64,000 nt of DNA from assembly GCF_044704955.1 (NCBI RefSeq), contig NC_091989.1, forward strand, positions 147,498,001-147,562,000, given 5' to 3'. Position numbers and translations under genes: made by a program. The notes under the pieces are model-generated. The model worked only from the letters and a program-made list of their open reading frames with translations, did not search any database and was not told the DNA's origin. This stretch comes from Pristiophorus japonicus (lineage: Eukaryota). Within the stretch, counting starts at the first letter, position 1; the number at the start of each line of letters is the position of its first letter. Positions 1 to 64,000 of this stretch are shown here, in pieces.

Positions 1-2866
1 GTTCACTTGCAAACAAGGCCCTTGCCATCCATAACCTTATCGTGGATGACTGCATCGACATCATGGCACTAACAGAAACTACCTTTAAATCGAAGCCTCC
101 CTTCCCGGCAATACCTTCCACCACTTGCCCCGCCCAGATCTCTGTGGTGGCAGTATAGCTCATCACCAAATCATATCTTGGTCTATCCCCCTACTCCTCC
201 AGCACTTTCTCATCTTTTGAACATCTCACCTTATTCTACCCCTCTCACCTCTCATTCAAAATTCTCATCCTCTACCGCCCACCCAAATATAATAAAAATG
301 TTATCACGGATATATCCTCACTGCTTTTCTCCCTCAGCCTATGCACAGAGCACCTTCTTATCCTCGGTGACTTCAACCTCCATCTTAATTCATCCTACTC
401 TCTCTCCTCTGAGTTCATTACCCTCCTGTCCTCTCTTAATCTTTCCCTCCATGTAAATTCCGCAACCCATATTAATGGCCACCCCATGACCTGTCAATCT
501 CTCGTGGCCTTGCTATTCCAAACGTGTCAATTAAAGATAAAGCCATCTCTGACCATTTCCTTGTATCGCTCGCAACCCACATCCCCCTTCCCCAATCCAA
601 ACCTACTTCCTTCTACATCTGCCCCTGGAAAACACCCTCTCCAAACTCTCTTAAAACTGCACATCAACTCAAAACTGTCCAAAATTTGGCCCTCTTTCAA
701 CAATGACATTTCTGCAGCTACCGATCTACTCAATCACATCCTCACCATCTTTGATGCCCTAGTCCCTATTAAAGATTACTCTCTCCCACACTGGCCATTC
801 CCCCGGTACAGCCCTCATCATCGCTCCCTCAAGTCAAAAGGGCGCAGACTTGAATGGACGTGACGGACAACTGGTTTAGCCATTCACTGCCAGATCTGGC
901 TCGAACACATTAAATATTATTGGTTCCTACCCTTGTCTACAAAAGCTGCTCACTATTCCAAGATTATTCAGGAATGCAATAATAACCCCAGCCACTTCTC
1001 TAACCGTTTCCTTAAAGCCCTCACCCCTGTCTCCAGCACACTCCCCTCCAACAAGTGTGCGGAGCTCATGGACTTCTTTGTCTCAAAGATTGAGACTGTC
1101 CGATCAGCTGCCTCTGAGTTCCCTTCCTTCACTTAGCCCACAGGGACAAACTTCATCTGAGGCTCCCACCTGCCCTAGCCTCACATCTTTCTCTAGTTTC
1201 TCTTTGATTTCTGCTCTTGATCTCTCCAAGCATATCTTGTCCACTTCCTGCTCCCTTGACCCTATTCCCACTATACTGCCGACCATCCAACTTGCTTTTT
1301 TGACTCCCATGTTAGCTGACATTGTTAACGGCTCTCTTTCTTCAGGTGCTGTTCCCCTCTCCTTCAAATCTGTTGTCATTGCCCCCTCCTCAAAAAAACA
1401 ACCCTTGACCCTACTTTGCTTACTAGCTATCGCTCCATCTCCAATCTCCCTTTCCTGTCCAAAGTACTGGAACGTGTTGTCACCTCCCAAATCTGTGACC
1501 ATCTTTCTATGAATTCAATGTTTGAATCCCTTCAGTCTGGTTTTCGCCACTGCCACAGTACCGAAACGGCTCTCAAAGTCACAAATGACATCCTTTGCAA
1601 GTGTAACAAAGGTAAACTTTCCCTCCTTGTCCTTCTGGACATGTCTGCAGCCTTTGATACAGTTGACCACTCCATCCTCCTCCACCTAGCCATCATCCAG
1701 CTAGGTGGGAATGCAAACACCTGGTGCCACTCTTATCTATCTAATCGTAGCCGGAAATTCTCCTGCAATGGCTTCTCTTCCCACTTCCGCATCATTACCT
1801 CTGGTGTCCCCCAAGGATCTGTCCTTTGCCCCTTCTTATTTCTCATCTATATGCTGCCCCTTGGCGATATCATCCGAAAACACGGAGTCAGTTTCCACAT
1901 TTACGCTGACAACACCCAGCTCTATCTCTCCACCACTTCTGTTGACCCCTGCTTGGTATCTAAATTGTCTGATTGCTTGTCCGATATCCAGCACTGAATG
2001 AGCAGAAATTTCTTCAATTAAATATTGGGAAGACCAAAGCCATTATCTTTGGGTCCCCGCCACAAACTGCGTTCCCTAGCCACTGACTCCATCCTTCTCT
2101 CTAGCATCAATCTGAGGGTGAAGACTGTTCACAACCCAGGTGTCATATTTGACCCTGAAATGAGTTTTCAGCCACATATCTGCAGCATTACTAAAACCGC
2201 CTTTTCCCACCTCTGTAACATTGCCCGCCTCCGCCCCTGCCTCAGCTCTTCTGCTGCTGAAACCCTCATTCATGCCTTTGTTACCTCTAGACTTGACTAC
2301 TCCAGCTCACTCCTGGCTGGCCTCCCACATTCTACACTACGTAATCTTGAGGTCATCCAAAAACTCAGCAATCCTTGTCCTAACTCGCACCAAGTCACTA
2401 TCACCCCTGTGATTTCTGACCTACATTGGCTCCTGGTTGAACAACGCCTCGATTTCAAAATTCTCATCCTGGTTTAAAAATCACTCCATGGCCTTGCCCC
2501 TTTCTATCCCTGTAATCTTTTTCAGCCTCACAAGCCCACAAGATGTCTGCGCTCCTCAAATTATGCCCTCTTGAACATCCCTCATTATAAATGCTCAAAC
2601 ATCAGTGGACGTGCCTTCAGCTGTTTGGAGCCTAAGCTCTGGAACTCCCTGCCTAAGCCTCTCTGTCTCTCTAACTCTCTTTTTTCCTTTAAGATGCTCC
2701 TTAAAACCTACCTCTTTAACCAAGCTTTTGGTCAGCTGCCTTAATTTCTTCTTTTGTGGCTCGGTGTCAAATGTATCTGTTTTGTTTTGTAACACCGTTG
2801 TGATGCGCCTTGGGACGTTTTACTATGTTAAAGGTGCTATATAAATAAAAGTTATTATTAATAATA
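1..2866 (+). mobile_element. L2-clade LINE, decayed ORF2 (APE endonuclease remnant + RT) and 3' end; 5' part outside the window
   Basis: Frameshifted ORF2 pieces: YRSISNLPFLSKVLERVV, QSGFRHCHSTETAL, LLDMSAAFDTVDH, GVPQGSVLCPFLFLIYMLPLG, YADNTQLY, HAFVTSRLDY. 3' end ggtgctatataaataaaagttattatta. Confidence 0.92.
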
Positions 2867-3850
2867 AAGTCAAAGCAGTCAACAGGGAAATGGAAAAAAT
2901 GAAGAAGTAGAGACAAAGAATACATTGCCGGTATGGACTGGTTGGGCCGAAAGGCCGGTTTCTGTGCAGTATATCCTATGTAATAAGGGACATACAGAAA
3001 ATACTTACAAAAAGATTCTGGAGAAAGATTGGGAGAATTATAAAATCAAGGAAAACCAAGTTTAAAAAACTTTAAAGAAGAACAAATTGCAAAATATCTC
3101 TCAACAAACATGCAGTGCTCTTATCTACTGCTGGCTTTTTTCTGTTGCAAACTAGTAGGAAACTCAGTTGAATGAAAACCCTCAATAGATAGCCATACAC
3201 ATTTGTAACTTCTGTTGCAATTTTTACTGCTCAGCAAAAAACATTTTCTTTAAAATGATGTTGCTTAAAATGAACGGATTTGCATTTTTGCTGCAATTTT
3301 CCAAAAAAGAATTGTAACTCAAACAGGAATTGACTTTTCAATTAGCCAACAACAGAATATCCCACTGTCAAACATTTTAGGGCATGAGGGAGAGACAAGA
3401 TAAGGGGGTAGCCAACTGGTTTAAAAAAAAGTCATGCTTAGAGTACTTCACAAATACAACTGAGTTGGAAAGTACAATATTCGGCTAATCAGAGCACTGC
3501 ATTCTTAAGTGGTGATTGAAAGTAGTGTTAATGCATAATGCATCATAAATAAACCATAGCTTCAAAAGGTTTCATATGTGCCTTTCCTTATAAAGCCTGT
3601 AAGAATTAGTACAATCAGGACATTTATCAAACTCTCCTCAAACTGTTCTAGTGAGGTGTATAAAATTATATGGAGCTAAATCCATGGTTAGTGATGACGT
3701 GGTAATTAGATTAAATGCAAGGGTTTGGAACCTTCATTTTAAGCAACAACTACAGCAGTTTTGAAAGGGAGGGGAAGGGGTGTACATAGAAACAATGACT
3801 GAAGAGAGGGGGCTGTCAGTGAGCATTGGGCAAGGCAGGGTAGTTGAGCT

Positions 3851-4580
3851 CATCATCATAGGCAGTCCCTCGGAATCAAGGAAGACGTGCTTCCACTCCT
3901 GAAGTGAGTTCTTTGGTGGCTGAACAGTCCAATACGAGAGCCGCAGACTCTGTCGAGGTGCTCAGCGCCCTCTCGGATGCACTTCCTCCACTTAGGGCGG
4001 TCTTTGGCCAGGGACTCCAAGGTATCAGTGGGGATGTCGCACTTTATCAAGGAGGCTTTGAGGGTAGCGTTTCCGCTGCTCACCTTTGGCTCGTTTGCTG
4101 TGAAGGAGCTCCGAGTAGAGCACTTGCTTTGGGAGTCTCGTGTCTGGCATGCGGACTATGTGGCCTGCCCAGCGGAGCAGATAGAGTGTGGTCAGTGCTA
4201 CAATGCTGGGGATGTTAGCCTGAATGAAGATGCTGATGTTGGTGCACCTGTCCTCCCAGGGGATTTGTGGGATCTTGCGGAGACATCGTTGGTGATATTT
4301 CTCCAGCAACTTGGTGTCTACTGTACATGGTCCATGTCTTTGAGCCATACAGGAGGGCAGGTATTACTACAGCCCTGTAGACCATGAGCTTGGTGGCAGT
4401 TTTGAGTCTTCAAATACTCTTCTCCTCAGGCGGCACTGGTGCACTGGAGACGGTGTTGGATCTTGTTGATAGGAGGCTCCCGAGATATGGGAAGTGGTCC
4501 ACGGTGTCCAGGGCCGTGCCATGGATCTTGATGATTGGGGGCAGTGCTGTGCGGTGAGGACAGGCTGGTGGAGGACCTTT
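3851..4580 (-). mobile_element. RTE-clade LINE 3' fragment
   Basis: LEKYHQRCLRKI, LRWAGHIVRMPDTRLPKQVLYSEL, TLKASLIKCDIP; (ATG)n tail read as catcatcat on +. Confidence 0.9.
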
Positions 4581-5154
4581 CATAGAGGTGCTGATTCAGG
4601 AGGGGATCAAGGGAGCAGCAGATGTGTTGGGGGGGAGGGGAAAGAGAAAGAGCTGGAGATATAACAGAAACTATAGAACACAGCAAGTTCAGAGTCAGGG
4701 TGGGGAGTGAGCTGGGAGTGGTCAGAGACTCTACCACTCTCCTGACTCTGCTTTCAGTGCCCTCAACAACCCTCACTTATTTCCCACGCCCTCTGTCTCT
4801 TCCCCCACTATAAGAAAATCAAGAACTGGCACGATAAATACTCAACAGAGAACTAGAATAATGTTCCAAACAACCTACCCACTTTAGCCTCTGTTTAGGG
4901 GAAAGCTCCACCCCCACCACCACAGACATCCTAAAAAAAGTTCAATTTTTATTTCAGGCAAGCAGAGCCAACAAATTCAGTCGCTGAACATTAGTGAATA
5001 GAAGACCACCACATAGAGTTGTGCAACTTGGAATACTGAAAGAACTTTTTCTATTTTAAATGTAAAACAATTTTTCAAGCATCCAAAACAAATTAGGAGA
5101 ATTTACTTCACTTTTGTAACAAGATATTATTTCAGAAAGCGTTGATATAAAGAG

Positions 5155-5570
5155 ACAACAAACTTACAATCACATAACATCATTCATGACCTTAGCACAT
5201 CCCAAAGTGCTTCACAGCCAATGAATTACTTTTGAAGTGTGGTCAACTGTATATGGCAGCGAATGCGCACACTTCAAGATCAAACAATAAGCAATGAGAT
5301 AAATGACCAGATAATCTGCTTTTCTAGTGCTGTTGGTTGAGGGTTAAAAATCAGCCAGAACACTGCTCTTCAAATAATGCCAAGCGATCTTTCACGTCCA
5401 CCTGAGGGGCCAGACAGGGCATCAGTTTAACACCTCATTTGAAAAAGAGTGCACCGCCAATGCTGCAGCACTGTCTGAGTGTCGACCAAGGTTATGTGCT
5501 CAAGTCTCCAACGTGCGGCTTGAACCTTCTGACTCAGGTGAGATGGCTGTCACTGAGCCAAGGCTGACAC
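5155..5570 (-). mobile_element. tRNA-derived DeuSINE (SacSINE1-like)
   Basis: The reverse complement starts gtgtcagccttggctcagt (tRNA-like head), contains the Deu core (tgttaaactgatgccctgtctggcccctcaggtggacgtgaaagatc) and ends in an L2-like tail (aagcactttgggatgt). Confidence 0.8.
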
Positions 5571-5959
5571 CTTACAAATAATTCACATGAGAAAAGATTT
5601 TATACTGCCTCCATTAGTTTAAACATATGTTGACACTCTGTTTCTCAATGATCCAGCAGCTTCTATTTTCTCGCATCATATGACTGGTCTTTCTCCACTG
5701 TGTAATTGGAAACTACCCTCATGAGTTTCCAAACTATGATACGAGCTCTGTTACGGTCAATAGAATTTATTACAAATGTGACCACGAATGCACGATTAAG
5801 GATTTATTATTTTTCCGAACGAATTTGGAAACGCCAAATTTGGAAATCTTCTCAGTTATCCACTTTGAACCATGTCAAACATACACACAAGTGAATTCTA
5901 GATTTCCCATGGGTATAAACTGACGACACATCCTACCCTATTTTTCTTTAAATATAACC

Positions 5960-6480
5960 ACAGACTATAGCCGCTGGTGATGCCACCGCCACCAGAAAAA
6001 CAGTGAAGGTAGCCAGGCCCCGCAGAGAGGAACCCATTCACCCACGGCAAACCCCGGTCCGCGCTGTGCCCACACATGACTCTTCTGATGTCCCATTTCA
6101 TCCTCTAACACAGGACACTTACCAAACGGCCATACACTGCGTCATTTCACTCCCACTTCGCGTTTAACTTTCCAGCGCAGCTCAGTGTACTTACCTGACA
6201 GCGGAAACAATGTTGCCATTCGGGTGATTGACAGCCCTGCTGACCAGTCAGATCGCGCGGTCGCGTCAGGGGCCGCAAGCCACTGGTGGGATCTCGGCCA
6301 ATCGGCGGCGCCCGGAGGCAGGGCTCTGACCAGCAGCTGAGGCTGAATGGAAACATGAGCGGCTTTCACTTCCTAGTTTAGAGAGCACGTGATGTGTTAA
6401 GGTGCTCGGTGTTTGGTACTTCGTCTGTGAGCGGATTGAGGACCTGGGATAGCTCCTGTAGCTGAGGATGAAGCTATGCA
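5960..6480. promoter_or_regulatory. CpG-rich, probably bidirectional promoter between ANKRD27 (-) and RGS9BP (+)
   Basis: Local CpG enrichment, CCAAT box (ggccaatcgg ~6296-6305), E-box cacgtg (~6386), and minus-strand splice donors at 6194 and 6122. Confidence 0.6.
6195..6235 (-). other. ANKRD27: Probable non-coding first exon of ANKRD27 (5' end approximate)
   Basis: Perfect donor CAG|GTAAGT on - at 6195/6194 inside the CpG island. Identity rests only on the known head-to-head synteny of ANKRD27 with RGS9BP; no ANKRD27 coding sequence is in the window. Confidence 0.45.
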
Positions 6481-6846
6481 CGGGTTCACACGAGAATAAC
6501 GACTTTCATGTAGATTTGTATTCGATATTATTGTAACTATTACACGAGGCGAAATGTTGACCACAAAGTTTGGCAATCACTGGTGTGTGCTCAAGTACAA
6601 TAACTTGCAACGTTGAGGTGAAATGGTCAGAAGCCAAGAAAGAACACATCGCCAGATATGCAATATGGATGAATGGCTAGCTGTGGTAAGATTATTGCAG
6701 CAAGCTGGATAATTGTGGAGTCCCTTTGAGTTTTGGCAGCGTATTTTCTCTTTAGAAGTGTTATTAAAACGTTGCCATATTACATTTTCGTACGCGATAA
6801 CAGTTTATAACACGCGTATCTGAAGGGATCGCAGCCGACTGCTAAA

Positions 6847-7566
6847 ATGGTGAAGGACGAGTGTAAGACGCTTCTGGATGCCCTGAACAAAGTGTCTGCT
6901 TGCTATCGGCATTTGGTTATCTGCGCTGGTGGGACTTCGGACTCGCAAGATTTACGCGAAGAACTGAAGCAAACCAGGCACAAAGCACAGGTGCTGGCAA
7001 TTGCCAACAGAAACAAGCTAACAACTATTTTAAAGGACAAAACTATCAGCAAAGATGAGCGAGTTGAAATCGAACGGCTGTGGGTGGTCTTTTCGACCTG
7101 TATGGATATCTTGGAGATCGACATGAGAAGAGCCCTAGAGCTGGGTCAAGAGTTCCCACTGAATATTCCCACAAAACATCTGATCCAGACGGGAATGGTT
7201 GGGGGGACTTCTGTTGTGGCTGCCCGTGCTATGAGTGTTCAGAATATGAAGTATGAAGAGGGCAACGATATAGACATTCTCGATCTGAACGACTTAGAAC
7301 AAGAGATCAATGAAGTCGGGGAAATGATATACGAGATGGAGATGAAAGTGAACGTCCTTCAGTGGACAGTGGAAGCGAAGCAAGACGTCGGTGCGGCGCT
7401 AAAATCAACCGCCAGTGCCGACGCTTCACCGCTTGGCATACTATCAGGGAATGGCGGTGACAACAAAAAGCTGTGGGATACCAGCAAGATCTTTGCTGGA
7501 GCGATGTTCAGTGCTGTGTTAATAATTGTCATTGCTTTAGCTGTGTGTATTGTAAAATTTGCTTAA
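6847..7566 (+). CDS. RGS9BP: Regulator of G-protein signaling 9-binding protein (R9AP), single exon, 239 aa
   Basis: Intact ORF: [70 protein letters not shown] matches the R9AP N-terminus. C-terminal tail anchor [21 protein letters not shown]. Good Kozak (aaaATGG). Synteny with TDRD12. Confidence 0.97.
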
Positions 7567-7860
7567 CCTCCCTGTTCATATCTATTTTAATTGTGCACGA
7601 GAAAATAATTTGGGGTATTTGAAATGTAGGCCCTATAGATTAATCTATTTTACTTTTTATGAACTGAACAGCATCTTTCTAAAGGCAATTGTACCAGCAG
7701 TTTATTTTATTTAGGAAAAATGGATACAGCCACCTCCGTATTATAGTATTTATCTATCCAATGCTTTTATTGGTGAGGTACAATTTATTATTAGGTGAAA
7801 TGATGCGGTATGAAGTGTGTGTGTACCTTGCTACTGTTTGTGCCTGAGTAGAAATGGTAC

Positions 7861-7866
7861 AATAAA
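7861..7866 (+). terminator. Candidate polyadenylation signal of RGS9BP (a second AATAAA at ~8000)
   Basis: AATAAA ~300 nt downstream of the stop codon in an AT-rich 3' UTR. Confidence 0.5.
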
Positions 7867-8279
7867 AACATTCCAGTATACGAACTTAAGTGTATTAATA
7901 TGGCAAAAATGTTCTTAAATGTTAATTATTAAAATATTCTGTAGCAAACTGCACATTTTCACTATGTACAAGTGGAGTTGAAATATTATTGTACTGTATA
8001 ATAAATATTAATTTTGAATGCGAGCCAACTGTGGAATGTTAAATCTTGCACAACAATGTTTTATCCATTGACGAATAGTGAATTCATAGACTCATAGAAT
8101 CAATGGGTCATGTGCTGGATATGAATGTTCCATATACAAGGTGGGGAGTTGAGAGAATTCAGAAACAGGCTCTACTGGTTCTGACTATTAGGTGAGTCAG
8201 AAACAGACTCTCCTTGTGGCCAGAGGCTATAACTGCATGGTGACTGTTTACATAACAAAACTGAATATATCCATCAGGA

Positions 8280-8697
8280 AAGGATGAACAGACAGGGTCT
8301 CTTTTCCCTTCAACCAAAAAAGGCTGAGGGGTGACCCAAGAGAGATCTTTAAAATTATGAAAGGTTTTGATAGAATAGACACAGAAAAAACAAGTATTTC
8401 CACTTGTGGGGAAGAGAAAAACTAGAGGCCATCAATAAAAGATAGTCACCAAGAAATCAAATAGGGAATTCAGAAGAAACTTCTTTACCCAGAGCGTGAT
8501 GAGAATGTGGAACGTGCTACCACAGGGAGTAGTTGAGGCAAATTGTGTGCCTGCAATTAAGGGGATGTTAGATAAGCATATGAGGGAGAAGGGAATACAG
8601 GGTTATGCTAATAGTTAGATGAGGCAGGATGGGAGGAGGCTCGAGTGGAGCATGGACTGGTTGGGCCGAATGGCCTGTTTCTATGTAATTCTATGAA
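8280..8697 (+). mobile_element. CR1 LINE 3' fragment
   Basis: aggctgaggggtgac..., aactagaggccatcaa (TRGH), aacttctttacccagag, 3' end ttgggccgaatggcctgttt. Confidence 0.85.
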
Positions 8698-9039
8698 TGG
8701 GAAATGTTGACACACCCATTTACCGGGGTAAAAGCTGATACAAAAATATGACAATCTAAACCACAGCAATGCAAGGCTTGTATACCCAATACAAGATTTT
8801 TAATATATAGATGTTTTCCAAAAAAGTGCTTAATGGTCTATATGGAAATAATACAGCAAATTAATACAATAACTATTTTACAATACTCAGTCAAGTTTTA
8901 CTACATTTTGTACAGATGTGAGGTAATGTGTTTAAGAAAGTATCCAGCCCATACATTTCCTGCAATGTTGGAGCTACTGCTTCACTGCAAAACTGTTATA
9001 CTGCATTTTTATACACTGAATATTTTTCCCGTAGAAAGT

Positions 9040-10165
9040 ATTTTTTTGAATGTTTGTATATCTCCCTACATACCCTCTCCAAATCCATCTTGTCCATGAG
9101 ACCCAACTCTTCCTCTCAACCCTATACCCACTAAACTGCTAACCATCCAACTTCTCTTCTTGGCCCCCATACTAGCTGACATTGTAAATGGCTCACAATC
9201 AAGTTCTGTCCCCTTTCCTTTCAAAACTGCTGTAATTACCCACTTCCTTTCAAAAAAAACCCTTGACCCCCCCTGTCCTTGCAAACTACCGTCCCATCTC
9301 CAACCTTCCTTCCTCTCGCAAGTCCTTGAACATGTTGCCTCCCAAATCCATGCCCATCTTTCCCGCAATTCCATTCTGAACTTCTCCAATCAGATTTACA
9401 CCCTTGTCACAGCACTGAAACAGTCCTAATCAAAGTCACAAATGAAAACCTCCATGACTGTTACTTAGGGCAGGTTTGTAGATATTTCAAACATGCCAAG
9501 CTCCCAGTATCTTATTGTGCATGGGAGTGATGTAACCATGGTGCACTATTCCTCCTCAAAGCCTTTAATATGGCCAACCACACGATCCTCCTCCGTTGTC
9601 CAGCTAAATGGTATTGCTGTCCCTTGGTTTCACTCTTACCTATCCAATTGTAACCACAGAATCTCTTGAAATGACTTCTCTTCCCACCCCCACACCGTTA
9701 ACTCTGATCTATCCTTGGGGCCCCCCCTCCTAGTCCTCATCTACATGCTGCCTCTTGGTAACATCATCCAAAGTCATAGCGTAAGGCTCCACGTGTGTGC
9801 TGATGACACCTAGATCTACCTCTCCATCATCTCTCTTTACACCTCCCTATCTCTGTAACATCTTCCAGCCCTATAACCCTCCTAGAACTTTATGTTCCTC
9901 CAACTCTGACTTTTTATGCGTTCTCCACTCCAACATTGGTGGTTATGCCTTCAGGCCTCTAGGCCCAAAGCTTTGGAATTCTCTCCTTAATCCTCTCCAC
10001 CTTTCTCTTCCTTTAAGACCCCCATTAAAGCTTACCTCTTTGATTAACCCGTCCTAATATCTTTTTCTTTAGCCGAGTGTCAATTTTTGACTAGTTAGGC
10101 CTCTGTGAAATGCTTTGGGCCCTTTTCCTACGGTAAAGGCGCTGTATAAGGCAAGTTGGTGTTGT
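9040..10165 (+). mobile_element. Old, internally deleted L2 LINE fragment
   Basis: Homologous to 1230-2850 (LAPILADIVNGS, cacagcactgaaacagtcctaatcaaagtcacaaatga, ctcatctacatgctgcc); tail taaaggcgctgtataag. Confidence 0.8.
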
Positions 10166-11208
10166 ATAAGACGTTTCACGTGTACCTACCCATAAATACA
10201 GCTGACCAGCTTTAACCTCTGCAGATCAATGTCCATTACGTAAAAAGCAAGTCTTGCCAAAACCTTAGATTTAAACCTGGCAAAAGTCCTCAATACGATT
10301 AAAACGATTAACAGAACTGCGTGCCTAAAATGCACATCTCTCGAGCAACATTTATTGATCCCCTCCAACGCATTTCAGCTTCTGACAGGACTCCTGCTCT
10401 TCTTAATCATCACTCCCATGCACAATAAAATACTGGGAGCTTGGCATTTTTGAAAGATCTACAAACCTGCCCTAATTTGAGTTAATGATGATTAGAGCGA
10501 TGTTAATAAGTTAGTCAAGCACGTTACGTTTAAAATCAAGATTTCTAGGAGGAAAGTCCCAGCAACTTTCATCTCTGCTCCTCCTCAAGCACAAGCAAAT
10601 ATTATAGTTACACTTAGAGGATCAATACATTCTTCACGACCGTTCTCCAGCGGAGCAGAAGTGCGGTAAATGGTTGATCTTGATATTAACCCACGTATTA
10701 CGTGGGCTTCGACTGAATCGGGGTTCACTTTTATAATTACACACAGCGTATTTTGTAACAAGAAATTTAAATCTTAAATTATGACTTGCGTATTATGCTG
10801 CTAAGAATCAGTGGAAAAATTAAAACTTCAATATTTGTTTGAACCAGACGCTTAAATTACAAGTTCGAACTAATAATTCGATTTCATGAGGGAAAATAGT
10901 TCGTCTGTTGAATTACATGCCATTCATAAAATGAACACTGAGCTAGAGTCAAGTGTACCAACAAGCGTGTAACTAATGTATTTCATGTTAATTCTTCACG
11001 TCTGTGGATATCTCATTCTTTGACACTAAGGGCACAGTGAATTTAGTAAAATTGCATGACGGAATATTCAAACTCCGCCCTGTGTTACCTATGACCCTAC
11101 GACAAGTATTTAATTAATCAATCGCACTTAGCATTTGGAGCGGACTCTTATTGTTCACATTGGTGGTTCCCAACAAGCTAACCGCATCACGGAAGCGGAA
11201 TATCTGGC

Positions 11209-11460
11209 ATGTGCAACTTTGCATGGCCGCGAAGCAAATAACAATTATAGCGGCCAGAACAGAACTGACCAGACAAGCAGAATAGGCCAGATGCAGCAGC
11301 AAATCTGGGAATTATTCATGTTGGACTGCCTCCAAATCTGAAACCGACCAAATACCTAATGGTGGGCTTGCATGCCAGGTCCAATTTGGAGAATGGAGGA
11401 CAATTTAAGAAACTTGTGTCAGTTGCTAGTTGATCTGAGGCTGGTATTATCATTAAAGTC
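11209..11460 (+). pseudogene. Possible decayed remnant of NUDT19 exon 1
   Basis: Syntenic position. GC box (11075) and tandem ETS motif cggaagcggaa (11190) just before ATG 11209. With two frameshifts it reads M-ATL-HGREA-TIIAAR...SSKSG, resembling fish NUDT19 MNTTLKHWREAATVILAAG...RSxKSG. Short, weak match. Confidence 0.3.
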
Positions 11461-11479
11461 GAGCCATCACACATTGATT

Positions 11480-12225
11480 TAGAGAGGTGGCAGATATAAT
11501 GTGTGCATAAGTATGGGTAATACATTTTGTGGGAAAAACAATGAATGGAGATACATTTAATGGAAAGACACTAAAGGGTGTTGATGAGCATAGACACCTA
11601 AGGGTTCAAATACATCATTCCATGAAAGTGTGAGTGCAGGTATAGAAAACTATAAAAAGGACTAATAGAAATTTGGGTTTTATAAATAGTAAGCTACAGA
11701 AGTAATTGGGTGCTCCATTTATAGAAAGTGCATTAAAATCAAAGAAAGTATCCAATGTTGATGAACTGGTATCATGCCAGGGATAGGAATCTATAGCTAC
11801 AAGGACAGTTACTGGGACCATTTCTACTGAATCAGAGAAGGCTATGTGGGGATTTATTCAAGATCCTTAAAATTGAGAAGATTTGAGAAAGTGAGCAGGG
11901 AACAACTATTTCCTCTGGTTGGGAAGACAGCCATTAGGGACCATCAATTTAAAATATCACCAAGTTGTCGAGGAGAAATGTTAGGAGAAATCTCTACATG
12001 GAAGGCTTTTGGAGCATAGAATATTTTACCACAGGGAGTGATTGAGGTAGAGATCATTGCATCTTTTAAGGCAAAACTGCATATTTGAAGCAGAGACATA
12101 TACAAGGCTATGGGAAGAGACTGGGGCAGTGGCATTAATTTTGGATTGCTCCAACAAAGTCATCATAGATATAATGGGCTGAATTGCTTCCTTCTGTGCT
12201 GTAAACTTCTCTGGTTCTGTGATCA
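11480..12225 (+). mobile_element. Old CR1 LINE fragment
   Basis: gagaggtggcagatata..., agagaaggctatgtggggattt, attagggaccatcaatttaaa, 3' end atgggctgaattgcttccttctgtgctgtaa. Confidence 0.7.
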
Positions 12226-13280
12226 GTTCTTACTGATTCCTGTTGTGCATTCTGAACTTTGTTGTGATGTGCTATCTTCAAATTACAAATTTCATTAAAT
12301 TTTTTTGTAAACTATAGGGCATCTAATGAGCTTGAATTTATGATTGGAGGTTTCCCGCAGGCAAATGCCTCCAAACTGCAAGAAAAGTACGAACCTACCT
12401 GATGGTCCTGGAGGTTCGGACACTCGCGCTCCTGGGCCTCTATGTGTATGCCTGTGTAAACGGCCACATATCTCAGGGGTACATGCGGTTCACAAGCGCC
12501 CCTAGGATCACGTGGGCCAGCCCAACCAATTAAAAAGGGGAATCCCCATTATGGTTATGGGGATTCCATTTACGTACAGGATCCCCATAAGTATGAATAG
12601 GAATCCACTAAAAAACACAATTACACAACAGTTAAATAAAAATAAATCATTATATGTTCAAAATTAATTAAAATACAATTGAATTAATATTTAAATACAT
12701 TTAAAACAAAAATTACAGTTTTTAAAAAATAAATTTAAATGTTTTAAAGGGGCTAAAAATAAACTAATTTTAAAGGTTTTTTATGTTTAAATAATTTATT
12801 TAAAATTATTTTAATATTTATTTCAACTCTTACGCTGGTAAAAGAAGGCCTTACGCCTGCTTTTATCAGGTATAAGGGCTGGATTTTTGGTTCATTTGCG
12901 CCCATTTAGCACCTTAGCGGGGCGCAAAAATGATTTTTTGGGGCAGGAAACAAGATTTCGCGCCCGGGCAGAATTTTCGGCAATGGTTTAGTGGCGGCGC
13001 TCAAACTTAGCACCCGCCAGTTGTTTTGACCATTTGGGTAACGTAAATCATTGTGCATTGCTGCGCTAACACCCTGGGCGAAACTTTCGAGCATATCGCC
13101 CGATTTAGCATCCGCCCGGGAACCCACCAAGAAAAAACAGTCGGAGCCAGGGCGCACCAGGAGCTAACGGTGCCATCTTGAAAACAGAGGGAAAAGTCGC
13201 AGTTGTCAGTGATTGGGAGAAGAACGTTGTGTTATTGCGATTGTGAAATTTCTAGTTTGTTTTAAAGGACATTTTTAAAG

Positions 13281-14454
13281 ATGGGGGCCCCGATATGTCA
13301 GGAGCCAGTAATCCTGGCTGTTATATTTATATGGCATCGAGCTGGAAGAAGGCTTATTGATGATCATTTGCAACGTAATCGAAGAGCTCGCAGACATATG
13401 GGGAGGAGGCCTTACTCCCCACGAGTTTACAGGGAACATCGTTAATACCTCCAGCTCTGTGAGGCACAGTGCATTAGAAGACTGCGCTTCTGAAAAGATG
13501 TGATCATAGAGCTCATACAGGCAGACCTGCAGCCTACTAGCGGCAACAGGACTGCACTGCCCGTCGAAATGAAGGTGTGGCACTTGCCTTCTATGCCTCC
13601 GACTCCTTTCAGGCATCAGCGGGGGACATATGCTCCATCTCGCAGCACCCTACACATTCTGCATTCGTCAAGTGACTATGGCACTGTACACACGCAGGAT
13701 GGACTTCATAAGCTTCCCAATGATCAAGGAAACCCAAAATGAGAGGGCTGTAGGTTTTGGACGATTTGCTGGCTTCCCCAAGGTTCAGGGTGCCCCTGTA
13801 TGCACATTGCCCTGTGAGTACCTTTACAGAATCCAGAGGTTTACTGATACCAAAAGTGATTCCATTCCATGAACATAGAGATCGTCTGTGATCATACTCA
13901 GTGCATCATGGCATTCAATGCTCAATATCCAGGGAGCATCCATGATGCTTTCATCTTGCATGAGAACAGTGTCTCACATGTGTTCCAGCATCAGCCACAA
14001 GGCGAGAGCTGGATGTTGGGGGACAATGATTACGGCCTCACCACCTGACTCACGACCCTCCTCCGGAACCCTCAGACAGAAGCCGAGCATCGCTATAATG
14101 AGAGCCATGCAGCCACATACAACATCATCAAACAGACAATTGGAGTGCTCAACCAGCGCTTCCGATGCTTGGACCACTCTGGAGGCTGTCTGCAATACAT
14201 CCCTCAGCAGGTCTCAATTCATTGTGCAGTGCTGCATGTTATACAACTTAGCCATCAATGGGGACTGCAGGACCACCTCAGGAGAAGGGGGGTGGGGGCG
14301 GGGGAGGAGGAGGAGTGGATGAGGAAGAGGAGCCTGGCGAGGAACAAATGCCACCACCACCACCATCCCCACCACAACCACAGGGGAGGCATCATGGAAA
14401 TTTTGCCACCGCAAAAGACTTACGTCAGCAGTTCATAATTGACCGCTTTACTTG
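13281..14454 (+). pseudogene. Harbinger DDE transposase (HARBI1-like) pseudogene, element A
   Basis: DFISFPM, GFGRFAGFPKVQGA, LNQRFRCLDHSGGCLQY, acidic C-terminus ..LRQQFIIDRFT; many frameshifts. Confidence 0.88.
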
Positions 14455-14829
14455 AAGAGTGAACGGCACGTTTGACCGTTGCCTGGCCACTCTATCCCAC
14501 CATGTTGATTATTCCCCCTCTTGTTCTGCAAATGAGACACTACACAGGAATGGTTAAGGTGAACAAAATAATTTATTAATCATTGTAAACTTTAATAAAA
14601 TAACATAAATTAGCTGCATCCAGCAGTGCGATAATTCAACATTATGAACATAAATCAGAACATAATAAAACATAGGAATCATCTAGCATCAACAACGTAA
14701 ATGCAGCAATGCCTGCCCCACTATCTTTTATCAGCGGCTTTCCCCCACCCCTTACCCTTATCTCCCTCCCTTGCCTGCTGCTCCTAACCCAAGAGGTACC
14801 AAGATGTCATGAAGCAACGTTGTCAGAGC

Positions 14830-16767
14830 ACTGAGGTGGTGGCAGGTAGCATGCTGCGGGATGGAGTCGAGAACACTCGAGTCAAAGGCAGAATCTCGAT
14901 TGAGGATATCTTCGAAGTGCTCCTTCCAGCGGGCCCTGACTGCCTCGGTGTCCTTGATGAGTGTTTCCCCATTCTTGGCCAGCAGTGGGGTGGAGCCTTG
15001 GGTGTTTGGACCGCAGATGGCCTTGACTACGATGAAGAATCCTCGCACATCATGACTGTTGGCCAGTTGCTGTATTTCCTGTGCTTTCTCCATCCACCAC
15101 CTGTTCTTTAGGTCCCGAGTTTTTTGTTGGACCTCGGCCTTAAGCTGTCTGTAATGTTGCCTTGCTGCTCCCGAGTTGGGTTGTTGCTTTAAGTTCAGAA
15201 ATGCACTTGCGATCTATTAGCCTTTGGATCTCCTGGTCATTCTCGTCAAACCAGCCCTGGTGTTTCCTGGTTGAGTGACCGAGCGTCTCTTCGCAGGCAC
15301 TGGTTATGGAGGCCTGGAGGGCAGACTAAGCGCTGTGGGCATTCCGCGTCTTGGGGTTATCATCTTTTTACAGTGCAACAGCTGCAGGAAAAATGCAGGG
15401 AACAGCACCAGCCTTTATACATGGCCTTCTTCGACCTTACAAAGGCCTTTGACACTGTCAACCGCGAGGGTCTATGGAGCCTACTCCTCCGTTTCAGATG
15501 CCCCCAAAAGTTCGTCACCAACCTCCGCCTACTCCACAACGACATGCAGGCTGTGATCCTTACCAATGGATCCATTAACAGACTCAATCCACGTACGGAC
15601 TGGGGTCAAATGGGGCTGCGTCATCGCTCCAACCCTCTTCTCAATCTTCCTTGCTGCCATGCTCCACCTCAGTCAACAAGCTCCCCGCTGGAGTGGAACT
15701 AAACTACAGAACCAGTGGGAACCTGTTCAACCTTCGTCGTCTCCAGGCCAGGTCCAAGACCACTGCACCCTCTGTTGTCGAGCTACAGTACGCGGACAAT
15801 GCCTACGTCTGCGCACATACAGAGGCTGAACACCAAGTCATGGTCAACGTATTTACTGAGGCGTATAAAAGCATAGGCCTTACGCTAAACACTCGTAAGA
15901 CAAAGGTCCTCCACCAAGCTGTCCCTGCCGCACAGCACTGCCCCCCAGTCATCTAGATCCAAGGTTCGGACCTGGACAACATGAACCAGTCCCATACCTC
16001 AGGAACCTCTTATCAACAAGAGCAGACACTGACGACGAGATTCAACACCACCTCCAGTAAGCCAGTGCAGCCTTCGGCCGCCTGAGGAAAAGAGTGTTCG
16101 AAGACCAGGCCCTCAAATCTACCACCAAGCTCATGGTCTACAGGGCTGAAGTAATACCCACCTTCCTGTATGGTTCAGAGAAGTGGACCATGTACAGTAG
16201 ACACCTCAAGTCACTGGAGAAATACCACCAACGATGTCTCCGCAAGATCCTGCAATATCCCTGGGAGGACAGATGCACCAATGTTAGCGTCCTTGACCAG
16301 GCCAACATCCCCAACATTGAAGCACTGACCACACTTGATCAGCTCTGCTGGGCAGGCCACATTGTTCACAGGCCAGAAACAAGACTCCCAAAGCAAGCGC
16401 TCTACTCCGAACTCCTTAACGACAAATGAGCCAGAGGTGGGCAGAGGAGGCATTACAAGGACACCCTCAAAGATTTACTGATAAAGTGCAACATCCTCAC
16501 TGACACCTGGGCCAAAGACCGCCCTGTGTGGAGGAAGTGCATCCAGGAGGACGCTGAGCACCGAGTCTTATCGCCAAGAGCATGCAGAAATCAAGTGCAG
16601 ATAGCGGAAAGAGCGTGCAGCAAACCAGTCCCGCCCACCCTTTCCCTCAACGACTGTCCCACCTGTGACAGGGACTGTGGTTCTCATGTTGGACTGTTCA
16701 GACACCTAAGGACTCATTTTTAGAGTGGAAGCAAGTCTTCCTCGATTCTGAGGGACTACCTATGATG
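14830..16767 (+). mobile_element. RTE LINE with inverted 5' segment (~14830-15350 on -, ~15360-16767 on +)
   Basis: - part: KAQEIQQLANSHD..RWKEHFEDILN. + part: QLQEKCREQ..FFDLTKAFDTVNR, ELQYADN, WAGHIV, tail tatgatg. Confidence 0.88.
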
Positions 16768-17073
16768 TGTTAGGGGGAGAGACAATGGAAATGCCGCTTG
16801 AGGACACACTTTACCAGCTTGTAGCGTGGCAGGCCCGGCTCCTGACCAGCAAGCCTCTTAATCAGCTGATCTGTAAACTCGTCCTCTTCTTCCTCCTCCT
16901 CCTCACGGTGGCCTGACATGGAGTGTTGCTTTGAGGGATGCTGCGGCTGTGGCTGGTCACCTCAAAGTAGAAAGCAACAAACGAGTTGTTAGCAGCAGGG
17001 GAAGGGGTAGGATGACCTGAGGAAGGTCGCATAACACAGGCTCATTTGAAGGAGCGCCGCTACTCTATTATAT

Positions 17074-17439
17074 CTAGTCCACAGACACTGCATGACATTG
17101 CCCCAACCCTAGTCCACAGACACTGCATGACATTGCCCCAACCCTAGTCCACAGACACTACATGACATTGCCCCAACCCTAGTCCACAGACACTGCATGA
17201 CATTGCCTCAACTCTAGTCCACAGACATTGCATGACATTGCCCCAACTCTAGTCCACAGACACTGCGTGACATTGCCCCAACCCAAGTCCACAGACACTG
17301 CATGACATTGCCCCAACTCTAGTCCACAGACACTGCGTGACATTGCCCCAACCCTAGTCCACAGACACTGCATGACATTGCCCCAACCCTAGTCCACAGA
17401 CACTGCATGACATTGCCACAACCCTAGTCCACAGACACT
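17074..17439. repeat. 35-bp minisatellite, ~10.5 copies
   Basis: Unit ctagtccacagacactgcatgacattgccccaacc repeated head-to-tail with few substitutions. Confidence 0.95.
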
Positions 17440-18404
17440 CCATCACTCCAGCCCAGTGGGTGTGCAGGACTTACCCTCAGTATCCAAGCAGGGGTAAGCA
17501 CCCACAGTGGCGTTGTCCGACCTGAGACGCCGATGAGGCCTGCCACTCGCTACTCAAGGTCGGTGAGTGGACTGCCGCCTGTCTTCACCTGCTCGTGCCG
17601 ATTATGAGACTTCTTTGCCTGCAAAGATGAAAATGGGAATGGTTACAAGAGGGTTCATCTGCTCAGATAGCCACCAAAGTACTTATACCATATTGTCTGA
17701 ATGTAATACAGTCCTCTATTTAATGACCTTGGAATTTGCACGTGGTTCATTAGGAGGACATCGAAGTGTGGAGATATCTTATGAGATCTCAGAAAGCAAT
17801 TTTAATAATGTGTAAAGATCATTTATGGCAAATAGGGTGCCAAACTAAGCCGACCTGTGTGTCATGCATTTTAGGAGGCAACCCGCAGAGTGCTGAGAGG
17901 CAGCAACAGCATGAGAACAAATAGTGTGTCAGATTTATAATTGAAATAATGAAGGAGTACATGAATAAAAATTGTACTCACTCTAACGACCCTCGAAAGA
18001 TCATTGAATTTTTTTTCGGCATTGTGTGCCTTTCCTGACCACTGAGGCAGAGACCTCCGCAGCTATTTCTCTCCATGTGCATTTAAACATGGATGGCAGG
18101 GGTCTAGATCTGCCACAGCCCCCACTAGAGATTCGTTAGCCTCCTGGCTAAATCGCCTGGCAGGCTGTCTCGACTCCTCGTTCTCCATGATCAAAATCCA
18201 ATTTAAAAATGGCTGATTCAGCCCTGGGTGTACTGTGCATGCGTGTGGCCGTGCCCTGCATTTGCATTTGTGATATCTGACAGCAGACCAGAAGAAAAAA
18301 ACCATTTGCACATGCTCAGAACGCAACGGCCACCACACATTAAAAAAAATCCACGCACGGGCATCTTTCACCTCCTCAATTGGAGTTCAGGACTAGAACA
18401 TCGG

Positions 18405-18482
18405 GTCCTTCATTGAAACATCTGAGAACTCTTGTGGAAGCAAATCATCCTCATTCGAGGGACCGCCTATGATGATGATGAT
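18405..18482 (+). mobile_element. Very short RTE 3'-end insertion
   Basis: gtggaagcaaatcatcctcattcgagggaccgcctatgatgatgatg matches the RTE 3' ends at 16725-16767 and 29695-29747. Confidence 0.75.
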
Positions 18483-19838
18483 TTTTTTTTAGTGCCGAAC
18501 CTTTAGCTCCGGCGCACAAATTGTGTGGTGCAACGCCAGAGTTAGCGCTAACGCTTCTCATGAACCTTCATTTGGCGAAAGTTGCACTCTCTGGTGCCAA
18601 TGTTAACCCGGTTCTAAATTTTTGAATCTGCTGCGAATTGCGACCAGAAACGGGGGAAAACGCAAAAAGCCGAAAATCCAACCCATAAGTTTCACGGGCA
18701 TTCGCTGGGCAGTAGTTCAGCAAATAGCCCAACTCTTCGCCAGCAAATGTCAATTACTTGGGGCTGCAGTGGATTTTCGCGCAGGTGCACTGTACGCGGA
18801 AACCCCGAACTTGCGGGGCACTTACGACCACCTACACGGTCATAGGCCCAGGAAAATCCAGGCCAATAACTTTGATTTTGAAGTCATGAAATAAATCATT
18901 AAGATTCATATAAGTGTGCTGCTGCTTTTTGCATGTGTTCTTTGCTTCCCTATTCTGTTCCATCACCCAAAATTAGTCACCACTGCATTGACAAGATCAC
19001 CTGATGTGAACGGCAAGGCCACCAGCTTTGAGCCAGCAGCAGGAATTTGACTAGTAACATAGAAACATAGAAAATAGGTGCAGGAATAGGCCATTCAGCC
19101 CTTCGAGCCTATCGGCTGTAAGGCTGTAGGGCTATGTTATGGAAGGAGTCATGAGCAGAGAAGCCTGGGCTGGCTTTAGGAATTGGAACAGAAAAACAGC
19201 AGGACCTCAGCAAGGCACATAACATTAAACAAAGAATCATTTTGAAAAGATCAACTTTAAAAACAACCTGCAGTAACTAACCCATAAATCTCAGCTGAAA
19301 GCAAATGGCAGGCATATTTCAATCTATTGCTAATCTGGAGCAATCGCCAGTGCCCAATGGAGAAAGTAAAACAACTCAATTCAAGTACTACATGGAGTAG
19401 CTGAAAGAAAATTTAAATAGTATATTGGACCATTCTCTGCCATTTTAACCCCTTTAATGATATAATAAAAGCAAAGTTTAACAATCTTCATAATTGAAGA
19501 TTAAAAATAACTCAATCCTGCTGAATGTTCAAAATTAATTTCATATGTGAGTTTAAAAAGTCTAAATTGTTCTTATTATTTAAATGTATATTGCAACTAG
19601 CATATAAAAACATTTTATGGTAATCCTAAAAACAATAGTTAAATTTTTACTGAAACATCTTGAAATAATAAAAATAACTTTTGAATGGAAATTACACAAA
19701 TTCTAAATAATACTGTTCTACCAATTGAACTGTTGGTAACTGTTTAGGTGGTAATCAGAAGGCATGGGGATAGCCCTGAGGAGACCGGTTTTATTCTGAA
19801 GAAGAATTAATTAGCAAGTCTAATAGAAAAGCCATATA

Positions 19839-20431
19839 GGGCTAAAAATTCGCCAACTTTGTGCCTGGTTTTTCGGCGATATTTCACCATTTTTGGCAGA
19901 AAACGGTGCAGCGGAAAATTCGGAGAAGTCTTGCGGCAGCGGTTTTTAAATACCGCTGGGGAGAGGACCATCGCCGTGCAAGACTCAAAGTAGCGCTCGC
20001 GCCAAAAATTTGGCTCAGCGTGCACCCGTATTCTGCGTGAAAAAACCTGCCAGGAAAAACCTGCATTGCAGTCCTTGGAACAGCGGTAGTTATGAAGACC
20101 TGCAAAAAAAGTAAGTTAAAGTTTTTATTTTTTTATTCATTTTCAGCGATTCGATACTTAAGTTTCTTGTGAATGTTTTGTGATGTTTTATTTTTTGTTT
20201 TTTGCAATTTTTGGGGGGTGTTTTCCCCCCTCCCAAGGCCTCTCTCGCAGCGGTATCGGCCTGAGTAAAGTTGCAGAAAATTTGCGATTTGCGCCACGAA
20301 TCCTCGTGCAATGCCGATTTTTACCGCTGCACAAATTGAAGCCCGAATATTAGGCCTCGTAGCGGTGCAGAGTGAAAGTGGTATTTTTAGCGAAAAAATA
20401 CCGCTTTCACCTAAAAACGAACTTCTAGCCC
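19839..20431. mobile_element. Harbinger-type MITE (593 bp)
   Basis: TIRs gggctaaaaattcg / rc gggctagaagttcg, 3-bp TSD ATA/ATA, CpG-rich, non-coding. Confidence 0.85.
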
Positions 20432-20475
20432 ATAATGTGTCAAACTATTGACGATCCAGCAAATGCTTAAAAAAA

Positions 20476-21030
20476 TCATCATCATAGGCAGTCCCTCGGA
20501 ATCGAGGAAGACTTGCTTCCACTCTTAAAATGAGTCCTTAGGTGGCTGAACAGTCCAATACAAGAGCCACAGTCCCTGTCACAGATGGGACAGATAGTCG
20601 TTGAGGGAAAGGGTGGGTGGGACAGATTTGCCGCACGCTCTTTCCGCTGCCTGTGCTTGATTTCTGCATGCTCTCGGCGATGAGACGCGAGGTGCTCAGC
20701 GCCCTCCCAGATGCACTTCCTCCACTTAGTACGGTCTTTGGCCAGGGACTCCCAGGTGTCGGTGGGGATGTTGCACTTTATCAGGGAGGCTTTGAGGGTT
20801 TCCTTGTAACGTTTCCTCTGCCCACCTTTGCCGTGAAGGAGTTCTGAGTAGAGCGCTTGTTTTTGGAGCCTCATGTCTGTCATGCGGACAATGTGGCCTG
20901 CCCAGCGGAGCTGACCAAGTGTGGTCAGTGCTTCAATGCTGGGGATGTTGGTCTGGTCGAGGACGCTAATGTTAGTGCATCTGTCCTCCCAGGGGATTTG
21001 TAGGATCTTGGAGACATCATAGGTGGTACT
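20476..21030 (-). mobile_element. RTE LINE 3' fragment
   Basis: KQALYSELLHGKGGQRKRYKETLKASL..CPICDRDCGSCIGLFSHLRTH; catcatcat tail. Confidence 0.9.
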
Positions 21031-21688
21031 TAAGCAAGATCAGTGGAAATATGAAGATTTTGTGATGGTAGTTTTACGAACATACGATCATAAGCGTGTA
21101 TAAGACAGGAAGATATGATTGTGAAAAATGCCATATGTTACCCCTCAATCTTTCTTTGCCAAATATTATCCAGTTCTCCTTTGAATTTGCCATCCCAGTT
21201 CCCATTGGTACTGCATATTCACCACTTCCTGTGTTGATCAGCTAAACTGCATATTCACCTTCCCTGTTATGAACTTGAGCCCAATATTGGCAACAAATCA
21301 GTTAAAATCAATGTTTGGTTTGCTGTAGAGTACATATATGGTTCTCATGCTGAGCACATGGTAGAAATGTACTGAGTACTGTTAGACTAAAGTAGTTACA
21401 AATCATTAACTCATATTTAACAGGGCTGAGCACATAAATCAAAACATAAAATGCTGGAAATACTCAGCAGGTCAGGCAGCATCTTTGGAATGAGAAACAG
21501 AGTTAAGAGCCAAAATTTTCACTTGGAATTGAGTGTGGGTTTGCGAGCGGGTGGGCAGTTAAAAGCACTGAAATTGACAAAGCGTCAGAAATCTGCTTTC
21601 ATCCCGCCGACTTCCGCCTTTAAATCTGGTGCGTTTCTCAGCGTGCCAGAGACCCGCTCGTAAGAGGCGGTCAACCTAATTTAAGTAT

Positions 21689-21904
21689 TGTTAAGTTCAG
21701 AATAAATTCACAGGACTATATCGCAAGCTCAAACTGTTGTGACCTTGGTCTCTTTATTCAGACTCTAGAGTGAGGAAGCAGCATGGTGAATCACCTTTTA
21801 TACCTGCTTGCCCCAGGGTGCACAGGTGACCCTTGGGTCTCCCACAGGTGTGCCCCCTAGTGGCAAGTCTTACATTTGGGTAAGGTCTACATACATACAT
21901 AACA
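21689..21904. mobile_element. Solo LTR (216 bp) related to the Mag/Gypsy LTRs
   Basis: TGTTA...TAACA termini, exact 5-bp TSD AGTAT, shared motifs (caagctcaaa, gtgacctt, ctttatt, ccctagtgg). Confidence 0.85.
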
Positions 21905-22217
21905 AGTATTTTAGAGGTTGTTAACAGACTATCAACAGGCTTTTTAATGTGATGTTACAGCTTTTACTGGGTGTGCATAGGATTCATGGGCTTCCTGAAA
22001 CTTGCCTGTCAAAGCAAGGCGAGAGCTGAGCAGCTATTGTCTGAGTTGAACAATTGACATTTGAAACAATAACATACTCACACCTGCTTCCTTGCCTAAG
22101 GGAAAGGGTCTTGGTGACATCATTGATGCAGAGAATTTGCTTTCAGGAGTTTTCAGGTGAGTTACTCTCACCACATTGGAGGATTGTGCCTCTGATCTCC
22201 ACCTTATCAGATCAGCA

Positions 22218-23359
22218 TGGGTGTTGCTAATGCTGTTTCACCTTAGACCTCAGATTCGGACCAAGATGAGCCCTAGCATCTACAACACCAGCAACAGCAG
22301 CAGTCTTCACCTCACTGACCTGCTGCTCCACAGAAGAGAGGGGATGAGCAGTGGAGTGCACCTCATTGGGGGCAATACTGCAACACAGGGTGTATAGCAG
22401 AGGATGAGCTTCCTGGACATGACAACAGCAATACCTCAGGAGGCTCAGACTATCGCGTCAGATTGTGGCAGACATTTGTAGCTTGCTGGAAGAGGACCTG
22501 CTGCCAAGTGGATCTGGTGGACACGCCTTTATCAGTGGTTGTCAAAGTCACCACCACCCTCAATGTCTTCATCTCAGGCCCCTTCCAGCAATCTGCAGCA
22601 GGCATTTCCAGGAGCTTGCAGCCAGTCGCACACAGATGCATCACCCAGGTGACTGATGCTAAGTTTCACAAGTCCGCCACTTATGTGCACTTTGCCACTG
22701 ATGAAGCCAGTGTGACTGAGTGAGCGCTCGACTTTGCGGCTCTGGCTGGCTTCCCACAGGTGCAGGGTGTCTTCAACTGCACATATGTGCCCATCAAGGC
22801 ATCCCAGATTACCCACGAATGTTCGTGAACCGTAAAGGCTTCCACTCCCTCAATGTGTAGCTCATCTGCAACCATAAAAATATCATGCATATGTGTGCCA
22901 GATTCCCAGAGAGCTGTCATGACTCTTTCGTCCTGTGCCAGTCCACCCACCCTCAGCGCTATGCACCTCCAAACAGACTTACCAGCTGGCTGTTTGGAGA
23001 CAAGGGCTATCCAATGAAGACATGGCTGATGACACCCTTGAGGAGGCCAAACAATGAGGCCAAGGAGCGCGAGAATCACGGCCAGATGTGTAATAGAGCA
23101 AGCAATCAGGATGCTGAAGATGCGCTTCAGATGTTTGGACAGTTCTGGAGGAGCCATGGTCTCCAGAATGATATTTGTATGCTGCGTGCTAGACAACATA
23201 GCGCAGCAGTGAGGACTGGAGCTGCAGGAGGAGCAAGGCGCAGAGCACACAGCCTCCTCGGAGAATGAGGAGGAACTTGAGGTGGAGATGGCATCAGCAG
23301 CGGCGCACATTGCTGCGCAGGAAGCCCAGGATGGACTCATAATGGCCCGATTTAGTTAA
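22218..23359 (+). pseudogene. Harbinger transposase pseudogene, element B
   Basis: [66 protein letters not shown]. Confidence 0.88.
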
Positions 23360-23607
23360 GTTGCACCAGTGCACCCATACGATACCCAGATGCTGAACCA
23401 AATTCCCCCCGACCCCCAAAACCACAAAGCAGTCCTAAAATGACCAAACCATTCTTATCATATACACACCCATTACTTGAGGTTAAGTAATGTCTTACCA
23501 TTTACTTCAACTGATAAGACCACTTCCCAGGTGGCAGGCAAAAATGGATAAAATGGGAAAGTGATGCAAATAAATAAATTGTTGTGGCTCATAAATACAA
23601 CTGAAAC

Positions 23608-25441
23608 TTAGCCGTCTAACATTTTGAAATACACCCATGTGCATCTACAATTGTGGCATTTTTCTTTTCCTAATACTATATGATGTGCATCCCTTGTGTC
23701 TGACTGCTGAGAGACACCTTTGGAGGACGTCCTCTGGGTTTTGGCGCCTATAAGGGCCCTGACAAAGACTGCTCCTCCTGCACCTGTGCAAGGGCAGACT
23801 CGGCCATCGGGATCAGAAGCAGCATCTGGGGCTCTGACTGAGGAGGAGGCAATGGGGGAGAAGTGGGAGCACATTAAGCTTCCATGTCCCCTCTCCCTAT
23901 CATCCCTGTTGTGGGCCACTCGCACTTCCCTGCTAACATGGAGCTGGACAGCACCTTGTTGCAAAGCAGTGGGACGATGAATGCCCAAGTCTAGGTTTGT
24001 ATCCCTCCTAGCTATGATTGCAGTAAGAGTCTGCAAGCTGTTGTTCACAGCAAGCATGTTCTTGTTTGACTGGTGTGTTTGATCCTCTATGTAGGTGGCC
24101 ACCTTCCCCATGGAAAAGCACACTGTTGCCATCGCCTGTGACATGGTGCTGCTCATGTTGGAGATGGACTCCTCCATTCTCCCTACAATCACGTACATTG
24201 CAGCTGAAAAGCTACCAGAACCTCCCGCATGTTTATTCTGCTCCTCCAAGATCATCCTCTTTGTCGACCCCCGAGGTTCAGCATTGGCATCCAACTGAGC
24301 AGAGCTTGGAGCATTCTGCACCCTCTAACGAGGACTCTCCACTGCTATCACTGTCTTCACCATCTGCTCTTGCTAACTTGTGATCTGTGAGACACCAGGT
24401 GACCACACTACTCTCTCTCACAGCACCCACCGACCTGCGCGTATCTGCGCTGGTGCTGGGTGCACATGGGTCGTGTGACGGTGCACCCTCAGAGACTGCA
24501 ACTTCCTCCTGAGGAGTCGTCTTCCTCCTCTGGCTAGATAGTGGGCCGGCTGGAGAGTAAAGACATGAATTAGAACTGTTATGATAAGATTGTTTTAAGT
24601 TACCATTATGCCCATGATCATATTTCACTGGCTGCTGATATCAAGTCGTCATGTGTGACTGTTGTATGCCATGTGTCTGTATGATATTTAATTGTGTCAC
24701 CATTTAATTGCTGGGAGGTCCCCCTCTCTCCATCTCCCACCGCCAGCAGCTCTGCAACTCCACTTATTTCCAGCGCCTCCTCTTCTGCTGCCATCAATGG
24801 AGTGGTAATTAGAGGGCTACCTCTGGTTCTCTACCTCTCCCTGGTGTTCTGCACTCTCTTCTCCTGTAAGGAGGGAAACAAGAGATCTGTAAGTGAGAGT
24901 CATGGAATGAGTAAGGGATGTATGCGCTACATCTGCAGAGGGTGACTATGAGGGGGTGGAGTGACACTGCCAAATGGCCTCTTTCTGTGGCGTTAATTTC
25001 TATGATTGCATTAGGATGAGGTTGAGTGTCAGTGGTTCATGGTCAGATGGGGATGTGAGGAGGTGCATCGACTATGAGGGATGGGTGCACCTGCAAGGTA
25101 CGTTGGTGTGATTAATGATGTGCAGAACCAGGCTTGGGAAGGCAGAGTGATAGGGTTGGGGTGACACACACATCAGGATGTAGTTGAATGGCATTGTATT
25201 CACCTTTCCTGACATTATGAGGTCATTAAATCTCTTCCTGCACTGTATCCAGGACCTGGTGATAACACTCCTGCTGCTCACTTCGTCAGCAATCTCCAGC
25301 CATGCCCTCTTGGTCTCTGTGGCTGGCCTCTTCCTCCCGTCACCAGGGAAAAGGACCTCCCTGCACGCTCTCACTCCTGGAACAAGTTTTCCAGGGAGGT
25401 GTCACTGAATTTTTGTACAGCCTTTTGGGGCTGAGCCTGCA
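23608..25441 (-). pseudogene. Harbinger Myb/SANT-like gene pseudogene (about 3 exons), element B
   Basis: REVLFPGDGRKRPATETKRAWLEIADEVSSRSVITRSWIQCRKRFNDL (trihelix Myb/SANT), then RERYRTRGSP and a low-complexity/coiled-coil last exon. Confidence 0.85.
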
Positions 25442-27035
25442 TTTTTCTTTACAAATCCTTAAACCTTTAGAATCAAACCACTTCCTTACTCTGACACCAA
25501 CCACTGTCTCCCCCAACAGTCTCTCCAGTGCTCCACCAACCTATAACTGTTATTTGTGCAAAGCTCCTTTAAATAAATGAGATAAAATCAAGTCATCTGT
25601 GACATCATCAGACCCGCTCCACTTAACTGGCTGGGAAAGCCGCATGACTATGTACATCAGAGTACGTCCCGGAGAGCAACTCGCTACACGGCCCCCCACT
25701 CCTCACAGAAAAATAAAGATTCAGCCCAACATTTCAGGTCGATGACTTTTCATCAGAACTCGTCAGACTTTATTTCAGATTTCCAGCATCCGCAGTATTT
25801 TACTTTTGTGAAGGGATGAGCACACACTTGAAGGATAGAGAAGTCAGAGCCAATGAAAAATGCTCAAAAATGTGAAAAACAAGGTGCGACCCATTGACTG
25901 CAAGAAACAAACTTAAGAACAAGAATTGACAAAAGAGGAGACCTAACATTCATGAGAGCTATTGAATAATGCTAATGTGTGCATTTCTGTACTAACTATA
26001 AATATGGTGGGGGGGGGAGGGGCGGTGCCCGAAAGGTTACTAGATCCTTATTCCAAGAAACCTTGCAGCTACGTGTATAGAGATTCCTTGCAGAGCATCA
26101 TTACCATGTGCATATGCCCCAATGGGAATCTTTTTTGTAAGTGAATGGACCTGACTTGCAAATATCTTAATGCTGAACTACTAATCAAGTGCTAATTAGC
26201 CCAGTCTTGGTTTCTGAATCTCATTTGAAATTATACATTCCAACAGTCCACACCGCCTTGTAAAGTTTATGATTGTGTCCAACATGATTGCTTCAATATA
26301 TTTATATTTTTCAATCTTTAATACCTCCCTTGAATCACCTTTTCACCATTGTAAAGATGTCCAATTTCAATAGCCTCTCTATGACAAAAATTATGTATTT
26401 TTGGCTGTAGTTTATATGCTTTCTGTGTATTATGTGGCATACCATTTAAAAATAAATAAATTGAGAGGTATCACCTCAAAACTGCTTCTGGAATTGAATT
26501 CTGGGAAATTGTGATGTTGCTTGAGGCATGCCTGAAATGTATCAGTCAAGCTGTAGACAGCTTCTGTGGAAAATATTACCCAAGTGCTAGAAATAGGACA
26601 ATTAATCAATATCATAATATATTCAGAACATTAGCTTCTATGGATCTCATCAAGCCCCATCCTGAGACAGCTTTAACATACCTTTATATATGTGTTACTG
26701 TAGATGACCATCCATTGTACTGTAATTGTGTTAGTGTTGCAGTGTGGCTTCTCAATGGAAAAGGCTGCAGATCAATGAATACAATATAAGTTTTGAATAT
26801 ATCCTTCCAATGTGCAATACTTTACACTTGTCTGTATTAAATATAATTTGCCAATGTTCTGCCCACTTACATATTTTGTAAGTTGACAATGTTGTGAAGG
26901 GTTATGGGGAACGGGCAGGGATGTGGAGCTGAGCACCAGATCAGATCAGCAATGATCTTCTAGAATGGCGGAGCAGGCTCGAGGGGCCAAGTGGCCTACT
27001 TCTGCTCCTATTTCCTATGTTGTCTCTTAACTGAA

Positions 27036-29747
27036 GCGAAAAGATCGAGAATAGGGTTGGCACGATGACGCAGCCCTGTTTGACCCCGATCCGGACGTGG
27101 TGGATCCGTTAGTCAGGATCACGGCTTCCATGTCGTTGTGGAGCAGGCAGATGATGGTGACAAACTTTTGGGGGCAACCGAAATGGAGGAGGGCACTCCA
27201 TAGTCCTTCACAGTTAACAGTGTCAAAGGTTTTTGTGAGGTCAAAGAAGGCCATGTACAAGGGTTGGTGCTGTTCCCTGCATTTCTCTTGCAGTTGTCGC
27301 ACCATGAAGATCATGTCCATTGTACACCGCAGCGGATAGAACCCGCACTCTGACTCTGGAAGGAGCTCCTCAGCCACAGGGAGAAGACGGCTGAGGAGGA
27401 TTCTAGCAATGACTTTCCCAGTGGCCAACAACAGGGAGATTCCTCTGTAGTTGTCGCAGTCGGACTTGTCCCCTTTTTTAAAGATGATCACGATTACTGC
27501 ATCTCTGAGATCTCCCGGCATGCTCTCCTCCTTCCAGATGAGAAAGATGAGATCATGCATTCATGTCAATAGTGCCTGTTTGCCATACTTTAGTGCCTCA
27601 GCCGGGATTCCATCCGCTCCCGATGTCTTGTTGTTCTTGAGCTGATGGATGGCCTTTTCTACCTTATGCAGGGCTGGGGTTTTGCTGAGATGGTGGCGGC
27701 TAGCATGCTGCGAGATGGAGTCGAGGACACTCGTGTCAAAAGCAGAGTCTCGATTAAGGAGATCTTCGAAGTGCTCCTTTCAGCAGGCTCTGACTACCTT
27801 GATGTCCTTGATGAGTGTCACCCCGTTCTTGGCCAGCAGTGGGGTAGGGCCTTGGGTGCTTGGGTCATAGGTGGACTTGACTGCGGTGAAGAATCCTCGC
27901 ACGTCATGGCTGTCGGCCAGCTGCTGAATCTCCTGTGTTTTCTCCACCCACCATCTATTCTTTAGGTCGCGGGGTTTTTGCCTTCAGCCATCTGTAGAGC
28001 TGTTTTGCTGCTCCCAAGTTGGGTTATTGCTTTAAGTTCAGAAATGCCCCGCGCTTACGGTTTATTAGCTCCTGGATCGCCTGATCATTTTCATCAAACC
28101 AGTCCTGGTGTTTCCTGGTTGAGTGACTGAGCGTCTCTTCGCAGGCACTGGTTATGGTAGCCTGGAGGGCAGACCAAGTGTTGTGGGCACTCTGCATCTT
28201 GAGGTCATCGAGGGTCGCCAGATTGGCAGTGAGGCGCTGGCTGTATAGGGTTTTCTTAGCTGGGTCTTTGAGTGCCCCAGTGTTCATTTTTCTGTGGCAT
28301 TACTTCTGCTGCCGTTGTCGTTTTGGGGCTATATTAATGTTGATGACCGGATTAGGCAGTGGTCCGTCCAGCAGTCGTCGGCTCCTGTCATGGCGCGGGT
28401 GATGCGCACGTCCTTGCGATTCCACGCTCGAACGATGATGTAGTTGAGCAGGTGCCAATGTTTGGAGCGAGGATATTGCCACGATGCCTTATACATGTCC
28501 CTCTGGCAGAACAAGGTGTTGGTTATGACAAAGTCGTGTTCTACCATTTTGTCAGGAGCAGGGTAACGCTGGAGTTGCTTTTCCCTACCCCGTCTAAGTT
28601 CCTCGCTGCTACGCTCCATCTCATGTTCAACAAGCTCCCCGCTGGAGTGGAACTAAACAATAGAACCAGTGGAAACGTGTTCAACCTTCGTCGCCTTCAG
28701 GCTAGGTCAAAGACCATCCCATCCTCTGTCGTCGAACTACAGTGCGCGGACGATGCTTGCGTCTGCGCACGTTCAGAGGCTGAACTTCAAGCCATCGTCA
28801 ACATCTTCACCGAGGCGTACGAAAGCATGGGCCTTACACGAAACATCCATAAGACAAAGGTCCTCCACCAACCTGACCCCGCCATACAGCATTGCCCCCA
28901 CGGTCATCAAAATCCACGGCACAGCCTTAGACAACATGGACCACTTTCCATACCATGGGAGCCTACCATCAGCAAGGGCAGACATCGATGACGAGGTCTA
29001 AAAACCGCCTCCAGTGTGCCAGCGTAGCCTTCGGTCACCTGAGGAAGAGAGTGCTCAAGGATCAGGCCCTCAAATCTGACACCACATTTATGGTCTACAG
29101 GGCTGTAGTGATACCCGCCCTCCTGTATGGCTCATATACAGCAGAGACTTCAAATCGCTGGAGAAATACCACCAACAATGGCTCCGCAAGATCCTGCAAA
29201 TCCCCTGGGAGGATAGACGCACCAACATCAGTGTTCTCGATCAGGCCAACATCCCCAGCATCGAAGCACTGACCACACTCGACCAGCTCCGTTGGGCAGG
29301 TCACATTGTCCGCATGCCCGACACAAGACTCCCAAAGCAAGCACTCTACTCAGAACTCCTACACGGCAAGCGAGCCCCAGGTGGGCAGAGGAAACGTTTC
29401 AAGAATATCCTCAAAGCCTCTTTGATAAAGTGCAACATCCCCACCGACACCTGGGAATCCCTGGCCAAAGACCACCCTAAATGGAGGAAGAGCATCTGGG
29501 AGGGCGCTGAGCACCTCGCGTCTCATCGCCGAGAATATGCAGAAACCCAGCGCAGGCAACGGAAAGAGCGTGCGGCAAACCAGACTCCCCACCCACCCTT
29601 TCCTTCAACGACTGTTTGTTCCTCTGTTCCACCTATGACAGAGACTGCAATTCCCGTATTGGACTGTTCAGTAACCTGAGAACTCACTTTTAGACTGGAA
29701 GCAAGTCTTCCTCAATTTCAAAGGACTGCCTATGATGATGATGATGA
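27036..29747 (+). mobile_element. RTE LINE with a 1.56-kb 5' inversion (27036-~28597 on -, ~28598-29747 on +)
   Basis: 11-bp TSD tcttaactgaa at 27025-27035 and 29748-29758; (ATG)n tail. The inverted part has the APE C-terminus and RT start (NYRGISLL, FFDLTKTFDTV); the direct part has ELQCADD and the C-terminus. Confidence 0.93.
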
Positions 29748-32700
29748 TCTTAACTGAAACAGCAGTTTGGTCAGATCACTCTTCCTAATATTTCTTTAGT
29801 CTGTTTTCCTTTTCTACGTTAAAAGTGCTATATAAATGCATGTTGTTGTTGAAATAAGAACCTCTGTAATTGACAATTAAAAGATATGAGTTTCAGTAAG
29901 TGAATAGATTTTTGATCCAGATTTTGCATGATCCAATGCATTTGAATCAGGCAAGGCAGGGATGAAACTAAAGATCATTTAAGCATTAGAAGAAATATTT
30001 TTCTCTTGATTCATTAATTTTCTATAATGAACAGAGACCTGCTAAATATTAATATTTCTCTGACTTTTTGTTACTGGAATTTTTAATAAAAGATAAATTC
30101 CAACTGTTTTGATGCAGGGTATCGATCTGAAACAATAGCCTTTCTTCACGTATCGATGCTGATGGATCTGGCATATAATTCTAGCATTTTCTTTGCCTTC
30201 ATTTACTTGTACCAAATGATGTAACATGTCAAAACAAATTGGTTTTTAGTTACCGGTTAACTGATCCGTCAGAAGATTCCCTGTTTGCTCAAGCACGAGT
30301 TTGCATGCCAAATTGCTGGTTCAGGTCAGAGAATATGTTTTCAACTGCCAAAGCATCTTTTTCTGCAAAATAAATTTTCCTTTTGACATTGTAATTAAAA
30401 TGCCAATTTTGTGAGCATATTGTATTTTATCACAGACATAAATTAAGATTTGTTGTCTGTGGCATTTATATCTTAATATGGTGACTAGTAGTGCTGTGTG
30501 ATTCAACTTCTGTTGAGGAACTTTAGAGGGGTGTGCTGGGCCAATTGCAGTTTACACTACATGCAGGCCATGCATAGTTTCTGATTTGATTTTCATTTGG
30601 TGCATGAAGATTGCAGATCTTTACAGATGATATTAAAAGGGCATATTTCAATAAAATCTCTTTGGTGAGAGATCAAACATACAAACTGATTCTGTTCCCC
30701 TTGGAACTTATTATTTAAACATTTGGGCCCTATTTTTGCTACGATTGTGCGCCGTTTTTGGGGTCCAAACGTTTTTTGGCGAGAAATCCTCCGTTTCCAA
30801 CTTTCACCAATGTTTTTACGCCGGTGCCGACCATGTGCAGCAGTTTAAACATTTTTGGCGCAGACACGAATAAAAACAGGCTCGGGCGCCGTTTTTGTGC
30901 AGCTAGGCGATTTTGGCCGTCCACAATTTTTTTCAGCATGGCGCACACTGCCAAAAAGTCCCGAAAAAAAAGTCTGTGAACTTAAGGAAATCGGCATGGT
31001 GCACAAAAGGACATTGGGGCCAAGCAAAAGATGACAAAATAAAGTACAAATGCATGGATTTGTTTCGACAGGGTACTCTGAAAATAACTCGGAAAGTAAT
31101 TTCCGAATTTTTGGAGTGAGACAATGTAAAAAACAAAAGTATAATTTTTTCAGAGGGAACTGAAGTAACTTTGCTGGGTTCTTTTTCATCCAAATCGCGA
31201 CAGTCCACCCCAACACAATTGTTGACCGGGATCCAGGCACGGGTCGAAGGAGTGCCAGCTGGGCAGGATCGCAAGCTCGACTGGACACAAGCAACAGAGC
31301 CCGGCTGCTTTTGAAGCTGAGTGTCGAGTCGTTGTGCTTCTGTCCGGCCGAGCTTGCGATCCTGCCTGGCCAGCACTCCTTCGACTTGTGCCTCAAGCTC
31401 GATCAGCATCCGAAACAGGATGTTTTGTGCACAGGCATAGCAGCAAGCTAGAAGTTACCATTTGTCACAGGTGACCCAAGCAAACAAGCAAATGCATTCG
31501 CAGTTCAGGTGTGGTTCGATCTAGGGCGTCACTCAGCCTTGTGGAGCAAAACAGAGAGGAAAGATGTCAGATTTAAGTATTTATCTGCATAACAATAATA
31601 ATGGATGCAATTTTTAGCATGCCTGATGTGATACAGGCGTTGGCCATACATGGCGTGCAGAGGCAACGAATAATTCAACGCTGATATCGGGGAGACAGAT
31701 TGATGGGGAGGAGACCTTACCCATAGCGAGTCTATAGGGAGAGGCGCTCATACTTGAAACTGAGTGAGGCAGGCTGTGATTCAGAAAGGAGGTCATCACT
31801 GAGATCTGCCAACTAATCAGGGCAGACATACTGCCAAGAAGTGGAAGGAGGACTGCCCTACCTGAAGAGGTAAAGATAATAGCGGCACTTGCCTTCTATG
31901 CTACGGGATCATTTCAAGCTTCAACTGGGGATGTATGCTCGATCTCGCAGCATGCCGCCCATTGCTGCATTTGCCAGGTGACTGCTGCACTGTTTACCAA
32001 AAGGGACCAATTTATCACTTTCCCTATGACCACGCAGGCAATGAGATACAGGGCTGTGGGATTCTCCAGAATTGCTGGCTTCCCCAGTGTACAGAGTGCC
32101 ATTGACTGTATTTTTGTGTATGGAGAAAGAGTCAGACTGAACACTGTGAGCTCAAAGTAAAGTGTGACCTTAGTCTTTTATTGCAGGTCTCCAGAGTGCC
32201 TCTCTAACCTGTGAAGCCTTCTTAAATACCTGTGCTCCCAAGGGATTATGGGAACCCTTTGGAATCCGGGGAATGAGCCCTCTGGTGGCTGTACAGAGTA
32301 AATACAAGTCCACATATATAACAACATTCCCCCCCAAAGTCAATAGTGTAACTATTTACAATGTGAGTTGATCTGGGGCCCTTCTTGCCCTGGTTGATCG
32401 TCACATTGTGAAAGCTGGTGTTGTTGAATCATTTGTTGGGCCCTCGCTGGCTGCTGTGCAGCTGGCCTTGCTGGGCTGCCTGGTGTATTGGGCCCTGCAG
32501 GGCTGCTGTGGATGATGGGTTCTGCTTCGTGGTCAACCGTGGTGTCGGTTGCCACTGGTGTGTATGTTGGGAGATCAAAAAAGGTAGGGTCCAAGGTGGG
32601 TTGCTCAGGGTAGTCTGTGAATCTGAGTATGATTTGGTCCAAGTGTTTCCGGTGAATGAGTCCATTTGAAAGTTTGACCTGAAACACCCTCTTTTACCAC

Positions 32701-35700
32701 GACAGTGCCGGGAAGCCACTTGGGACCTTGTCCATAATTTAATACAAATACAGGATTATTGACTTCAATCTTGTGTGACACATTTGCGCTATCATGGTAT
32801 GCACTTTGTTGAAGCCGCCTGCTCTCTACCTGTTCATGTAGATCAGAGTGAACTAACGAGAGCCGTGTCTTAAGTGCTCTTTTCATGAGCAGTTCAGAAG
32901 GTGGGATCCCAGTCTCGTGCGGTAGCTAAGCAGGACTCGGGATAGGCAAGTCTGCAGTGAGCCTTCAGTTACCCTCTTCAAGCCTTGCTTGATAGTTTGC
33001 ACTGCTCTCTCTGCCTGACCATTGGATGCTGGTTTAAACGGGGCAGATGTGACATGTTTGATCCCGTTATGGGTCATGAATTCTTTGAACTCAGCACTGG
33101 TAAAACATGGGCCGTTGTCGCTCACCAGGACATCGGGTAAGCTGTGTGTGGCAAACATGGCCCGCAGGCTTTCAGTGGTGGCAGCGGACGTGCCAGCCGA
33201 CATTATCTCACATTCAATCCACTAGGCGTAGGTGTCTACAACCACAAGAAACATTTTACCCAAGATCGTAGTCAACGTGTACCTAGACCATGGTTTGGAG
33301 GACCAAGACCATAAACTTAGTGGCGCCTCCCTGGGTACATTGCTTAACTGCGAGCATGTATTACATCTGTGAACACAGGACTTTAAGTCCGCATCGACAC
33401 CGGGCCACCACACGTGGGATCTGGCTATCACTTTCATCATTACGATGCCTGGGTGGGTACTGTGGAGGTCATTGATGAAGGTGTCTCTGCCCTTCTTCGG
33501 GACCACTACTCGATTACCCCACAGAAAGCAGTCTGCCTGTATAGACATTTCATCTTTGCGCCGCTGGAACGGCTTTATCTCTTCCTGCATTTCCACTGGG
33601 ACACTGGACCCAGCTCCCATGAAGCACACAGCTTTTGACTAGAGATAATAAGGGGTCCTGGCTTGTCCAGGTTTTAATCTGCCGGACAGTGATGGGTGAT
33701 TGCTCACTCTCAAATGCTTCCATATCCATGGCTAGATCTGCGGGCTGCGCCATTTCCACCCGCGTGGTGGGCAATGGCAGCCTGCTGAGAGCATCGGCGC
33801 AGTTTTCTATGTCTGGCCTGTGGTGGATGGCGTAGTTGTATGCGGACAACGTGAACGCCCATCTCTGAATGCAGGCCGATGCGTTGGTATTTACCTCTGT
33901 ACTCTCGGAAAACAGGGATATAAGTGGCTTATGGTCAGTTTCCAATTCAAATTTTAGCCCAAACAGGTATTGATGCATTTACTTTACCCCATAGACACAC
34001 GCTAACGCTTCTTTTTCAATCATGCTGTAGGCTCTCTCGACCTTAGACAGACTCCTGGGTGCATAAGCAACCGGTTGCAGTTTCCCGAAATCATTAGCTT
34101 GTTGCAATACACACCCGACGCCATATGACGACGCATCACATGCTAGTACCAAATGCTTGCATGGATCATACAACACAAGCAATTTGTTTGAGCATAACAA
34201 TTTTCTCGCTTTTACAAAGGCATTTTCTTGGCTTTTGCCCCAAATCCATTCGCCCCCTTTTCATAGTGGTTTTATCAGGGTGCTGAGACCCGGTAAGAAG
34301 TTACCAAAGTAGTTCAAGGGTCCCAGAAACGACCGCAGCTCCGTCACGTTCTGTGGCCTCGGTGCGTTCTCGATTGCCTCCGTCTTTGCGTTGATGGGCC
34401 TGATGCCGTCCGCCGCAATCCTCCTTCCCAGGAACTCCACTTCAGGTGCCAGGAAAACACACTTCGAGCATTTTAACCTGAGCCCCACGCGGTTGACTCG
34501 ACTAAGAACCTCCTCCAGGTTCTGTAGGTGCTCGACTGTGTTCCGACCTGTGACCAAGATGTCGTCCTGGAAAACCTTGGTGCGCGGGACCGAGTTCAGT
34601 AAACTTTCCATGTTTCTCTGGAATATCGCCGCCGCTGATCGGATTCCAAACAGGCATCTGTTATAAACAAAAAAAAACCTTTGTGCGTGTTGATACAGGT
34701 GAGGGCCTTTGATGATTCCTCCAGTTCCTCTGTCATGTAGGTTGAAGTCAAATCCAGCTTTGTGAGCATCTTTCCTCCCGCCAGCATTGCAAAGAGGTCA
34801 TCGGCTTTTGGTAGTGGATATTGGTCCTGCATGGAGAAACAATTGATAGTTACTTTGTAATCGCCACAGATTCTGATGGTGCCACCACCCTTGAAGACTG
34901 GGACAATAGGACTGGCCCACTCGCTGAACTCAATCTGTGAAATGATGCCCTCTCGTTGCAGCCGGTCTAGCTCGATCTCTACCCTTTCTCTCATCATGTA
35001 TAGTACTGCTCTCGCCTTGTGATGGATGGGTCGCGCCCCCGGAATTAGGTGGGTCTGCACTTTTGCTCCTTGGAATTTCCCGATGCCTGGTTCGAACAGC
35101 AAAGGAAATTTGTTTAAGACCTGGCCACATGAAATGTCGTCAGCGGGCGTCGTCCCAGTTCCAGCATATCTTTCCCAGCCAGCTCCTGCCGAGCAGCGTG
35201 GGACCATCGTCTGGTACCACCCAGAGTGGTAGCTTGTGCACCGATGCGTTGTAGGCGGCCTTTACGGTAGCACTGCCGATTACAGGGATCAGTTCTTTAG
35301 TGTATGTTCTTAGTCTCGTGCGAACGGGAGTTAAGACTGGCCTTGAGTCCTTGTTGCACCACAACCGTTCGAAAGTCTTTTTGCCCATGATGGACTGGCT
35401 CACGCCCGTGTCCAGCTCCATTGACACCGGGAGTCCATTTAGTCCAACATTCAGCATTATCAGGGGACAATTCGTGTTGAATGTGTGCACCCCATATACC
35501 TCTGTCTCCTCTGTCTGAGGCTCTGGTTCGTAGTGATCCTCCTCTGCAACGTGGTGATTTGCAGGCTTAACAGGCTTTGCAGCTCGCCTGCACACTCGTT
35601 GGAGGTGTCCCATTGTTCCACAGCCCTTGCAAATGTATCCTTTGAATCGGCATGCATGGAAATGATGATCACACCCGCAGCGCCAACAAGGTGTTAATGG

Positions 35701-35962
35701 CCTTGCATTCATCGCCCTTGATGGTGGACTCTGCGACATCTGCGGACGTGTAGCTGCAGGTATGTGTGACCTGCACTGTACATTACGATTCGAAAACATC
35801 ACTTTGTTCACAGTACTTGTAGCAGCACTTGTGTGCTGAGAGATTTGCTTAGTATTGTCACTGATGGCAAAGAACGTCTGGGCTGTCGCCAAGACTTTAC
35901 TTAAGGTCGGGGGTCTCTACAGTCAAAAGCTTGCGAAGTATGGTTTCGTGGCCAATGCCAAA

Positions 35963-36599
35963 TGTAAGGGGAAAATGGGAAGGCTTCTCCTCCCACAAGC
36001 GGGCCCCCTGATATAGAGGGTCGACGCTCGCCCCAACCCGCGTAACAGCCCCCAGAGTTAGCAGACAGAGACGAATGGCAAGGTATAACGATCTTTTATT
36101 GCGAACGTCCGGGAACACCTCTCATCACAGCCGCCTGTGAGTGGAGATGCTCTCCGAACAGCACAATCATACAACTTTTATACATTTCAAAAATCCCTCC
36201 GTTCCCTGGTAAGACCTCCCTAGATCTCTAATTGGACTACCTTATCAGTGCTACTTCTCTAATTGGACTACCTTATTAGTGCTACTTTGGATTGACAGGC
36301 CAAGACCCTCGTGACCACCTTAGGCCATGACTAGAATGACTTCATTAGGTCAGAATTTGTTGATTCTCCTTGATGCCCGTGAGTCTGCCTCGAGCCTCTT
36401 CGCAAGGTCTTATCAATGTCTGTTTAGGTTCTCACATCGTATCCTGTCGGAATATTATTGAATTAATAACTTCTGGAGCCTTGGTACTGGAATGTACAAG
36501 GCCAAAGAGAGGCCTTTTACGTCCTTATGGGTCGGTGCAGGAACCAGCACTTTAACCCTTGTCCCGCTGGTATCCCTAATGCCAAATGTTTCTCTTATA
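35963..36599 (-). repeat. 3' LTR of the env-carrying element (637 bp, with a ~30-bp internal tandem duplication)
   Basis: Direct repeat of 40691-41294. On the - strand: CCAAT boxes (~36230, ~36261), TATAAAA (~36176-36182), AATAAA (~36094-36099). Confidence 0.93.
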
Positions 36600-36612
36600 T
36601 TTCCCCCCTTTT
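36600..36612 (-). promoter_or_regulatory. Polypurine tract
   Basis: aaaaggggggaaa on - directly abutting the 3' LTR. Confidence 0.88.
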
Positions 36613-36745
36613 GGCCCTTGGCTATACGCCAAAGCTAGCCATATTTCCCGATAACTATCTCCCTGTAGGCAAGTTCCAGATCGGTCCATTCACCTGGGTG
36701 GCTATCTCCCAAGCTTTGGGACCTCCTGAGACCTTTCCCGCAGAG

Positions 36746-38200
36746 TTATATAAGGTAAGTCCTTCCTGTGGGACTGCTTAAATTTTCATCCCTTATGACC
36801 TTAATCATAGTGTGTGCCCTGACGTATTGTTTGGCCTGTTTAATTCGTGCACAGGTTAGCCCTACCAGTACCATCAGGACCAGGCCTTGTATTACTACAA
36901 GTGCATGTGATATAATTCTTATCCATGGGTGGATCTGAATATTAAGTCCAATGTTCCACAGTTTTGAGTACCAAGGCTGGTTGGCCAGCATCGCGTTAGT
37001 GTCTTTTTGTAGGTTTGTCTATTTCTTCCATCAGCTGGATATTGCACCAATCGTTCCTCACTTAATTCGGGTATCTGTTTTTCTTGTGGTTCCCATATTG
37101 CTTCCTTGTACCCTTCTCGGAGGGTATCCATGACCGTTCCGTGGATGATTTCCGTTGTCTCGGGATGTATGTGGTATCAATTTATGTCTATTTTTCCCAT
37201 GGGCCTGAAACAGAAGTTAGGGTTGGTGATGACACAGGGGGTGACTCCTCCCCTGGTCTTAATCGTCGGGTTGGCTACTCCTGTGCTCACGCACCAAATC
37301 TCCATTCCCTTGTGGAACAGTGATTTGTTTCGGAATCGTGTTCGAGAGGAGTGATACTCAGCATGCATCCGTTTGTTTGGTGGAATCTGAAATCATTATT
37401 CGTCATTTGTGGCGTACCTCGACATAAAATCACTTGATTATTTTTATAGTAATCGATTTGTCAATGCCTTTCGTACTAATTTAATTTTAATCACCGGTCT
37501 GGCAGGCTGATGGTAACGCAACCGAGTTTGGTTTCTTACTTCACCGATATTATCGATCTAGTATAAGGGGTTTCCCTTTGTTACATCATACTGTGGTATG
37601 GACAACACAAATCCGATCATATTCACCCGCCCAGTAATGCATCTGAATTTTGGCACCCATGTGTGACTATTCCTTCGTACCTCGCACGTGTTATTGTTAA
37701 GTATGCTGTTCGGGATCCAATCTGCTATGTCCCCATTCTGGAGTTGCTCCAAGTTATGTTGTACTTCACTTAATATCCAGGCCCCATACCCGGAGCAAAT
37801 TATCTCAGCTTGTAATCATTTAATTATGTCGTTTCCCATTGCGTGGATCTAATTTATTGTCTTGGCATGCTTCTGTAATGTATGGGCCACCTGTAACAGT
37901 TCCCCTTCCCCGCCATCTCCCAACCACACTTTTAGGGCTTGGTTATCCATGTCCCTCCCCAGTAAACCCCTCAAGATTTGCGTTAAGTTGTTAACCCGGT
38001 CGTCTATTGCATACAGGTCTATGGAATTCATCATCGTAACCCCCGCCGCATAACCCGTGCCTAGTGTTTCCAGTATTCCCCTTTTTGTTCGACCTTATCC
38101 TGTTCCCTTTCTGACATTAAATCTCAGGGTAATGGATTCCGGGCCTTCGAGGATTCTTTGTGTCAGGTTCTGGTATAGACTTATTTCAGAGACCTCCCTT
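36746..38200 (-). pseudogene. Envelope (class I fusion glycoprotein) pseudogene with an F-protein-like layout
   Basis: RTKR (38080-38091) then GILETLGTGYAAGVTMMNSIDL, heptad-like helix (AIDDRVNNLTQILRGLL), IICSGYGAWILSEVQHNLEQLQNG, IGFVLSIP..PLY..NIG, Cys-containing region, Trp-rich membrane-proximal QPWYSKLW, TM IISHALVVIQGLVLMVLVGLTC, short tail. Several stops and frameshifts. Confidence 0.85.
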
Positions 38201-40670
38201 GGTCTTCATTTTATCCCACTGGCCAGTTTTCCTAAACGTCCTGGGGTCCCACCCCCCTTTTTGCTCCGTTCTGTTCCCACCCTTTTGTTTCTTGTGGGGT
38301 GGTTTTGGCTGCTTGTTTTGCAGCTTTGTCCGTCCAGCTTTTAACTCTTGAATTCGTTTTGAGTATCTGTCTTTTATTTGTATCAGGCGAGTATTATTAC
38401 ATAGGCTAGTTCTGTTTTTATTTTTATTCTGACTATCCCACCATTTCCTCTATCTGTCAGGTGAGTCTTTTTTATTCTATTAAGAAATCCAAATTAATAA
38501 TGTCCAGTATAAAACAGCTGTCAATGGAAAGGGTTAACTCCCTTACAGGTTTGTAAGAAGGCCTGATGTCATTACGTGACTTTGCGTAATCATCCGAAAT
38601 TGTTTCCAGTCTTTGTGCCTTCAAAACTTGCTTAGAAATTAGGAATCTGTTAAAACAGCAGAAATCATTAGTAAAACCGTCATAATAAAAGTCTTATCAG
38701 GAAAGACGGCATTTTAGACTAAACTCCAATTTTTTTCTTAACTTCTAATTCAAGTACTTGATAAAGATTATTTTTTAATTGATTTAAAACGAGACCACAC
38801 ATTTTTAATAGCTATTTTGTTTACTGAAATCCAATTTTCACACAAGCTGTATACATTCCAAATTTCGTTTTTTTTTTACGGTCCCGTTCACTGGGCAAAT
38901 CTTGTATTTTATTTCTCTCTCAGCACAAAATCTAAACATCGGTGCCAGTTCCATTTTCTATAAGAATTTTAAAATTCAGTAAGATTCTCTAATTCCCAGT
39001 TTCTTTTCTTTCTGTGCTGAGTTCGCATAGCTTAGATCTTTTTTCCTCGTTATTTTCAAAACCCTCCTGCTTGTTTAGACTGTTCGGGACTTTTCTTGAT
39101 AAACAACGTCCATTTTGGAAATCTTTCAAACTGCAGTGAAACTTTCTCATAACTTAAAATCATTATCAATGGAGAGTGTCCCTTACCTCTTCAAATTCTT
39201 TTTTTTCAATTAAACCAATATCTTTTTCACAGCCGATATCAACTACTATTTAGCAAGTTATGTCTTTTTCCATCGCAAACACCCCTTTTTTTTGTCAGCA
39301 CCTATTTAGTACATTACGTCTTTTTTTAAGATCTCTTTTCTTCAAATTAGGTTTGTATTTTACATGGAGGGCTCCTGTCTGCGTAAATTTGTTAATTTAA
39401 AATCAGACGACAATCGAAGACACTTTTTCTTTCAAATTCATTCAATTTGTTTTCTTTCAAAGTTGCGTCTTTATCTTTTTTTCTTTTCTCCATAACTAGA
39501 ACGGAGTCTAGCACATAGGCTTTGAGGGCTGCTTTTCGTTATCTCAAATGTTCCAGTTTCAAGGTCGTTACAATGTCCTTTTTTCTAAACTGCTAAAGCT
39601 TGCCGTTTTAAATTTTTTTTTTCAAAAGTCCCTTTTACACCTTCACAGATAGCTCGCCACTCGTCCAGGAGTTTGACCTGATCCCTGAAGGTGTTTCTAG
39701 ATTGTTTCCAAACCTTTTAGTTCTTTTTCCTTTTTTTTTTAAAGAGATCAGATTTAATATATATTTTTTTTAGTTTGAATCCATCTCAGTATTTTGCTGT
39801 GCCTTCTCTTAATATCTCAAAATCCCAATTCAAATTTTGTAATGCCAATCTTTTATTTCCTAGCTCCGTAACTTATCATCCGAATAAATCCACACCTGCG
39901 TTTCTAACTTAAAGCTTCCTACATACAGGACAACACCAAACAGGCTTTCAGACACAAGAAAAATTCATTCCGCAGTCAAAAAAAAATCACACAAGGACTC
40001 TCACTCAACGACAGACATTTACAAAAGTCTCTTTTTATTCAACAAAGCTTATTCATTGTTTGGCCGGCTCTATTTTTTTTGGATCCATATGTCACTTAAG
40101 ATAGTCACTATCAGCTTTTTTATGGCATTACGTGGTTATGCAAGTTACAATTAATGATTGGTTTTATTCGCCTTTTTAATAGCCGTGTTACCCATCTTCT
40201 TCGGGGCTATGAGGGTCTTGGGCACTCCCTTTAATTCATGTTAGGTATGCAGGACGTTATTTATATCTATATGTCTTCCCTTGGCGCCGTACACTCGTAC
40301 TGCCACGCTTTGGGTCAATATATCCCGTCACTGCGGGGACGTCGTCTCCATGTCCTCAATCTCTCGTCCCTGCACCGTGTGCTCGTACCGCTTCGGGTCA
40401 ATAGACCTTCCTCTAGATCTTCCCTTGCGTCATACCCTCGCACTGCCGTGCTACCTCCATGCACGCATTTTAGGATGCACCTTTTGACCCCCTTCTACCC
40501 CTAGATCGTCCCTGTCCTCCGTCTCCATCCCTCCTGGACCTGCTACAAATGGTTCTTTGTACAGATGTCCTTCCCTTGCGGTTTACAATGCCACAGCTCT
40601 AACTTGAAGGTGGTAAATTAAAACATACTCACCCCAACAGCTGGGTCATTGTTCCGTTCGGGAAGTCCGC

Positions 40671-40688
40671 ACCCTGCTCGCAGCGCCA
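40671..40688 (-). promoter_or_regulatory. Primer-binding site, tRNA-Ser
   Basis: TGGCGCTGCGAGCAGGGT, 2 nt from the 5' LTR; complementary to the 3' end of vertebrate tRNA-Ser(UGA/CGA) as I recall it (about one mismatch). Confidence 0.85.
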
Positions 40689-40690
40689 AA

Positions 40691-41294
40691 TGTAAGGGGA
40701 AAATGGGAAGGCTTCTCCTCCCACGAGCGGGCCCCCTGATATAGAGGGTCGACGCTTGCCCCAACCCGCGTAACAGCCCCCGGAGTTAGCAGATAGAAAC
40801 GAATGGCAAGGTATAACGATCTTTTATTGCGAACGTCCGGGAACATCTCATCACAGCCGCCTGTGAGTGGAGATGCTCTCCGAACAGCACAATCATACAA
40901 CTTTTATACATTTCAAAAATCCCTCCATTCCCTGGTAAGACCTCCCTAGATCTCTAATTGGACTACCTTATTAATGCTACTTTGGATTGACAGGCCAAGG
41001 CCCTCATGACCACCTTAGGCAGTGACTAGAATGACTTCATTAGGTCAGAATTTGTTGATTCTCCTTGATGCCCGTGAGTCTGCCTCGAGCCTCTTCGCAA
41101 GGTCTTATCAATGTTTGTTTAGGTTCTCACATCGTATCCTGTCGGAATATTATTAAATTAATAACTTCTGGAGCCTTGGTAGTGGAATGTACAAGGCTAA
41201 AGAGAGGCCTTTTATGTCCTTATGGGTCGGTGCAGGAACCAGCACTTTAACCCATGTCCCGCTGGTACCCCTAATGCCAAATTTTTCTCTTACA
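40691..41294 (-). repeat. 5' LTR of the env-carrying element (604 bp)
   Basis: TGTAAG...CTTACA; roughly 20 substitutions versus the 3' LTR by eye. Confidence 0.93.
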
Positions 41295-42649
41295 CCAAGT
41301 ACAAAAAAGTCTTTGAGCATGTGCTCCAAATGTCCTTCAAATTCGCAATGTCCTGCAAGGCGTCTCAGCTCGGCGACATAACTCGCCACTTCCTCGCCTT
41401 CAGACCTTTTGTAGGTACCTACAAAAGGAACCGGTATCTCACCATCAGAACGCTTTCCTTCAGGTTCAAATGCTCTCGGACCAGTGTGCACAAATCGTCG
41501 TACGATTTCTCCATGGGTTTCGCTGGAGTGAGCAGATTCTTCATGAGGCCATACGTTGGTGCCCCACAGACGGTGAGGAGGATCGCTCTAACTTTGGCAG
41601 TGCTCTCTTCCCCATCTAGCTCATTGGCCACGAAGTATTGGTCAAGTCGCTCCACAAAAGTTTCCCAATCATCTCCCTCCGAAAATTTCTCCAGGATGCC
41701 CACTGTTCTCTGCATCTTTGGGTTCTCTATCTGTATCTTGTCGCCAGTTGTTGTGTATGGAGAAAGAGTCAGACTGAACACTGTGAGCTCAAAGTAAAGT
41801 GTGACCGTAGTCTTTTATTGCAGGTCTCCAGAGTGCCTCTCCAACCTGTGAAGCCTTTTTAAATAACTGTGCTCCCAAGTGATTATGGGATCCCTTGGAA
41901 CTCTGGGGAATGAGCCCTCTGGTGGCTGTACAGAGTAAATACAAGTCCACATATATAACAGTACCCACATCACCTTGAGAGCACCGGAGCTGCCAGAAGG
42001 ACAGAGCTGGTTACTCGGGGACAAAGGTTACGGGCTCGCCACCTGGCTTATGACCCCCACCACGCAAACCCCGCACTAAGACAGAGCGTCAGTACAATAT
42101 GTCCCACATAACGACACGTAGCATCACAGAGAGGACAATTGGTCTTTTAAAGCAGCATTTCCGATGCCTGGACCACTCTGGAGGCTACCTGCAATACCAT
42201 GTCATTCAGTTCACTGTCATGTGCTGCATGCTGCACAACTTGGCCATCATGAGGAGACAGGTACTGGACATTGAAGATCCTCCTGAGGGGAGAAGGAGGG
42301 ATGAGGATTTGAAGGAGGTTGACGAGGAGGAGGAGGACCAACAGTAGGAGGAGGAACCACCTCAAGCCGCAGGACGACGGCGGAGGAGGATGGGGGCGAC
42401 CAAGAGGACCTATAGCCATTGCTAGACACTTGCGTCAGTGGCTAATCCGTGAACGTTTTTCTGCCTGAAGGCTAAACGGCGGCATGTTTGATTATAGTGT
42501 TGCACCATGACTGTTTACACTTTGTTACACTTTTAATAATGTTGTGTTGGTTTCTGTTGATCTAATATATACTGTTGGTTAAATTCACAAAATAATGTGC
42601 TGATTCTGGTTAAATTAAAATAATAGGTTGATTAAACATTTGTACATTT

Positions 42650-43173
42650 GGAGTATAATGTGTGAAAATGTGATGTTATCCACTTTGGCAGAAAAAACAG
42701 AAAAGCAAATTATAATTTAAATGGAGAAAAACTGCAAAGTGCTGCAGTACAGAGGGACCAGGGGGTCCTTGTGTATGAAACACAAAAAGTGAGTGTGCGG
42801 GTACAGCAAGCAATCAGGAAGGTAAATGGAATGTTGGCCTTTATTGCAAGAGGGATAGAGTATAAAAACAGCGAAGTCGTGCTACAATTGTAAAGGATTT
42901 GGTGAGGTCACATCTGGAGTACTGCGTACAGTTTTGGTCTCCGTATTTAAGGAAGGATATACTTGCATTGGAGGCTGTTCAGAGAAGGTTCACTAGGTTG
43001 ATTCCAGAGATGAGGGGATTGACTTATGACGATAGGTTGAGTAAGTTGGGCCTATACTCATTGGAGTTCAGAAGAATGAGAGCTGATCTTATTGAATCAT
43101 ATAAGATAATGAGGGGGATCGACAAGGTGATTGCAGAGAGAATATTTCCACTCATACTAAAACCAGGGGACAT
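42650..43173 (+). mobile_element. CR1 LINE fragment
   Basis: LVRSHLEYCVQFWSPYLRKDILALEAVQRRFTRLIP..LEFRRMRADLIE. Confidence 0.9.
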
Positions 43174-43480
43174 GGGGTTCAATTTTGGCCAGGAGTTGCT
43201 CCCTTTTTTTTTGGAGCAACTTGATTTTTCTGAAGTATCTTAAAAATCCCCATTTTGCACATTCAATTTGCGCCAGTGTAAATGAGTTAGGATTTTTTTT
43301 GTTTAGTTTATTTTTCTCAAAACGGAGCATTACCAGCCACCTACGTCAGTTTTGGCCATTTAGGCTACTTTGGCCAGCTAACAGTTACTCCAAATCTACC
43401 CAGGCCAGCATATGTGGCCACTTCAGAAAACCCTTGCGGAGAGTTAAAGAAATCAGCGCAGGTAGGTACATCGGAGGCCA
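43174..43480. mobile_element. Terminus of another Harbinger-family element inserted in the CR1
   Basis: ggggttcaattttggccaggagttgctcc...ggagcaac is homologous to the reverse complement of the Harbinger D end at 52800-52845. Confidence 0.7.
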
Positions 43481-44129
43481 GCAGAACCTAATGACTTGAC
43501 TAAAGAATGTGAATAGGATCAAACAGCTATACAGGACACGATATAACAAACTTCGCAAAGTTAATTTACTATACAACAAAAGTATTCCTAGAAGCTTAAA
43601 CTACAAAAATAAAAGAAGTAAAAGATAATTGAATTAAATTGCCCTAATCTCACAACTAATTTAAACAACTATTTGTTTGCAATGATTTTACTGGGCCAAA
43701 ATTGAGCCCATATTATCTAAATAAAGTCTACTTCAATAGATAAGATATTCGCTAAGTGTTCCTCGTCACTTATGTTCTTCTTTCACAATAGCACCAGGTG
43801 AATAGGCTTGACAACTGGTCAACACTATTCACAAGAGACAAAACATATTTACATAATTTTTTCAACATATCCAAAAGTCCAGGAAAGTGACAAGCCATTA
43901 AGAAAGTTCAAAAATAGCTACAGTGCATAAAATTTCAAACCCGAGGTCGATCGCACCGGGACGCCACTCGGCCAGGACTAGGGGCGGGCATCGGGTCCCA
44001 CACACATAGCAGCTGCAGCATGCACAGAGAGGCTGGAGGCGAGGAGCTACTGCACATGCACGGACACTTCACTGCGGGCACTAGGGGCAGACCTAGTAGA
44101 CACCTCGTCTTCTTTTTCAAGCTGTGGAT

Positions 44130-45390
44130 CACCCTGTGGCACAGTCCCTGAGGTTGGTCTGGGGATGATTTGAGTGGCAGCAGTTGATGCTGTCAATTAG
44201 TGTTGTTGAGAGACAACCTGGGTGGTTCACTTATTGCAATAACTACCTGCAAATTTCCGTCACATATGTCAGACAATTTCCCCATCAGCTGTCCCGACAG
44301 TGCATCAAATGTATCCACCATTCCCTCCCTAATCTGTCCCACCAGTGGTGGTCCTATTCATCCAGTCAGTGTTACTTCTCCGGACAGTCCCGCAACACCC
44401 ATGGTTAGCTGCATACTCTCCCCACTCATCCCGATGAGCTGTACCATGTCTACCTGCACTTGTGGTTCAGCTATCCTATCCACCCTCCTTCGTCGTCTCC
44501 CACCTGTACCTTGCTCCTCGACCCTATTGGGCATCCCTCTCACAGGTGTGCGTTGCTGGACCACACTGGGACACGCATCCTGATCCATGGGCTCCTCCGG
44601 CTGCAGGTCCAATATGATCATCTGATCAGTGGGAGGGATCTTCATGCTGGCCTTCATCCAGATCGTCCTGCTCAAAATCAGGAAACAATTCTGGACTCTC
44701 TTCTGGATGTCCTTCGGGTGCTATTTCTGCTGGTACTTCTGCTTGTCCTTCTGGATCACCTTCTGCCTCTTCCTGACACGCAGCTACTGTAAAACATATC
44801 GAAAACATCCATTAAAGCCTAGCTAGCCCATGCAGTATTTAGCCAATCCACAGTGCAAATTGCAGGGCTTACCCTGTCTCTTTGACCTGGGCCCAGTATC
44901 CACACTGGTGATGGATCTTCTCCGGTGAGCTTTAATCAGATCCAGCTGACTCAATTGCAGCTTACTTAGTGGACCTCCACCTCCACCAGTGCGATTCCTG
45001 TGGTTCCTGATCTTTGCATTCTTCAACTGCAAAGATGAAAATATAACTTTTTAAGAGAGGGTCCTTCTGTGTGGTGGTCACACACACACACACATTTACA
45101 AATGTAATTGCAGTGCATACTTACTTTAACTAATCGTCCTAGGTCCTGCCACTTCTTTTTCAGCTGCCCTCCGATTCTCTGGGTGATGGCTACTGCATTG
45201 TACTCTACAGCAACCTGATCCCAACGTTGAGCCATTATAGCAGGTTTTACTTTTTTTTGCTTTTCCCCCCCGAGTTGCCAGCAGATCCCACTTCCTCTCA
45301 ATGATATCTACCAGGGATACCACTTCGTGTGGGAGAAATCGAACAGCCCTTCCTTCTTCTTCGAATTCCTCTTCCACTTCCCTCAGCCAT
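44130..45390 (-). pseudogene. Harbinger Myb/SANT-like gene pseudogene, element C
   Basis: RAVRFLPHEVVSLVDII, RWDQVAVEYNAV..QLKKKWQDL then a GTAAGT donor; RNRTGGGGGP exon; acidic last exon. Confidence 0.85.
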
Positions 45391-46739
45391 GTTTTGCAGG
45401 TTTTAATGCTCAAAATTGCAGAAATTTCCAGCCAACACAATCTGATCACAAAAGGAAAATGATCCAATCACAAAGGGTTTTTTAAATATGTCTGATCTTT
45501 ATTCCTGCATGCCCAAAGAGATTTTAGCGCAGTCTTGAAGCTCAGCCCCTCTAGACAACTTCGGAGAGTGCAGCGCCAAATTCAAATATTTGTTTGGCGA
45601 AAGTCCCGATTTTTTTTCTGGCGCGAACGTACACAAAAAAATCATACATTAACATGTGCAGGCGCCAAAAATTCAGCAAGTGGAAAATAGAGGCCATAGT
45701 ACCTGTACCAGTATAAATTACTGGAATCAAGTGATTGTTCAACATGCCTTCCATCCAACATTCTCATGATTTTTCAATTTCCCAAAACAGCCTTTTCCCC
45801 ATCTCCATCTATTTTGCACTGCCTGACCACTTCTGGGTGATTCAGTCTTGCTGACATCTTGGGGATAATTTTTGTTTTTAGGAAACCTCTTCCAGCGGGA
45901 AAGATTTGCTGTGCTGTGCTCCATCTACGTGTTGTGTACGGATACCATCAGGTGATGGTCCTTGAATGAGATTTCTCAATTCTTGTCACACTGTGGGTAG
46001 ATTTGTGTTGTAGTCCCATGATCCCCCAGGACAGAGCCGTCTTATCTAATGTTTTATGCCTGACTTTGTTGGCAAGCAGTGGGACTTTGGTTCCATTAGT
46101 ATGAGCTAAATTGAATCACAGCACTATAAAGATTCTGTTCTAGCCCACTGTAATATCTAATCACTTTATGGGAGTTAGATGATAAAATTGTTTACTGTAC
46201 TCGATAGGTAATATCTACAATTATATACTGGCAGCAACATATTTTGTTTTCCATTTAACATCCTAATTAGGCGTTTTGATTTGTTATTCAGTATCAGATC
46301 CACCTAGAAAGTGGCATTTTCACAGCATTTGGGCCATTTTGCTGAAAACTGCAATACTTGAACAGTAAATTGTGCCACACGTGGTAACTCTAAGTTAAGA
46401 GATTTTCTCAATAAATCAATTGCCTAAATCATAATAGAATATAGGTTATAACCTTGCATTTCCACAAATACAGTTTTTTAGTTGGTTTCAAAGTCTCGAA
46501 AATTCACAATGAATAAAAAATAAAGTAACAGCCTCACAATATACCACACGCTAGGCAAGTGCTGGAGTACAAATGAGGAGAATGGAGATTCCTATTGAAG
46601 CAGTGATTATTTCGACCTGCTGAGAGAAATTATAACGTACCAGGGCAAAGACAGAAGTATTCTCCCACACCAAAATCCTACAACCACCCTCGCAACAGCC
46701 AGCCTGCATTAACCGGTTTGCAGTACCTGGCACCAAACT

Positions 46740-46876
46740 TGAAAGGCCACACAACATGGTGGAACGTCCTTTAGAGAACGGCGCAGGCGCGTGGGGAGTC
46801 AGGTGCGGCGGGAGCAGCGCTTGGAGACGGTTGGTGGGAGTGGGGGAGAGGCGGCTGATGGTCTTCAAGGTTCAAG
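46740..46876 (+). promoter_or_regulatory. TDRD12: TDRD12 CpG-rich promoter and non-coding exon 1 (start approximate)
   Basis: CpG-rich unique sequence, NRF1-like gcgcaggcgc (46781), MYB-like gacggtt (46826), strong donor AAG|GTGAGT at 46876. Confidence 0.65.
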
Positions 46877-47693
46877 GTGAGTTTCGTTGGATGAAGGGAA
46901 GATGTGTGTTTAAATTTAATGGCCAAAACTGACATTAATTCGATAATTTGTACCGTAAAACGTCGATTTAATTGTGAACTTTCCCCTCTTGTGGGGCTCT
47001 CGTGCTGCCCTCGTCTGTAAAGTGAGTGAGTGGATGGATAGATAGGCCCGCGGGGCGGAGGCATTGAGAGAAAGTGAGGATTTTTTTCAACAAACCAGGC
47101 AACTTATTTCCAAGAGTTTGTTATATGTTCGATAACATGGAAAACCTTCGTCATTGGTCTTTATTTGATGGTGAGCTGGGTTCTCAGATTCTATGTTAAG
47201 TGCTGTACTTTTTGTGGGATGCTGCTGTTTTGGTTAAATATTGCTGTTGGAAATGGATGCAAATTAATATGGCTGTTGTCTGTGTTATTGCTTAAAATGT
47301 GAAAACTCCATACTTTTAAATAAATAACTAGTCAATTGCACAAGGGGAGTCGAGACCAAGTGTAGTCTTCTAGTGAGGTTAAAGGGTGGAAACAATTTGA
47401 TCAGCATGTGCAGATGTAATTGTCTCCATTTTAAGTCCTATATTCGGTCCTTATATTTACATAACACTGATTTTATATTATTTATAGTGAAATAGCAATT
47501 TGAGAAGTAGAGTTGGCTGAAGCTTAGGAGTTTCTGTGTGTGCATTATAGGTTAAGGAGCTGGGGAACACAAAAGTACAGTGCCACCATTGGTCCCAAAT
47601 TTGCATAAACATTGCATAATTTCTACAATAAATGGGGATATAGAATTTATAATGAAAAAGTTGATACAGGAATTGAGTACAGACATAAATTTT

Positions 47694-48757
47694 GGCTTGG
47701 ATTTTGTGGTCAGCGGTGAACAAACACTTGCAGCTGGTTACAGATTTTTTTGTAGGCTTTGGCGCTGAAATGTGGGGTAATTAGAGATCCATTTCAGCAC
47801 AGCACCCTCTATGGGGGATCTGGGACCTGTGTGAGTAGGTTAAGCAACTGCGTGCCGGAGTGAAGAATCCGTACCAAGACGTGAGGGCCGTAATTCAGGG
47901 CTGCGGCGGCAATGGGCCCTACCCCTTAAGGGCCGCCGGGCTGCACATAGTGAGGAGAAGGTGCACCGACAGAAAAAGTTGTCGGGGGTACCGCGTGGCA
48001 GGGGAACGATTTTTTTAACTGAATTTCGGTCGGTATACTATTCAGGTAAGGGAGAGCAGTGGTGCGCATTTTGATGACGCGCTTACGACGGTCATCAGCA
48101 TCGGGGCGGAATTAGGTCCAGGGGGAAAAATCCCCAACCTGAATTTGGGTCGGGGTGGCCAGTTGACCACAAAGCGGCGGCCACGGGATTCCACCGTGTG
48201 GCCGCCGTAAATGGGCAATAATGGGTCTTTCTGAGATCCTGAATTTTGGCCCCATGGAGTCTTAACCAGGAAGTGTAAGTTAATTCAATATAAAATCATG
48301 TACAGAAAGTGAGATAAAGAGGAAAATAAAGATGGGATTAAGAGAGATAAAGGACTCAGAAAAAGTTTTAAAAAAATCTCTAATAATCATTAAAATTTCA
48401 AGGAATGAGATGCCACACTTGTAAAAGTAAACTTTCAATACCAGAGAGATTGGTTGGCAGTAATTAAGACTCATCATGCTATTTTTAAAACTACTTGCAC
48501 TTGAATGGACAAGCCCTAACTTTTTCTGGCATGTTTAGTGGGTATCTAGTATAGCAACTTCACACCCTTTCATGTGTTTTAATGCTGAATTTCTTGGTGA
48601 GATACCAGTGCAGCGATGCTTCTGGAGAAGCAGGGCAGCTTGAACAGCAACTTCCTGATTTCCGCATGTACGGATGCTGGAAGATGCTGTCCGATTTACT
48701 CCACAATAAGGGTGAGGCTTTCTCATCGTTATTTATTCTTAGCACGAAATCCAGGCC
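47694..48757. mobile_element. Harbinger-type non-autonomous element(s), probably one nested in another
   Basis: TIRs ggcttggattttgtg / rc ggcctggatttcgtg; an extra internal terminus tgaattttggcccc at ~48240-48253. Confidence 0.6.
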
Positions 48758-49744
48758 AATATCTTTAATATCTATTAGTAGATAAAATAACGCTATAATC
48801 CAATATATAAACTTACTCAAACACCCAGTGAGACAATATTGTAATATTTTTGGAGATTGCTGTTTTAGTAAATGAGCACTCCTGGCAGCTTTTTTTTGTT
48901 ACCTTTTGCATACTCCTGGCAGCTTTTAATTTTGCATTCATTTAAAGTTTTCAAGTTCATTTGTGTTGATATTAACATTGCATATTTCATCAAATTCCAC
49001 TCCTTTCACGACAGCCATGTTATGAAATCAACTTCACTGTGATCATAAGAAAATGATGGATGAGAAAAGCCATTTGTCCTGTCTTAGTTCATCCATCCAA
49101 AATGATCCCGAAGTCCCATGATTGCAGCTTTCAATTGGTTCTTAAATGATTCCAGGATTTTTGCTTCTGCTACTCTTACCTTGGAGTTTATTCCATGTAT
49201 TGATCACTCTTTGGCCTCAAGTTTCGGGCCGCGCCTAGAACGGCGCAGCCCGACACCCAAGCCCGTTTTCCGCGCTCAAAAGCGCGCCAAAAACATACCG
49301 AGCAATTCTCGGCCTCCCAGCAGCTTGCTCGGCGCGGCACGCAGAGTTCAGCGGGGGGCGTGGCCAAAGCGTCACGCCGATTTTGAGAGTGCGGGGGGGG
49401 GGGGCTAGCTCACAGCAGAAGACGTCCTGCTGGCAGCCCTGCGCATGCACATTGGAGCGTGTGCGCACGCGCAGTGAGACACAAACGTTGGCACGTGGCT
49501 ATTTTTAAAGGTACAGGAGGAAAAGTGCTGATTTGTTTTGTGGAGCTGTGGAAAGGCTTGGGAGTGAATCTTGGTGATTTTTTGTGCCTGAAGGAGTGCT
49601 TTTAGCAGCACTGTTGAAGAAGTCACCTGCTGAAATCAGTGAGTGCTGCTTTTTGCTGCTAAACTTCCAGAACAAGTGCTGCATAGGTGCAGCAAAATAA
49701 GGATTGTGTTTTTTGAAAAATCAAAGTGTCAATTCAATACAACA

Positions 49745-50131
49745 ATGGAACAACGTCCACCAAGAACAAAGAATTCCTTGCATGAGGAAGTGGAGATATT
49801 AGTTAACGTCATTTGAGCAGAGATGGCAGGAGCTGGATGCCAGCAACAGAGGTCGCATAAAAGTGCCACCCAAAGAAATGAAGAAACGCTGAAAGTTGCA
49901 GAAGATTACTGCGCAGTAGTGCATACCATGAGATCTGGAAGCCAGTGTAAAAGGAAATGGCACGACCTTGGTAAAGTAGTTAGTGTAAGTAAGATTTTCA
50001 TTTTTTTATGTAATTATAAATGTGACTATCTGTATGTCCCACCCTGCAGAAAGACGCACTCTGTAAAAAGTTATATTTTAATCTTTGCAGAAGAAATTGG
50101 CCCATAACAAAAGGGAAAGAACTCGAACAGG
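49745..50131 (+). pseudogene. Harbinger Myb/SANT-like gene pseudogene (3'-deleted), element D
   Basis: MEQRPPRTKNSLHEEVEILV...RSGSQCKRKWHDLGKVVS|gtaagt, then acceptor tttgcag|KKLAHNKRERTRTG. Confidence 0.85.
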
Positions 50132-50551
50132 ATGTAACTGTAGTTACGATTTTCAAATTGAAATTGTTTTGTAAGTTTTGTAACTTTACAACTTATAAGT
50201 GATCTTAGGGTTTTTAAGTGATCTTATAGTGTAAATGCTCTCACATTTTGTATCTTATTTAATTTTGCACCTAAAAAGTGATCTTGAAGTTTAAGTGATC
50301 TTAAGAGTGTAAGATTTTTCATATTGAAATTGTTTTGTAACTTTTGTAACTTTACAAGTTTACAAGTGATCTTAGAGTCATATTAAAAAGTAAAGTTTGA
50401 TACAACAAATATTTTATTACACTAACATTAACTTTGTAATAAAATTTTTTTTCATTAAAACTGAATCATGTTCCATGAACACAACACAACATAGGAACAA
50501 CCCCAAAAAATAAACGTCCATGCGCAACAGTTGTCGCGGTGCCCTCGGGCA

Positions 50552-51782
50552 TCAGTAATTGAAGCGTTCACGGATGAGCTGCTGGTGCAGGGCTCGAGCA
50601 ATCGTTAAAGGAGCACGATGGACGGCCCTCCTCTGACCTCGTGCTCCGGCATCAGGCACTTGCATGCTTTCCTGATCGTCGTCATCATCCTCATCCTGTT
50701 CTTCCAAATTACGATCATCAGGCACTGGCCCCTCGTGGGTCTTCTGGTTCCACTACCAGCTCCTGTTGCCTCATGATGGCTAAGTTATGCAGCACACAAC
50801 AGTGAAGTGACCGACAATCTGAGGAGAGTATTGCAAGTGGCCTCCGGAATGGTCCAGGCATCGGAAACGCTGTTTCAAGATGCCAGTGGTCCTCTCTATG
50901 ATGCTGCGCATTGCAATGTGCGCCATGTTGTGTTGATGGTCAGCTTCCATCCGTGTTACTCGTAGGGGGGTCGTGAGCCAGATGGCCAGGCCATACCCTT
51001 TGTCTCCCAGTAGCCAGCTCTGCCCTTCTGGCTGCTGCTCAAGCATGTGAGATATAACGCTGTTGTGTCAGATGAATACATCATGGGTGCTGCCAGGGTG
51101 TATCGCATCGACTGACATGATGCGCTGCTTGTCGTCATACCCACGAGCTGCACACGAGCTGGAGTGGAAACCTTGTCTATTCCTGTACTGCTCGGAATCC
51201 TGCAAAGGTGCTCGCAAGGCGATGTGGGTACAATCAATGCAGCCTTGTACCTTTGGGAAGGCAGCAATCCTGAAGAAGCCCACAGCCCAGTCATGCATTG
51301 CTTGTGTGGTCATTGGGAACTTGATGAAGTCATTCCTCCGCGCATACGGTGCAGCCGTGACCACGCGCATACGGTGCAGCCGTGACTTGGTAAATGCAGG
51401 CATGTATTGCATGTTGAGAGATGGCGAACACATCTCCAGTTGTAGCTTGAAACGATTCCTAGGCATAGAAGGCAAGTGCAGCTGTTACCTTCACTTCAAC
51501 AGACAAGACAGTCGGCATTCTGCTTCTGGGCTGCAAATCTGCTCTCAGCATATCACAGATCTCAACAACAACTTCTCTGCGGAAACACAGCCTTTTGACA
51601 CAATCAGCCTCGCTCAGGTACGAGCGGCTGGCTCGATATTGCCGACGTGGGTAAGGTCTCCTGCCCATCAGCCTACGGGCTATGATGTTCCTGATGCGGT
51701 GAGCTCTGATCAATTCTCTCTTATGCAGTGAATTGATGGCGAACCATTGCATAATCCGTGGTGTTGATAATGCAGCACCCAT
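50552..51782 (-). pseudogene. Harbinger transposase pseudogene, element D
   Basis: LSVEVKVTAALAFYA, FPKVQGCIDCTHIALRAP, PGSTHDVFI, WLLGDKGYG, IERTTGILKQRFRCLDHSGG. Confidence 0.92.
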
Positions 51783-51844
51783 ACTTGAATTACAAATTTA
51801 ACTTTTAAACTGGCTGGCTGGTTCTCCCTCCTGGTGCTTTGAAC

Positions 51845-52395
51845 GCCTCCCCTGTCTCCTGGCCGAATGGCCTGTAGCCTATAAAATTAACTTCACTGCT
51901 GTGAAGGCTGCTGCATATTGCCTGTGTGTGTGGCCCCAACCAAGTCCCCTTTCTCCTGGCCGAACGGCCTGAAGCTTCATAGCTCGAAGGCTGCTGCTGC
52001 CGTCTCTGTGGGTGGCCTGACGCCGCCCCTGTGCCCTGGCCGAATGGCCTGAAGCTCCGCAGCTCGAAGGCTCTGCTGCCGTCGTTGGACTGACGCCGCC
52101 CCTGTGCCCTGACCGAATGGCCTGAAGCTCCGCAGCTTGAAGGCTGCTGCTGACGTCTCTGTGGGTGACCTGACGCCGCCTCTGTCCCCTGACCGAATGG
52201 CCTAAAGCTCCGCAGCTCAAAGGCTGCTGCTGCCATCGTTGGGCTGCTGTCGTTGGACTGATGCTACCCCTGTCTCCTGAATGAATGGCCTGAAGCTCCG
52301 CAGCTTGAAGGCTGCTGTTGCCGTCGTTGGACTGACGCCGCCCGCCTCCTGGATGAACGGCCTGAAGCTCCACAGCTCTAAGGCGGCGGCTGCTG
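51845..52395. repeat. Degenerate ~70-80-bp tandem repeat in the Harbinger D transposase upstream region
   Basis: Recurrent ccgaatggcctgaagctccgcagctcgaaggctgctgctgccgtc...ctgacgccgcccctgt, about 6-7 units. Confidence 0.85.
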
Positions 52396-53099
52396 CTGCT
52401 GCTGCTTCATACAAGTAGGAAAATTCAATGTATTTTTTATTTGCTTTATTTATCATTTATTATTCAGGATGGCTCTTTGTTTGTATAAGTGGGACTGTTG
52501 AATGCTTGTAAAATGTAATTACTTCCCTTCCCCCCCCCCACCCCCATCTCTTGTTCCCTGCGCCTGATTTGTCAGTGTAGGCAAGGTTTTTCTGAGCGTA
52601 CAAAAATCTACACTTACTCCATTCTAAGTTAGTTTGGAGTAAGTTTTTGCTGCCTAAGCTTGCAAAACAGGCGTAAGTGGCTGGACATGCCCCCTGTTGA
52701 AAAAAAAATCTCTTCTAAAATGAAACTGTTCTAACTCACTAGAACTTGAGCAAACTAAATGCCGAGAATTGTAATTTCTAAGATGCTCCATTCTAAACTA
52801 GTTGCTCCAAAAAAACAGGAGCAACTCGGGCCGAAACTTGACCCCTTTGTGTGAACTTCCTAACCTTCGTCCTACACTTGCAATTTAGTTTAAAGTAATT
52901 TTCTGGCTTTATATTTTCCCTACTGTTTGCTGTCTTATACCTGCTATGAGATCACCTTTGACTACTTCTTTCGAGGCTGAAAAGCCCACGTTTTTCCAGT
53001 CTTTCATCATAACTCCGTTCTCTAAATCTTGGCATCAGTCTTGCCTTCCTTAAAATGCTTGATTGCCTCCCTTGTGTCTTGGCCAGAACTGGACATGGG

Positions 53100-53865
53100 A
53101 GAAATGCACAGACACAAGGGAGATGGAATTTAATGCAGAGAAATGTTAAATGATGCATTTTGGAAGGAAGAATGAGAAGAGGCAATATTAACTAAATGTT
53201 ACAATTTTAAAGGGGTTGCAGGAGCACAGAACTTGGGTTTCACATACACAAATCTTTAAAGGTGACAGGAGAAATTAATAAGGCTGTGATCCTGGGCTTT
53301 ATAAACAGGGTACAAAAGCAAGGCAGTTATGCTAAACCTTTATAAATCACTGGTTAGGCCTCAGCTGGAGTGTTGTAAAATTCTGGGTACCGCATTTAGA
53401 AAGTATGTCAAGGTCTTGGAGAGGATGCAGAGGTGATTTACTACAATAAAGCAGGGATGAAGGACTTTAGTTATGTGTAGAGACCAGAGAAGTTTTTCTT
53501 AGAGCAGAGGTTAAAGTTAAGGAGAGATTTGAAAGTGGTGCTCAAAATTATGAGGGGTTTTGATAAGAGTAAATAGGATAAACTGTTTCCTTTGGCAGGT
53601 GGGTTGGTAACACAGATTTAAAATAATTCGCAAAAGAATGATTTTTTTTTATGCTTCGAGTTGTTATCAGGACTGCACTGTCTGAAAGGGTGGTGGTAGC
53701 AGATTCAGTAGTAACTTTCAAAAAGGAATTGGATATATACTTGAAGAGGAAAAATATGCAGGGCTATGGGGAAAGAACAGGGGACTTGGACTAATTTTAT
53801 AGCTCTTTCAAAGAGCCGGCGCAGTCATGATCGGCTGAATGGCCTCTTGTGCTGTATTCTATGAG
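53100..53865 (+). mobile_element. Old CR1 LINE fragment
   Basis: gatggaatttaatgcagagaaatg, ggttaggcctcagctggagt, 3' end ggctgaatggcctcttgtgctgtattctatg. Confidence 0.8.
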
Positions 53866-54436
53866 GAATGGTATAACAAGATAATTATACAGGTTGAACA
53901 TGATTTCTGACTTGTGTTTCACTGTTTTGGTCATATAAACATTCTAATGGCTTTGTTGATTGCGACTCTGCATTGGTTGATCATGTCTCTTTCAACTTCA
54001 TCCTGAGCTATTTCAAGACCATTTATGGGGTATGCTGCACTCAAATTTGATGGAAGTTTGGGGTGGGGTGGGGGAAAGATTGGCGGTTGGAAACCTTACT
54101 GGAGATGAGCGGATAGCTGTGTATAAAGTCAATGTTGGGAGGGTGGCAGAGGGATGCCTGTAGTAGCAGTGAAGTTGCTATAAAGCTGAGCTGACCAGTT
54201 GTGTTAGTCTTCTCTCTGCCAGGTCCAACGTTGTGTGTTTACCCAAACTGAACAGAATATCTCCATTCACAGCTGCAACAGTATGTGGTGTCTTATTTGC
54301 TCTGTTGAATTACATTTCTAACATTTTTTAAGAGGTAAAGCAAATGTGATGCATTATGTGACTATGTTTTTTGTTTTCAAAACAGGATCCTTTTATTCGT
54401 AAAGAAGATTTGAAATTTTGTAGCATTACACCGAAG

Positions 54437-54460
54437 ATGATTGAAATTTTGATTATAAAG
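54437..54460 (+). CDS. TDRD12: TDRD12 first coding exon (MIEILIIK); exon starts at acceptor 54386
   Basis: Eight codons ending AAG|GTAAT in phase 0; equivalent to human MLQLLVLK. Confidence 0.88.
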
Positions 54461-55134
54461 GTAATGATAACTATTATATACATTATGTCTCTTACTTTGT
54501 ATTGGAAAGCCAAAATTTAATTTGAGCTCTTTTTAGGATCGAATTCTCCAATGCTGTCTGAGATGGCTGGGACAGGATTACTCTTGCAGTACTTGTATGT
54601 CTTTTGGTGTGCTGACATTTTAATCTCATTAATTATATTTTGACACAGCCATTGATTTTTTTTTGAAGGTGATAATTAATAAAAATGCAGCATAAAAATA
54701 ATGAGAGTCAATATTATAAAGTTGTTATAAAGTTAGTTTCTAATAACTAATTCACTATATGGGACAATATTTTGCTTTCTTGCACTCCTGGTTCAAAGCC
54801 TTGTCTGCTGGGCACCCATGTTGGGAAATCGTATTTGTGTAACCCATAATTTTCAATCCTAGGTATCTTTTTGTCAGTTAATTTAGTGTTTGAAAATGGC
54901 TTATTCTGCAAACATAACTTTCAGTCTCAACCTGATGTTGCACACCAGTGAAAATATAAGCTAACAGATGCTAATATGCACGTTGCTCCAGTGTGATGTG
55001 ATGGGAATAATTGATCACCAGTAGGTGTACATCCAATGTCAGCATATTTTGCAGTAAATCAATTTTTTGTTTAAAGTCAGTAACTTTAGATGCATACTGG
55101 AAGTTAATAATACCCTAGTTTTGTGTGTATTTAG

Positions 55135-55299
55135 GTGGAAGATCCTGGCCGTTTCTGGGGGAGAATAATAAATGGCTTCAGTGACCTGGCTGAAAATGCA
55201 AATCAGTACCAAAGATTGGAGGAAAAGATGAACCAGCTCTACCACAGAAGCCTCGAAGAACTGGAAGAATTTAAACTTCCTGTTCTAGAACAAGGCCAG
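55135..55299 (+). CDS. TDRD12: TDRD12 coding exon 2
   Basis: ag|VEDPGRFWGRIING...YQRLEEKMNQLY...LEQGQ|gt, 165 nt; matches TDRD12 IEDPGCFW...LEEGQ. Confidence 0.95.
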
Positions 55300-55305
55300 G
55301 TAATA

Positions 55306-55641
55306 TTCAAATTCTGCCCTCTTGAACATTCCTCATTATAACTGCTCAACCATCGGTGGCTGTGCCTTCAGATGTTTGGGGTCCTAAGCTCTGGAACTCC
55401 CTGCCTAAGCCTCTCCATCTCTCCGCCTCTCTGCCTTTCTTTCCTCCTTTTAAGATGCTCCTTAAAACCTGCCTCTTTGACCAAGCTTTTGGTCATCTGC
55501 CTTAATTTCTTCTTTTGTGGCTCAGTGTCAAATTTATCTGTTTTGTCTTGTAACACTGCTGTGAAGCGCCTTGGGACGTTTTACTAAGTTAAAGGTGCTA
55601 TATAAATAAAAGTTGTTGTTGATTTATTATTCGTAGTAGTA
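55306..55641 (+). mobile_element. L2 LINE 3' fragment
   Basis: Near-identical to 2556-2860. Confidence 0.9.
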
Positions 55642-55754
55642 GTAATAATAATAGTTGATTTCTTTCATACTCTTTTTGCCTGAGAGCATTATAAGCAAGA
55701 GAAAGTGGATAACTCAATTTTCATACCAGTAAATTTTCTGCTGCATAACATTGC

Positions 55755-56105
55755 AGTACTCCTTCAGTGCACTATTGAAGGAGTGCTGCAATGTCAGAGG
55801 TGCTATTTTCAGATTCGATGTTAAACTGAGGCTTTGTCTGCCTGCCCAGTTGATGCTATAGATCCCATGGTATTATTTGAAGAACAGAATTCTCCTGGTG
55901 TCCTAGTCAAAATCTTCAATCAACCAATGCCACCATTCGTCTCATTTACAGTTTGTATACCCTTACTATATGCAACCTTGGCTGCCATGTTTGCCTACGT
56001 AACAGTGCTGATTTTCAAATAGTCGTTTATTGGTTGCAAAGCACTTTAGGACTTCCTGAGGACATGATCAGTTGCAATATAAATCTAAGTTCTTTCCTTA
56101 CTTTT
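55755..56105 (+). mobile_element. DeuSINE (SacSINE1-like), partial
   Basis: gagtgctgcaatgtcagaggtgc...tgttaaactgaggc...gatcccatggtattatttgaagaa; tail aagcactttaggac...aatataaatctaagttctt. Confidence 0.78.
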
Positions 56106-56409
56106 AAAAGGAACTTTTTATATTTGTATATATTCTAACTGTGTAAGTTATAATCTATTAAAAATAACTTACATTATTGTTCTAGGCTGCCTTATGTCTC
56201 CTTCCAGTGCGCATATGGTGAAAACGATCTTGAAATCTCATCAGTGGATAATGGTGTTCAAAATTAGTAGGGATATGTAAAGCTCTAGTCGCATTATTTT
56301 AACTCCAACAAATTTAAGCTTAGATGTGTAACTATTTGAGTAATACATACAAAATGATAGTGCTTATGTCCCTTCTAAATGGGTAATGACTTCTTTTCTT
56401 TTGTTGCAG

Positions 56410-56546
56410 ATTTGTGCTATTTACTGCCATGAACTGCAATGCTGGTGCAGGGCAATACTAGAATCTCTTGTATCAAGTGGAAGTAGTTATCTTGCAGAGT
56501 GCTTCCTAGTTGATTACGCAAAGCACATTTTGGTGAAAGCAAAGGA
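56410..56546 (+). CDS. TDRD12: TDRD12 coding exon 3 (Tudor domain core)
   Basis: cag|[45 protein letters not shown]|gtaagc, 137 nt, ending in phase 2. Confidence 0.96.
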
Positions 56547-56659
56547 GTAAGCATTAACTATCCACAATATGCTTGCACTATTGATTGATTAAAAGCACAT
56601 TTTACTAAAGAAGTGGTCTATTAATAAAAATTCCAATTTTTAAAATTAATTTTGGTATT

Positions 56660-57000
56660 CATCAAGGTGAGATTTGTTAGTGCTGGGGAATAGAACAAGC
56701 ACTCCCTGGCCAGGTGGCGAGGCTTCTTTAAGTGGGACGGAGTCACTGCTTGCGAGCCATATTTCTGTCAGTGCCGGGAGGTTAATACTTTCATCCACGC
56801 TGAGGTTGTGGATGGCAAGAGCCCTATTCGTGAGTGAGCAAATATTTAGGAAAGAAATATGAAACCGGATGGTGGTTGTTGTACTTTGGTAGAAGAGTTG
56901 AGCAGGATGGGGAAGGGGGTTGGTGAGGTTAATCTCCACTCTTGCCGACTATCTCACTCCGCATGCTCCTTGGAGGATGGTGCCGTTGGAGTTTTTATTC
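56660..57000 (-). mobile_element. L2 LINE ORF2 N-terminal (APE) fragment
   Basis: ISFLNICSLTNRALAIHNL..ALTEIWL..LKEASPPG; homologous to 1-110. Confidence 0.75.
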
Positions 57001-57596
57001 ATGGCAGCATTGGGTGCTATGATGGGTCTAGTGTAGAATACTGAGGGATACACAGGTCAAAGTCCATGGGCTTGTTTATGGGGAATTGAGCCTGGGTTGA
57101 TGGCAGGAGAGAAGGAATGCTGAGGAGTTATGATGAGTAGGTGTCGAAATCAGCAAGAACTTAATGGAGAAGAATGAGATGAAAGTTTACGTGGCTGGGT
57201 GAGGAGGCGATAATGAACTATGAAAGGCTAAAAGAAGGAAATAAGAATAGTGGGCTTGAGTTGAATGGTAATCATTATGCGTGTAAAAATTGACATAAAT
57301 AAAGGCTACTCAAGTTGGTCAAATCCAGGGCCTAATGAATAAATTTTGTGAAAATTGTATATTATACATTTTGTTCTTGGGTATTTTAGATGTCTTAAAA
57401 TAATTCAGATAGGGGGATATCTCTGCATATTTACAACCTAATTTGTTTCTAATGCTCTGAAGAGCTAACTAAATTGATGGTTACATAAGCAGTAACTTAT
57501 TTCATGTCTAACTTGGAGCATAACCAATTGGTTTAAATTCCTGCAAATAACAATCACCCCTAAAATGTAGTTATTTTGGAAGCTGCTCTGGCACAA

Positions 57597-59052
57597 GATA
57601 CGGACGGGGTTGAGGGTAATATATTAGCATGGATAGAGGATTGGCTAACTAACCAAAAACAGAGAGTCTGGATAAATGGGTCATTTTCCGGTTGGCCAAC
57701 AGTGACTAGTGGGGTGCCACAGGGATCGGTGCAGGTCAACAATCTATATTAATGACTTGGATGAAGGGACTGAGTGTAATGAAGTCAAATTTGCTGATGA
57801 TACAAAGATGAGTGGGAAAACAAATTGTGAGGAGGACACACAAAATCTGCAAAGGGATATAGACAGGCTAAGTGAGTGGGCAAAAATTTGGCAGATGGAG
57901 TATAATGTGGGAAAATGTGAGGTTATCCACTTTGGCAGAAATCATAGAAAAGCCAATTATAATTTAAACGGAGAAAAATTGCAAAGTGCTGCAGTACAGA
58001 GAGACCTGTGGGTCCTTGTGCATGAAACACAAAGTTAGTATGCAGGTACAGCAAGTAATCAGGAAGGCAAATGGAATGTTGGCCTTTATTGCAAAGGGGA
58101 TGGAGTATAAAAGCAGCGATGTCCTGCTACAATTGTCCAGGGCATTGGTGAGGTGACACCTAGAGAGTACTGCGTACAGTTTTGGTCTCCGTATTTAAGG
58201 AAGGATATATTTGCATTGGAGGCTGTTCAGAGAAGGTTCACTAGGTTGATTCCGGAGATGAAGGGGTTGATTTATGAGGATAGGTTGAATAGGTTGGGCC
58301 TCTGCTCATTAGAATTCGGAAGAATGAGAGGTGATCATATTGAAGCATATAAGATTATGAGGGGGCTTGACAGGGTGGATGCAGAGAGGATGTCTCCACT
58401 GATAGGGAAGACTAGAACGAGAGGGCATAGTTTTAGAATAAGGGGCCGCCCATTTAAAACTGAGATGAGGAGAAATTTCTTCTGAGGGTTGTGGATCTGT
58501 GGAATTTGCTGCCTCAGAGAGCTGTGGAAGCTGGGACATTGAATACATTTAAGACAGCAATAGAAAGTTTCTTAAACGATAAGGGGTTATGGAGACCATG
58601 CAGGGAAGTGGACCTGAGTCCATGATCGGATCAGCCATGATCGTATTAAATGGCGGAGCAGGCTCGAGGGGCCGTATGGCCTACTCCTGTTCCTACTTCT
58701 TATGTTCTTGTAATGAGGGGGCTCGACAAGGTAGGTGCTGAGAGGATATTTCCACATAGAGGACATAGTCTTAGAATAAGGGGCCGCCCATTTAAAACTG
58801 AGATGAGGAGAAATTTCTTCTGAGGGTTGTAAATCTATGACATTGTCTGCCCCAGAGAGCTGTGGAGGCTGGGTCACTGAATATATTTAAGGTGGAGATA
58901 GACAGATTTTTGAGCGATAAGGGAGTAAAGGGTTATGGGGCGCAGGCAGGGAAGTGGAGCTGAGTCCATGATCAGATCAGCCATGATATTAAATGGCGGA
59001 GCAGGCTCGAGGGACCAAACGGCCTACTCGTGCTCATATTTCTTATGTTCTT
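57597..59052 (+). mobile_element. CR1 LINE 3' portion followed by a second, shorter CR1 3' end (from ~58712)
   Basis: SGVPQGS, YINDLD, KFADDTK, EYCVQFWSPY, TRGHSFRI; tails tcttatgttct at ~58705 and ~59050. Confidence 0.92.
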
Positions 59053-59679
59053 ATATTGGTACAGTTGAATTCTGCACAATTCAATAAAATACTGGTATCT
59101 GCTAAACCAAATGCATTGATCTCTTTAGAGCCTTTCATCCAAGAGCTGAAGCGAAAGGATGTGATGTGGTGTGATTTTATATATGGTGCAACTTCAGGCA
59201 TGGAACTAAACATTTATTAAAGCAATAGGATCTTGTGACTTTCCTGTTAGACAATTTGCCCATAAAGTAAGATATAACCAGTGAACTTGTGGGAATATTC
59301 AGGAATTTTCTTTTTTATATGTCCATTACTAATAAAGGATCTAAACAAAATGTACCCACTAATTTGGCATTATATGTCTACCAAAACCATTGCAGAGAGG
59401 TATTTTTCATTTGTATTTAACATACTGATCTTTTTCAGATTTACATATTCAGATTACTCTCTGCCAAAGTTAGTTTTGAACACTGGGAGGAAGTAGTCTC
59501 TAAGATTGTCACCAATTTTGTGCAACTGGATGCAAGTAATATATATTCATCTGCTGTGACACTTATTGTTCCCTTTGATACATGAATTGTTTTTAAAGCC
59601 ACAGTTTGAGTTTTAAGTTTAAAATGTTACTTATGTCATTTTTTTCACCCCAATCACCACCTTCTATGTTTCTGTTCAG

Positions 59680-59799
59680 TGTACGAAGAGCATTTGATAC
59701 TTTTTGGAAGCTGCCATATCGTGCAAAAAAGTTCACATTGTTTGGTATACAGCCAGTGACATTGCACATTGATGTTTGTGAGGAGAAAGCAAAAATTGG
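59680..59799 (+). CDS. TDRD12: TDRD12 coding exon 4; the gene continues beyond the window
   Basis: cag|(D)[39 protein letters not shown](G)|gtgagt, 120 nt, phase compatible with exon 3; matches [23 protein letters not shown]. Confidence 0.96.
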
Positions 59800-60957
59800 G
59801 TGAGTATGAACATTGCAAAATGTTAACTAATCTCTGCATTTTTATATACAGTCAAGATGTATGGTGAAAGCTGCATCCAAATGTACAGGTCTAGCAGATC
59901 AATTGTAGTAACCAGTTAATTAATACATTTTAAGCCTTTTTAAAAACCTACTGATGTCCATTATTGGAAGATTTTCATGGTCTGCGTAATTCTTCAGTTT
60001 ATTTAGCTGATCTCTCATGACCTTACTTGTGGGTAGTCTGGTATCTGGAGCATGGTTGTAATGTTATTGGATAACTTGGCCTGTTTCTTTAAGGCCACTG
60101 ATCAGAAATCCTTTATAAGGAAGTGATTAAATAGTTTAATCAGAACTTAATTATTGCTGTTGGAAATTGCTCCTGACTGGCAGCTGTTTGGGTCCTTTTT
60201 GTCATCTCAACAATTTGTCCAGCTCATTGTGGGGTTCAAAAAAAGCAAGAAATAACTGAGAAAATTAACGGTGCAGATCTGAAAAATTTTTTTTTTGAAT
60301 ATTCTTTCAATAGATACATCTATTGCCATTTCAGATCTTCAACTTGCTGTCTTCTCCCTCCACCTCTGTGAAGCAATACAAATATGGAAGCAAAAATTAA
60401 ATAATTTACAACATATCAAGCTGACCGTTTGTCTTCGAAATGTGATTTTTTTTTTTGTGTGCATGTGTGGAGATTATCCCTATATTCGAAGCTTGGGCAC
60501 GTTGTTCACTGATTCCACACGTGCCTCAGTGACGAGACTAAAACCAAGCAGCTGACTCCCAAAATACACCAATATCTCAGCCTCACAATTCCCATTCTTT
60601 GGATAAACAAAAAAATATCTTCTAATTAAAAATGGGATCGAGAGGAAATTCTTTTGAGCATGTGCCATCCCAATTTGCTGACTTATTACTATTAAACAAT
60701 CCTGCTCCGCACTAGTCTGTTTTCTCCCACCCCCAGCTTTGTTCTTCCAAAGTTATTAATTGGGTAAATCCTTAATTCTTAAAGTATATACATTTTAATT
60801 TTAAAATTGTGGACCCCCCCCCCCACCCCGGACTCCATGCCCTTTCTCCTCTGTGTTGCTTCCCATCTATTGTTGTACTCTGCACCCCAGCTGAAAATTA
60901 GACCTTGATGACCATTACAGCTGCTCTCTGGATTAACTGTAAGCAGTGCTATAAGGC

Positions 60958-61149
60958 TGTTATGTCTTGAATGGAGAGTCAGACAAGTTGCTGCAAGCTC
61001 AAAGTAAGGTGTGACTGCAATCCTTTATTACAGATGAGTGCCTCGCCAGCCTGTGAGTCCTCCTTAGATACAGGTGGGATCCCTTGAGGCTCCAGGGGAT
61101 AAGCCCTCTGGTGGTTAGACATAGTATTTACAGGATTACATGCATAACA
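60958..61149. mobile_element. Older solo LTR related to the Mag/Gypsy LTR
   Basis: TGTTA...TAACA; shares gagtcagac, agctcaaagtaa, ctttatt, gccctctggtgg with 32112-32323. No clean TSD. Confidence 0.75.
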
Positions 61150-61189
61150 AATACACTATCTGATGTGTTCAAAAAATAAAAGTTGGTAC

Positions 61190-64000
61190 TGTTGTGTATG
61201 GAGAAAGAGTCAGACAACACTGTGAGCTCAAAGTAAAATGTGACCTTAGTCTTTTATTGCAGGTCTCCAGAGTGTGTCTCCAACCTGTGAAGCCTCCTTA
61301 AATAACTACTCCCAAGGGATTATGGGATCCCTTGGGTCTCCAGGGGTTGAGTCCTCTGGTGGCTGTACAGAGTAAATACAAGTCTTATATATAAAACAAC
61401 ACTCACCTGCCCTCCCCCCCCCCCCCCCCCCCCCCAAGTCAATAGTGTAACTATTTACAATGTGAGTCGATCTGGGGCCCTTCTTGTCCTGGTTGATTGT
61501 GTCGGTGTGAAAGCTGGTATTGTTGAATCATTTGTTGGGCCGTCGCTGGGCTGCTGTGTAGCTGACCTTGCTGGGCTGCCTGGTGTGTTGGGCCCTGCAG
61601 GACTGCTGTGGATGATGGGTTCTGCTTCGTGGTCAACCGTGGTGCTGGTTGCCACTGGTGTGTATGTTGGGGGTCAAAAAAGGTAGGGTCCAAGGTGGGT
61701 TGCTCAGGATAGTCCATGAATCTGAGTTTGATTTGGTCCAAGTGTTTCCGGTGAATGAGTCCATTTGAAAGTTTGACCCGAATCACTCTGCTCCCCTCTT
61801 TGGCCACGACAGTGCCGGGAAGCCACTTGGGACCTTGTCCATAATTTAATACAAATACAGGATCATTGATTTCAATCTCTCGTGACACATTTGCGCTATC
61901 ATGGTATGCACTTTGTTGAAGCCGCCTGCTCTCTGTCTGTTCATGTAGATCAGGGTGAACTAACGAGAGTCTTGTCTTAAGTGCTCTTTTCATGAGCAGT
62001 TCAGCAGGTGGGATCCCAGTGAGTGTGGGGTCTCGTGCGGTAACTAAGCAGGACTCTGGATAGGTGAGTCTGTAGTGAGCCTTCAGTTACCCTCTTCAAG
62101 CCTTGCTTGATGGTTTGCACAGCTCTCGCTGCCTGACCATTGGACGCTGGTTTAAATGGGGCAGATGTGACATGTTTGATCCCGTTACGGGTCATGAATT
62201 CTTTGAGCTCAGCACTGGTAAAACATGGCCAGTTGTCACTCACTCGGGTAGACCGTGTGTGACAACCATGGCCCGCAGGCTTTCAGTAGTGGCAGCGGAC
62301 ATGCTAGCCAATATTATCTCTCATTCAATCCACTTGGAGTTCGCGTCTATAACCACAAGGAACATTTTACCCAAGAACGGGCCTGCATAGTCGACGTGTA
62401 CCCTAGACCACAGTTTGGAGGGCGAAGACCATAAACTTAGCGGCGCCTCCCTGGGTACATTGCTTAACCGTGAGCATTTATTACATCTGTGAACGCAGGA
62501 CTCCAAGTCCGCATCGATACCGGGCCACCACACATGGGATCTGGCTATCGCTTTCATCATTACAATGCCTGGGTGGGTACTGTGGAGGTCATTGATGAAG
62601 ATGTCTCTGCCCTTCTTCGGGACCACTACTCGATTGTCCCACAGAAGGCAGTCTGTCTGTATGGACATTTCCTCTCTGCGCCGCTGGAACGGCTTTATCT
62701 CTTCCTGCATTTCCACTGGGACACTGAACCAGTTCCAGTGAAGCACACATTTTTTGACTGGAGATAATAAGAGGTCCTGGCTTGTCCAGCTTTTGATCTG
62801 CCGGGCAGTGATGGGTGATTGCTCACTCTCAAATGCTTTCATAACCGTGGCTAGATCTGCGGGCTGCGCCATTTCCACCCCCGTGGTGGGCAATGGCAGC
62901 CTACTGAGCGCATCGGCGTAGTTTTCTGTGCCTGGCCTGTGGCAGATGGCGTAGTTGTATGCAGACAATGTGAGCGCCCATCTCTGGATGCGGGCCGATG
63001 AGTTGGTATTTATCTCTTTCCTCTCCGAGAACACGGATATAAGTGGCTTATGGTCAGTTTCCAATTCGAATTTTAGCCCAAACAGGTATTGATGCATTTT
63101 CTTTACCCCATAGACACACGCTAACGCTTCTTTCTCAATCATGCTGTAGACTCTCTCAGCTTTAGACAGACTCCTGGATGCATAAGCAACCGGTTGCAGT
63201 TTCTCGAAATCATTAGCTTGTTGCAATACACACCTGATGCCATATGACGATGCATCACATGCTAGTACCAAACGCTTACATGGATCATACAACACAAGCA
63301 ATTTGTTTGAGCATAACAATTTTCTCGCTTTTACAAAGACATTTTCTTGGCTTTTGCCCCAAACCCATTCGTCCCTTTTTCGTAGTAAGACATGCAGTGG
63401 TTCTAGCAGTGTGCTGAGACCCGGTAAGAAGTTACCAAAGTAGTTAGAGTCCCAGAAACGACCGCAGCTCTGTCACTTTCTGTGGTCTCGGTGCGTTCTC
63501 AATTGCCTCTGTCTTCGCGTTGGTGGGCCTGATGCCGTCCGCTACAATCCTCCTTCCCAGGAACTCCACTTCAGGCGCCAGGAAAACGCACTTTGACCGT
63601 TTTCCCCTGAGCCCCACGCAATTGAATCGACTAAGAACCTCCTCCAGGTTCTGCAGATGCTCGAGTGTGTTCCGACTTGTGATCAACATGTCGTCCTGGA
63701 AGACCACGGTGTGCGGGACCGACTTCAGTAAGCTTTCCACGTTTCTCTGGAATATCGCCGCCGCTGATTGGATTCCAAGCGGGTATCTGTTATAAACAAA
63801 AAGACCCTTATGCATGTTGATGCAGGTGAGACCCTTCGATGATTCCTCCATTTCCTGCGTCATGTAGGCTGAAGTCAGATCCAGCTTCGTGAACGTCTTT
63901 CCTCCCGCCAGCATTGCAAAGAGGTCGTCGGCCTTTGGTAGTGGGTATTGGTCCTGCAGGGAGAAACGATTGATAGTTACTTTGTAATCTCCTCAGATTC
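61190..64000 (-). mobile_element. Second copy of the Mag-clade Gypsy element (3' LTR 61190-~61398, IN, RNase H, RT), antisense in a TDRD12 intron; runs off the window
   Basis: Collinear and highly similar to 32112-34870; VFQDD, CDASSYG, ETDHKPL, RVHVDYAGPF; frameshifts and stops. Confidence 0.95.

Follow-up and report, generated by a model that had tools for sequence, protein, structure and literature searches.

The window, that is the whole stretch of 64,000 nucleotides of Pristiophorus japonicus DNA analysed here, holds a real endogenous-retrovirus-like element at 41294-35963, on the minus strand like all the features that follow, with two LTRs, a primer binding site (PBS), a polypurine tract (PPT), a target site duplication (TSD) and no reverse transcriptase (RT). 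The 5' LTR (40691..41294, 604 bp) runs from TG to CA and carries CCAAT (40961), TATAAA (40908) and AATAAA (40828) in the right order. The 3' LTR (35963..36599, 637 bp) has a 31-bp internal duplication and begins with TA, so that the TG..CA ends given for both LTRs in the preliminary description hold for the 5' LTR only. The aligned LTRs differ by 19 mismatches (K2P 0.032). After a 2-nt spacer the PBS (40671..40688) is complementary at 18/18 positions to the 3' end plus CCA of a tRNA-Ser(TGA) whose gene is found in the same shark genome (at L080). An ATG followed by five codons and two bases leads into the splice donor GTGAGT (40632) within the leader (40627..40649), and the PPT (36600..36612) is the same tract as in sibling and helper copies. 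The TSD reads cttgg on the 5' side (41295..41299) and tttgg on the 3' side (35958..35962); given that L094, a copy of the host repeat without the insertion, reads CTTGG at this place, the change sits in the 3' copy. The order of the LTR signals, the tRNA-Ser PBS, the donor, the PPT and the one-mismatch 5-bp TSD are all as previously described. The insertion target is the gag/protease reading frame of a host LTR retrotransposon (35140..35957, resuming at 41300-41814), with Pfam aspartyl protease matches at E 1.5e-5; element-free sites in this repeat are found in L068 and L094.

The interior spans 4.09 kb. Read in three frames with stops as X, it matches no Pfam family, hence has no RT or integrase core, and the same scan of the window copy and four siblings gave no relevant match in 15 frames. 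The earlier statement that RT and integrase are missing is therefore right for the cores, yet short scraps of gag (38461-38380) and of RNase H/integrase (38339-38253) remain. Downstream of the leader lie the first codons of a truncated gag with an MGN start (40175..40207), from family A, to which the helper described below belongs. They are followed by an AT-rich non-coding segment (38405..40121) common to pol-less elements of another family, B (83-93% identity to L112, 69-87% to L109), with no match above shuffles in the family-A helper. At the end of this family-B-derived segment stands the gag remnant (38380..38461, 74% nt identity to the helper), and next to it the RNase H C-terminal/integrase N-terminal remnant of family-A pol (38253..38339; tblastn E about 2e-5, 87% nt over 53 bp). 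The broken env remnant (36746..38184), F-type by homology, corresponds to residues 238-730 of the helper Env, beginning at position 238 of a natural relative of 730 aa. It comprises an RTKR cleavage site (38091-38080), a fusion peptide, ectodomain and transmembrane helix; residues 271-700 hold 6 frame-breaking gaps and 4 stops. At the level of sequence the element is thus shown to be a mosaic of two retrovirus families, A and B, whose RTs are about 60% and Envs about 32% identical, and the copy in the window is an inert remnant. A 620-bp segment of the siblings, considered as a pol skeleton, was rejected, as it has no colinear match above shuffles and matches family-B env.

The pol-less family and its probable helper

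Genome-wide we find 192 exact junction 22-mers versus 68 of the helper RT. The junction 22-mer is present in 21 of 37 sampled defective copies and the RT 22-mer in 16 of 17 sampled helper copies; the pol-less family has at least about 190 copies in this genome. None of 41 sampled defective copies, the window copy included, matches gag CA/NC or PR-RT. A 9.2-kb gag-pol-env relative has the PBS, leader, PPT and env (82% nt) in common with the window element, and among 20 loci selected because of their long env frames, 18 are gag-pol-env proviruses of 7.5-9.5 kb in which PBS, leader and PPT are again the same. The ATG/donor arrangement of the leader recurs in 39 of 59 loci scanned, defective and pol-bearing alike; as the helper env frame has no ATG ahead of its hydrophobic leader, the leader ATG would supply the start codon of Env in the helper, through a predicted splice from leader to env. 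LTR-LTR distances overlap between 25 defective (0.021-0.094) and 18 pol-bearing copies (0.015-0.045); the latter were chosen by frame length, so their age and dN/dS are biased. TSDs of 4 and 5 bp are found in 6/19 and 7/19 defective and in 2/14 and 10/14 pol-bearing copies.

The same pol-less structure with intact cis signals thus recurs in many independent insertions, and gag-pol-env relatives exist in the same genome, bearing out the proposal of a non-autonomous shark element with a helper. We consider it probable that the window holds a dead copy of a non-autonomous shark ERV family, likely copied in trans by a helper that likely belongs to the snakehead retrovirus (SnRV) clade and has a predicted class Ib Env. 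The shared cis signals and overlapping ages point to mobilisation in trans. The LTR would drive an RNA that keeps PBS, leader and PPT, as the sequences of the copies do; helper Gag-Pol would package this RNA, prime on tRNA-Ser, reverse-transcribe it and integrate it, duplicating 4-5 bp of target. The family probably arose by recombination, presumably through template switching, between family A, contributing LTRs, leader, pol scraps and the 3' part of env, and a pol-less family-B element, contributing the AT-rich segment and, in siblings, also stretches of another env. It may be that the direct helper belongs to a sub-lineage outside the sample, since the LTRs of the sampled helpers reach no more than 70-78% identity to the window LTR over full length, and env dS is 0.40 between the defective family and sampled helpers versus 0.13 within the defective family. 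VL30, MaLR and LARD types are helper-dependent defective retroelements which, like this family, keep cis signals only, are mobilised in trans and outnumber their helper; unlike them, the shark family combines sequence of two retrovirus families that are only distantly related.

The helper is, judged from its sequence, a canonical retrovirus (Retroviridae), with gag-pro-pol-env and PR-RT-tether-RH-IN between LTRs, a PBS and a PPT. Its gag has an MGN start and two CCHC knuckles, with an in-frame TAG before pol; an RVP protease is recognised, and pol has RT_RNaseH_2 followed by RNase_H, a tether plus RNase H arrangement that is common to all retroviruses and so not diagnostic for lokiretroviruses. 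The RT motifs are LQYVDD and PQGFHNSP (PQGFHxSP), and the best PDB match is MLV (259 bits), ahead of foamy virus (184) and Ty3 (123). In our trees the helper RT is placed within the retrovirus clade (100/100, with Gypsy elements as outgroups) and outside the gamma/epsilon (class I) clade, with modest deep support (84-91); these trees had no labelled SnRV or Loki sequence, and the choice between SnRV and Loki was made by eye on rows of Wang and Han's alignments. There the helper RT has about 116/262 identities to SnRV (~44%) versus about 82/255 to Loki-Pma (~32%), and its RNase H shares GALEG..SAQVAELVAL with SnRV. A search of viral contigs with the helper RT found no relative. The RT of L144, entered in the tree as a family D, was rejected, as it belongs to a neighbouring Gypsy element.

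Spumaretroviruses have a Gag without CCHC, a pol that is not in frame behind the gag stop and a tRNA-Lys PBS; the two CCHC, the read-through-type TAG at the gag-pol junction and the tRNA-Ser PBS exclude them for the helper, which also differs from foamy virus by its one C-terminal TM. ERV4, with a Gag that lacks a zinc finger (Chong et al. 2014, PMC4299795), is likewise ruled out by the two zf-CCHC, and a class I ERV by the position of the RT outside that clade. The nearest likeness, by eye, is to the RT and RNase H motifs of SnRV and clade Huo ERVs (Xu et al. 2018, PMC6001957). By eye, scaffold 2 of CmiERV lineage I in elephant shark (Han 2015, PMC4422223) has the same tRNA-Ser-type PBS as family B and an RT close to that of a further shark family, C; its Env has, again by eye, a gamma-type TM with ISD and CX6CC, in contrast to the F-type Env of the shark families described here. 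The helper is thus likely a member of the snakehead-retrovirus clade and not a lokiretrovirus.

Fold and origin of the helper envelope

The Env model was built from a natural open helper frame, not from the window copy; a single-sequence fold (pLDDT 35) was set aside. Its best Foldseek matches in the PDB are RSV F (E 4e-9), hPIV3 F, NDV F and foamy Env, and in BFVD mononegaviral and baculoviral F. In VIA, foamy Env and paramyxo/pneumovirus F account for each of the best 11 among 48,161 chains, aligned to model residues 7-406 over 251-282 residues in 10 of these 11, at Z 5.8-7.1 (below the Z of 8 that the tool calls clear) and rmsd 4.9-20.8. The first of them is foamy Env 8rm0 (Z 7.1, rmsd 9.6 over 260 residues), the foamy virus Env having a class Ib fold (Fernandez et al. 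2024, PMC11468914). A genome-wide PF00523 scan gave four matches, two of them related envs, one at E 1.7e-6 and 27.1 bits, under the 29.8 cut-off and in only 1 of 59 aligned members. CX6CC and ISD are absent in 6/6 natural open Env frames and TLV_coat has no match in helper-type Env. The helper Env is thus predicted to fold like the F protein of paramyxo- and pneumoviruses (class Ib, an F-type three-domain core to which both subunits contribute), in line with the original suggestion of a mononegaviral rather than gamma-type Env.

Predicted structures of the walleye epsilonretrovirus Envs (WDSV/WEHV-1) also match the helper model in BFVD (E 1.3e-5, 7.4e-5); the BFVD rows listed do not include SnRV Env, which speaks neither for nor against such a match. 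These Envs, described in passages of PMC3758190 as structurally distinct and uncharacterised, are longer (1159-1317 aa versus about 730-790 here) and go with an RT of another clade. We propose, tentatively and at somewhat less than even confidence, that the F-type (class Ib) Env is the ancestral retroviral envelope, kept in Loki, foamy, snakehead-clade and walleye epsilonretroviruses, and that the gamma-type is a later replacement. A canonical snakehead-clade retrovirus could instead have acquired its env late, in one recombination event with a lokiretrovirus or RNA virus: Env swapping is called common in passages of PMC3758190, and the gamma-type TM of the SnRV-like CmiERV of a shark, read by eye, implies that the SnRV-like clade holds two Env types. 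This course seems rather unlikely to us, as this genome has at least four env families, 22-32% mutually identical, three of them with RTs that form no single tight group, Env homologues occur in five other shark and skate genera, and the WDSV/WEHV-1 models match too; the Env type thus looks old and widespread. A late capture would concern the history of Env and is compatible with the helper-dependent mechanism.

If true, an ancestral F-type Env goes against the model of independent env gains by lokiretroviruses and canonical retroviruses, preferred by Wang and Han (PMC9040795) because the two Envs showed no similarity; Fernandez et al. (PMC11468914) likewise place orthoretroviral Env in class Ia, apart from F. 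With an F-type Env on a canonical-type retrovirus, structures and a comparison of Env trees with RT trees can put the origin of retroviral env to the test, and in elasmobranchs this Env is widespread and exists as natural open frames, one of them an env of 786 aa at G000:C18:30.167 Mb. In the part of the literature covered we found no paper on an F-type Env in SnRV-like or epsilon retroviruses; Repbase entries, or the vertebrate follow-up announced by Chary and Hayashi, could already describe one. On this reading, canonical snakehead-clade retroviruses with the F-type Env would form a large radiation across sharks and skates, in which some members have LTRs without differences and all three genes, gag, pol and env, open.

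A further question is whether the F-like fold could be an artefact of long helices and beta strands in a weak model. Model confidence is low (mean pLDDT 49.5, pTM 0.36), TM-scores are about 0.3 and Z stays under 8; phmmer and hmmsearch profiles against PDB sequences retrieved no F protein and nothing relevant. Yet 217 PDB and 41 BFVD matches reach E<=0.001, all the listed PDB rows being class Ib, and the sequence-only PF00523 scan agrees in direction, so that we hold an artefact to be quite improbable.

Lokiretroviruses and the env of the defective family

The element had been taken for a non-autonomous lokiretrovirus, which would be the first in cartilaginous fishes, a group not listed among Loki hosts (PMC7947760, PMC9040795). 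Lokiretroviruses (Wang and Han 2021, PMC7947760; 2022, PMC9040795) likewise have an F-like Env with RXKR site and fusion peptide, a weak PF00523 match and tether plus RNase H. They are marked further by an RT clade that is sister to retroviruses and by an integrase closest to CGIN1. By eye, spaced motifs recur in published Loki Envs (cleavage site plus fusion peptide, G.IP after the long helix, F.L.iP, NvG, C..lCP, W.V.T), and pol-less Loki relatives exist (Bhikhari). However, the helper has an RT and a Gag of the canonical retrovirus kind: PQGFHNSP and LQYVDD stand against Loki PFGY.NSPAEFN and IYVDD, the RNase H motif is common with SnRV, and gag has the MGN start, two CCHC and the in-frame TAG before pol. 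An Env profile search of 1.84 billion proteins gave 29 matches, and the 10 looked up, all elasmobranch, include no Loki Env; word-indexed homologue searches of Env gave 0 matches, then 1. Bhikhari, moreover, keeps an intact gag, whereas the defective shark family keeps no intact gene. Given also the MLV match and the by-eye fit to SnRV over Loki rows, lokiretrovirus membership is not upheld and appears highly improbable; an F-like env alone cannot define an element as a lokiretrovirus.

The term env-bearing says too much: every sampled copy has an env without signal peptide, and this env is broken. In 37 defective copies env homology begins no earlier than residue 165, and seven positions have frame-breaking gaps that are shared by 15-29 of the 37. 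Being truncated and broken, env is a passenger, which has lost its splice acceptor and signal peptide in this family. That env worked here and the family spread as an env-supplying satellite has very little probability and is largely refuted: shared variants show a weak synonymous excess (35 N : 25 S, p 0.02) and related pol-less family-B elements keep open env frames of 640-764 aa (dN/dS 0.10-0.23 in elements chosen for open frames), but 37/37 defective copies lack signal peptide and acceptor, and breaks number 1-9 per copy versus 0-1 in 16/17 helpers. Private mutations come close to neutrality (259 N : 93 S), and the purifying signal is explicable by recombination with helper env, L067 adjoining the helper clade in the env tree.

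The defective family and its probable helper

The locus in the window, at 41294 to 35963 on the minus strand, is an inert relic of a real element, an endogenous retrovirus that inserted into an older LTR retrotransposon and split its gag-protease frame into 35140-35957 and 41300-41814. Repeats related to this host retrotransposon also flank several other loci. The preliminary description gave the element TG..CA LTRs with ordered promoter and polyadenylation signals; the order CCAAT, TATAAA, AATAAA holds in both LTRs, but the 3' LTR begins with TA. Its tRNA-Ser primer site is borne out, being perfectly complementary to a tRNA-Ser(TGA) gene from the same genome (18/18 at locus L080; tRNA-Ser was called in 4 of 6 loci scanned for a match), as is a 5-bp target-site duplication with a single change, an empty site reading CTTGG. 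Alignment of the two LTRs (604 and 637 bp) shows 19 differences (K2P 0.032), which under the rates quoted in Han 2015 (PMC4422223; 2.2e-10 for shark and 2.2e-9 for mammals) gives a very loose insertion age of roughly 7 to 70 million years. Two UniRef entries labelled Pristiophorus japonicus align to the genome at 99-100%, in keeping with a host that is this sawshark or a near relation.

A genome DNA search reveals dispersed copies 88-95% identical to the window env region. Among 41 defective copies (20 env-region DNA matches, 18 matches to the AT-rich interior, two env protein hits and the window copy) none has a match to gag capsid/nucleocapsid or PR-RT. Whole copies measure about 6.1-6.8 kb, and the window copy is shorter by extra deletions of about 620 and 380 bp. 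Since exact matches to a junction 22-mer number 192 across the genome, and 21 of 37 sampled copies contain it, we estimate that the family probably numbers some 300. Target-site duplications, in the 19 copies with both ends called, are 4 bp in six, 5 bp in seven and inexact in six; the mix of 4 and 5 bp occurs in defective and pol-bearing copies alike (loci L031-L100).

The defective family works like any helper-dependent ERV derivative, and pol-bearing relatives of it, as had been proposed, do exist. A protein search with the env piece returned 150 scored matches at 72-90% identity; of 20 fetched, most of them picked because their open frames were long, 18 proved to be gag-pol-env proviruses. 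These mostly measure about 9.2 kb and share primer site, leader, polypurine tract and LTR start with the defective copies. This helper, family A, encodes a Gag with an MGN start and two CCHC knuckles, followed after an in-frame TAG by RVP protease, RT, tether, RNase H and integrase, and a 22-mer from its RT has 68 exact matches genome-wide. LTR-pair divergence is 0.015-0.045 in 18 helpers versus 0.021-0.094 in 25 defective copies; the ranges overlap, and therefore so did the activity of the two groups. Counting against a direct link, sampled helper LTRs are only 70-78% identical to the window LTR when compared end to end, and the two groups are separated by an env dS of 0.40. Translation of the helper Env likely starts in the leader exon, because the env frame has no ATG ahead of its hydrophobic leader, while 39 of the 59 loci scanned conserve an ATG in the leader, placed five codons and two bases upstream of the donor, whose phase fits an acceptor that directly precedes the hydrophobic leader.

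The window copy matches the family-A helper at 41294-40175 (78% identity), 38305-38253 (87%) and 38184-35968 (82%). At 40121-38405 its match is to a pol-less element from another family, B (83-93% to locus L112). The additional 620 bp of the window copy's siblings correspond to parts of family-B env. Identity between families A and B is 57-63% for RT and 32% for Env, and the mosaic would likely have arisen by recombination between co-packaged RNAs.

The env of the defective family is a passenger. Its homology starts at helper residue 165 or later in 37/37 defective copies (238 in the window copy), and therefore the splice acceptor and signal peptide are lost. Frame-breaking gaps, counted in 10-codon bins and some possibly compensating pairs, recur at seven sites in 15-29 of the 37. 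In the 35 of 37 copies aligned for substitutions (two were dropped for insertions or stray matches), private non-CpG changes are 259 nonsynonymous to 93 synonymous, against 35:25 for changes common to at least three copies (p 0.02; shifted-frame controls, p 0.32 and 0.61). In helper env the counts are 108:47 private and 11:29 shared (p 2.5e-6). The best explanation for the weak purifying signal in defective env is that it exchanged sequence with helper env.

Affinity of the helper reverse transcriptase

The element had been taken for a probable lokiretrovirus (Loki), an assignment against which the helper RT argues. It scores 259 bits with MLV, 184 with foamy virus and 123 with Ty3, and in trees of 42 and 33 rows, which contained no labelled Loki or snakehead retrovirus (SnRV) row, its place is within the retroviruses (100/100 against Gypsy rows) but not in the gamma/epsilon clade; it lies beside an eel protein at 50%, and deep support is 84-91. 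Read by eye in the supplementary alignments of Wang and Han, it shares about 116/262 residues with SnRV and about 82/255 with Loki-Pma. Helper and SnRV have in common LDIxNGFWxIxLEEE, PQGFHxSPGIFH and LQYVDDIL in RT and GALEGxxSAQVAELVAL in RNase H, whereas Loki RT rows read PFGYxNSPAEFN and IYVDD. PMC7947760 lists no cartilaginous host for Loki; its supplementary Orectolobiformes row reads 3 and 0, columns whose meaning we take from a figure legend. SnRV-like ERVs are reported from elephant shark (PMC4422223) and named clade Huo (PMC6001957). On this by-eye comparison the helper likely belongs to the SnRV clade. Class I, spuma and ERV4 membership were also rejected.

A predicted F-type envelope

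The mononegaviral fusion-protein-like (F-type) character ascribed to the Env stands up. Six natural open env frames run to 716-786 aa, with a single furin site (absent from one copy), 5-12 sequons and, wherever complete, a C-terminal TM; an ISD or CX6CC occurs in 0/6. An unbiased genome scan with PF00523 returned four matches, all weak. Numbers one and three are envs of related families, and one of these scores E 1.7e-6 and 27.1 bits, below cut-off. A model of helper residues 181-675, built from 59 natural sequences, has pLDDT 49.5, rising to 60-72 within the beta-rich core. Foldseek against the PDB gave 217 matches at E<=0.001, led by RSV F (E 4e-9), then hPIV3, NDV and henipavirus F and foamy Env. 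The best 11 of 48,161 chains in VIA-align are all foamy Env or paramyxo/pneumovirus F (Z 5.8-7.1; unrelated chains score about 4). In BFVD the model matches lispi-, paramyxo- and baculovirus F together with Env of WDSV and WEHV-1. Sequence profiles of the Env did not reach F proteins in the PDB. The helper Env is predicted to be F-type (class Ib): the model is weak, yet the three structural searches concur with one another and with the sequence scan. By eye, spaced motifs of its TM subunit recur in published Loki Env. The published SnRV-like CmiERV scaffold 2, by contrast, has a TM that reads by eye as gamma-type.

Searched with an Env profile, a set of 1.84 billion proteins yielded 29 hits; the ten whose source was looked up belong to Pristiophorus, Mustelus, Heterodontus, Chiloscyllium, Scyliorhinus and Rhinoraja. 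The BFVD entries A4GTG3 and Q9WHI8, which match the F-type model, are Env structure predictions for walleye dermal sarcoma virus and WEHV-1 and suggest that exogenous epsilonretroviruses may also have a class Ib Env. PMC7947760 describes F-type Env for Loki and PMC11468914 for foamy viruses; canonical retroviral Env is regarded as unrelated (PMC9040795) and epsilon Env as uncharacterised (PMC3758190). Within an incomplete coverage of relevant papers, we did not find F-type Env stated for SnRV-like or epsilon retroviruses. The window locus points to canonical-type retroviruses that have radiated in sharks and carry a predicted class Ib envelope.

Further families in the genome

Three family-B loci, L101 (446-9874), L102 and L106, are very recent insertions: their LTR pairs are 100% identical with 5-bp target-site duplications, and their frames are open (gag about 470 aa, pol about 1180 aa, F-type env 741-750 aa). 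Four pol-less family-B elements, L109-L112, picked for open frames, carry open env of 640-764 aa at dN/dS 0.10-0.23 and intermingle with pol-bearing copies by env distance; they are possible env-carrying satellites. A candidate host-captured env gene lies at L125:1462-3819 (30.167-30.170 Mb of G000:C18), an open 786-aa F-type env after a decayed integrase, with no LTR pair found around it within the fetched stretch; it shares 45% identity with P0160, an open Chiloscyllium protein of 739 aa. A third large family, C (L139-L142, L113-L124; 124 scored matches), has F-type env and a long pol-env gap, and its RT groups with a Latimeria protein. At L109:476-3861, a tandem satellite of about 58 bp with GT runs is interrupted by a family-B element.

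Follow-up and report, generated by a model that had tools for sequence, protein, structure and literature searches.

The gamma-type retroviral envelope protein (Env), as defined in the excerpted text of PMC9967133, carries an ISD (CKS-17) followed by a CX6CC motif in a short transmembrane subunit. Retroviral Envs resembling the fusion (F) proteins of paramyxoviruses and pneumoviruses have been published for foamy viruses (PMC11468914) and for lokiretroviruses (PMC7947760), in the sections of these two studies considered here. Among the endogenous retroviruses (ERVs) of cartilaginous fishes, lineage I of the CmiERVs of elephant shark is placed in a cluster with snakehead retrovirus (SnRV) in the excerpted text of Han 2015 (PMC4422223).

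The locus considered here lies in a window of 64,000 nucleotides of the genome of the shark Pristiophorus japonicus, i.e. the whole stretch of DNA that was analysed. With a probability of roughly 0.8 we read it as what is left of a broken env in a multi-copy shark ERV without pol, whose Env is predicted to adopt the F-type fold of paramyxoviruses and pneumoviruses and whose parent virus was likely SnRV-like and not a lokiretrovirus. The provirus that holds this remnant is 5.3 kb long, lies on the minus strand and is nested in the gag of a Gypsy-type LTR retrotransposon (32111..41960, minus strand), which it splits and which is itself delimited by an LTR pair and recognized by protease, RT, RNase H and integrase matches. 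The provirus is bounded by a 5' LTR of 604 bp with TG...CA termini (40691..41294, minus strand) and a 3' LTR of 637 bp (35963..36599, minus strand), flanked by a 5-bp target-site duplication with one mismatch (35958..35962, partner 41295-41299). A polypurine tract (36600..36612, minus strand) and an 18-nt primer-binding site (PBS) complementary to the 3' end of the host tRNA-Ser(TGA) (40671..40688, minus strand) are also present. The PBS-complement pattern occurs 72 times in the shark's own genome against 0 for the control, and tRNA-Ser(tga) was called by ARAGORN in 4 of the 8 such loci checked; there is no tRNA gene within the 64-kb window. Hence, LTRs, a tRNA PBS, a polypurine tract and a short target-site duplication, the elements expected of a retrovirus, are all found in this element or its family. 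The K2P distance between its two LTRs is 0.032, which a mammalian rate converts into about 7 My and the shark rate adopted in the relevant part of Han 2015 (PMC4422223) into about 70 My, and the age of the provirus is loose because of the gap between these two rates.

The interior of the provirus opens with a decayed gag start (40170..40195, minus strand), at which homology to full-length relatives stops. In place of most of gag there stands an A-rich 1.7-kb segment (38470..40170, minus strand; 39% A on the sense strand) with no recognizable coding content and with no Pfam match in any of its 6 frames, which by blastn is common to a pol-less element bearing the env of a sister lineage. An smc-like ORF in this segment was considered and rejected, as it lacked Pfam support. 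The segment is followed by a small gag remnant and a pol remnant from the RNase H/integrase junction (38253..38467, minus strand; tblastn and blastn to full-length relatives), the remainder of pol being absent. Elsewhere in the window a second Gypsy-type copy (61216-64000) is 88-94% alike to that at 32111-41960, and a 35-bp minisatellite lies at 17003-17527 and a 72-88-bp tandem array at 51946-52393. Dispersed related repeats in both orientations (159-863, 3850-4580, 14800-16770, 20475-21010 and 27040-29740) are likely LINE fragments, with a weak endonuclease match at 159-860.

Translation of the minus strand recovered a furin-type cleavage site, RTKR, at 38080..38091, where an R-x-K/R-R motif is kept in shark homologues. 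It is preceded by what remains of the surface subunit's F2-like end (38092..38184, minus strand), delineated by translation and alignment to relatives, and followed by a broken F1-like transmembrane subunit (36749..38079, minus strand), for which a structure model was additionally used. The latter begins with GILETLGTGYAAGVTMMNSIDL (GILE directly after RTKR) at 38079 and extends over 443.7 codons to the stop at 36748-36746, close to the 445 or so codons estimated in an earlier, sequence-only reading of this DNA. It comprises, in order, a fusion peptide, long N-terminal helices, a beta/Cys-rich middle, a damaged C-terminal heptad, a Trp-rich segment (about 36923-36979, minus strand), a hydrophobic TM of 19 aa (36848-36904, minus strand; mean KD 2.5) and a tail of 34 aa. 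Thus, the domain layout given in that reading is recovered in its Trp-rich segment, TM and tail, but the C-terminal heptad region is partly missing. Its view of a single frame interrupted by stops has to be replaced by one of 4 in-frame stops together with at least 3 frame changes (near 37440-37500, 37290-37330 and 37030-37060). The first codon of the window env is equivalent to codon 238 of a 731-codon natural relative, which confirms that the signal segment and the larger part of the N-terminal subunit have been lost, as proposed. A stop-free natural relative aligns with it over 386 aa (69% identity) and over 89 aa (82% identity), and the likeness is therefore not due to chance. The absence of CKS-17 and CX6CC remarked upon earlier also holds more widely, with neither an ISD-like (CKS-17) nor a CX6CC motif in the two window segments scanned or in 3/3 full-length natural Envs, so that the gamma-type definition applies to none of them. 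As such, the copy in the window is a dead ERV fossil of an ordinary kind and has no function of its own.

Sequence and profile searches of Pfam and PDB recovered no match to any fusion protein, and no fusion-protein Pfam match was found among 18 shark homologues. In particular, none of the 29 members of the Env alignment matched PF00523 (Fusion_gly) at E-values up to 1, which lowers only membership at the profile level. A word-based search with the X-read window segment likewise had no match among longer proteins. However, the furin site, fusion peptide, two heptads and TM occur in the order typical of F proteins, and a structural model pointed in the same direction. The AlphaFold2 model from the 29-row alignment of natural sequences is poor (pLDDT 48, pTM 0.37), and shows a strand-strand-helix unit, the cleavage site, long helices, a beta region and a further long helix. 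Foldseek searches of PDB with this model recovered 201 matches at E <=0.001, and 29/29 of the matches listed are F proteins of RSV, hMPV or henipaviruses (best E 1.2e-7), with TM-scores of only 0.18-0.26 and rmsd of 26-39 A. In BFVD the top matches are mononegavirus glycoproteins, paramyxovirus F0, baculovirus F and the Envs of WDSV and WEHV-1 (E about 2e-6 for these walleye Envs), with feline foamy Env weaker at E 0.011. VIA-align superimposed 186-263 residues on several F chains (Z 5.2-6.5) and 195 residues on foamy Env (Z 7.1, rmsd 9.4); its wide search was headed by unrelated helical bundles, and the Z values of the fusogens fall within the range of common arrangements. On the model, which speaks in favour of a DI-DII-DIII core, the Env is likely to possess an F-type fold of the paramyxovirus/pneumovirus kind. 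The structure matches to F proteins, together with the absence of gamma motifs, support the reading of the window env as a predicted class I fusogen with a long F1-like subunit, as opposed to a gamma-type TM. The similarity to class I viral fusion proteins on which the sequence-only reading had staked its proposal thus surfaces in structural matches of a low-confidence model but in no profile match.

The WDSV and WEHV-1 Envs score like paramyxovirus F against the model in BFVD, and this suggests that the walleye epsilonretrovirus Env may also be F-type.

Full-length Envs of the parent lineage additionally possess an N-terminal domain that is absent from the window, i.e. a Cys/beta-rich region of about 165 aa on a Thr-rich stalk. 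An Ig Pfam match for it was absent in 9/9 copies, there was one nanobody match at E 0.66, and its model reached a pLDDT of 31. The six-helix-bundle mechanism of membrane fusion is established in general, and the Env of the parent virus can be envisaged as using it. The protein would be made from a spliced RNA and then cut by furin at RTKR; the N-terminal domain on its stalk would bind a receptor, the F2-like segment and F1-like subunit would build a trimeric F core, and the two heptads would refold into the six-helix bundle to drive fusion.

The family of the window copy was sampled by a DNA search, with 1510 candidates and 40 scored copies including that of the window, the 39 others being 89-96% identical to it. 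Room for pol is missing in 39/39 of the other loci, of which a typical copy is about 6.3 kb; two further stretches present in such copies are absent from the window copy. None of the 40 copies reaches env codons 1-164, one or more frameshifts fall in the post-cleavage part of every copy (40/40), and 23-36 of the 40 have in common the lesions near codons 400, 480 and 620-640. These shared lesions and the general loss of the N-terminus make it very likely, as judged from the alignments, that the env was already dead in the founder of the family. A piece of sister-lineage env is carried by 36/40 copies. LTR pairs were measurable in 22/40 copies (median K2P 0.048), and among the 17 copies with both flanks readable the target-site duplication is an exact 5 bp in 9, an exact 4 bp in 5 and neither in 3. 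One pol-less locus in the same genome combines sister-lineage env with the A-rich segment of the window family, with a tandem repeat upstream, and is likely related to the donor of the family's 5' part. A plausible history is that recombination between two lineages gave rise to an element from which pol and the env N-terminus were lost, and that this pol-less recombinant was then copied in trans by helper proviruses sharing its PBS.

A protein search with a natural stop-free env stretch yielded 18167 candidates, of which 117 were scored and 20 loci, picked for long open frames, were fetched. Most of these parental (lineage-A) loci measure about 9.3 kb, and in their LTRs and env they share about 80% DNA identity with the window. 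Their full-length organization is gag-pro-RT-tether-RNase H-IN-env, with a YVDD motif in the RT and two CCHC knuckles in Gag, and gag and pol share a reading frame, separated by a single stop. The retroviral succession of PR, RT, tether, second RNase H and IN with a downstream env is therefore complete in these relatives, and only a remnant of it survives in the window. All 20/20 copies span the whole env and 5/20 are unbroken after the cleavage site, where the subunit in full-length Envs is about 459 aa; the env is open from a signal-like segment to the C-terminus in 2/20 (the motif finder failed in 5). The possibility of intact paralogues raised in the sequence-only reading is thus realized in the uninterrupted env frames of related proviruses. 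No Met precedes the signal-like segment in 15/15 readable copies, which makes a spliced env start likely.

Pairwise dN/dS was computed over codons 273-600, a single deleted lineage-A copy being excluded. It amounted to 0.23 among the parents, 0.56 among members of the window family and 0.22 for comparisons of one group with the other, giving a net value of 0.14 (bootstrap 0.11-0.23). Given this net value, the env was constrained while the virus replicated, and judging by these substitution patterns it was under viral-type purifying selection between lineages. The parent values are biased downward by the choice of copies, and that of 0.23 within lineage A was set aside as evidence for host selection because these had been picked for protein similarity.

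Two sister env lineages, 31% and 25% identical, are likewise abundant in their own genome. Among 16 fetched loci of these lineages 7 have a measurable terminal repeat and 2 have identical LTRs, and in some gag, pol and env are all open. One of the two has a PBS for another isoacceptor of tRNA-Ser, and in some of its copies the LTRs are identical and gag, pol and env are all uninterrupted. The identical LTRs in this sister lineage suggest a very recent germline invasion in the shark. An exhaustive HMMER search of 1.84 billion representatives recovered 18 Env homologues, all labelled as shark proteins, from the genera Pristiophorus, Mustelus, Chiloscyllium, Heterodontus and Scyliorhinus; that labelled Pristiophorus japonicus has a 100% match in its own genome.

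Such open frames bring up the question of whether the shark has taken over some env paralogue of this family to serve it as a fusogen or as a restriction factor; intact paralogues had been proposed earlier as candidate co-opted fusogens. In its favor, uninterrupted env frames of at least 700 aa exist in three lineages, some copies have an open env while pol is broken or absent, and in other sharks several of the homologues have been annotated as gene models with isoforms. However, the open copies had been selected as the top protein matches among thousands of candidates, their age is young (median LTR K2P 0.025 and 0.004), and their frames lie inside multi-copy, LTR-bounded proviruses with an LTR divergence of 0 to about 6%. 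Further, just the 2/20 lineage-A copies noted above are open end to end, and the window family is env-dead in 40/40. A bullhead-shark probe found at best a match of 41% identity with a stop (125 scored), and a catshark probe, in a stricter first look, had no match at E <=1e-20. Hence, the usual signature of co-option, an intact ORF under purifying selection at an orthologous locus across species, was not encountered, with the window copy broken and the two cross-species probes devoid of an orthologue-like locus. This probing was narrow, being confined to two sharks, and a domesticated copy may exist elsewhere. A literature search, with most subscription journals outside its range, found no paper on a co-opted shark env. 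In sum, these comparisons revealed no sign of env co-option by the shark, and such an event is quite improbable; the open frames are those of young multi-copy proviruses.

The class of the parent virus was approached through its pol. Among solved structures, the MLV RT matches the pol stretch best (343 bits), followed by foamy (208) and Ty3 (179). By eye, a 103-residue RT block has about 57 identities to SnRV, 57 to CmiERV-I, 46 to WDSV, 43 to Loki-Pma and 40 to HERV-L, the RT and RNase H having been compared with the published alignments contained in part of the supplement of PMC7947760. The RT motifs NSPxWPVxKPDG and DIxNGFW are of the SnRV type, RVPQGFHNSPG and YPIVASP as well as the RNase H motif GALEGxxSAQVAELVAL are SnRV-like, and the RNase H motifs in general match SnRV/WDSV and MLV rather than the lokiretroviruses, which are marked by an RNase H of the foamy group and a CGIN1-like integrase. 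In a 25-row RT tree the three shark lineages, ENA/Logan RTs, a bullhead-shark RT, a frog RT and a bird ERV are set apart from a loki-motif RT at 99/95. This tree has a single loki-motif RT and is without named SnRV, WDSV or loki sequences, so that the virus class rests on the counts made by eye. No RT relative was found in viral_contigs.

Taken alone, the MLV RT as the top PDB match of pol would suggest a class I virus, and the single frame of gag and pol with one stop between, the structural matches to WDSV and WEHV-1 Env and the resemblance of the RNase H motifs to WDSV too would all fit an epsilon-like parent with a WDSV-type Env. However, the RT block has about 46/103 identities to WDSV versus 57 to SnRV, the NSPxWPVxKPDG and DIxNGFW motifs are wanting in the epsilon-like CmiERVs, and PDB presumably holds no SnRV RT that could compete with that of MLV. 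We accordingly regard an epsilon-like parent as very unlikely.

Also very unlikely is the reading that the element is a lokiretrovirus that extends this lineage to cartilaginous fishes: lokiretroviruses do have an F-like Env with RXKR as well as a dual RNase H (PMC7947760, excerpted text) and YVDD and DxANGFW in the RT are in common with loki consensus sequences, but the loki RT reads RCPFGYxNSPA and LSRWPM and the loki RNase H VYVDGCS...KxSQYAE in the available alignments where the parent has SnRV-like motifs, the loki-motif RT falls outside the shark RTs at 99/95, the complete loki Env in the accessible part of the supplement of PMC7947760 has a short N-terminal subunit only, PF00523 is described as matched by loki Env and is not matched by the shark Env, and Wang and Han, in the portion of PMC7947760 concerned, report 0 lokiretrovirus matches in 6 chondrichthyan genomes. 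By its motifs, and by the tree with its one loki-motif RT, the parent RT does not belong to the loki clade that is sister to all other retroviruses. Accordingly, of the F1-like layout and lokiretrovirus link put forward in the sequence-only reading, the F-type subunit stands by its structure matches and lack of gamma motifs, but the link gives way to the SnRV/CmiERV-I-like RT and RNase H, the extra N-terminal domain and the lack of PF00523. An SnRV-like virus is the likely best placement of the parent as far as these motifs indicate, with an Env that would be loki- or foamy-like in its workings and an element that is not classed as a lokiretrovirus.

What appears to be new here is the predicted F-type Env on an SnRV-like shark pol, the probable exchange of env and the very recent activity; F-like retroviral Envs as such were already known. 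A search of the literature, with most subscription journals beyond its coverage, found no paper on an F-type Env in shark or SnRV-like ERVs. Like CmiERV-I, as described in the excerpted text of PMC4422223, the shark family has a chondrichthyan host and an LTR-gag-pol-env layout of about 9.3-9.6 kb, and it shares RT motifs and about 57/103 core-block identities (by eye) with both CmiERV-I and SnRV. The CmiERV-I PBS, in the published part available, is identical to that of sister lineage B. However, the CmiERV-I Env (scaffold 2, by eye, in the same partial source) has a gamma-type LQNRMALD motif and CX6CC, whereas the shark Env has neither and is F-like. Given this gamma-type Env, env was likely exchanged within the SnRV/CmiERV-I-like group, as far as can be read from these motifs. 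OVEX1, according to the description in parts of PMC2717909, is likewise associated with an SnRV/class III-related pol and has an ORF3 without CWLC, CKS17 or CX6CC, but it is single-copy and conserved between birds, whereas the shark family is high-copy and decaying.

With the loki Env, as set out in the relevant passages of PMC7947760, the shark Env shares a signal, RXKR, a fusion peptide, a coiled coil, a long post-cleavage subunit and a TM; it differs in its RT/RNase H lineage, in the extra N-terminal domain of ~165 aa and in lacking a PF00523 match. Its predicted core, in which an F2-like strand and helix are combined with F1 domains, is reminiscent of foamy Env and of paramyxovirus/pneumovirus F (class Ib) as presented in the consulted sections of PMC11468914. 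However, unlike foamy Env as described there, it has no leader peptide with a first TM, and its extra domain lies before the F2-like part instead of being inserted within SU; also unlike foamy viruses as covered there, CCHC knuckles are present in the Gag, and gag shares its frame with pol. The walleye (WDSV/WEHV-1) Envs, which the excerpted text of PMC9967133 describes without gamma-type hallmarks, are alike in their structural matches at E about 2e-6, but are 1159-1317 aa versus about 730, have no detected sequence similarity and go with a more distant RT. The occurrence of a predicted F-type Env on an SnRV-like shark pol beside a shark relative with a gamma-type Env bears on the question raised by Wang and Han, in the part of PMC7947760 considered, as to the ancestral type of Env and the number of times that it was swapped. 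We tentatively propose, as a possibility that we hold to be rather less than even, that sharks host a large, still-invading SnRV-like group, in which an F-type fusogen Env with its own N-terminal binding domain and a gamma-type Env were exchanged within a single RT clade. With the Envs of foamy viruses, lokiretroviruses and walleye viruses F-like as well, retroviral envelopes could have had the F fold ancestrally, and the gamma-type Env could be a later replacement.
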